Shown piece by piece: positions 1-43,825 of a DNA stretch of 43,825 nucleotides. Both the position numbers and the translations under genes were made by a program. The notes beneath the pieces were generated by a model. That model searched no databases, was not told the origin of the DNA, and worked only from the letters and a program-made list of their open reading frames with translations. The DNA is from Chrysochromulina tobinii (lineage: Eukaryota). Each line of letters opens with the position of its first letter. Positions within the stretch are counted from its first letter, which is position 1. The stretch covers positions 1 to 43,825 of the forward strand of contig JWZX01002079.1 in NCBI GenBank assembly GCA_001275005.1, given 5' to 3'.

Positions 1-152
1 CGCCATCACCGCCACCGTCGCCGCCACCGTCGCCGCCACCGTCGCCGCCGTCGTCCCCTCCACCTTCACCGCCGCCTTCACCACCGCCTTCTCCGCCACC
101 ATCGCCATCCCCGTCCCCACCGCCCTCGCCGCCTCCGTCTCCACCGCCGCCC
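1..152. repeat. GC-rich low-complexity repeat (Gly-rich on minus strand, SPPP on plus strand)
   Basis: Imperfect 12-bp period such as CCGTCGCCGCCA. Confidence 0.85.
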
Positions 153-2175
153 TGATTTCCGTAGTATTCCGTAGCATTCCGTAGTATTCCGTTGTATTCG
201 CCTTCTTCGTCGCCTCCGGCCTTCTCTGTCTCTTTTGCAGGCTTGTTTTTCCGCTTAGCTCTGACCCGAATTCCGTCGATGCCCACCTCTGCTATTCCGT
301 GAATGCTCTGCATAGAGATTGACAGCTCCTCGACCTGCGGTACGTTGCTGCCAGTCCAAGCCAGTCTGAGGCTGTCGGGGCACAACGGATGGTGCCACGA
401 AGACTCGAGGATCAGCCTCCCGTCCTCTCGCGCCCTCTCGAACCAGCTCTCTGAATCCCTCCCATGGACGAGTTGAAAACCTGCATTCCCAGGCTCTGTC
501 AAAAGTGTCGCGTTTCGAGCTCCCAAGTGCAAATCGGACTCGACATGAAAGTAGTAGCTGACTCCCAAGGCATTGAGCCGCAGAGTGAAGGAGCTATGCT
601 TCTGTCTGGGATGAGGATGCGACCCATCGCCCCCTGCGCCAAAGTCATCGACGATCGCTTCCTCTGGATCTATGTGCCCTGCACGCAGCTGATAAAAGAT
701 GTCGATAGATTGCACTTCGAGGGTTCTCCCGAAGAGTACCTTCACTGTGGGCGACGGGATGCGTCTCGGCAGCCACACGATCTCCTCAACACTCGTGCAT
801 CGATCTGCTGGACCGATCAGCTGGCATGGCTGGCCGAGTGCGCAGGCTAGCGTTTGAAGCCGGGGATCAGTAAAAAAAGCGTCCGTAGCCCAGACGTCGT
901 CCCACAAGAGCTGCTGATGAGTGAAGGACCTCAACTTACTCGCGAACCAACCTGTGACTGGCCCAAGGTTCGGGATAGGCACGCCCATAGTGGAAAGCAA
1001 GAGCATCGGGTCCAGAAGAGTCGAAGGGTGGAACGTATTCACCAACAGGACGAGATTCAAGGCCGTCACGAGCGCCTTGGCTGGGGAAGCACGCGCCATG
1101 ATGCCCGCACCGTCGATTCGGATTACCCCCCACTTCACGTACGAGTTTAGAGTTGCATGGCTGGAACGCGATGCTGAATCATCCCCGTGCACATCCACCT
1201 GCCCAGAGAAGACCAAGCCAAACGCTCGGAGAGTCTGCACGACATTCTCGGCAGCCATGCCGCTAGACTCCGCAAAGTTGCGCTTCGCGGATACGAGCTG
1301 CGCATAGGCGCTGCGAGACGAAGTTCATGCGTGAGCACCTGGAATCAAGGCGCGGCGTGAAGCAGGGAGATGTTTGGCAGCCCCTTCACACGCACCTGAT
1401 GAACAAGCCGAACTGTAGGACTTCGACCAGCATCCAGGTGGCCGTATCCAATAGCGGGACGAGCGTGCAAAAGCTCATCAGCAAAGCTGCAGCTGGCGGC
1501 AGGGTGCGAACCTGTCGTGAAAAACGATTGCAAAATGAGTCGACAAGGGATGCGCTGCGGCAACAGGCTTTGGGGGTGGCGGAGCTGATCGATGATGCAT
1601 ACCGCCTTGTGTAGAGCCTTTAGTTGCTTGACAGCTGCCCAGCCCGCTGCTAACTGGATGCTAATCGCCAAGGCAGACTTCAGGTACGGCATCATCGGAT
1701 CGCAGAGCTCTGCACATTTTCGACGCCACTCACGACAGCTGAACCTCTCGCCAGCAGTGTCCCGTACTGCCAAAAAGAGATTTTCGGAATCCGAAAAGAC
1801 CCCAGTATCTTTCAGTGCCTCCTCGTCGTTTGCACTGGGCTTGGGATCAGCTGGTGCGAGGGGCGACACGAGATAGCCAATGACCCCGATTGTCGAGATT
1901 GCAAATGCCGCCGCAACGGCGTACGCTTTGTAGCCTGCCTCGTGGCACAGCACTGCAACCAGGAAAGGCACTGAGATGGCTCCCAGCAGGCATAATGTTC
2001 CCCATATCCAACGCTCCACGGAGGACAAATCGCAATAGGGTGTCTCTTGACGGCTCCTGCGCGTGCGCTGCCCGCGCTCGCCTTTGTGGTCTAGCAGGGT
2101 CTGTGTTTCCGACTCTGCCGCCTGCACCTGGGCCTGAGGCGCTGGCAGATGCGTGGGAGTCGGAAGTGCTTCCAT
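1..2175 (-). CDS. Uncharacterised multi-exon membrane protein with Gly-rich (GGGD/GGGE) tail; 3'-partial. Exons 2175-1603, 1511-1396, 1310-<1
   Basis: ATG at 2175 (MEALPTP...). Two GT-AG introns (1602-1512, 1395-1311) join three frames (...KALHKA|VRTLPP...GLFIS|AYAQLV...). The last exon is stop-free from 1310 to the window edge, so the ORF track missed it. Exons 1-2 contain hydrophobic TM-like segments. Confidence 0.65.
157..200. repeat. 10-bp tandem repeat (TTCCGTAGTA)x4
   Basis: TTCCGTAGTA TTCCGTAGCA TTCCGTAGTA TTCCGTTGTA TTCG. Confidence 0.9.
1311..1395 (-). other. Spliceosomal intron (85 nt, GT-AG, phase 2)
   Basis: Minus strand reads ATCAG|GTGCGT...TCTCGCAG|CGCCTAT; removal skips an in-frame TGA and opens a >430-codon frame. 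Confidence 0.65.
1512..1602 (-). other. Spliceosomal intron (91 nt, GT-AG, phase 0)
   Basis: Minus strand reads AAGGCG|GTATGC...TTTTTCACGACAG|GTTCGC; removal joins exon 1 to exon 2 in frame. Confidence 0.65.
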
Positions 2176-2815
2176 GTTCACACGCAGCTCGACGTGCTCA
2201 CGCAGCTGGACGTGAGCAGCCTCGCGGGGGCGTAAGACGCGATGCACAAATGAGCACTGCTTGTGTGCTAGGAGGGAGGAGGATCCGGGACGGACCTGGC
2301 CTTGAGCGAATTTGTGTTGGATGTCCGCGCCCCGAAAAGACGTGATCTATTTTTAGAATTGTTATGCTTTCGCCCACGGGCTGATGAAGTTCGCAATCAT
2401 TCGTACGTACGTACGGCATCCCCCTTCGCCTCTCCACCTTCGGCCCCGACCGACCGACCGACCGACTCGGTCGGGATTTTCATGGCGGCAACTCCCTGGT
2501 TTTTTGCATTGTTGGCGTGCCTTGGCCATGCTGGCTGGTGGTGCACAGCAACTCCAACTGAACTCCCTGTGTGAAGACTAACGTAAGGACGGGAGTAAGT
2601 TAGGACTTAGCTCTTAGGTGCAGCGACCAGCGCCAGACCCCCGCCTCTCTACTTTGAGCTCTCAAAGAGAACTGTGACAAAGCCAAGTTTAACACTTGAC
2701 TCCAACTGTCCAATTAACATTTCATCAAAGCCGCAAAAGCGCAGTGCTGCGCCATTGAGAGTGAGTCCGGCCTCGGCATGACGGCAGACGGCACGCACGG
2801 CTCCGGCTTTACGCC

Positions 2816-5800
2816 TTACGCCCGTGACTCCGTCTTGACCGCGGAGCCGGAAGTGCCCGCGGCGCTCGCGTGTGGCGGCACGTTCTCGACGGCGGCGAGG
2901 GTCTCGTCAATAGGCACTTCGTCGTCGTCGTCGAGCTCGATGGCCTCTTGCTGCTGCTTGGCTCGCTTGGCTTGGCGGCGCTGCTCGGTCACGTCCACGA
3001 GCTCCTCGTCCTCGTCGCCGTCGGCGGCGCCGTCGGCAGCGCCCTCGCCGCCGCCGCCGTCGCCACCGCCGCTGCCACCGCCGCCGCTGCCATCGCCGCC
3101 GCCGCCTCTGTCGCCGCGGCCGCCCTCGGCGCCGCCACCCTCGACGAGGCGGCGGACGGCATTCTTTGTCTCAAGCAGTGCGGCGGCCACGTGGGGCACG
3201 AGCGCGCGTCGCGCCTGCACGGTGCCCTCCTCCATCTCGTCCCACAGCGGCGAGTAGGCGGTGCGCATCGCGGCACGCGCTGCCTGCACCACGTCCGCGC
3301 GGAGCGTTTGGCCGATGCCGTCCGAGAGCGCTTGCATCTTGGACACGACGCCGTCAGTGGCCGTCTGGAACATTTTTGGAGCCGCGCGCTCCACGTGAGC
3401 CTCCAGCTTGGCCACGCGCCGACGGTGCGAGCCCGTTCCCGCCTCGGCGGTGGCGTCGTCGTAGCCCGGGGTCATCTCGGTCTGCACGGCGGGCTCCATC
3501 GAGCGCGAGAGGTCGCGCTGCTGCTTCTGCGCGGCAGTTTTGATTTCGGCCACCTTTGCATGCAAAGAGGCCAGCAGGCTGTCGGTCTGGGCGCCGCTGA
3601 GCGCGGACGAGGCGCTGTCGGGCACTCTGGCCGCCGCCAGCCGCGTAAGCAGAGCGGGGTGGAAGGCGCCAAGCGACCCTTGGAGGCTTTGCCGCAGGCC
3701 GTCGAGTGTAGAGGACAGTCCCGTCAGGAAGGAGCGCTCCCACTGCGTCGCGACCGCCTTGAAGATCGGCTCGACGAGCTGCTCGTTCATGTTGATGCGG
3801 AAGACGCCGTGACGGCGCGTGGTCGCCTTGTACGTGGCCCAATGCAATCCACCCTCGTTGACCGAAATGCCCCACTTGGCCGCGGTCTCGACGGCGGCCG
3901 TCTTGGCTGACGAGGCACCTTCGTGGAGCTTGGGCGCTACGTCCTCGGCAAAGGCCTTGCGGATGCGGGCCTCGGCCGCCTTGGTGTGCTGCTCGAGTTC
4001 GCCGCTGAGAGTCGCCGCCTGCTCATCGAAGGCAGCCTTGGCTGCGTCGCGCACGCTCTGGGGCAGTCGCGCCTCGTGGTTGAGTAGCGAGAGTAGCGAG
4101 AGGGCGAAGTCGCGCATCGCCTCGCATCGGCGGAGCGAGAGTGCCTTGCGCCGCACGAGCGCCTGCCGTTGCACGTGCCGGATGAGCGGCGGCAGCTGCG
4201 TGTCCTCAAGCTCGGCCCACACACGTGCGGGCCCATCGGCCGGCCGCAGACCGCGGAGCTTTTGGTACTCCACAGACGAAACAGTAAAGACCGGGAGCGA
4301 GTGCTTTGCAGCCAACCGGTCGGCGCCCGCGACGCCCTCGCCGGCGTCGCGCGCCATCTCGCGCAGCCCTGCCTTGAAGTCGAGAGCGAGCCGGCGCGCC
4401 GTGTACGCGTTGCGGGCACGCGCGCATTCGCGTAGTGAGGTGCCCGGCGGCAGCGCTAGCGCCCGCAGCGCCTCGGCGCGCTCGATGACGTCCGATTGCG
4501 TCGCGATGAATGCGAGCGAGCCGAACTGTCCGTCCATGAGCAGCTGCCGACGGAACTGCTCGCCGAGCAGGTCCTTGGCCGTCTTGTCGTTCACCGCGCG
4601 CACGATGTTCGACACGATCCACACGGCGTCGGCCTCCTTGAAGCGCCTCTTGACGACGGCATCACGCGCGCTGTTGTCGTCATGCACTCCGGGCGCGTCC
4701 ACGAGCACTGCGCCCGTCTTGAGGCTGTCCCAGCGGCGCGAGTACAGGCGCACCTGCTTCACGATCGGCCAGTACGAGCCGCCGTGCACGTCCTTGAGCG
4801 AGTCCATGTAGCGCTCGCACTTGCGCCGGAAGGCGACGGACTCCTTCGCGCTCTCGTGCATGGTCGTCGAGAGCGCGTGCGTGATCGCGCGCACGCCGCG
4901 CAGCTTCGCCTTCAGTGACTCGAGCGTCGGGTTGTCGTAGATCACGCGCCCACCCGGCCCCGTTCGATCGGTGCGCACGCGCGAGTGCGTGAACTCGTCG
5001 CCGTAGACGGCGTACACCTTGCACCACGAGCCGTACGCCATCGAATCTTCGGCGACTGAGAGGCTGACCTTGCCTTCGTTTGGACCGTCGTTGGGCGTCA
5101 GGTCGTCGAGCAGATCGGAGAGCTCCTTGTCCCACTCCTCCTTGGTGAGGAATTCGATCTCGGCGCGGTACTCGGGCGTGCGCACCGGGTCGGAGTCCTC
5201 ATACCGCATCTCGATGAGGCAAGCCGTGCATGCACGCATGCCATTGGTGGGCAGGATCGACGCCTCGCCCAGCATCGCGTTGAGCAGCGTCGACTTGCCA
5301 GCGCCCGTGTTGCCAACCACGACAATCGAGACGCTGGGCAGCTCTTCGCTCTGCGCGCGCAGCGCGGCGAGCTCACGCAACCGGCTCGCACGGACCTCGC
5401 TCGTCGCCCAACCCTGGTGCTCGGGTTTGGTCAGCAGCTTCTCGAGCGCGCCGCCCGCCCATCGGCAGAGGCCAAGCGCGTAGGCCTCGTCGTGCAGCGC
5501 TTGGTCGCACGTCGCAGAGTCGATGGGCGCCGCGTGCAGCACGTCGGCGCTCGGGACGTCAGCCGAGCTGGAGGCGGATGATGAGCCGGTCGACGTGGCC
5601 GCAGATGAGGATGAGCCGAGGGCTGCTGACGAAGATGAGGCAGCACCAGTGGAGGAGGAGCCAGTGACGTTCGACTTCGCCTTATCGAGCAGCAGCGTGA
5701 GCTTGCGCTTTCGCCCGAAGACTGTCACTTTGAGCGCGGATGCAGCTTCATCGGAGGACATTGAGAGCAGCGCCGCGCCGTCGATCGAGCTCTCTCGGGC

Positions 5801-5899
5801 GGCGTCGGCGGCCGTGTTGACCCATTCCTCCTCAGGGAGGTGCGCGTGCAGCCAAGAGGCGACGTCGGCGGGTTTCGAAGCGGACGTCAGCGCGTCCAT
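2816..5899 (-). CDS. SAM-domain dynamin-like GTPase, SLIP-GC/NUGGC-like (1027 aa)
   Basis: N-terminal SAM-like segment (VASWL...IDGAALLSMS...FGRKRKL). G1 GNTGAGKS, G2 region LPTNGMRACT, G3 DAPG, G4-like TQSD. NUGGC-type motifs WPIVKQV, RAVNDKTAKDLLG and LPVFTVSS. Long C-terminal helical stalk and acidic tail. Confidence 0.88.
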   Translation of the reverse strand: MDALTSASKPADVASWLHAHLPEEEWVNTAADAARESSIDGAALLSMSSDEAASALKVTVFGRKRKLTLLLDKAKSNVTGSSSTGAASSSSAALGSSSSAATSTGSSSASSSADVPSADVLHAAPIDSATCDQALHDEAYALGLCRWAGGALEKLLTKPEHQGWATSEVRASRLRELAALRAQSEELPSVSIVVVGNTGAGKSTLLNAMLGEASILPTNGMRACTACLIEMRYEDSDPVRTPEYRAEIEFLTKEEWDKELSDLLDDLTPNDGPNEGKVSLSVAEDSMAYGSWCKVYAVYGDEFTHSRVRTDRTGPGGRVIYDNPTLESLKAKLRGVRAITHALSTTMHESAKESVAFRRKCERYMDSLKDVHGGSYWPIVKQVRLYSRRWDSLKTGAVLVDAPGVHDDNSARDAVVKRRFKEADAVWIVSNIVRAVNDKTAKDLLGEQFRRQLLMDGQFGSLAFIATQSDVIERAEALRALALPPGTSLRECARARNAYTARRLALDFKAGLREMARDAGEGVAGADRLAAKHSLPVFTVSSVEYQKLRGLRPADGPARVWAELEDTQLPPLIRHVQRQALVRRKALSLRRCEAMRDFALSLLSLLNHEARLPQSVRDAAKAAFDEQAATLSGELEQHTKAAEARIRKAFAEDVAPKLHEGASSAKTAAVETAAKWGISVNEGGLHWATYKATTRRHGVFRINMNEQLVEPIFKAVATQWERSFLTGLSSTLDGLRQSLQGSLGAFHPALLTRLAAARVPDSASSALSGAQTDSLLASLHAKVAEIKTAAQKQQRDLSRSMEPAVQTEMTPGYDDATAEAGTGSHRRRVAKLEAHVERAAPKMFQTATDGVVSKMQALSDGIGQTLRADVVQAARAAMRTAYSPLWDEMEEGTVQARRALVPHVAAALLETKNAVRRLVEGGGAEGGRGDRGGGGDGSGGGGSGGGDGGGGEGAADGAADGDEDEELVDVTEQRRQAKRAKQQQEAIELDDDDEVPIDETLAAVENVPPHASAAGTSGSAVKTESRA

Positions 5900-5953
5900 G
5901 GGTCAGCGCGTCCAAGTTCGCGCCTCTTCGCAAACGCGATCGCCAAGCCCGCC
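5900..5953. promoter_or_regulatory. 54-bp divergent spacer; putative bidirectional promoter or overlapping 5' UTRs
   Basis: CAT at 5897-5899 (minus gene start) and GCCATG with ATG at 5954 (plus gene start, just before the FHA domain). Confidence 0.55.
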
Positions 5954-8900
5954 ATGCAGTCGTGCTTCCTGGAGCTCTTCAATCCATCGGCCGCGAAGCC
6001 GGGCCTGCCAGCCGTCATCGTCATCCCTGCGAACGGGGAGGTCACCATCGGCCGCGAAGGCACGGCAGTCCTGGATCCTGGTTTTGGCGCTCACGCCGAG
6101 GAGTGGAAGAAGGCGTTGCTCTCCCGCCAGCATGCTCGTTTGACCAACTTCGGCACGCCTCAGATCACGGACCTGAGCCTCAACGGCTGCGAAGTGGACG
6201 GCGCCAGCTTGGCCAAGAATGTACCCACGGAGTTGCGTGAGGGTTCCACCATCATCTTCGGGACGCGGGGTCCGCCGAAGAAGCCCGAATACGTAGAAGC
6301 CCTCGCAAAGCGCAGCTGGATTCATTCGCACTGCAAGTACGTGTTCCACATAGGGCCGCCCCCGCCTTCGCACGAAGCGCCTCCTGCGGCGGCTGCGGCT
6401 GCGAGCACACCCCTGCCTAGCACGCAGGCCTCGAACAGTCAGCGTGACGCCGAGGAAGTCGCCGAGTGTGAGAGGGACCGCCAGCCCTTCGTCTCGCCAC
6501 AGACCGCGTTTGCGGGCGCCGCTGCGACGCCCTCCGTGCCGCCGGCGACCATGCCAGCAGAAGAGGCCGAGATGCACACGGAGCAGGTGATGGACGTCGA
6601 CGCAGACGATGCTGCCGCCGACGCTGCCGCCGATGCTGCCGCCGACATGGCACTCGGCGACTCTCCCGAGGCACGCGCGCTCGCGGTGGCGTGCGGTCTG
6701 CGCGTGAGCGTGGCGGCGCACGCGTCGGCGGAGGAGCTCGAGGCCGCCGTGAACGCCGTTGGGCGCGGTCTCAAGACGCTCGAAGTCGAGCTGAGCGCGG
6801 AGAAGGCGGCCGCGGCCGAGGAGCTCAGCTCACTCAACAAGGCGCTCGAGGCGGCCTCGCAGGAGGCTGCGCGGCGCGGAACCTCGACTGGCGAGGCGCG
6901 CGCGCGATGGCGGGCGACGGTCGGCGCCAGCCTGCTGCGCGGCGCGCACGAACCCGCCGTCGAGGCCTCGCTGCGCGTCGCGAGGGACGTGCAGCAAGCG
7001 GCGTGCACGCTCCTCGCAGTGCGGAGCGACACGCTTCTCGCGCTGCATCAGGCGCGGCTCGCCCAGCTGCAGAAGCGCGTTGGTGCTCTGCTGTACGCCG
7101 ATCGGCGACTCGAGGAGCGCGCGCACGATGACTACTCGGAGCGGCTGGAAAGCGGCGTGAGCGCTTTCCAGGAGACGCTCGAGAAGCCTGACGACTTCGA
7201 CTGCGACGAGTGTCGGTACGAGCGACGCAACTATGGGTACCGCGGCCGGTTCAGCGGCCGGTACTACGACGACGACGACGACGACGACGACGACTACGAC
7301 GACGACAACGACTGCGACTGCTGGATGGCGTCCAACTCGTACGCCTGTGTCGACGAGCTCATCACAACGGCAACGACGATCCTTGGCGAGATCAAGATGG
7401 CGTTCCATGATGGTGAAGATGAGGAAGATGAGGACGAGGAGGACGAGGAGGATGAGGAGGACGAGGAGGGCGAAGAGGACGAGGAGGGCGAGGGGGGCGA
7501 GGAGGGTGAGGGCGAGGAGGAGGACGAGCGCAGCGTCGCGCGCAAGCAGGCCAAGCAAGCTCGCCGCGCGACCCGGATGGCCGACCGGCCACTCCGCGCG
7601 GCCATCCGTCTCTTCATCTTCACGGCGGGGCTCGACGAGGCGATTCGGGAGGTGAGCAGCGAGCTGGAGGATTCGTCGTCGTTGCGAACAAAGAGTCGCT
7701 TCTGCGTCGTCATCAAGGCCCTCGGTGAGCTTTGGTCGGAGGTGGTGCTCGAGCTGCCACGCGAGCCGCGAGTGTACTTACGCCCATGGTTCAGTCACAT
7801 TCCTGTAGCAGGCTCCAGCGAAGGCCGCGGCGGCGGCGGCAAAGGTGCCGGCAAGGGCGGCTTCGGCAAAGGTGCCGGCAAAGGTGCCGGCAAGGGCGGC
7901 GTCGGCAAAGGTGCCGGCAAAGGTGGCGGCAAGGGCGGCGGTAAAGGCGGCGGTACGGGTGGCGTATCTGACGACGGCGGCGCATTGGGCAAGGGCGGGC
8001 GGCTTAGCGGTGGCCTACCCGAACCGCTCTCGGATGCCCTCGCGGCATGCTCGAGCGAGATCGAGGAATGCTTGCGCGTTGCTGACCATAGTGGATCAAC
8101 CTCGCAAGCGCCTGTTGGAGCGAAGTCAATCACGAAGTTGGAGGGCCTGTTCAAGGAGCAGCTCGTGCCGCAGGTGCGCCTGCCGTGGCGGCACCCCGAG
8201 TTCCGGCGCATCCTCGACGGCGTACCGGCAGACGGTGACGCGCTCAACGAGCCGCGAGCCGCGAGCAAGGCGCGGCTGCTCAAGCTCAAGCAGCTCGCCG
8301 CTGCAGCCGACGAGAGTGAACGCGAGCAGTACTTTGTGCAGATGGGCCATCTTGCCGACCATCTCGGAATGGCCCATGAGGCTGCCGAGGCGTTCTTTGC
8401 CCGTGGCGCACCGCAGAGCGCGATGATGCGTCTCGCGAGCGCCACGGGAAGTTTTGCGAGCTGGTCCAAGAAGGGCAGCAGCCCTGTGACCTTGGCGCTG
8501 CGCACTGCGGACTTTCGATCGCTCGCACCTCTCGCACCGGCGCTGCCGGAGCTGCTCGTGAAGATGACGCCCTCGGAGACGGTGCTGCAGGATGCCGTTG
8601 TGGCCGGGCTGGGCAGTGCGAGTCTCCTCGCACCAGGCGGTGTGCGCAAGACGAGCCCCGCCGAGCTTGTTCAGATCCTTGGGCTTTGCCTGCGCTCGCC
8701 CGCGCTCCAGCTCACCCCAGCCGCCGTCGAGCAGTGTCTCATGGCGATCGCTTCAAAGCCCGAGCTCTTCCCGCGCCTGACCGATGCGCTCGAGACATGG
8801 AGGATCACGGGCTCTCGTGCGGCGTCGGATGGCAAGTGGATGGCCCCGCTCGGGCCGCATCGGTGGGCTGCGATCATCCTCGCAGCCATCCGAGCGCTCG

Positions 8901-11900
8901 CCTCGAAGCTGCATACCGGCAAGCTCACGTTCGGCGCCGACGCGAACATCCTGACGAGCAGCTACACTCTCCTCGGCCTCATAGATGCCGCCACGGACGC
9001 CTCTGGCAGCTCATCCTACCGCAACCAGCTGACGAGCCTCGTCATCGACGCCAAGCTGCTGAGCGGGAAGCTCGCGTTTGGGGCCGACGTGTACTTGCTC
9101 AGCATCAAGGAGAAGTATGGCACGCTCACTCCGGACGAGCGGTTGGCCCCGTGGTTCCGGCGGCTGCTCGGCGCGGCCATCGAGGAGGCCAACCGGAATG
9201 TGCCCGCGGCACCGGCACCGTTGCCTCTGGAGCCCGCGTCGCTGCCGCCGCTCAAGGGCTACGCCATACAAGTAGAGTTGGGCACTCAGTCATCACTGGG
9301 TTCAGTCATCGCTTGCGGTTGTTCCCCTTGCAAAGCAGCCAAGGACTTTCTCCAAAGCCAAACCGAAATTCAGAAAACCTTCAACGGCGAACGCTGTGTC
9401 CACGGCGGCCACCTGCATACTGTGCTGACCGCGGCTGCCAAACGTCCCAAGGTTCCCGCTGATGCGACCTTTAGAGTGACTGTGAGCAGTAAGGCCACTC
9501 GCGTCAACGGCAAGCTCCATGTCGTCAAGGATGTGCCCGGCGCCAAGTCTGCGGCGGAGCTCCAGGCACGCGCGAGCTCGGATCGTGCGCGCGCGCTGCA
9601 GCGCGCGGAGCAAGTGCGCGCGCGCGACGTGGCCATCGCGAGTCGTGCTGTCGAGCTCACCAAGGTGGCGGCGTTGCAGGAGCTCGAGGAGCGCCTCGTG
9701 CAGCTGCTCGAGGAGCGCACGCGGCACGCGCCCCTCGACGTGGCCGGTTTCGTCAAAATCTGCAGCGCGCTGCGCACGGGCGACGACGACCTCGCCGATG
9801 CGAGCGTGCGCGAGCTCGAGGGCGGCACCGGCGCTGGTGGTGCCACCGGCGCCGGTGGTGCCGGTGGTGCCGGTGGTGGCGGCGGCGCGGAAGCGGCGGC
9901 GGCCTCGGCGGCGGCTCCGGCGAGCGGCTGCACGGCTGCCGACGCCGACATGGACGAAGCCCTGCAGGACAGCGAGTCGATCATAAGGTGGGTCGCCTCC
10001 TTTTTCGCGCCTTCGGAGCGGTCGGCCGTCGCGCAGTCTGTCCGCGAGAATGAGGTCGATGATCTCGAGGTGCTGATGAGCATGAGCCACGCAGACTGTG
10101 CGCAGGTCCTCTTCGGGAAGCGCGCCGCGGCGACGACGGCGGAGGAGGCGCGCGATCCGGAGGAGGCGCGCGAGCGCTTCGTCCCCCTCTTCTGGGAGCG
10201 CTTCGTGGCCGTGCGTCGCCTGTGGCTCGCGCTGCAGCGACGCAAGGCGGCCGCGGAGGCGGCCACGGGCGCTGGTGGTGCGCGAGCGTGGCCAGTGGTG
10301 CCGGTAGGCGTGCCCGAGGTGGTGCAGTGGCTCGAGCAGTGCGGCGAGCATGGTGCGGACAGCATGCGTGATCCGTCGCGTCGACTCAACTTTGATGAGG
10401 CGAAGATGCATGCATTGCATTTGGACGGCGCTGTACTGAGCTCCCTCGCGCACGATGAGTGGATGGCCCTCGCGCAGTCGTCGCTTCTCTCGGCCTCGGC
10501 GTCGCTGGCAGAGGAGCTGTGGACGCGACTGCAGCCGTGCGCGGCACTCTCGAAGGCGATGCCCTCGCGCGTGGTCGACGTTCTGCCTCTGTCGTCGGCC
10601 GAGCCCCTCAAAGTGGTCGTGTGCGGTGGCACGGGCGCCGGTAAGTCGACGCTCATCAACGCGCTGCTCGGGTGCACCATCCTGCCCACCAGCTGCATGC
10701 GTGCCTGCACCGCCGCGGTCATCGAGATGGCGTGGCCCGACGCGCAATGCGCCGCCACGTACGAGGCGCGCGTCGCTCTCTGCAGCGCCGAGGAGTGGCG
10801 CGAAGCACTCATCTCGGCGTGCGCAGCCGCCGTGGCGGCCGGCCGCGGCAAGTCGCCTCAGGTGGGCACGCACCGCGGTGCTGCGGACTGGAGTCGCGTG
10901 ACCTCATTCTACGGCACTGCATCAGTTGAGATCACTGCGGAGGCGCTCGTCGAGCCCGGGGCGTCCGAAGCGCTCGTCGAGACGCTCATGGGCCGCGCAG
11001 CCGCGCGCGGCCTGGGCACACAAGTCGTGCTGCGCGCAAGCGACGAAGTCGAGTTCGCGAAGCTCGTGCAGCCGTACGTGGACTCGTCTGACGAGGCCGA
11101 GAGCGGCGCCCTCTGGCCGCTCGTCCAGAGGGTGACGCTGCTGGGGCCATTCTCGCTGCTGAGTTGCGGGTTGTGTCTGTACGACGTTCCAGGCACGCAC
11201 GACGAGAACGCGGCGCGCGAGCGCGTGATGAAGAGCGTCATCGCGTCGGCGCACACGGTGCTGCTCACCTCCAACATCCGACGCGCGTGCAACGACAAGA
11301 GCGCCAAGGATCTGCTGCCGCTCGCACTGCGCCGCCTCCTCCTCGAGCGCGGCTGGGTTGGCGAGCTCGCCTTCGTCGCGTCGCAGAGCGACGTGTTCAA
11401 CCGCTCGGAGCTCATCGACAACCTGGGGCTGGCTGAGGACGCGAGCGCCCTCGACGCGGCGCTCGCGCGCAACGCGTTCACCAAGCTGGAGCTCACGAAG
11501 GACTTCACCAAGGGCGTGCATCTCGCCGCGCGAGCCGCAGCCAGCGGGGTAGGGGGATTGGGCAGCTCTGCGCACTGGCACAGGGTGCCGTTCAAGCTCC
11601 CCGTCTTCACAGTGAGCGCCGTCGAGCACAGCAAGCTCAATAAGGTGGGCTGCAGCGCAGCCGAGGACGGTGCGCAGGTCTTCACACGCCCAGAGGAGAC
11701 GGAGCTTCCGGCACTTCTATGCTTCCTTCGGTACGCCGCGCTCGCGCATCATCGGCGCGCGGCGGAGGCGGCGGAGGCGATGCGGGCGACGACTACAGAG
11801 TGTGGCGGTGTAGGGATCCCCGTGCTTGACAACGGCTTCCCTAAGGTACCTACGGTGGGCGACAAGGTCGTCGTGCTCTCGGCCTCGCGCTCATCCGCCT

Positions 11901-13252
11901 TGTTCTGGGCCTTGGCCTCGGACTCTTCCTCAATCGTGTCCAATTACTTACTATCTTACCAAGCGTGTGTGGGCCAGGAGGGCGTGGTCCTCTCAGACAG
12001 CGTCGAGAGCGGAAGCGTCTTCCCCCCTTACAAAGTGGGCTTCCCCGACGGCAAGCATTGGTGGTTCTCAAAGGAGGAGCTCCAGCTCAAGCAGACGAGT
12101 CCGCAAGCTGATCCGCAGCTTGCGGGCAGCGGTGGCGCCGGCGCTTCTGAGCATCGAAGGCCAATTGGAGCGACGCTGCTCGAATGCATCTCGTCATCTT
12201 CGCAGGCTGGTGCCGCGAATGCGGCCGACGCAAGCGGCGGCGGGGACGAGGTTGGTAGCAGCGGCCATGGTGGCGATCAGCCTGCGCCCGCGTCCGCGCC
12301 CGCCGCGCCCGCTGCGACGAGATTCGGGACGAATAATCCGTTTGATCAGCCGTTCGCGACGGCGCAGGATGCAGCCCCCTCGGATGTTCGCGTCATGATG
12401 TCGCAATTGTACTTCGGCAAATTCGACGCCGGTGCGGCTATGGTCACATTCGACCCCAACCAAATCAGGCTAGACATCGGCCTTGACAACGGTCTCGTGT
12501 ATCTCAACGTCTCAAAGTTGAGCGAGTTCGAGGTCGACAAGGAGCTCGGTACGCTGTGCATGTGGGGCTTTTGGGGAGATGATTGCAGATCCCTGACTGG
12601 GAAGCTCAAAGACGCCTACCAACCCTTACCAGCTTCAAGATACGTTCCAGAGTCGTCCATCTTCATGCAGTACGATAAGGGACAGTTCCCTCGCGCAGGC
12701 TGGCCTTCGGAAATACTGAAGCTCAACTCGAAGTTTGGGGACGTCATCAAGTTCACCAGTGGTCACAAGGGCCGTGAGAATCGGATGTGGTACACGTCAG
12801 CACCAGGAACAGCACCACCTGCTAGCGCAGGTTCGTCAGGCTCGTCAGGCTCGTCAGGCACAGCCCCATCCGCAAGCGCATCAAGTGTCTCGCGCGCCTC
12901 ACACACGGAGCTCGTGCGCGCGGTAAACTTACGCAAGGCCGCCGGGCTGATGCAGAAGCAGCTTGCAGCCGCCGTAGGGACGTCTGATGCAATTCTCTCG
13001 TGTTGGATGCACGGGAAGCTGCAGCCAATTACTGAGGGCATCGTGGATGCCAAAGTCGCAGGCTTTCTTGCCGTCGCAGCGGGAGCTGCAGCCGCAGCGG
13101 GAGCCGTCGCAGCCGCAGCGTCCGCAGCGTCCGCAGCTCAAGAACTCAAGAACTTGAAGCGCCCAGCGCCAGCACTACCGGCTGCGCCCCGAAAGAAGGC
13201 CAAGGCAACGCCCAAGCCAGAGGATGTGGTCATCGACTTGGACTCGGACTGA
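5954..13252 (+). CDS. FHA / coiled-coil / acidic / SAM-like / SLIP-GC-type dynamin-like GTPase / SH3-like barrel / XRE-like HTH mosaic protein (~2432 aa)
   Basis: FHA motifs (TIGR...SRQHA...DLSLNG...LREGSTIIFG). D/E tracts, GKG repeats, a CxCxxC...H segment and SAM-like segments. GTPase motifs GGTGAGKS, LPTSCMRACT, DVPG and SQSD. HTH-like LRKAAGLMQKQLAAAVGTSDAILSCWMHGK. C-terminal KRP...RKKAK and VVIDLDSD. One uninterrupted ORF; in-frame introns are not excluded. Confidence 0.82.
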   Translation: MQSCFLELFNPSAAKPGLPAVIVIPANGEVTIGREGTAVLDPGFGAHAEEWKKALLSRQHARLTNFGTPQITDLSLNGCEVDGASLAKNVPTELREGSTIIFGTRGPPKKPEYVEALAKRSWIHSHCKYVFHIGPPPPSHEAPPAAAAAASTPLPSTQASNSQRDAEEVAECERDRQPFVSPQTAFAGAAATPSVPPATMPAEEAEMHTEQVMDVDADDAAADAAADAAADMALGDSPEARALAVACGLRVSVAAHASAEELEAAVNAVGRGLKTLEVELSAEKAAAAEELSSLNKALEAASQEAARRGTSTGEARARWRATVGASLLRGAHEPAVEASLRVARDVQQAACTLLAVRSDTLLALHQARLAQLQKRVGALLYADRRLEERAHDDYSERLESGVSAFQETLEKPDDFDCDECRYERRNYGYRGRFSGRYYDDDDDDDDDYDDDNDCDCWMASNSYACVDELITTATTILGEIKMAFHDGEDEEDEDEEDEEDEEDEEGEEDEEGEGGEEGEGEEEDERSVARKQAKQARRATRMADRPLRAAIRLFIFTAGLDEAIREVSSELEDSSSLRTKSRFCVVIKALGELWSEVVLELPREPRVYLRPWFSHIPVAGSSEGRGGGGKGAGKGGFGKGAGKGAGKGGVGKGAGKGGGKGGGKGGGTGGVSDDGGALGKGGRLSGGLPEPLSDALAACSSEIEECLRVADHSGSTSQAPVGAKSITKLEGLFKEQLVPQVRLPWRHPEFRRILDGVPADGDALNEPRAASKARLLKLKQLAAAADESEREQYFVQMGHLADHLGMAHEAAEAFFARGAPQSAMMRLASATGSFASWSKKGSSPVTLALRTADFRSLAPLAPALPELLVKMTPSETVLQDAVVAGLGSASLLAPGGVRKTSPAELVQILGLCLRSPALQLTPAAVEQCLMAIASKPELFPRLTDALETWRITGSRAASDGKWMAPLGPHRWAAIILAAIRALASKLHTGKLTFGADANILTSSYTLLGLIDAATDASGSSSYRNQLTSLVIDAKLLSGKLAFGADVYLLSIKEKYGTLTPDERLAPWFRRLLGAAIEEANRNVPAAPAPLPLEPASLPPLKGYAIQVELGTQSSLGSVIACGCSPCKAAKDFLQSQTEIQKTFNGERCVHGGHLHTVLTAAAKRPKVPADATFRVTVSSKATRVNGKLHVVKDVPGAKSAAELQARASSDRARALQRAEQVRARDVAIASRAVELTKVAALQELEERLVQLLEERTRHAPLDVAGFVKICSALRTGDDDLADASVRELEGGTGAGGATGAGGAGGAGGGGGAEAAAASAAAPASGCTAADADMDEALQDSESIIRWVASFFAPSERSAVAQSVRENEVDDLEVLMSMSHADCAQVLFGKRAAATTAEEARDPEEARERFVPLFWERFVAVRRLWLALQRRKAAAEAATGAGGARAWPVVPVGVPEVVQWLEQCGEHGADSMRDPSRRLNFDEAKMHALHLDGAVLSSLAHDEWMALAQSSLLSASASLAEELWTRLQPCAALSKAMPSRVVDVLPLSSAEPLKVVVCGGTGAGKSTLINALLGCTILPTSCMRACTAAVIEMAWPDAQCAATYEARVALCSAEEWREALISACAAAVAAGRGKSPQVGTHRGAADWSRVTSFYGTASVEITAEALVEPGASEALVETLMGRAAARGLGTQVVLRASDEVEFAKLVQPYVDSSDEAESGALWPLVQRVTLLGPFSLLSCGLCLYDVPGTHDENAARERVMKSVIASAHTVLLTSNIRRACNDKSAKDLLPLALRRLLLERGWVGELAFVASQSDVFNRSELIDNLGLAEDASALDAALARNAFTKLELTKDFTKGVHLAARAAASGVGGLGSSAHWHRVPFKLPVFTVSAVEHSKLNKVGCSAAEDGAQVFTRPEETELPALLCFLRYAALAHHRRAAEAAEAMRATTTECGGVGIPVLDNGFPKVPTVGDKVVVLSASRSSALFWALASDSSSIVSNYLLSYQACVGQEGVVLSDSVESGSVFPPYKVGFPDGKHWWFSKEELQLKQTSPQADPQLAGSGGAGASEHRRPIGATLLECISSSSQAGAANAADASGGGDEVGSSGHGGDQPAPASAPAAPAATRFGTNNPFDQPFATAQDAAPSDVRVMMSQLYFGKFDAGAAMVTFDPNQIRLDIGLDNGLVYLNVSKLSEFEVDKELGTLCMWGFWGDDCRSLTGKLKDAYQPLPASRYVPESSIFMQYDKGQFPRAGWPSEILKLNSKFGDVIKFTSGHKGRENRMWYTSAPGTAPPASAGSSGSSGSSGTAPSASASSVSRASHTELVRAVNLRKAAGLMQKQLAAAVGTSDAILSCWMHGKLQPITEGIVDAKVAGFLAVAAGAAAAAGAVAAAASAASAAQELKNLKRPAPALPAAPRKKAKATPKPEDVVIDLDSD
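7829..7960 (+). repeat. Coding Gly/Lys repeat (GKGA/GKGG)n
   Basis: Repeated GGCAAAGGTGCC / GGCAAGGGCGGC units. Confidence 0.85.
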
Positions 13253-13485
13253 GCGACCCCTCTCGCCCACTGTACAGCCCAACAAAGCCCGGTGCAGTGT
13301 CTGCGCAGCGTTCGGTCGGGTCCGAGGTTGAGACGCGAGAGCAGTGACCAAATTAGAATTAAACTGAGAAGGATACCGTACACACAAAAAGTGATAAGGA
13401 GAGGCAGGCCGAGTAGACAGGCGAAGGCGGCGCTGGGCGGGAGCCGGGGCGTGGCGAGCCGGGAGGCCCAACGATTGTGCGAAGA

Positions 13486-14703
13486 CTACCGCCGGCTCCT
13501 CTCGAGCGCTTCCCTTCCCTTTGCCAGCGCCAGCTCGCCCAGCTCGCCCAGCTTACTCATCAACAGCTCGCCCGCTCGCTGCGCCGCCTCTTTGACGCGT
13601 TGCACACGCTTATAGGCGGCCACGCACTCACTTACGTCACCGTCGCCGCCGATCACGTCGCCGCGGACGAAGGCCACAATGGCCGCAGCGGTGACGGCGG
13701 GCTGCTCGAGATGCGGCGTGTGTCCGCTCGTCTCGACCCACCGGAACGGCGCGCGTGCTGGATCCGCTTCACTAAGCGCCTCGATGAGCTGCGGCACTGC
13801 GCCACTCGGCGGGATGACTGCATCCTGACGCCCCCAAAGGGTCAAGCAGGGTCGCTCGGTCAGGCGCGGCACGTCGGCTGCGATGCCGCCGTACGCGCCA
13901 CCGAGCAGCCAGACGAGCGAGTCCGCCTCCCATTGAGGCCGGCGCAGGTGCAAATTCCCGACACGGATGGCATCCGCGCTCTGGTTCTCCTTGACGCAGT
14001 ACGCCTGCTTCGCGATCGACTCGCGCACCTCGGGTGCACTGAGCACCTTTTGGAGCAGCAGCCGACCGACGGGCGCGGGCACCGCGGGCGGTGCGTCGGT
14101 GAAGAAGCCCGGGTCTAGGTTGACAAACCCGGCAAATGCCGCCGGCTTCGCCTTGTAGCAATCGAGCGCGATGCATGCTCCGAGCGACGCACCTATCCAA
14201 ATAGCCGGGCGACCACCGAGCACGCGCTCGTGGAAGGCAAGCAGCGCGGCGCGCTTGCCCTCAACGCCGACCGTCTTCAGATTGGTCGTGTCGGTGAAGC
14301 CCCAGCCTGGTATGCACGGCGCGTACGCCTCAAGGCCTGCCGCTTCGAGGTATGGCAACAGCCTGCGATACTCGAGCGACGAGATGTCGAAGCCGTGCAG
14401 AAGCAGCAGGGGCGGCTCATCGCCGGTGGCCCTTGCAGTAGTGCAGAGGTAGCTCATTTCAACGGGACCCTTGGCGACAGCCATGTCCGGCAGCACGCTT
14501 GCCGTCCGCAGCGACGCGATCGCAGCGACGGCAGCCTCCTCGGTGATTGCGTCGATGTCCACTTGCGGCACATAGGCCGGCAGGGCCATTTTGTTAGGCT
14601 GGCAGCGTCGACATGTAGGCTGCACGCGCGCTGCCGCGCTCAGTTGGCTCTGAAAGACCGTGCCGACAAAGACCGTGCCGACAAAGATCGTGCCGACCAC
14701 CAT
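13486..14703 (-). CDS. Alpha/beta-fold hydrolase, possibly with an N-terminal targeting extension
   Basis: LLLHGF oxyanion motif, GASLG nucleophile elbow, WGRQD acid, GHTPH catalytic His. The N-terminus has a 15-bp tandem repeat (VGTIF/VGTVF x3). An alternative start at MALPAY is possible. Confidence 0.9.
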   Translation of the reverse strand: MVVGTIFVGTVFVGTVFQSQLSAAARVQPTCRRCQPNKMALPAYVPQVDIDAITEEAAVAAIASLRTASVLPDMAVAKGPVEMSYLCTTARATGDEPPLLLLHGFDISSLEYRRLLPYLEAAGLEAYAPCIPGWGFTDTTNLKTVGVEGKRAALLAFHERVLGGRPAIWIGASLGACIALDCYKAKPAAFAGFVNLDPGFFTDAPPAVPAPVGRLLLQKVLSAPEVRESIAKQAYCVKENQSADAIRVGNLHLRRPQWEADSLVWLLGGAYGGIAADVPRLTERPCLTLWGRQDAVIPPSGAVPQLIEALSEADPARAPFRWVETSGHTPHLEQPAVTAAAIVAFVRGDVIGGDGDVSECVAAYKRVQRVKEAAQRAGELLMSKLGELGELALAKGREALERSRR

Positions 14704-15055
14704 GCGACGAGATCACAATCTCCTTTAAGTCTTTGGGCTTTTTTGTTTACAGCGAAACAAGACACAGTGAAGACCTGCAACCAAATCTCAGACACGCTCT
14801 GGGGAGCGTTAAGCGGGTAAAGGTTAGAGCAACCGGTGATCTCATGTGATCTGCGAAGGTCTTTTGAAAAGGCTCTACACAGCTGTGTTCTGTGTTAACC
14901 CTCTGTTTTCATACAGTAGACAGTAGTGTCTCGAAGGACGGTGTGTCTCGTCTCGCCATACACGACGCCATCCATCGCATACACGACGCCATACACTACT
15001 GTCCATCTAAACCTCCTCGAAGGACGGCTCTGCCACCCTCGGTCAACATAAGTAC

Positions 15056-15688
15056 TTACTGAGGCCGCTGTCGTTTGCTGGGCGGCAGCCCGCCGCTGCT
15101 CCCAAAGTCCGCGCCGGCACCAGCTCCCATCGGTGTCGCGCGTCCGCCGATTCCGCGCTTGGCAGGGGCGGCCGCCTCGGTCGCGTCCATCGCGCCATCA
15201 CCACCGTTCGCAGCCGCTCGAGCAGCCTCAAACGCCTCGCTCAAGTACCAGCCCAGCCGTCGGAGGCGCGCCTGCACGACTGCCCAGAGCGTGGGCGCCT
15301 CATACACGACGCCATCCATGACGTAATAGTAGCGCAGCGTCGTCTCCGCTCCGCTCGGCGCGCGGCGGAGCTTGCGGATCACGTAGAGCGAGTGCGCAGC
15401 TGGGTCAGAGGCCGTAGGCGGCAACTCTTCGAGCCGCGTCTCGTCGAGCTCGAACACGATTCCCGGCAGCCTGGCGAGCTGCTCGCGCGCCACCTCCGGA
15501 GGCAGCCTCGCAGTGCTGCCTTGCATGCGAAGCTGCGCATTGACCGAGGCGCGGTCGAAGAACTGCGAGTTCGCAAAGTAGTCGAGTACGCTGCCGCGGT
15601 TGAGCGCGCCGTTCCACCAGCTGCGGTCCTCCCATGAGACTGTGGTGAGCACGTCGAAGGTGTCGGCCGGGGTCGCAGGGGCGGACAT
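15056..15688 (-). CDS. MED6: Mediator complex subunit 6
   Basis: VSWEDRSWW, VLDYFANSQFFDRASVNAQLRMQ, LYVIRK and YYVMDGVVYEAPTLWAVVQARL match the Med6 pattern. Confidence 0.9.
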   Translation of the reverse strand: MSAPATPADTFDVLTTVSWEDRSWWNGALNRGSVLDYFANSQFFDRASVNAQLRMQGSTARLPPEVAREQLARLPGIVFELDETRLEELPPTASDPAAHSLYVIRKLRRAPSGAETTLRYYYVMDGVVYEAPTLWAVVQARLRRLGWYLSEAFEAARAAANGGDGAMDATEAAAPAKRGIGGRATPMGAGAGADFGSSGGLPPSKRQRPQ

Positions 15689-16018
15689 TCACTGCAGACG
15701 TTCACCTGTATTCACAGCAGAGAAGCTCTGAAATACAACATGTACCCTTTCCGACGTACGGGCGAGTTTTCTCATTCCTGCTTCTCTCTTCCTGCGAAAT
15801 GGGCTGGTTCACATAAGGGAATCCCACGTTTAGAAAAGTTGTTGTCACTCAACTTCGATCGGACAACCTTATGTTGCAGAACACCCAGATAAAATCAGGG
15901 TGTGTTGTATTTAGGAGAAGTGTGAATTAACAGGTCTGCAAGTTTTGACCCCCAACTCCTGCGACAATTACTGCTTTTGCGGCCAGGCACGAAAGACGTA
16001 CTTGGCAGGTCTGCCACA

Positions 16019-19000
16019 ATGCCTCCCCAAAAGACGCCGCGAGCGCTGTCGCCTGCTAGCAAGAGCGGCGGCCTAACACCTCGCAGCGGTGCGAGCAGCG
16101 GCGGCCTAACACCTCGCGGCGGTGCGAGCTCACCACGTGGCCCGCCGCCGGCTGGTTCGGCGTGCAAATCGGCGCGTGGCTCCTCACCAGCCAAGAACGG
16201 CAGCAGCAGCAATGGCAGCAGCACGGCCCGTGGGCCGTCGCAGGCGGCCGACATTTTCGGCGGCGGCAGCAGGCAGCCCGTGCTCAAGGGCCGCACGGCT
16301 GCTGTGCCATCGCCGACCCTTGCAGACGGCAGCAGCAGCGGCGGCGGCGGCGCATCCACCGCGCGCGTGAGGATAGATCCTGTGGCACGCGAGCGTATGA
16401 TAGATCCTTCGGGAGAAGGCGGCGGAGGCGGGTCGTCGTCGTCGGACGCCGCGGCTACTGGGGCCGACCCGAGCAGCGGGCGTGGTCCCCTGTCGGGCCA
16501 GCGACCTGGGCTGCCCGAGCTCGAGCTGCCGCGGCCGATGGTCGCGGCGAAGGCGCTGGTCGTGCGTACGGGCTTCGAGCTCTCGACGCCTAAGCTGGCC
16601 GAGATGGCGGCGGGCACGCCGGTCGAACTGCTCGAGATGCGCCAGCTGCCCGACTACACGGCGCGCGCGCTCATCGCGATCCGCAACGGCCCGCGAGGCT
16701 GGGTCTCGATGTGGTCTCCCAAGGACCGAATCATGCAACTCGTCGAGCTGAGCGGCGGCGGTTTGACCTCCGGCCGGCAGGGCAGCGGGCGCGAGGGCGC
16801 CGCCAACGGCGGCGCGGCACCCAACTCGGGAGGCCGCGAGAATGCATCTCCGGGGCGGCCTGGTGCGAAGGGCGGCCTGGCTGGCGGTGCTCATGGCGGC
16901 GCATCCAAAGGGGAGCCTTCGACGGTGGCGGGGCCGGCGGCCCCGCGCATGCCAACGTACATGATCTCATCGCCCAAGCCACTGCTCGCGCGCACCGAGT
17001 TCGACTTGCAATCCGGCCGCGTGGGAGACCTCGAGCCGGGTACGCGAGTCCACGTACTCGAGTCGCGCCCTCTGCCGGACGGCGGCAGGCGCGTGAGGCT
17101 CTCTCTGGAGGTGAACCCGAGCGTCACGTACGGCTGGGTGACCGCGATCACGAAGAGCGGGCAGGAGAACCTCGCGCCGTATCTCTTCGAGGTGATGACC
17201 CCCAAGCCGCTGCTCGTGCGAAAGGAGTTTGACCTCAAGTCCGAGAAATTGGGCGAGATTGCGCCCGGGACGCTCGTCTTTGTACTCGAGGTACGCGCGG
17301 CGAGCGACGGGTCGCAGCGCACGCACTTTGCGTTCGCGACGGCGTCGGGCGGCATGAGCGCGGGCGGCTGGGTGACCTCGGTGACGAAGGATGGCGCGGA
17401 GAATCTGGCCGTCGCCGCGCGTGGCAAGGCGGCCCTGCGGTCGGCCGCCGGAGGGTCTGCCGCCGCGTCGGGCGTCGATGCGAGCAGTATACAAAAGATC
17501 ATGGACAGTGCGAAGGCGGGTGGGAAGGCCGAGATGGCGGCAGCGGCGGCGATGCTGCTCGCCAAGGTGGCGAGCAAGGGGGCGAAGAAGCCATCCGACG
17601 ATGACGCGAGCGCAGCCGGCGCGGCCGCCGCTCTCGAGGAGGGGAAGAGGCCGACGACGCCGCGGGCGGCGAAGAAGCCCTCGGAGGAGGGGAAGAAGCC
17701 CACGACGCCGCGGGCGGACGGCGGCGGCGGCACGACGCCACGGGCCAGCGGTAGCACCACACCTAAATCTGGCAAGGGCGTCGCACAGCAAGCGCAGGGG
17801 TTGAGCGGTGCCGAGAAGCAGAAGATGGAGGAGGCGGCGCTTCAGGCGAAACGAGAAGAGGTGAAGCGCGCGGTCGCGGATGCAGCCAACGCGCTCGCAA
17901 AGCTCGTCTCCAAAAAGCCTTTTGAGGAGAAGGAGTTTACGTACAAGCGCTTGGAGGCCCACCGGCCCAGTGGCAAGGCGGAGGAGATGCCCTCACGACA
18001 TACTGCCGTGCCGAGCTGCGGGCTGGTGCTCATGTTCAACTGCTACCGTGCGTCCTTCGAGCTGCTGCAGGGCGACCTGTCCTCCCTGCCCGAATCGGAG
18101 GCGCTCGACCTTCGCTCGCTCACCTCGGGGGCCTCCCTCGGCCGGTGCAAGATCGCGCCCGAAAAGGGAACCCCTTTCGTCGACCGCATCGAGTTCCCGA
18201 ATGAGTGGAAGACGGGTGACGAACACGGCCTCGAGCACAATGGGCTTCAAGGGGACGGCTGCCTGCTGGTGAAGATCGAATGGAAGGAGCCCAAAAGCGA
18301 GACCCAATTAGTGCCGCACGCCGCGCTCATCAAGTGCAATCCATGGCTCGCCTATGGGTGTGCCGAGGGAGCGCGCGTGATGATCCGAAAAGCTACTGAT
18401 ACGCAGGGAAAGTGTGCGACGGTGCAGCGCACGCTGCGCGACGATTCGGTCGTCGTGCGCGTGGATGGCACGATCGGCGAGTCGACAGTCGACCCGATGC
18501 CGCTGACGGTCGTGCGCACCTCCAACCCTCGGCACGAGCCAGGGACGCGCCTGCTCTATCTGCACGACGTGAACCTCGTCGATGCGGTCGTGGAGCACTG
18601 GCCCGAGAAGACGATCGACGTCAAGGAGGGCTCCCGCCATAAGCTGCAGGTCCAAGGCGTGGCCAAAACCGGCTGGGTCACGGCTGCCTCCTCCGCGGGT
18701 GAGGAGTTCCTCAAGGGGCCGGAGGACGGCACGCTGACGGCCGATGGCACCCCTCTGCCCGACGATGGCTCGGTCATGCAGGTCAAGGGGAGCAAGGCGC
18801 TCAAGGTGAACGCTGAATGTGGAGAGAGCGCTGAGAAAGCGGCGAAGGCGGCGCAGACGGCGCAGCTCGCGCCACGTTCCTTTGTGCACGTGCACGAGAC
18901 GAAGACACTCGAAGACGGCACCAAACGCTGCTGCATCTCGACGATCGCCGAGCAGGGCACAGTGCTCACCGCGGCTCTCAACGAGTTCAACCACGCGATG

Positions 19001-29835: not shown

Positions 29836-30843
29836 TTACGACGTGTCCATCGCGTCGTACAGGGCGCCGTCTCGCGACTCAGGCGGCGGCGGCAGTGTTG
29901 GTGGCATCGCCGGCGGCTGTGGAGTAGCGGCGACGGCACGGCGCGCGGCGGCGCCGGCGAACATGCCGTCGAGCGTCGACTGTCGCAAGACCGACGTTGG
30001 CCGTGGGCTGGCGGGCGAAGCGGCAGCGCTGGTGACAGACGGCGTTGGGGTGGCGGGAAAGGACGCAAAGGTGGGTGCTGGCGGCGGAGGGGAACCCACG
30101 TTGAAGCTCATGGCGCTGCTCGTGGGATGCGCCGAGCAGGCCGTCGCTACCGCCCTCGATGCCGCCACACCATGGGCTCTCGCGACAGCCTGCGTAGCCC
30201 GGCTCTTTCGGCAGGCAAATGCGATGGTCGATGCGCCGCCACCACAAGCGGCGCCGTTGGCGGCAGCGGCAGCGGGCAGGTTGTACGCGTCCGAGGCTAT
30301 ACTAGCGCTGCTGTCGCTGAGTATGATGGAGACCTGTCGGAATGGAGACCTCTCATCAACAATCACCTTGTGAGTTCGCTGGACGACACCCAGCCGCCGC
30401 CAGCAGGGTGTGCGACCGTCGCCCTCATCGCGTATGAGCCGCTCGCCCGTCTTGCAATCGATGACGTAGCCATGAGCGGGGCATTTCAGCGCCGTCGTTC
30501 CGACCTCCTCGATGTCCGCAAGCACGCCATCGCCGAGGGCTTGGCCGTGGTGGAAGCAGTGGAAATCACAGGCCGCGAGCGTTCCGTCGGCGGCTCTGAC
30601 GATCACGATCTTGCGGCCGGTCCGACCTTGCACCGTGAATCGCTTGAGCGGTTGGAGGTCGAGCACGATGGCAGAGGCTTCCTCGCCCAGCGCGATCTGC
30701 ATGCGGGGCCCGCTCTTTCGGAGCTCTTTCGGTGCAGCTGCTGTGAAATTATAAACATTGGCTGTGAAACACACAACGCGCGCGCTCTCCGGACCCCCAA
30801 GCACGGGGGCCGCAATCGCAATGGACGGAGGCGTGGCCGACAC
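29836..30843 (-). CDS. Rieske [2Fe-2S] domain protein with disordered C-terminal tail; start uncertain (first in-frame ATG at 30702)
   Basis: CFHHG (CxH) and CPAHG (CxxH) ligand boxes, followed by YVIDCKTGE. Confidence 0.8.
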   Translation of the reverse strand: MSATPPSIAIAAPVLGGPESARVVCFTANVYNFTAAAPKELRKSGPRMQIALGEEASAIVLDLQPLKRFTVQGRTGRKIVIVRAADGTLAACDFHCFHHGQALGDGVLADIEEVGTTALKCPAHGYVIDCKTGERLIRDEGDGRTPCWRRLGVVQRTHKVIVDERSPFRQVSIILSDSSASIASDAYNLPAAAAANGAACGGGASTIAFACRKSRATQAVARAHGVAASRAVATACSAHPTSSAMSFNVGSPPPPAPTFASFPATPTPSVTSAAASPASPRPTSVLRQSTLDGMFAGAAARRAVAATPQPPAMPPTLPPPPESRDGALYDAMDTS

Positions 30844-31272
30844 AGCCTGCTATTACACAGTTCGCGCCGTCCTCGAAGTATGCAACGCTACCGGTACTTC
30901 TATCTCGGGGTGTATCTTCAATCACGCACCCCACAGCCCACACCTAAACCCGACTTCACGCAACGAACAACGCCGCCGGAACCGCTCTCCACCCGCCCCA
31001 AAACACTAGCCGGGATCCCTACTTCCAATATCGGCATACTCCCATACGATACACATCACGCGGCACTACGAGCACGCCAGTACAGAGAACTCGACTGCTG
31101 CCATGACTGCTGCACACGTACTACTACTACAGTTTCGTGAGGGCATGCGTGAGGGCCGCATGTGGCATGATGTACCCAGACATACTACGATGCAATCTCA
31201 CTTAACCATTTTAACCACGCGTCGCACACCAGAAACTCGAGAAACTCGAGACCTCTGACTGCCATGCCCTGG

Positions 31273-33254
31273 TCATGCCTCATCCTCCTCTGCTCCATCT
31301 TTCTCTCTCGCCTCCGCAATTCTTCTTCCTACCTGAGGTGGAGACGGCCGGCGTGAAGATGGCGGCGGCGACGGTGAAGGCGGCGGCGGCGAGGTCGAAG
31401 GTGGCGGCCGCGAAGGTGGCGGCGGCGAGGGCGAAGGCGGAGGCGGCGAGGGCGGACGTGGCGGCGGCGAGGGCGCAGGTGGCGGCCGCGGTGATGGCGG
31501 CGGCGAGGATGCAAGTGGCGGCCGCGAAGGTGGCGGCGGCGAGGGTGAAGGCGGAGGCGGCGAGGGCGAAGGCGGCGGCGGCGAGGGTGGCGGCGGCGGC
31601 CGTGAAGGCGGTGGCGGCGAGGGTGAAGGCGGAGGCGGCGAAGGCGGACGTGGCGGCGGCGACGGTGCAGGTGGCGGCCGTGAAGGTGGCGGCGGCGACG
31701 GTGAAGGCGGCGGCGGCGACGGTGCAGGTGGCGGCCGCGAGGGTGGCGGCGGCGAGGGTGAAGGCGGAGGCGGCGAAGGCGGACGTGGCGGCGGCGACGG
31801 TGCAGGTGGTGGCCGCGATGGTAGCGGCGGCGACGGTGAAGGTGGCGGCGGCAGCCTAGGTGTTGGCGGCATCCTGGGGCTGATGCAGAGCGCTGCCGCC
31901 GCCGCCGTTGCCAGTACCTGCACGGCGCTCACGGTGATGCGGATGGGCACGCGCGCAACATTGTTTGTGTAGTTGAGCTCGGGTGTCGTCTGCGCTCGTG
32001 TTGTGTTTCCCAATTCGTAGCCACAGCGAGGGTGTAGACGCCCGGGGGTACGCTGGTGATGTCAATCCACTGGCAATCAAGGCCACTGTGGTATGTGTCG
32101 TAGCAGCCGGCGCTGATGCCCTGATTACCGCAACCGCGGTGACACCCGGGACTACCGGGACTCCCGCCTGGTGGATAAAAATCCTGGTATGCGCCAATGT
32201 CCATCACGCACCAGCCGTTTTTGTGCCCCGCATACACCGGATGGTCGATAGATTGCTCCGCGAGGCACAGTGGCTCAATCCAGTAGTGAGCATAGTTCTC
32301 GTAATGCCAGTGGTTATGGCACTCGTGCCAGTTCCAGCCCCGGCCACTCACTCTCGTGTCCGCGGGGGGCGAGCCGATGTGGTAGTCCTCGCAGCCAATA
32401 TTGGCGATCGTCGTGTCAAAGCGAAGCACGCGCCTTCTGCCAAGGCCAGTGAAGCAACCCTCGGCCACAGTGCACGGATCCTGACTCGTCAAAAACTGCG
32501 AGGACAGTGAGTTTCGGAGCGCGTCGACATCGACGATGAGGTCAGCACCGGGGCCCACGCAGTTGGATGGGATCGATGGTGGCGATGGTGGCGGCGGCAT
32601 CGCTGGAGGCATGGGCAGCGGTGCCATGCCGGGTGGATAAGGAGGCGGCGGCGAGGGCGGCGAGAACAAGGCACAGATAGTAAAGCCCATCCCTACGACC
32701 GAATAATCGGCCTCCCAGGTCACAATGGTTCCGGCGGCCACTTGCACATTCATCGGCCCAGTGGAGCCGGAGTACGAAGTGCCCCCAATCCTAATGAAAT
32801 CGTAGCCCCCCTCGGTGCCAAACGCGGTGGAGGTGATAGTCATCGACATTTCCGCTCGCATTGTGCAAGCCTCGTTATCGCCATAGCTTCCGCTGCCATC
32901 GGTGATGCACATGCCGTCGGACGAGACAGAGCAATACGATGGGCCCGAAACAATCGTCCAGCGCGAAGGTGGCGAAGGTGGCGAAAGTGGCGACGAAGGT
33001 GGCGAAGGTGGCGAAAGTGGCGAAGGTGGCGAAAGTGGCGAAGGTGTCGGCAAAATTCGAGGGCCGCAGTCGGTGCAGTCGGTGCCGAGGCTGCACGTCG
33101 AAAACTCGGATCCGGGTCCGCCATCGTTGCAAACACCGTTGGAGGCGAAGGTGCACGTCTCCGTGCAGGTCTGTGCCCTTGCGAAGCCCACCATCTGGGC
33201 GAGGAAGAGGATGCGAGCGAGTCGAGGGCCAAAGGCCCACCTGGCCGTGACCAT
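31273..33254 (-). CDS. Secreted Cys-rich / CUB-like / lysyl oxidase domain protein with extensin-like (SPPP)n tail; reading frame breaks near 32000
   Basis: Signal-like RILFLAQMVGFARA. Cys module CNDGGPG...GTDCTDCGPR. CUB-like YGDNEAC...TEGGYD...DYSVVGMGF. LOX motifs RRVLRFD, WNWHECHNHWH, GHK, QGISAGCYDTY and DCQWIDIT. The conserved LOX end ELNYTNN and the Pro tail lie in a different frame (ORF 31273-32013). Confidence 0.82.
31335..31855 (-). repeat. Extensin-like Pro/Ser coding repeat (PSPSPPPPSRPPPAPSPPPRP)
   Basis: Recurrent GGCGGCGGCGAGGGTGAAGGCGGAGGCGGCG units on the plus strand. Confidence 0.9.
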
Positions 33255-33848
33255 GCTCTGCTCCAAGGCACAAACCTGTTCGTCCCTCATCAGCCTCTGC
33301 AATCAGCCTCTACAATCTGCAGAAATCTCCTGTGTTCCCAGTTCGCATCCGTTTGACTTCTGCTGGAAAAATGCATGCTTGCCACAACTAATGTGGATCA
33401 CAACGGTTACATGTAGCACGATGCGAGGCAAACAATTGGCAAACAAAAAGTGAATATAAATAGATGCCTTCATGCGGGGCAAACCACCCCTGGCGTCCGC
33501 CACCTCTCAACAGCCCGCCTCTCGCCCGCCTCTCGCTGATAGTGTTTTAGTGAGTGTTAGCTCTCGCCTGCTCCCGGGGCCTGCTCCCGGGGCCTGCTCC
33601 CGACCAACAAACGACCAAGCCCGAGCCTTACTCCACTCTGTCTGTGATGGGGTCTCTGTGATGTGCCGCAGACACGATTCGCGCACGACGTGAAGCGCGC
33701 GACCGACAGCCACCAGATTATCAATTCATCAATGAAGGGTCGAATAGGGGTTGAAGGCACCCAAGCGTGCAAAACTAGTCGCTGTGAATTTCACAACAGA
33801 GGGTTTTTTGGAGAGACGTCCCAGCGTATGCTCTTACCGGGCCGACGA

Positions 33849-34859
33849 ATGGAGACGGTAGTGGGCTCCCGGCCGCGTTTCATTGAGAGTGCGCTATCGT
33901 CCGGAGTGCACGCCACGGCATTCTACCGCCGGATGCCGGAACTGGAAGGGTTGGTGACCTCGGACGTCGCAGAGCCGCACCTACACTGGAGCGCGCCGAC
34001 GGTCGGCGAGTGGCTTGCCAGTCTGGGGCTTGCCTTGTACTCGCAAAAGTTTGTGGAGCACGAGGTCACGGGCGACCTGCTCGAGGTCATGGACAAGGAA
34101 GATCTGCGCGACCTCGGCGTGACCCTCGTTGGCCACCGCCTGAAGCTCCTGCGCGCGGTGGCGGCGCTGCAGCAGAAGTCTGAGAGCGAATCGCGCAGCA
34201 AGATGCTGTGGCAAGCCGATGAGGTACTTCATCGCGACGGCCCGCTGGGCTGGTTGAGTTTTTATCTCAGCTGCAAGTCTTGCGTGAAGGGCACCAGCAA
34301 GTACAAGCTCACTGGCAGGGCAATGGTGCTCGCGCGCGCGCGCACGGCCCTCCTCGCACGCCTTGCCTTTGGCTGCCGCGCTGTGCCCGTTGCTCCCGCG
34401 GCACGTCGCCACCTCCGAACCGCTCACCCATCGCGTGCCGCGCGCGTTCCACGTCCGCCTCTCCAGGAAATTCTATCTCGCGAGGACCGCAACCTGTGCT
34501 CGTTCTCCGAGCCGAGCACCACCACGCGCAGCATCGAACTCGGCAACGTCGTCGGCGTCAGGTACCAGCATCGCTCGGCGCCATGCGACTGCTGCTGCGG
34601 CTGCACCGCCGACGACGTGTTCGTTGAGCTGAACCACGAGATCGGGCTGCCGCCTGTCGCGCCCTTGGCCGTGCGCAGCGGCTCGGGGGAGCAGGTCGCG
34701 CATTTGATCCAGGGAGCCATGGAGGCCGCACATGGCCTTCATGGCCTCCATGGGGGCACGAGTGCGCAGGCGGCGCATGGCTCGCCGGTGCCGCAAGCGA
34801 TGGTGCGCTCCGCCTCGAATGTCGATCTACGCCGACAAGCAGCCGCCTTACGAGCGTAG
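33849..34859 (+). CDS. SAM domain + bacterial-PH-like domain protein; probable intron 34326-34466; start uncertain (33849 or 33933)
   Basis: Canonical SAM (WSAPTVGEWLASLGLALYSQKFVEHEVTGDLLEVMDKEDLRDLGVTLVGHRLKLLRAV). Removing ATG|GTGCTC...CTCTCCAG|GAA gives YKLTGRAM|EILSR...TRSIELGNVVGV, a PH-like pattern. Confidence 0.78.
   Translation: METVVGSRPRFIESALSSGVHATAFYRRMPELEGLVTSDVAEPHLHWSAPTVGEWLASLGLALYSQKFVEHEVTGDLLEVMDKEDLRDLGVTLVGHRLKLLRAVAALQQKSESESRSKMLWQADEVLHRDGPLGWLSFYLSCKSCVKGTSKYKLTGRAMVLARARTALLARLAFGCRAVPVAPAARRHLRTAHPSRAARVPRPPLQEILSREDRNLCSFSEPSTTTRSIELGNVVGVRYQHRSAPCDCCCGCTADDVFVELNHEIGLPPVAPLAVRSGSGEQVAHLIQGAMEAAHGLHGLHGGTSAQAAHGSPVPQAMVRSASNVDLRRQAAALRA
34326..34466 (+). other. 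Probable in-frame spliceosomal intron (141 nt)
   Basis: GT...CCGCCTCTCCAG boundaries; (CG)n low-complexity interior that translates to a non-domain-like peptide. Confidence 0.6.
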
Positions 34860-35243
34860 AGAATAGCGGAGCCAGAGCGGAGGCCGGAGCGCGGGCGGCT
34901 CGTGGGGGGGGGCGGCACGGTCAGGTGGGAGAAACCGGCCCCAAATGTCTGATACAGTCTCCCCGAGGGAGTCAAAGTGTGGGCGACCAAGGTACCGTTC
35001 GAGGCTCCTCTTCCGATGCTATCCTAGGTCGCGGGCGAAGTGTAGGGACCTGGCGTCCCGACTACTCGACTCTGGTGGTGGCACCGCGTGGAGGGCATGG
35101 TGCTCGACTCTGGTTGTGGCCCGCGTGGATGGAGAGGAGGGGGGCGCCGACGTACTAGTAACCACTATTTTCAGAGTTTCCGCTGTCTGAGGTGACTGAA
35201 TTGGTGACTGCTAATCTGACTGATCACAGTTCCCGCGCTCCCA

Positions 35244-38184
35244 ATGGTCTCGACGGCCGTGACTAGGGGGGCGCCGTCACGCCCGCGAACGGGCTGGCGC
35301 AGCAACGAAGAGCTCGAGGCGCAAAATCGTGCGCTCCGTGAGGGTTTGGAGGCGGTGAGCGCCAGCCGCAGGGAACTCGAGGAACGGCACAATTTGCTCG
35401 CCAAGCACCTTGAGTCGGCATCTGAGAGCTTCGCGGAGAGCTATCGGGTGATGCGTGACAGACAGGCACTCCTTCACGCACAGGTCAGCTCGGGGAAGAA
35501 CATCGCGCGCACAAACGAGGAGCTCGAGGCGCAAGTCGCTCAGCTCTCGTTCGAGCTCAGCCAAGTGACGCTCCAGGTCGCCGATCGTGAGCAGCACACG
35601 GTGTTGCGAGATGCAAAGGTTCTCGAGGAAAAGCGCCTGGCGCAGGAGGCCATCAAGCTGGCCAGCACCGAGCGCCACGCCTACCTTCGCGATCTCGACG
35701 TCCTCACGCGCCGCGTCGACCAGCTCCGACGACGACTCGCGCGGTCTCAGTGGCACTCCCTCGGGAATGCGCTCCAGCTCTCGCGCAGTCGGCGGTTCCT
35801 CGCCACCGAGGCGACGCGCCGCGCGCTGCAGCAAGCCCTGCATCGTGCGCAGACGCCCTCGGCGGTGCGCACCGCGGTCGAGCATCCTGTTTACCTAGCC
35901 AAGTGGGGGGTCCCGAAGGCGAGCGTCGCCTCCGCGAGTGTGACCTCCGACGGCGGCGCCCAGTGGTCCTTAGAGCTGTGGCTGCGCGAAGTGCCTCTCG
36001 TGCAGCTGCTCAGCACGGCGCTGCGCCGGCGGCTCGGCGACGCTCAGCCGGCGAACGAGCGAGGCTTCCTGACGGCTCTCGTGGGCGACGGACTGGAGGC
36101 AGAGAGCGAGCGAGCCGCAGAGCTGCTCGAGGTGGTGCTGGCAGAGGGCGGCGTGCTCGCCGACCTGGCGCGCGCCATCGCCGACCAAGCGGCGGAGCTC
36201 GTCCGCCAGAAGCGCCGCGCCGCACGCGGCCCTGCCACCACGCGCGCCGCGCCGAGCGCCTCCGCAGATGGCCCATCGAACATCTCTTCCGGCGAGGCGG
36301 CGCCCGGGACGTCGAGAATGTCGTCCGGTGAGGCGGTGCTGGGGCGGGCCGCCCGCGCCGTCCCGGGCGTCGCCTCGTGCGCGCCCGAGTGCCTCCCTTC
36401 GGATCCCTCAATCGGTAAGTTTGTCGATGCGGGACCGGCGGCGGCGGCAGGCTTCACGATGCATCTGGGCACGATGCGCGACTTCGTCGGCGGCCTTTCA
36501 GCCCGAATCGGTGACGCGGCGGTCGCCCAAGACGATCCCTTCGACCCTCGCCAATCCGACATCTACACCGCGGTGCTCTCGGCCATGAGCGAGGAGCACC
36601 GTCGGCGTGCCGACTCGCGCGAGTGGTTCGTCGTGGGCAACTACGGCACACGTACCTACTCGGAGGCCGAGTTCCTCTTTGTCGTCGACCCTCCTGTCGT
36701 GGGACTCGCGACCCTTGATCTGCCCAGCTGGCCGCTCGAGAGCCCCTACCTCGTCCAGGCGGGCGGCGCCGCCCCGCGACAGCCACGCCCGCTCTCCGAC
36801 TTCGAGGCCGAGCGCCGCCGACTCGCTGAACGGCTGCGCGCTGTCGCGGGCATCGAGGGGCGCCCTTCACACGTCGACGTCCTCTGCGGCCGGCTGTACA
36901 CGGGCCCGCTCTTCGTCAAGTACAATGCCGTCCTCCGGGGCGCCTCGGCCGACGCACCGCCCTATCTGCGCCGTCGCGTGCACGAACTCTGCCTTGGTAA
37001 CCAGTACACGACCACGCTGCACGCGCTCAACAGCACCCTGCTTGTGCTCTCCCACCTGACGGCGGTGCGGGCCGTGTACCGCGTCGTGTCGGGCGCCGCG
37101 CTGCCCGACGCCCTTCGCGTGCCCGACGAGCTCGGCTGCGTCGGCGGCGTCGAGCTCGGCTTCCTGTCCACCACCGAGAATCGAGAGCTCGCTCTTGAGA
37201 CCGCGGCACGGGACGGCGGTGTGTTGCTCGAGCTCTCGATGAGCCCGTCTCTGATGACCCCGCCTCTGATGGCCTCTGATGATCTCTGATTACCTCTGAT
37301 TACCTCCCTCATCAGGTGTGGTGCTCGAGCTCTCGATGAGCCCGACGGCGCGGGGTGCGTCCCTCGTGTGGCTCTCTCAGTACCCTCACGAACGCGAGGT
37401 CGCCTTCCCGCCCCTCGCGTTCCTCACGCCGGCCGGCACGCGCTGCGTGGGCGCAGTCACAATATGCGAGCTGCGCCCTACGCTCTCCATCGCCGCGTAC
37501 TGGGAGGTGCTCCGCCACCATGCGGGAGCCGTGCCGCAACCGAGCGCCGCTGCCGTCGCTGCCGTCCCAGCCATCGCTGCGGCCGGGGAAGCTCACACGT
37601 CGGTGGTCGACGCATTCAGCGCCACCCCCAGCAAGCCGCGCGTGCGATTCCAACACGGAGGTGTGAAGGACGGTGGTGTGAAGGAGCCATCGGAGGAGGC
37701 GCGAGAGCCATCGAATACTCCCTCGGGCTCGGTCATGGCGCGCACCGAGGTCGCAGCTGTGAAGACGACGGTTACGCCCACGGGCTCGCACGCCACGCAA
37801 ACCTCGCCGCCGGGCGCGGTCGCCGCCGACCTCTCGCTACTACACCGCGCGCCACCCAGCACTGTGAGCGCACCACAGGCGCAGAGCGCCGTCTCCTCTC
37901 GACATCGCGCGGCCCTCGTCTCGCAAGCGATCCAATTCGCTCTGGATGAGAGCATGCGGCTCGAGACTCTGTCCGCAGCGCTGCGCGAGCGATCGCCCGA
38001 TAGGACGCGAGCGCTCCTCGAGCCGCCGCCGCCGCAGAGCACCCTGGCAGCGCTACTGGCAGGGAAGAGGACGGGCGATGGCTCTCTGGCTCAGCGCCTC
38101 GTGCCGCCAAGTGCGTCCGTCGCGCCCCACAGGATCTCGTGGTCCGGGTTCGGGGTCCGTTCCCTTTGGCCTGAGTCGGCGTGA
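35244..38184 (+). CDS. Coiled-coil + R-S-E-type ADP-ribosyltransferase domain protein (~947 aa); exons 35244-37218, 37316-38184
   Basis: Heptad-rich N-terminus. RLYTGPLFVKYNAVLRG, NQYTTTLHALNS, VYR and GGVELGFLSTT; after splicing, RGASLVWLSQYPHEREVAFPP (ExE). Confidence 0.85.
37219..37315 (+). mobile_element. Intron (97 nt) of the introner-like CCTCCCTCATCAG family
   Basis: 30-nt direct repeat with 1 mismatch (37218-37247 and 37315-37344). Interior CTCTGATGGC CTCTGATGAT CTCTGATTAC CTCTGATTAC CTCCCTCATCAG. Removal reunites the ART STT and ExE motifs. Confidence 0.7.
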
Positions 38185-38555
38185 ACCGTGATGGCATCGC
38201 TCATGGGTGTCGCTGACTCGGTACTGAAGACCGACGTGTATCGTGTAATAATAAATAACGGGACGAACGAGTACTCTTGGCGACTCTTATCTCAATCTCT
38301 GCCTTTCGGACGAGGGTGAAGCCGTGAACCGTCGCGTCTCGGCACACGGCGCCGCACGTGCCGCCGCGGTGCGGCGGCTCAACGCTCTCCTCGCGCATCG
38401 AGGATCGACTCTCCTCTGAACTGCTGGTCACGCTGGCCGTCTCGCTCTGCGTCGCGCGGTCTGATGGTGACGCACCGTGACGCACCACGACCAGCCGACG
38501 CTCCCTTGCGTTTGGCACACGCAGTCTGCACGCAGCTATGCAGTCTACACGCAAT

Positions 38556-39590
38556 CTACAACAAGCCCGTCACGGGCGAGGGCAGCTCGGGCAGCAAGCT
38601 TGTGTTCGTCTTTTGGAGCAGCTGCGCGAGGCGCCGCTGCGACGGCGCGTAGTACGCGCGCACCCTCACCATGGCTGCCTCGAGCGCGGCGGTAGCGCTC
38701 ACGACAGCGCGGGTGTCCCCGGCGGCCCATGGTGAGGGTGCGCGCTTGCGCTCGTAGTCGCTCTTGGAGCGCCCGACGACATACAAGCCAGCCTCATTGC
38801 GCGTGGCCACGGTGCGGTACGGGTGGTGCGCCAGCCCCGCAAAGCGCTCCACCGCATGCATGCATGCAAATGGGTCGGCCTTGAACTGCTCAAGCCAAAG
38901 GACGCCCACATGCGGCCATACAAACACATCGAGCCAGCGGCGCATGAAGGTTGAGTAGTGGCCCATCAAGAAGAGTCGGCGCAGGTGCGGCGAGCGCTGC
39001 ATCTGGCGGCGCGACGTGTGCAGCGGCGCGGCGTCGCTGCTGTTGCCGCCGCCGCCGACAAGCACGCGCTCAACCACCTGTGCAAACGGGGCTTTGCACC
39101 ACCTGCCCTCCTGCTCTCGCTGACACATGTCGTACGCGGAGTGCGCGCGTGCGGCCGGCTCGCGTAGCATGATGAGCACGCGCGCCGCCGGGATTGCGCA
39201 CGCCACTTGGCGAGGCTGCGCGCGGTCAAAGTAGGCCGGCGTCTTCTCAAACAGCAAGCGGCCGCGTACATCAGCCTCACGTAGGCGCTGCCGCTTCCAC
39301 AGGAAGCGCGCGTAACGCAGACGCAGATGCCCGCGCCACTGGGCGTTGCAAGACGGCGTGCGTTCCTGGTCGTCAAAAAAGTGCACCTCACCGCCGTGCA
39401 CCTTGACCGCTGGATGGACGCCCAGCCAGGTCTGCAGCTCACCCGTGCCCGCCTTCTGCACGCCGACGTTGACCAGACCGGGCAGACAGCACACGGTCGA
39501 CGCTTCGCCGATGAAGCAGTCGCCTGCGTCGGCAGTCTTCGCCGCTTCAACCGTGGCCGGAAGCGGGTCGCCGGAAGCGATGCGCGCCAT
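38556..39590 (-). CDS. PAPS-dependent sulfotransferase (heparan-sulfate 3-O/N-sulfotransferase-like)
   Basis: 5'-PSB GVQKAGT, EVHFFD, EKTPAYF and 3'-PB MLREPAARAHSAY. Confidence 0.85.
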   Translation of the reverse strand: MARIASGDPLPATVEAAKTADAGDCFIGEASTVCCLPGLVNVGVQKAGTGELQTWLGVHPAVKVHGGEVHFFDDQERTPSCNAQWRGHLRLRYARFLWKRQRLREADVRGRLLFEKTPAYFDRAQPRQVACAIPAARVLIMLREPAARAHSAYDMCQREQEGRWCKAPFAQVVERVLVGGGGNSSDAAPLHTSRRQMQRSPHLRRLFLMGHYSTFMRRWLDVFVWPHVGVLWLEQFKADPFACMHAVERFAGLAHHPYRTVATRNEAGLYVVGRSKSDYERKRAPSPWAAGDTRAVVSATAALEAAMVRVRAYYAPSQRRLAQLLQKTNTSLLPELPSPVTGLL

Positions 39591-39815
39591 CCGCCCTGTT
39601 AACACTCGGTTCTACTTGTATGGTGTGAACGTTTCCTCTGTTACTCGTGTGGACGTTTCCTTTATCTGAGCCTAGCCGACCTGAAGCTGACCTTTTCGCT
39701 CGTCTCTCGAAGTTGTCTAGGATCGTATAGGGTCACGAAGAACTGCACCTACATGTAGTAGCTTGCGTTCTTGTTGTGTCGTACCGAGTTGACCTTGTCC
39801 CAGCCATTCTTCGCG

Positions 39816-40823
39816 ATGAGCGAGGTCGAGCTCACTGCGGAGGCCAAGGTGCTTCTCGCGGAGAAGGGCTGGGACAAGGGCTACGTGGCCTTCGGCTCCA
39901 CCGCATCCGAGTCGACGGTCCGTCTCGCCGTGGCCTTCAACGTGCTGGGCAAGCCGTGCACGTGGGTGATGCTTTCTTTTGACGATAAGCTCCTCAAGAG
40001 CACTGCCGACGAGGACCCCAACATGATTACTCCCGGCGCGACCGAGATGATGGGGGTCAAGAGCGACATGTGGAAACTCCTGTCCGGAGGAAGGTCGTGC
40101 ATGCCAGCGCTGTGCGTCGACGGTACAATGTTTATGGACAGTGACGAGATCGTGAAGATGCTCGCCGTTCAGCAGAATGCGCCCCCAGAGGTACTCGAGC
40201 TCATCGAACTGTCGCGCACCAGCAATGCGATACTGTCCGAGGTGCTCAAGCACTTCGGCTGGTCGGCACTCCATGCATCGACGGGCTATGCGATGTGCAC
40301 TAAAGAGCACTACGACGCCTTCGGCGAGGGCAAGAAGGACGCCGCCTGGGAGAAGGCGAAGACGGACCAGGTCAAGGCCTTCTTTAGCAAGCTCGAGGGT
40401 ATCCTTGCCGACAAGCCCGCGATCAACGGATGCTACGTGGGCGACACGCTCACCTTGGCCGATGCGGCGCTCCTCAGCTGGCCCCTCTCCTTCTCGGACG
40501 TGGCGGGGCTCAACGTGTCAGCCGAGTATCCGAAGCTGTGGGAAAATTGGACCAAGCTCAAGGAGAGCCGGCCCAAGGGCTCCGAGCGTTTCATCCTGGG
40601 CTTCCCCACCCTTTGCGAGTACGCTTCCGCGGCCAACAAGGCGGCGCGCGAGGGCGGTTTCGAGATCAACAAGTACTGGCGAACGGATAAGGACGGCCGC
40701 GCGTACCTAGAGCAGTTTGGCGTGCAGGCGAAGCTCTCGACGGCCGTCGCCATCGTCATGAAAGAGCGCCCGGCCAATCCTATCCGGGCCATCGTAGAAC
40801 TACTCAAAAAGTCGAGGGAATAG
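39816..40823 (+). CDS. Glutathione S-transferase-like protein with C-terminal Dpy-30/RIIa-like dimerisation-docking motif
   Basis: CMPALCVDGTMFMDSDEIVKML (cis-Pro and DS motif) and YVGDTLTLADAAL (GST C-terminal N-cap). The tail reads YLEQFGVQAKLSTAVAIVMKERPANPIRAIVELL. Confidence 0.72.
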   Translation: MSEVELTAEAKVLLAEKGWDKGYVAFGSTASESTVRLAVAFNVLGKPCTWVMLSFDDKLLKSTADEDPNMITPGATEMMGVKSDMWKLLSGGRSCMPALCVDGTMFMDSDEIVKMLAVQQNAPPEVLELIELSRTSNAILSEVLKHFGWSALHASTGYAMCTKEHYDAFGEGKKDAAWEKAKTDQVKAFFSKLEGILADKPAINGCYVGDTLTLADAALLSWPLSFSDVAGLNVSAEYPKLWENWTKLKESRPKGSERFILGFPTLCEYASAANKAAREGGFEINKYWRTDKDGRAYLEQFGVQAKLSTAVAIVMKERPANPIRAIVELLKKSRE

Positions 40824-41491
40824 GCCGATTAGGGACTAGCTCCGGTGGTGTTCGAATCGTTGAGAGATTTAGTACGTATGAGACTTGTTGTCTCTTGTAC
40901 TTAGGCGCAAAGTGACGTGACGGTAGTCGGTGCAGTTCAGATGTGAAGATGATGTGATATGAAGCAAGATGAAGCTCACCGCAGGTGTGGTTGTGTTCAG
41001 TTAGGTGTGAATGAGGGCTCCCGCAGGCGAGCCGACCTTTCGGTCCGGCCGAGCATGCATGCATATACCGTCCATATTACCATATCGGTCGTCGCTGATG
41101 AACGCTCACTGAGCGCTTCGAGAAAGCATCGAGAAATCCGCTCTCGCGTCTCGTGCGCTCTGTCGTGTTGTTGTTGTTGTGTGATTTTTACATGCATGAT
41201 GCCACACGGCCGCCACGTGAACTCACTGGCCACCCCATACCATATGCCCATCTTCGATGTGCCCTCGCGCTCGTCCGCTCACCGCACCTGAGAGGACTCG
41301 CTACCGCTCGGGGGGGGACTTCCATGACCTATGGCCGCGCACGATTGCGCGGACGCTGACTACAATGGGGTTTCTGAGGCATTGGGGGGACGTCGTGTTC
41401 GTTAACACTAGATACATCCCAACCGAGCCCAACGTATCCGGATACTGTGAGGCTGAGCTGAAAACGGGCGGTCCGCCCGCGACGAAACATC

Positions 41492-42232
41492 ATGTCGGAC
41501 GCGGTTGACCCGATCCCGGGCCGCACTGAGGTCTTGATCGCGAACCTCATCTTCGTGGTGTCGTCCGTCCTGCTGCTGCTCGAATTTACGTCCATCCAGT
41601 ACCAATGGCCTTACGACCTCATCACAGAAGGGCAATCGTGGAATTGGCTCGGCGCATTGTCGTGCGTGGGCTGGTTCTTTGGCTTTGCGATCCTCATTGA
41701 CTGGATCGTCTTCTCCACCTTTCCCGTGTGGGGCTTCGACCGTCAAGCACTAGCCGGCGCTACCCTTAAGCTGATTGCCTCGGTGCTCTTCTGCATCCAG
41801 CCGTTTGCCGCTCTCGCAGGCTACAATCCAGATGGCCAGCCGCCATTCTCGGGCGTGCCCTGGTCTAACTTTGCAGGCATCTGCTTCTTCCACGCTGGTA
41901 ACATGCTCAACGCGATCGGCATGCTCAAGCTCATTGATATGCGCGCGCCATTCCTCGCCAACGCACCGTCCTTCGGGATGATCATCTTCGCGTGTGCAAC
42001 CTGGTTTCTCGTCATTGCAGACGGCATCTACTACTTCTCGCTACCGAAGCCCAACGGCCCCGGGGTTGACGTGGGCAGCGCGAAGAATTTCGTCAAGTAC
42101 GGCCAGGTGATCGGCGCAACCCTCCTCCTCGTGGGCAGCCTGCTGTACACCGTATGGTCCCTCGTCTTTGGGCGCGTTAAGGAGCCCGAGCCGCTGCTGC
42201 GCGTCCAGCCTCTCAACTCTTCCTCGCGGTGA
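41492..42232 (+). CDS. Multi-pass membrane protein (about 6 TM), function unknown
   Basis: ATG-initiated 246-aa ORF with six long hydrophobic segments and C/G-ending codon bias. Confidence 0.75.
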   Translation: MSDAVDPIPGRTEVLIANLIFVVSSVLLLLEFTSIQYQWPYDLITEGQSWNWLGALSCVGWFFGFAILIDWIVFSTFPVWGFDRQALAGATLKLIASVLFCIQPFAALAGYNPDGQPPFSGVPWSNFAGICFFHAGNMLNAIGMLKLIDMRAPFLANAPSFGMIIFACATWFLVIADGIYYFSLPKPNGPGVDVGSAKNFVKYGQVIGATLLLVGSLLYTVWSLVFGRVKEPEPLLRVQPLNSSSR

Positions 42233-43144
42233 GGCTACTACGCGGCACCGCGTGGTCACCACGCGGTGCGCTCGCTCCAGAAAGTATTGTGTGCCCCAAG
42301 GTGTGTATATGGGACGGAGATTTTACATACACTTAGCTATGTTTTTTTACATACTGGAGACGACGACGCAGCGGTGTCCTCGTGTCCAGCCGACGGCGGC
42401 GCCGGCCCGCGCCTTGTCCCTTGAGAGTGCGCGGGCCACCACGTGCATGAAGAGCGACGCAAGAATCCGAAGTGTGGAACTGTGAACGACGCTATGAACA
42501 GACAACAAGAGATTGGAGGGAAACAAGCCTGAACAGTTGACAAGCCCCGAGCGCCTCCACGACAGGTCACGACAAGCAACGAAGAGAACAAGCAGTTTCC
42601 ACGTACCCGTGTCCCGCTGTGTCACCATGCCGTCCCATGATCCCATGCCGCATGCCGCCATACTCTCACGCCGACATCCCCTTCAAATTTCCCCACCGCA
42701 ATTCTGAATTCAGGGGATCCCGCCAATTGGTAGGTAGCTTGGTCAGTTACAAATCAAGTTGTTACAAATCTCTCTCTACATACAAATTTTCGCGCACTGT
42801 GACGCAGAACTTGAGTCTGACACTGACAGACGTACCTGACACTCCAATGAGCGGGAAACATGCTGCGCCAAAGACGTTTCGGCCGTTTCGGCCGTTTCGG
42901 TCGGTCAGGTTCGGGGTCGTTTTCGTGGGTCGACGTTTCGCCGAAAAGGGGGGGTGGAGTGCCACGCATTCGCTACGATTTGGTAACGGACGTCATATCG
43001 TCCCAACGCGTTGACTTGGAAACGATCAAGACTTGTAACTTTTTGAAACGGGTTCTTGCGGATTTTCTCGAGAAGATTTTGAGATTTGTCCATTTTTGCA
43101 TGACCAGGCCATTTTCCTCGATGACGCTTGGAACCGGGGACAAG

Positions 43145-43825
43145 ATGACACCTGTGCAAAGTCTGCGAAGCACCGTCGGTGTACTTGCAACTGCGTTGGC
43201 ACTATTCACAATGTTCTCCATTGCAGCATCGCCAATTGAGGCACCAAGGCGATCTCTTCTTGAGCCTTCGCCTCCTCAAATGTTGTCTCCGCCGCTGTTG
43301 ATACCGCAGCCGATTGTTGCGACACATGGACTTTCGATGACGTCCGCGATTCAAGTCGACGACACATACAGCCGTAGAAGACTATCAAGTCATTCGCCGC
43401 CGCCTCCACTTCTTCAGCCTCAGCCATCGCTACCTCCGCCCTCGCAACCTCAGCCCTCGCCGCCTCCGCCCTTGCCGCCTCCGCCATCACCGCCTCCGCC
43501 CTTACCGCCGCCGCCCTTGCCGCCGCCTCCATCACTGCCACCTCCGGTGCCACCTCCACCATCACCACCACAACCCTCACCACCGCCACCATCACCACCT
43601 CCTCCAGCCCCTCCTCCGCCCTCGCGGCCTCCGCCCTCGCCTCCTCCGCCGTCGCCGCCTCCGCCGTCACCACCACCACCTTTGCCACCGCCGCCCTCGC
43701 CGCCCCCACCGTCACCACCACCTCCATCACCGCCATCACCCTCGCCACCTCCACCGTCTCCGCCGCCACCTTCGCCACCACCGCCGTCTCCGCCGCCGTC
43801 GCCTCCTCCTCCAATCCCATCCCCC
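43145..43825 (+). CDS. Secreted extensin-like Pro/Ser-rich protein, 3'-partial
   Basis: ATG at 43145 (in-frame ATGs also at 43100 and 43121). Reads MTPVQSLRSTVGVLATALALFTMFSIAA (signal-like), RRSLL and RRRLS, then (SPPPP)n. There is no stop before the window end, so the ORF track missed it. Confidence 0.75.
   Translation, partial: MTPVQSLRSTVGVLATALALFTMFSIAASPIEAPRRSLLEPSPPQMLSPPLLIPQPIVATHGLSMTSAIQVDDTYSRRRLSSHSPPPPLLQPQPSLPPPSQPQPSPPPPLPPPPSPPPPLPPPPLPPPPSLPPPVPPPPSPPQPSPPPPSPPPPAPPPPSRPPPSPPPPSPPPPSPPPPLPPPPSPPPPSPPPPSPPSPSPPPPSPPPPSPPPPSPPPSPPPPIPSP

What the first reader, a model, noticed from the sequence alone, without database searches (positions are those of the whole stretch)
2816..13252. 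Head-to-head paralogous pair of SLIP-GC-type dynamin-like GTPases only 54 bp apart
Seen: the ATGs at 5899(-) and 5954(+) diverge across 54 bp. The GTPase blocks align throughout: GNTGAGKSTLLNAMLG/GGTGAGKSTLINALLG, MRACTA/MRACTA, DAPGVHDDNSAR/DVPGTHDENAAR, SNIVRAVNDKTAKDLL/SNIRRACNDKSAKDLL and LPVFTVSSVEYQKL/LPVFTVSAVEHSKL. Both are preceded by SAM-like segments. One gene keeps the long helical stalk; the other lacks it and carries FHA, barrel and HTH domains instead. Established: bacterial dynamin-like proteins often act as adjacent heteromeric pairs, some in phage defence, and plant paired NLRs are head-to-head sensor/executor genes. Inference: this is a co-regulated sensor/executor GTPase pair that may hetero-oligomerise via SAM or G domains.
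Basis: partly seen in the sequence, partly recalled or inferred. Interest (0 to 1): 0.82.

Follow-up and report, generated by a model that had tools for sequence, protein, structure and literature searches.

The report
Conserved head-to-head dynamin-like GTPase pair
Two related dynamin-like GTPase genes of the poorly understood SLIP-GC family start 54 bases apart on opposite strands in a haptophyte alga, a comparable pairing recurs in at least two other algal lineages, and the two proteins are predicted to pair through their GTPase domains and likely work together on chromatin, which would give a testable handle on what this family does.

Summary
ORF A (2816-5899, minus, 1027 aa) and ORF B (5954-13252, plus, 2432 aa) start 54 bp apart. 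Their GTPase domains are 37% identical over 431 residues (E 8e-54).

- **A** is a full SLIP-GC/NUGGC-type protein: SAM-like domain, G domain and DUF7605 stalk. Its model is closest to bacterial dynamin-like protein BDLP.
- **B** keeps every GTPase motif but lacks the stalk. It adds an FHA domain, two SAM-like segments, an HTH_3-like segment and a domain found elsewhere beside HMG-box or PWWP. The 'barrel' could not be verified.

New here:
- B-type domains form one old clade.
- An A-type gene faces a B-type gene in an unrelated metagenome lineage, and a B-type N-terminus in an Aureococcus-like contig.
- Emiliania A-like and B-like models lie on different scaffolds.
- RNA contigs of five runs cover both genes; none listed crosses the gap.
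- A G-G heterodimer model scored 0.73 against 0.00 for the best control.
- Bacterial relatives are single-copy, some fused to HEPN or next to SNF2 helicases.

Best reading (0.45): a co-regulated, heteromeric, likely nuclear GTPase pair. The NLR-like immune analogy is untested.

The scan noted a SLIP-GC-like chromatin-reader fusion in another genome (e1-7215446).

The parts
2816..5899 (-). Gene A: SLIP-GC/NUGGC-type dynamin-like GTPase, 1027 aa, one open frame
   Evidence: There were 106 homologues, among them fungal and vertebrate proteins that their sources name 'Nuclear GTPase SLIP-GC'.
5654..5872 (-). A residues 10-82: SAM-like five-helix domain
   Evidence: The Pfam hit on A itself is sub-threshold.
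4256..5332 (-). A residues 190-548: G domain with G1 GNTGAGKS, G2 Thr225, G3 DAPG and G4 TQSD
3131..4195 (-). A residues 569-923: helical stalk; Pfam DUF7605 covers 667-839
   Evidence: BDLP 2j69_A: E 3.1e-13, TM-score 0.63 on the target
2819..3124 (-). A residues 926-1027: disordered tail. It holds an acidic run followed by LVDVT, a basic patch, IELDD and a terminal VKTE. I read these as SUMO-interaction-like, NLS-like and SUMO-site-like by recalled consensus.
   Evidence: This is motif level only.
5900..5953 (.). 54-bp gap between the two start codons; putative bidirectional promoter
   Evidence: No listed RNA contig of X1, X2, X3, X4 or X12 bridges 5917-5932. DNA contigs L001, L002 and L007 run through.
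5954..13252 (+). Gene B: stalk-less paralogous GTPase with accessory domains, 2432 aa, one open frame
6080..6262 (+). B residues 43-103: FHA domain
   Evidence: 27.9 bits, cut-off 20.7
8951..9853 (+). B residues about 1000-1300: module conserved with orthologues P0109 and P0110 (includes a Cys/His cluster); no family hit
9959..10543 (+). B residues 1336-1530: two tandem SAM-like segments before the G domain
10568..11725 (+). B residues 1539-1924: G domain with G1 GGTGAGKS, G2 Thr1586, G3 DVPG and G4 SQSD; all family-invariant residues kept
11771..12133 (+). Absent from orthologue P0109, present in P0140. Fold unverified.
12278..12886 (+). B residues about 2109-2311: unnamed domain. Its homologues elsewhere sit beside an HMG box (P0122) or PWWP (P0124). 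Residues 2137-2279 are absent from the close relative P0140.
12863..13081 (+). B residues about 2304-2376: HTH_3 (Cro/C1-type)-like segment
13151..13249 (+). B residues 2400-2432: basic patch, then a terminal hydrophobic-Asp-Leu core with acidic/Ser residues. A like ending is seen in all 6 B-type proteins.

Best explanation
Gene A and gene B are anciently duplicated, catalytically intact dynamin-like GTPases of the SLIP-GC/BDLP class that appear to be transcribed outward from a 54-bp gap, are predicted to heterodimerise through their G domains, and likely act together in the nucleus on chromatin.

Shown by the calls:
- A and B are paralogues, and all GTPase motifs are intact in both.
- B lacks the stalk.
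- B-type G domains form one clade.
- The head-to-head linkage recurs in other lineages.
- Both genes are present in RNA libraries.

Predicted:
- The G-G heterodimer forms across the nucleotide pockets. The family-invariant arginine of each partner (A Arg434, B Arg1777) lies against the other's P-loop.

Inferred:
- A supplies the BDLP-like stalk and a SAM module for assembly.
- B supplies targeting through FHA (phospho-threonine reading), an HTH_3-like segment and a domain found elsewhere with HMG-box or PWWP.
- Both carry C-terminal motifs that resemble nuclear-import and SUMO-interaction signals, so they would be brought together at nuclear sites.
- GTP-dependent dimerisation would then drive assembly or remodelling at damaged or foreign DNA.

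Whether the biological role is genome maintenance (as reported for vertebrate SLIP-GC) or defence is left open.
For: Paralogy and intact motifs.
- A against B: 37% identity over 431 residues, E 8e-54.
- G1, G2, G3 and the G4 aspartate are conserved in 52-53 of 53 aligned family members, including all 6 B-type rows.

One old duplication.
- In a tree of 45 G domains, the 6 B-type rows form one branch (SH-aLRT 99), next to a branch of 19 of the 22 rows I labelled A-type (93).
- Together with the other three A-labelled rows, these two branches are set apart from fungi, green algae and animals (98).

Linkage outside the window's species.
- L011/L012: an A-type ORF 9209..12592(+) with Dynamin_N and DUF7605 faces a 1496-aa ORF 4612..9102(-) with ankyrin repeats and Dynamin_N but no DUF7605.
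- L010/L009 (Aureococcus-like): the frame diverging from the A-type gene is 47% identical over 165 residues (E 2e-25) to the N-terminus of the Aureococcus B-type protein P0111.
- L004 (A 64% identical): a diverging ORF begins like B, with 13 of 24 residues identical, but E is only 0.41.
- Only the A-B linkage is conserved. L011's other neighbours are housekeeping genes.

Expression.
- 14 of 21 listed runs are RNA libraries holding 0.49-0.76 of the sampled words.
- In the five RNA runs laid, contigs cover both genes.
- They end at 5880, 5912, 5908 and 5916 on the A side and begin at 5993, 5947, 5942, 5941 and 5933 on the B side. No listed contig crosses the gap.

Structure.
- The A model has pLDDT 84.6 and pTM 0.74.
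- Its best solved matches are BDLP 2j69_A (E 3.1e-13), SynDLP, the Campylobacter DLP1/DLP2 pair, IniA, MxB and mitofusins.

Complex.
- A 165-575 with B 1510-1950, two GTP and two Mg scored 0.73 (runs 0.71, 0.73, 0.73). The best of 3 controls scored 0.00.
- The pass mark was reached by 51 of 78 solved complexes and 2 of 108 mismatched pairs.
- The runs agree in at least 70% of contacts, and the partner's pLDDT is at least 71.
- The interface is the P-loop, switch I, the invariant Arg and the G4 region of both chains.

Chromatin and nuclear hints.
- FHA in B.
- HTH_3-type relatives of B's HTH segment.
- The domain at B 2109-2311 is shared with an HMG-box protein and a PWWP protein.
- HMG box in the Aureococcus B-type proteins.
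- All 6 of 6 B-type tails end in a hydrophobic-Asp-Leu core flanked by acidic residues.
- Of 15 A-type tails, 10 have [LVI]xD[VI]T after an acidic run and 11 have a psi-K-x-E within the last 30 residues.
- Bacterial relatives sit next to an SNF2 helicase and/or NOV_C in 3 of 5 loci scanned.
Against: - No experiment supports binding, localisation or co-regulation.
- The complex pass may come from likeness to solved dynamin-family G-G dimers. It cannot tell A-B from A-A or B-B, which were not run. The job carried small molecules, unlike the calibration, and my alignments were not used.
- Contigs cannot show transcript ends or strands. The tables were cut (135 and 12 pieces not shown), so the promoter gap is only a weak hint.
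- Linkage is not universal as far as seen. In Emiliania huxleyi the A-like model P0010 is recorded on a 351,143-base scaffold and the B-like model P0141 on a 1,292,475-base scaffold.
- Upstream of two further algal A-type genes (L017 with 1.3 kb, L024 with 2.7 kb) nothing B-like was recognised.
- In L022/L013 the diverging neighbour is an FHA + SET gene with no detectable similarity to B and no G domain within 4.3 kb.
- The SUMO and NLS motifs are short, read by eye against recalled consensus patterns.
- The SAM and HTH hits on the window's own proteins are below Pfam thresholds.
- B's C-terminal folds are unmodelled.
- The continuity of B as one transcript across the acidic repeats (7254-7532) is not shown by any contig.
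- BDLP-class proteins are membrane remodellers, and a membrane role was not excluded.
Confidence: 0.45

Rival explanations
1. The pair is a nuclear or cytoplasmic defence module against viruses or mobile DNA, in the sense of the first reader's sensor/executor idea. B's fast-changing accessory domains would sense an invader or its effects. A would execute, as Mx-type dynamin-like GTPases do (the Mx comparison is recalled).
For: - Bacterial-type relatives: 4 of 7 scanned (P0149, P0150, P0151 and P0154 from Egicoccus) carry an N-terminal Swt1-like HEPN domain (53-61 bits, cut-off 27.5) in front of Dynamin_N + DUF7605.
- HEPN domains of the Abi2/Swt1 family are described as defence RNases (passages of PMC3710099).
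- An SNF2 helicase with NOV_C, or NOV_C alone, lies next to the gene in 3 of 5 bacterial loci.
- B's modules differ even between close relatives. Residues 2137-2279 are missing in P0140, which is 89% identical over residues 1485-2136. The 'barrel' is missing in P0109. Ankyrin, HMG or HTH modules appear in different lineages.
- The window also holds NACHT and LRR-Roc-COR genes.
- MxB is among the fold matches (rank 12).
Against: - The pair has no nuclease or other effector domain.
- PADLOC gives only P-loop-level matches to LeoBC and LeoA.
- The NACHT/ROCO neighbours are not conserved beside the pair in L011.
- In a study of Emiliania (Gephyrocapsa) virus resistance, the main text does not mention dynamin. 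The differential-expression table held as text has no row for the Emiliania A-type accession. That file may be incomplete.
- This rival overlaps with the best explanation, since the molecular mechanism could be the same.
Confidence: 0.25
2. The two genes are merely a retained inverted duplicate sharing a compact promoter. The proteins act separately, each as a homo-oligomer, and B has taken on a new, unrelated function.
For: - Dynamin-family G domains generally dimerise with themselves (PMC5084822, abstract seen in the listing), so the predicted A-B interface is expected for any two members (caveats).
- A-type proteins exist alone in fungi, green algae and animals.
- Other divergent ORF pairs in this window are also close, about 165-600 bp by ORF coordinates.
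- The Emiliania models lie on different scaffolds.
Against: Linkage survives divergence to 44% (A) and about 38% (B G domain) identity in L011/L012, and is seen in an Aureococcus-like contig, while all other neighbours differ.
Confidence: 0.2
3. The pair is a membrane-remodelling or tethering heteromer, like BDLP, the Campylobacter DLP1/DLP2 pair or the mitofusins, for example at the nuclear envelope or an organelle.
For: - The best fold matches are membrane-active proteins: BDLP, SynDLP, DLP1/DLP2, IniA and mitofusins.
Against: - No transmembrane or clearly hydrophobic paddle segment was seen by eye in A or B; this was not formally tested.
- B's accessory domains are of the nucleic-acid or chromatin type.
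- B lacks the stalk on which the membrane paddle sits.
- The nearest bacterial relatives of this subfamily are single-copy in 12 of 12 loci.
Confidence: 0.1

Closest known systems
Vertebrate NUGGC / SLIP-GC (nuclear GTPase, germinal-centre associated)
   Same: - It has the Dynamin_N + DUF7605 architecture.
- It shares direct sequence homology with A: shark and fish 'nuclear GTPase SLIP-GC-like' proteins at E 8.8e-35 to 1.9e-16 and 22-25% identity.
- It is reported to be nuclear and linked to genome stability (passage of PMC12107551). The original papers were not held.
   Different: - The algal A adds a SAM-like N-terminal domain and an acidic/SUMO-motif-like tail.
- It is linked head-to-head to a stalk-less paralogue.
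- No B-type member was seen outside the algal clade in my searches.
BDLP of Nostoc punctiforme (2j69/2j68) and the Campylobacter jejuni DLP1/DLP2 pair (5owv/5oxf)
   Same: - The whole-length fold of A matches: G domain plus helical neck and trunk.
- They supply the idea of a heterotypic pair encoded by neighbouring genes (PMC6104087 abstract).
   Different: - Those are membrane proteins, co-oriented in operons, and both partners bear stalks.
- Here the genes diverge from a shared gap and one partner has lost the stalk and gained reader or DNA-binding modules.
- The duplication happened inside an algal clade.
- Bacterial members of this subfamily are unpaired.
Bacterial HEPN_Swt1-Dynamin_N-DUF7605 proteins (e.g. 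Egicoccus 'dynamin family protein' P0154) and relatives next to SNF2/NOV_C helicases
   Same: - The G domain + DUF7605 core is the same, at 26-34% identity to B's G region.
- An accessory domain sits N-terminal of the G domain.
- They have DNA-related neighbours.
   Different: - In A the N-terminal position is taken by a SAM-like domain, and no nuclease domain is present.
- These relatives are prokaryotic and single-copy.
Plant paired NLRs (head-to-head sensor/helper genes)
   Same: - Both show a head-to-head arrangement.
- One partner carries variable 'integrated' domains.
- This comparison is recalled and was not tested here.
   Different: - The NTPase class differs: dynamin-like TRAFAC GTPase rather than STAND NB-ARC.
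- There are no LRRs and no evidence of immune function.

Membership tests
SLIP-GC/NUGGC family (Pfam Dynamin_N + DUF7605) | Dynamin_N G domain above the Pfam gathering score | tested here: met
   A scores 56.2 bits and B 50.0 bits; the cut-off is 27.
SLIP-GC/NUGGC family (Pfam Dynamin_N + DUF7605) | DUF7605 helical region after the G domain | tested here: met
   Gene A is met: 51.1 bits at residues 667-839, cut-off 27.
SLIP-GC/NUGGC family (Pfam Dynamin_N + DUF7605) | DUF7605 helical region after the G domain | tested here: not met
   Gene B is not met: no hit at E <= 0.1. B is therefore a derived paralogue of the family's G domain, not a full member.
SLIP-GC/NUGGC family (Pfam Dynamin_N + DUF7605) | Homology to proteins that sources name 'Nuclear GTPase SLIP-GC' | tested here: met
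   One search returned fungal and vertebrate proteins so named among 106 hits. In the tree, A and B group with them.
SLIP-GC/NUGGC family (Pfam Dynamin_N + DUF7605) | Nuclear, speckled localisation | not testable with these tools
   There are only motif-level hints: basic patches and SUMO-interaction-like tails.
Dynamin superfamily, BDLP/mitofusin class | G1-G4 motifs intact | tested here: met
   GxTGAGKS is kept in 52 of 52 filled rows, switch-I Thr in 53 of 53, DxPG in 52-53 of 53 and the G4 Asp in 52 of 52. This includes A and all 6 B-type rows.
Dynamin superfamily, BDLP/mitofusin class | Helical neck/trunk with a BDLP-like fold | tested here: met
   This holds for A: 2j69_A at E 3.1e-13 and TM-score 0.63 on the target. 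For B only one helix follows the G domain in a moderate-confidence model, and the N-terminal 1300 residues were not modelled.
Dynamin superfamily, BDLP/mitofusin class | Nucleotide-dependent G-G dimerisation | tested here: inconclusive
   This is prediction only: 0.73 against 0.00 for the best control. The pass may reflect likeness to solved dimers.
Dynamin superfamily, BDLP/mitofusin class | Membrane-binding paddle or transmembrane segment | not tested
   None was noticed by eye; no predictor was run.
Paired bacterial DLPs (operon pairs such as DLP1/DLP2) | Two DLP genes adjacent and co-transcribed | tested here: not met
   The genes are adjacent but divergent, not co-oriented. Bacterial relatives of this subfamily have no second copy within 7 kb in 12 of 12 loci.
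Paired NLRs (sensor/helper) | STAND (NB-ARC/NACHT) NTPase core | tested here: not met
   Neither A nor B has such a hit. The NACHT gene at 15977-20029 is a separate gene.
SAM domain | Pfam SAM model above threshold, or a five-helix SAM fold | tested here: inconclusive
   - A scores 16.8 bits against a cut-off of 23. B scores SAM_Ste50p 14.5 bits against 21.
- Homologues P0014 and P0083 pass.
- The model shows a five-helix domain.
- hhalign links are.
- No fold search of the isolated domain was possible.
FHA domain | Pfam FHA above threshold | tested here: met
   B residues 43-103 score 27.9 bits; the cut-off is 20.7.
HTH_3 (Cro/C1-type helix-turn-helix) | Pfam HTH_3/HTH_31 above threshold | tested here: inconclusive
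   - B scores HTH_31 16.5 bits against a cut-off of 27.
- The close relative P0140 scores HTH_3 21.8 bits against 23.
- Five phmmer hits that do carry HTH_3 have a best E of 6.2e-10.

The most novel reading that the evidence does not exclude
An ancient two-gene module of algae turns a BDLP-type membrane mechano-enzyme into a chromatin machine. A stalk-bearing SLIP-GC GTPase and a stalk-less paralogue loaded with phospho-, DNA- and chromatin-reading modules form a GTP-driven heterodimer. SAM and SUMO-type contacts concentrate it at damaged or foreign DNA. This would be descended from bacterial dynamin-like proteins that work with HEPN nucleases and SNF2 helicases, and would explain what vertebrate NUGGC does.
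Probability: 0.2. Interest if true: 0.8.

Novelty: new variant of a known kind. Interest (0 to 1): 0.62.

Why it matters
SLIP-GC/NUGGC is a widespread eukaryotic GTPase family with almost no mechanistic literature. My searches of the held library found no paper treating it in algae or as a dynamin-like pair.

A conserved two-gene unit with a clear division of domains gives concrete experiments: G-domain heterodimer, trans-arginine mutants, localisation, and DNA-damage against virus induction. It links three things that have been discussed apart:
- bacterial dynamin-like proteins;
- conflict-system fusions with HEPN and SNF2;
- a vertebrate genome-stability factor.

If the pair acts on chromatin, it would be a departure from the membrane-remodelling role that defines the dynamin superfamily. 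The organisms concerned (haptophytes, and pelagophytes such as Aureococcus) are bloom formers that I recall as hosts of giant viruses, so a defence role would also matter ecologically.

Tried and rejected
- **Own genome:** none is held for this window, so paralogue counts and synteny in the source genome could not be made.
- **PDB sequence search of A:** mostly low-complexity matches to the Gly/acidic tail. BDLP appeared only at E 0.027.
- **ESM Atlas on B's C-terminal 493 residues:** no usable hit. An earlier try failed on length.
- **AlphaFold2 of B 1301-2432 with 6 sequences:** pLDDT was under 50 from about residue 1940 on, so there is no fold information for the 'barrel', the unnamed domain or the HTH.
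- **L010:1-1725(-):** this was the wrong reading frame, an Arg-rich artefact. The right frame is L010:3-1892(-). Pfam finds no FHA in it, so 'FHA-like' there is my reading of the alignment only.
- **L022 upstream FHA+SET ORF against B:** no significant similarity.
- **Small HMM of FHA-like N-termini:** it found only its own training sequences.
- **SAP-like motifs in P0109 and P0110:** seen by eye only; Pfam gave no SAP hit at E <= 0.01.
- **PADLOC:** LeoBC and LeoA matches cover only the P-loop region, so this is not membership of the Eleos system.
- **RNA oddities:**
  - The back-joint 12142->7824 and the loose ends at 6850, 7061 and 7816 are 21-letter matches of other, more abundant contigs (table 8).
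  - The joint 50->3736 has a side of only 21 letters in one contig.
  - I therefore discount all of these as introns.
  - Stretches without contig cover (for example around 6916-7016 and 7421-7521) prove nothing.
- **X15 (kind unknown):** it did not serve as a DNA control. Its contig diverges from the window right after 5899.
- **Emiliania virus-resistance paper:** no dynamin in the main text. The six 'dynamin' rows of the supplement are other genes.
- **Papers not held:** Richter 2009 and 2012.
- **Not run, because the caps were reached:** A-A and B-B homodimers, SAM-SAM complexes, and a model of B residues 1-1300.


Full report
**What is there**

The window is GC-rich (58-70%) and holds long intronless ORFs. 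ORF A runs 2816..5899 on the minus strand (1027 aa, P0001). ORF B is open from 5840, has its first in-frame ATG at 5954 and stops at 13252 (2432 aa, P0002). The two ATGs are separated by the 54 bases 5900-5953.

BLASTP of A against B aligns A 172-573 with B 1524-1922 at 160 of 431 identities (37%), E 8e-54.

Pfam gives Dynamin_N (56.2 bits) and DUF7605 (51.1 bits) for A. For B it gives FHA (27.9 bits, residues 43-103) and Dynamin_N (50.0 bits), with no DUF7605 at E <= 0.1.

No genome is held for the window. The best named relatives of A are from Emiliania, a pelagophyte and Aureococcus.

**Family of A**

A has 106 homologues at E <= 0.001 in the size range searched. They include haptophyte- and pelagophyte-type proteins (38-68% identity), many fungal proteins that sources name 'Nuclear GTPase SLIP-GC', green-algal proteins, and shark and fish 'nuclear GTPase SLIP-GC-like' proteins (22-25% identity, E 8.8e-35 to 1.9e-16).

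A model built on 55 sequences has pLDDT 84.6 and pTM 0.74. Its parts are:
- a five-helix domain at 10-82;
- a disordered Ser/Ala linker;
- two pre-G helices;
- the G domain at 190-548;
- an all-helical stalk at 569-923;
- a disordered tail.

Foldseek against the PDB puts BDLP first (2j69_A, E 3.1e-13, TM-score 0.63 on the target). SynDLP, the Campylobacter DLP1/DLP2 pair, IniA, MxB, Drp1 and mitofusins follow. SLIP-GC-type proteins are thus BDLP/mitofusin-class dynamin-like proteins.

**SAM-like segments**

- On A's first 80 residues Pfam SAM_1 scores 16.8 bits (E 0.009), below the cut-off. Two further SAM families come next.
- Family members P0014 and P0083 pass SAM_2 and SAM_1.
- In scripts, a profile of A-type N-termini matches the two segments before B's G domain (hhalign P 5.6e-9 and 3.7e-7).
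- Against one unrelated SAM domain from the window (the protein of 33663-34859) alone, P is 5.6e-4 for A and 0.063 and 0.016 for the B segments. Reversed controls give 0.07-0.58.

I accept 'SAM-like' for A. For B I accept it by homology to A, in two tandem copies.

**Gene B**

B's orthologues P0109 (1735 aa) and P0110 (1813 aa) align from about B 1000 to 1939 at 53% identity in the case of P0109. The aligned region covers a Cys/His-containing middle module, both SAM-like segments and the G domain. P0109 lacks the 1940-2060 'barrel'.

All family-invariant residues and the G1-G4 motifs are kept in B and in every B-type row, 52-53 of 53 rows per position. In the algal clade G4 reads [TS]-Q-S-D instead of the T-K-x-D of most fungal members. 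B is therefore predicted to be an active GTPase.

The model of B 1301-2432 is usable only for the SAM-SAM-G part (block pLDDT about 70-89). After the G domain it shows one helix and then nothing confident.

A phmmer search of B's last 493 residues against 1.84 billion representatives gave 22 hits:
- Five hits carry Pfam HTH_3, some in long arrays. They match B about 2304-2376 (best E 6.2e-10).
- A set of hits (E 1.1e-26 to 6.6e-4) matches B about 2109-2311. One of them carries an HMG box and one a PWWP domain.
- The 'barrel' matched only repeats in bacterial-type surface proteins, which I do not trust.

A close relative, P0140, is 89% identical over 1485-2136. It keeps the barrel and the HTH but lacks 2137-2279. 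Aureococcus B-type proteins carry an HMG box instead. The L011 B-type gene carries ankyrin repeats. B thus has a conserved core (middle module, two SAM-like segments, G domain, short tail) and rapidly changing accessory modules, mostly of DNA or chromatin type.

**Tails**

- All 6 B-type proteins end in a hydrophobic-Asp-Leu core flanked by acidic or Ser residues. In the three haptophyte-type ones a Lys/Ala-rich basic patch comes before it.
- Of 15 A-type tails printed, 10 have an acidic run followed by [LVI]xD[VI]T, mostly followed by a basic patch and a second I-[DE]-L-acidic element. Eleven have psi-K-x-E within the last 30 residues. Some Sordariales members share the last feature.
- By recalled consensus these resemble SUMO-interaction motifs, nuclear-import signals and SUMO acceptor sites. 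This is motif-level inference only.

**Is the pair conserved?**

One scan of metagenome contigs with an alignment of 11 A-type proteins gave 50 loci.

Window's own species:
- Five loci are 99-100% identical. L001, L002 and L007 reach far enough upstream and all three hold both genes. L003 holds B's first 25 codons.

Other algal A-type loci with at least 250 bases upstream collapse to six organisms, because L009 = L010, L011 = L012 and L013 = L022:
1. L011/L012. A' is 44% identical to A (ORF 9209..12592, Dynamin_N + DUF7605). It faces a 1496-aa minus-strand ORF (4612..9102) with ankyrin repeats and a B-type G domain and no DUF7605. The gap is 106 bases if the GTG at 9102 is the start, and about 650 if the first ATG is.
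2. L010/L009. The A' G domain is identical to P0019 and P0022 and near-identical to an Aureococcus protein. The diverging frame is 47% identical over 165 residues (E 2e-25) to the N-terminus of the Aureococcus B-type protein P0111. The contig ends before any G domain.
3. L004. A' is 64% identical. A diverging ORF starts 156 bases from A' and begins like B, but with only 13 of 24 identities (E 0.41).
4. L022/L013. The diverging neighbour is an FHA + SET gene with no detectable similarity to B and no G domain in 4.3 kb.
5. L017 (1.3 kb upstream): nothing recognised.
6. L024 (2.7 kb upstream): nothing recognised.

More distant loci (30-40% identity) show no second G domain in the flank held.

In the third protein search a B-type fragment of Emiliania huxleyi appeared (P0141, 63% identity). 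Its scaffold is 1,292,475 bases, whereas the Emiliania A-like model P0010 is on one of 351,143 bases. That pair of models is therefore not adjacent.

In L011 the other neighbours are housekeeping genes: mitofilin, PWWP, deacetylase, F-box, exonuclease and eIF6. The NACHT and LRR-Roc-COR genes of the window are thus not part of a conserved context.

**Age of the duplication**

In an IQ-TREE (quick mode) of 45 G domains:
- The six B-type rows form one branch (SH-aLRT 99).
- That branch lies beside a branch holding 19 of the 22 rows I labelled A-type (93).
- These two branches, together with the remaining three A-labelled rows (P0030, P0031 and the long-branched P0083), are set apart from fungi plus green algae and from animals (98).
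- Both the A and the B branch hold haptophyte-type and Aureococcus sequences.

So there was one duplication before those lineages separated, or the pair moved between them as a unit. The tree is midpoint-rooted and long branches exist (P0083, fish sequences). The order of events is not proven.

**Expression**

- Of 21 runs listed, 14 are RNA libraries that hold 0.49-0.76 of the sampled words of 2816-12800.
- All runs are kept as contigs, which cannot show ends, strands or levels.
- In the five RNA runs laid (X1, X2, X3, X12; X1, X4, X12), contigs cover both genes without internal joints. The exceptions are short-sided ones that I discount.
- On the A side contigs end at 5880, 5912, 5908 and 5916. 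On the B side they begin at 5993, 5947, 5942, 5941 and 5933.
- No listed piece bridges 5917-5932, whereas three DNA contigs do.
- This fits two outward transcripts with very short leaders and the ATGs at 5899 and 5954. It is a weak hint only, and the tables were cut.
- Continuity of B across its acidic repeats (7254-7532) is not shown.

**Do they bind?**

One complex job was run: A 165-575, B 1510-1950, two GTP and two Mg.
- It scored 0.73 (runs 0.71, 0.73, 0.73) against 0.00 for the best of three controls.
- The pass mark was reached by 51 of 78 solved complexes and 2 of 108 mismatched pairs.
- The runs agree in at least 70% of contacts, and the partner's pLDDT is at least 71.
- The interface is the canonical dynamin-type face across the nucleotide pockets: P-loop, switch I, the G4 region and the family-invariant arginine. 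A 432-434 contacts B's P-loop, and B 1775-1777 contacts A's P-loop.
- G-G dimers of this superfamily are solved, so the pass may reflect likeness. It cannot distinguish A-B from A-A or B-B, which were not run.
- The job also differs from the calibration in carrying ligands.

**Bacterial relatives**

- The third protein search also returned prokaryote-type proteins with Dynamin_N + DUF7605. Four of seven scanned have an N-terminal Swt1-like HEPN domain, one of them from Egicoccus.
- A scan of prokaryote genomes gave 12 loci with full-length relatives, from Acidimicrobiia, Acidobacteriota, Pirellulaceae and Sericytochromatia. None of the 12 has a second copy within 7 kb.
- In 3 of 5 loci scanned, the next gene is an SNF2 helicase (with NOV_C in L053) or a NOV_C fragment.
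- HEPN domains of this family and SNF2-DUF3883 helicases are discussed as defence components in PMC3710099 (passages).
- PADLOC matches to LeoBC and LeoA are confined to the P-loop.

The subfamily therefore has a nucleic-acid or conflict flavour already in bacteria. The algal pairing is not inherited from a bacterial operon pair.

**Interpretation**

The best-supported reading is a co-regulated pair whose products likely meet through their G domains. A would contribute the stalk and a SAM module. B would contribute targeting through FHA and DNA or chromatin modules. Both likely act in the nucleus.

A defence role remains a live rival because of the bacterial fusions and B's modular turnover. 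Independent action of two paralogues that merely share a promoter, and a membrane role, are not excluded.

**Literature**

- Searches for SLIP-GC, NUGGC and DUF7605 (90 papers, mostly expression lists), for SLIP-GC with dynamin (1 paper, unrelated) and for SLIP-GC with alga (3 papers, on fish) found nothing on algal or paired SLIP-GC genes. A broader search listed none with the term.
- The original SLIP-GC papers were not held. I rely on a passage of PMC12107551.
I did not test it.

Noticed in passing
window 15977-20029 (+) and 21058-29004 (+): Two giant intronless ORFs lie next to the pair. One is a 1350-aa protein with a weak NACHT hit and an SH3_3 hit. The other is a 2648-aa LRR-Roc-COR (ROCO) protein. 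A SAM-domain protein follows at 33663-34859 and a lysyl-oxidase-like gene lies at 31929-33302. This context is not conserved next to the pair in L011.
   Followed up: partly
L022:1053-4112 (-) and L013 (99.75% identical copy): In another alga the gene diverging from the A-type gene encodes an N-terminal FHA domain followed by a SET domain. Its first residues resemble the starts of B in the window and of the diverging ORF in L004 (alignment). Whether it is a B orthologue with a SET insertion is open.
   Followed up: partly
bacterial proteins P0149, P0150, P0151, P0154; loci L051-L053: Prokaryotic Dynamin_N + DUF7605 proteins are fused to a Swt1-like HEPN domain. Relatives lie next to SNF2 helicases carrying NOV_C. 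P0157 has a C-terminal part that matches the end of PglZ in PADLOC (E 2.4e-14). This may be an undescribed dynamin-centred conflict system.
   Followed up: partly
window 12365-12793 (B residues 2137-2279): A 143-residue block inside the unnamed C-terminal domain is absent from P0140, which is 89% identical over B residues 1485-2136. In another collection the last 281 residues are called as a separate protein (P0118). This could be domain gain or loss, or a difference in gene calling.
   Followed up: no
window 5899-5980, run X15: A contig of run X15 (kind unknown, several base differences from the window) follows the window up to 5899 and then continues with unlike letters. The next contig starts at 5979. 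The intergenic gap may differ between strains.
   Followed up: no
tails of fungal proteins P0033, P0034, P0035, P0037, P0040, P0042: Several Sordariales 'Nuclear GTPase SLIP-GC' proteins also carry a psi-K-x-E motif within their last 30 residues. A terminal SUMO-site-like motif may be a wider family trait.
   Followed up: no
window 7254-7324, 7407-7532, 2998-3114: These are coding low-complexity repeats: acidic runs and Gly/Lys repeats in B, and Gly-rich runs in A's tail. They break RNA contigs and attract 21-letter matches from unrelated abundant transcripts.
   Followed up: yes

What the first reader, a model, noticed from the sequence alone, without database searches (positions are those of the whole stretch)
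37218..37344. Third family member splits an ART active site and has the longest duplication (30 nt)
Seen: GGTGTG(T/G)TGCTCGAGCTCTCGATGAGCCCG flanks the most regular decamer array (CTCTGATGGC, CTCTGATGAT, CTCTGATTAC x2), 16 kb from the other two members and in another gene. It lies between the ART STT and ExE motifs, so unspliced RNA would stop at 37289 and lack the catalytic Glu. Inference: this is a young, independent insertion showing the family is dispersed rather than locally duplicated. Inefficient splicing could throttle a potentially toxic enzyme.
Basis: partly seen in the sequence, partly recalled or inferred. Interest (0 to 1): 0.7.

Follow-up and report, generated by a model that had tools for sequence, protein, structure and literature searches.

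The report
Introns born by long exon duplication
In a freshwater haptophyte alga, this 97-base insertion is one of many dispersed, likely spliced introns in which a ready-made intron end sits behind a 9-45-base copy of the gene's own sequence, which points to a likely undescribed way of making new introns; nothing here shows that it throttles the enzyme gene it sits in.

Summary
In detail: 37218-37247 and 37315-37344 match at 29 of 30 bases around a decamer array, between the STT and ExE motifs of an ADP-ribosyltransferase-like gene. The unit 37219-37315 is a predicted GT-AG intron. No spliced RNA contig was found, so splicing is inferred. It belongs to a dispersed family in a Chrysochromulina tobinii/parva-like alga. 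Of 113 non-redundant acceptor sites from metagenomes, 98 are followed by GT/GC and 63 carry an upstream copy of the exon start (control 0.24%). The copies are 9-45 nt long and supply the donor. A second, unrelated 3' module shows the same layout (7 of 10 sites). The copy/array junction is rich in microhomology, and a FabF site has empty and filled alleles. 'Young' is only relative: 28 of 28 orthologue read-throughs carry it, including a lineage at 93% identity. A 29-30 nt copy is not exceptional (13 of 60 are as long), and throttling has no support. Best mechanism, inferred: target-primed reverse transcription of intron 3'-end RNA. It differs from the introners I read about (fixed 3-9 nt duplications).

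The parts
35244..37218 (+). Exon 1 of an ART-domain gene (coiled-coil-like N-terminus, then the ART half with the VYR and FLSTT motifs); phase-1 boundary
   Evidence: ORF list; translation; aligns to 15 of 15 ART paralogues
37219..37315 (+). Predicted 97-nt GT-AG spliceosomal intron (the inserted unit)
   Evidence: Boundaries and open frame to 38184; splicing not observed
37218..37247 (+). 5' copy of the duplication; its GT at 37219 is the predicted donor (GCG|GTGTGT)
37248..37303 (+). Degenerate decamer array (CTCTGATNNC units, each with a CTGAT branch-point-like word - inferred)
37304..37315 (+). Constant family end CTCCCTCATCAG: pyrimidine tract plus acceptor
37315..37344 (+). 3' copy of the duplication, the start of exon 2
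37316..38184 (+). Exon 2, with the ExE motif (QYPHERE) and a low-complexity tail; kept open, with ExE, in the 93% lineage
20386..20458 (+). Family member (module 1), 73 nt, 12-nt copy with GT in the 5' copy and GC in the exon
21001..21084 (+). Family member (module 1), 84 nt, exact 19-nt copy
19727..19823 (+). Intron with the second, unrelated 3' module and an exact 10-nt copy of the exon start

Best explanation
37219-37315 is a predicted spliceosomal intron, likely created when a ready-made intron 3' end (branch-like decamers, pyrimidine tract, CAG) was copied in from elsewhere at a staggered cut, duplicating 29-30 bases of exon whose first GT would serve as the donor, so that splicing would restore the original message exactly. 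Shown: the layout exon / copy / module / same copy / exon, its recurrence at dozens of unrelated sites with two unrelated modules, and empty and filled alleles at one site. Inferred: splicing. Inferred and least certain: the copying step. I think it most likely is target-primed reverse transcription of RNA that ends at the intron's CAG, primed at the AG|GT side and resolved at a variable point in the array by microhomology. Units that start with a donor-like GY and reach about 55-100 nt would be spliced and kept. The host enzyme gene is most likely an incidental target.
For: Family layout: 63 of 113 non-redundant acceptor sites have an upstream copy of the exon start at score 10 or more, against 0.24% when exon starts are swapped between sites; 98 of 113 acceptors are followed by GT/GC against a background GY frequency of 0.18; those starts are donor-like (+3R and +5G: 53% vs 14%). 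Copies are 9-45 nt, median 20.5 (n=60), about 96% identical (n=68). One end is constant and the other variable, with microhomology of 3 nt or more at the copy/array junction in 14 of 35 scorable sites against 6.9% expected. A second module shows the same layout at 7 of 10 sites. New position and origin in trans: at FabF (L061) 9 of 28 proteins covering the site are uninterrupted, one of them on contigs up to 30 kb, and 19 carry units (1, 2 or 3 where countable), at 98-100% identity to each other; 9 of 9 further homologues printed (P0054-P0062) are uninterrupted. 46 of 60 sites were not flagged as lying behind an older array intron. Intron behaviour: Pfam profiles continue across the unit (Vps52_C 220|222, RhoGAP 74|77); the ART halves meet within 1-4 residues in 15 of 15 paralogues; exon 2 stays open with ExE in the 93% lineage (51 of 56 identical in the ART part); three such units separate four stop-free exons of one gene at 15977-29004.
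Against: No spliced joint at this site in 4 RNA runs or at the three other window introns in 4 runs. Two X12 contigs run 12 and 24 nt into the intron, too little to count as bridging, and may be DNA. No full-length spliced product at high identity appeared among 7992 candidates scored. No reverse transcriptase or autonomous partner was found; no genome was held. No polyA tail, and no shared longer 5' body in the part that was shown. 5' copies are not measurably better donors than the exon copies (7 better, 5 worse). The search pattern required an intact acceptor, and the main test was anchored at it, so elements ending elsewhere are under-counted (7 of 45 remaining sites had an offset repeat). 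G, AG or CAG before the donor is expected from donor consensus alone. The same junction marks fit DNA-templated repair.
Confidence: 0.55

Rival explanations
1. Same product, DNA route: at a staggered double-strand break, the 3' end copies part of another family intron by microhomology-mediated template switching (polymerase-theta-type or break-induced synthesis) and returns at AG|GY, duplicating the exon segment. No RNA or reverse transcriptase is needed.
For: Microhomology at the copy/array junction; the FabF target ends in an 11-of-12 look-alike of the module end and hybrid unit ends exist; works for any module; staggered-break repair gives 4-12 bp repeats at new Daphnia introns (PMC4202315, passages).
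Against: Most duplications start exactly at the base after CAG: only 5 of 68 scored better with an offset, 4 of them at stacked loci; a DNA switch has no obvious reason to stop there except selection. Repeats are longer than in Daphnia and the insert is a shared family sequence.
Confidence: 0.25
2. Local remodelling of old introns: a tandem duplication across an existing acceptor followed by loss of the upstream intron, or an aborted cDNA-mediated intron loss that overwrote the intron's 5' part with the exon start.
For: 8 of 60 sites sit directly behind a family-type acceptor, 4 with an identical last 22 nt; unit number differs between strains (L011 two, L070 one); copy length and module length are anticorrelated (rho -0.72, n=45).
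Against: FabF has empty alleles and uninterrupted homologues; ART paralogues are uninterrupted; L079 and L093 carry a module unlike the intron end in front of it (14 and 5 mismatches in 22 nt) although their duplications differ at 0-1 positions. This route likely explains stacks, not first insertions.
Confidence: 0.1
3. One reading: the intron is poorly spliced and is kept because it limits a potentially toxic ADP-ribosyltransferase.
For: Retention would stop translation at 37289, before ExE; the exon start is itself a donor-like decoy; the few RNA contigs near the site are unspliced-looking.
Against: Donor of middling family rank; same units in housekeeping genes; 72% of the coding length lies before the last ExE residue; no measure of retention; no evidence of toxicity (no PDB match for the upstream half).
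Confidence: 0.05
4. The insertion is not spliced and has inactivated the gene.
For: No spliced contig or protein seen.
Against: Exon 2 remains an open 283-291 residue frame with ExE in a lineage 7% diverged; canonical GT-AG ends give an exact fit to paralogues.
Confidence: 0.05

Closest known systems
Introners that carry the 3' splice site and take the donor from the target-site duplication (Symbiodinium, Polarella classes 4/5 and 6/8/10; PMC9860276 Fig. 2B legend and bioRxiv 10.1101/2020.10.14.339549, passages read)
   Same: The element brings the acceptor, the duplication brings the GY donor, and splicing restores the message without change; dispersed; inside genes.
   Different: Those have fixed 4- or 8-nt duplications, with terminal inverted repeats described for Symbiodinium. 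Here duplications are 9-45 nt and vary per site, there is no inverted repeat evident, the 5' end of the module varies, and copies are not alike end to end.
Chrysochromulina sp. Tara MAG introners (PMC9860276 Fig. 2C legend and supplementary Table 5 rows)
   Same: Same genus label; introner activity in genes; no terminal inverted repeats.
   Different: The figured family has a 4-bp duplication, carries the 5' site and co-opts the 3' site, the reverse of this. I did not see the sequences or Table 6 rows of the other Chrysochromulina families, so overlap with one of them is not excluded.
Non-LTR-retrotransposon-derived introners (about 5% of classified families; PMC12130899 section 6) and target-primed reverse transcription in general (junction hallmarks recalled, not from a call)
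   Same: Variable-length duplication, one constant end, one variable end with microhomology.
   Different: No homology to a known element shown, no polyA tail, no coding partner found; modules are only about 25-100 nt and look like intron 3' ends.
Daphnia new introns from staggered-break repair (PMC4202315, passages)
   Same: A direct repeat of the adjacent exon at the far end of the new intron.
   Different: 4-12 bp repeats and inserts mostly of unknown source there; 9-45 nt repeats and shared family modules here.
R-S-E type ADP-ribosyltransferase domain family of haptophytes (paralogues labelled PF01129/PF03496)
   Same: VYR, STT and ExE motifs present across the two exons; 29-42% identity to 15 paralogues.
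   Different: The window halves alone hit no Pfam family and the upstream half no PDB chain; activity and substrate untested.

Membership tests
Spliceosomal (U2-type) intron | GT/GC..AG ends whose removal restores a conserved reading frame | tested here: met
   family level
Spliceosomal (U2-type) intron | Junction seen in RNA | tested here: inconclusive
Introner (intron-creating mobile element, broad sense) | Many related copies at unrelated genic sites | tested here: met
Introner (intron-creating mobile element, broad sense) | Presence/absence among close relatives, absent in outgroups | tested here: met
   At FabF 9 uninterrupted vs 19 filled of 28; not at the ART site, where 28 of 28 are filled
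Introner (intron-creating mobile element, broad sense) | Similarity running from near the donor to the acceptor (end-to-end rule as in bioRxiv 2020.10.14.339549 methods) | tested here: not met
   The 5' 9-45 nt of each intron is locus-specific; sharing is confined to the 3' module
MITE-like (DNA transposon) introner | Fixed short duplication of 3-9 nt | tested here: not met
   9-45 nt, median 20.5
MITE-like (DNA transposon) introner | Terminal inverted repeats | tested here: inconclusive
   None evident by eye in the aligned units; no dedicated test was run
Non-LTR retro-element (target-primed insertion) | Variable-length duplication with one variable end and junction microhomology | tested here: met
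Non-LTR retro-element (target-primed insertion) | PolyA or short-repeat tail at the 3' terminus | tested here: inconclusive
   No polyA; the decamer array is a 3' tail only if the element is read antisense to the gene, which the data do not decide
Non-LTR retro-element (target-primed insertion) | Autonomous partner encoding reverse transcriptase and sharing the end | not testable with these tools
   No genome or parent records held; none in viral contigs by pattern (0 matches)
Known structured RNA family | Rfam match | tested here: not met
   0 matches at E up to 1 in 37000-37600

The most novel reading that the evidence does not exclude
In this alga the 3' ends of spliced-out introns are themselves the mobile RNA: a reverse transcriptase copies them from their CAG end into donor-like AG|GY sites in exons, the long duplication supplies the new donor, and each new intron becomes a template in turn. 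That would be a self-propagating, RNA-based route to intron gain that needs no transposon body, works for unrelated intron sequences, and is invisible to end-to-end introner searches.
Probability: 0.3. Interest if true: 0.85.

Novelty: new variant of a known kind. Interest (0 to 1): 0.6.

Why it matters
How new introns arise is a long-standing question, and RNA-based routes have little direct evidence. Here a culturable alga carries many introns with a consistent insertion footprint (long variable duplication, constant acceptor end, microhomology), in two unrelated sequence types, with empty and filled alleles among close relatives. That makes the route testable by population genomics and RNA-seq. 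Because each intron's 5' part is locus-specific, pipelines that need end-to-end similarity would likely miss them. The footprint also confuses gene models: one C. parva FabF model reads through two in-frame units. The ART location itself adds little.

Tried and rejected
RNA evidence: contigs of X12, X14, X15, X17 on 33500-38400 and X14, X16, X12, X13 on 13200-27400 gave no joint matching any predicted intron; the one joint (20457 to 21052, 20 letters on the short side) links two arrays and is treated as an artefact; holes in cover prove nothing, and both piece tables were cut. Whole genome and parent records: not held, so no census of orientation or intergenic copies and no search for a reverse transcriptase. 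Viral contigs: 0 matches. Donor improvement in the 5' copy: 7 better, 5 worse by family matrix, 1 better and 3 worse by GTRAGT match; rejected as evidence. Longer shared 5' body among elements: none in the shown part, apart from the second module. Empty alleles among six groups of overlapping loci: none; only array length and unit number differ. Pfam contiguity: 46 phase-consistent pairs from 32 loci, hits on both sides in only 4 loci, clean contiguity in 2. Rfam and PDB blank. My first microhomology null ignored chance extension of the copy; the corrected expectation is the one used. The length anticorrelation is partly built in, because introns over 140 nt were dropped and the two lengths sum to the intron. 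In one search the 20.4-kb donor was entered as 20389 instead of 20386 (same phase), so its donor score there is void while the frame check stands. Assembly artefact rejected: the unit is seen in 28 protein read-throughs from other assemblies.

Full report
Observation. The repeat is real: 37218-37247 and 37315-37344 match at 29 of 30 bases. The ORF from 35244 stops at 37289 inside the array. FLSTT precedes the site and QYPHERE follows it. Taking 37219-37315 (97 nt, GT..AG) as an intron gives a 947-codon frame ending at 38184 (lengths only). The two halves, aligned separately, meet within 1-4 residues in 15 of 15 paralogous ART proteins, none of which is interrupted there. Two other members end at 20458 and 21084.

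Organism. A FabF exon from a family locus is 99% identical to Chrysochromulina tobinii KOO20908.1, and its cluster holds a C. parva model. The ART paralogues include Prymnesium parvum and C. tobinii proteins. The window is therefore assigned, by inference, to a C. tobinii/parva-like haptophyte. No whole genome was held.

The family. From these, 177 acceptor matches collapsed to 123 clusters, and 10 whose downstream sequence was itself array were dropped, leaving 113. 98 of 113 are followed by GT or GC, against a background frequency of 0.18, and these starts are donor-like (+3 purine and +5 G in 53% vs 14%). 63 of 113 have an upstream copy of the exon start at score 10 or more; with exon starts swapped between sites the rate is 0.24%. 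Among 68 sites at score 9 or more, the 5' copy starts with GT in 42 and GC in 18, and copies are 96% identical, 28 perfectly. After dropping 8 sites where the copy runs into the array or the module is under 25 nt, lengths are 9-45 nt, median 20.5, and 13 of 60 reach 29 nt. So the finding's duplication is long but ordinary for the family.

A second module. An unrelated, non-repetitive 3' end (a GCTCAC word, a pyrimidine tract and CCACAG) occurs at 10 sites in the same loci and window; 7 of 10 have the same kind of copy, 9-35 nt, including window 19727-19823. The process is thus not tied to one sequence.

Junctions. At 35 of 60 sites the module starts in array register; there the copy's last bases match the expected array bases for 2 or more nt in 18 and 3 or more nt in 14, against 19% and 6.9% expected after correcting for chance extension (p about 3e-8 for the latter). 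Copy length and module length are anticorrelated (rho -0.72, n=45), which fits a preferred total intron size but is partly built in by my 140-nt cap. Only 5 of 68 sites scored better with the copy offset from the CAG, and 7 of the 45 sites without an anchored copy had an offset repeat.

Gain, not only remodelling. At a FabF site (L061), 28 of 30 cluster members examined cover the position: 9 are uninterrupted (one gene model and 8 metagenome or Logan calls, one of them on 29 contigs up to 30 kb) and 19 carry units; one, two and three units are all seen; the 14 members compared are 98-100% identical upstream. Short-contig members could be spliced RNA; that metagenome gene callers do not splice is my assumption. 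Nine more distant homologues are uninterrupted, and three keep the exonic HHQ whose codons in L061 resemble the module end. Stacked units occur: 8 of 60 sites follow a family-type acceptor directly, and L011 has two units where L070 has one, as unequal crossing-over between the copies would give. But 46 of 60 sites were not flagged as stacked, and L079 and L093 carry a module unlike the intron end before it.

Are they spliced? Indirectly yes: Pfam profiles continue across the unit in Vps52_C (220|222) and RhoGAP (74|77); 4 of 32 loci had hits on both sides. Three units separate four stop-free exons at 15977-29004. No full-length spliced product appeared in the protein search.

Dispersed family: supported. 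Young: all 28 of 34 orthologous proteins examined that cover the site read into the copy and array, 6 from a lineage at 93% identity; these are the listed part of three clusters (15 of 37, 15 of 57, 4 of 4). The insertion looks fixed. In that lineage exon 2 is still open with ExE (51 of 56 identical in the ART part), which suggests a working spliced product. Throttle: the donor ranks above 32 of 54 family donors, the units are common in housekeeping genes, and 72% of the coding length lies before the last ExE residue. I give throttling 0.05.

Mechanism. Shown: layout, recurrence, two modules, microhomology, empty and filled alleles. Inferred: splicing; insertion at a staggered cut. I commit, at 0.55 for the whole account, to target-primed reverse transcription of RNA ending at the intron's CAG, because both unrelated modules end exactly there while their other end varies (hallmarks recalled, not from a call). 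DNA-templated repair is the main rival (0.25). An antisense template with the array as its tail cannot be excluded. No enzyme was found.

Literature. PMC9860276 (passages; supplement searches showing Table 5 and Table 1 rows, and part 4 of 400 with Micromonas rows only): introner duplications of 3-9 bp; the figured Chrysochromulina family has 4 bp and the opposite polarity; C. tobinii and C. parva appear in the table of genomes screened, and the words 'tobin' and 'parva' did not hit the introner tables in the held, cut file; 'CCTCATCAG' had 0 hits. PMC12130899 (passages and section 6): about 5% non-LTR introners, about 72% unclassified, Chrysochromulina not in the main text; datasets not read. 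bioRxiv 2020.10.14.339549 (passages): fixed 3-8 nt duplications in the classes shown. PMC4202315 (passages): 4-12 bp. PMC11282704 (passages), PMC11782384 (abstract only: repeats of 4-30 bp near intron borders in general), bioRxiv 2024.03.26.586863 (passages: lariat-tail chemistry and intron transposition as a hypothesis), PMC4580454 (passages: no description of such introns). That Emiliania introns are rich in 10-11 bp tandem repeats is recalled from its 2013 genome paper, which was not held. Nine searches listed no paper describing this layout, judged from listings; subscription papers and unseen supplements could. An earlier AI note from this scan (e1-2577349) describes the same family in this genome; I saw it after my own family analysis, and it is not independent support.

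Verdict. A real, predicted intron of a dispersed introner-like family with unusually long, variable duplications. New variant of a known kind; interest 0.6 for the family, little for the ART context.

Noticed in passing
window 19727-19823 (+): Intron-like unit with a second, unrelated 3' module and an exact 10-nt copy of the exon start; the same layout at 6 further sites in the loci.
   Followed up: yes
window 15977-29004 (+): Four stop-free exons in phase form one gene of about 4,250 codons with NACHT-like, LRR, Roc and COR hits.
   Followed up: partly
window 29019-29092 (+): Exact 17-nt repeat starting AG|GC at both copies, 74 nt apart, just after the stop at 29004, with neither module between them.
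   Followed up: no
window 33281-33330 (+): One-mismatch copy of the family end without an upstream decamer array, followed by 13-nt repeats.
   Followed up: no
window 2816-5899 (-) and 5840-13252 (+): Two dynamin-like GTPase genes on opposite strands that share DNA similarity.
   Followed up: no
L061 (FabF site): The 42-nt unit is in frame and stop-free, so one or two units can read through as 14 or 28 extra residues (P0193, P0198, P0174, and the C. parva model P0176); the exon end mimics the module end at 11 of 12 bases.
   Followed up: partly
L009 about 250-450 (+): Inside an AAA-protease intron the duplicated segment includes 6 bases of the upstream exon end as well as the downstream exon start, like a copy of the spliced junction or a second insertion with a 6-nt duplication.
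   Followed up: no
L019, L080, L099, L073: Tandem runs of the whole 22-nt terminal module, up to about ten copies.
   Followed up: no
window 36308: An 18-nt in-frame insertion in RNA-run contigs X12 and X17, a strain variant in the ART gene linker.
   Followed up: no
window 27494-27619 and 38467-38560: A 30-nt tandem repeat inside the long ORF, and 10-11-nt degenerate arrays near the end of the minus-strand sulfotransferase-like ORF.
   Followed up: no
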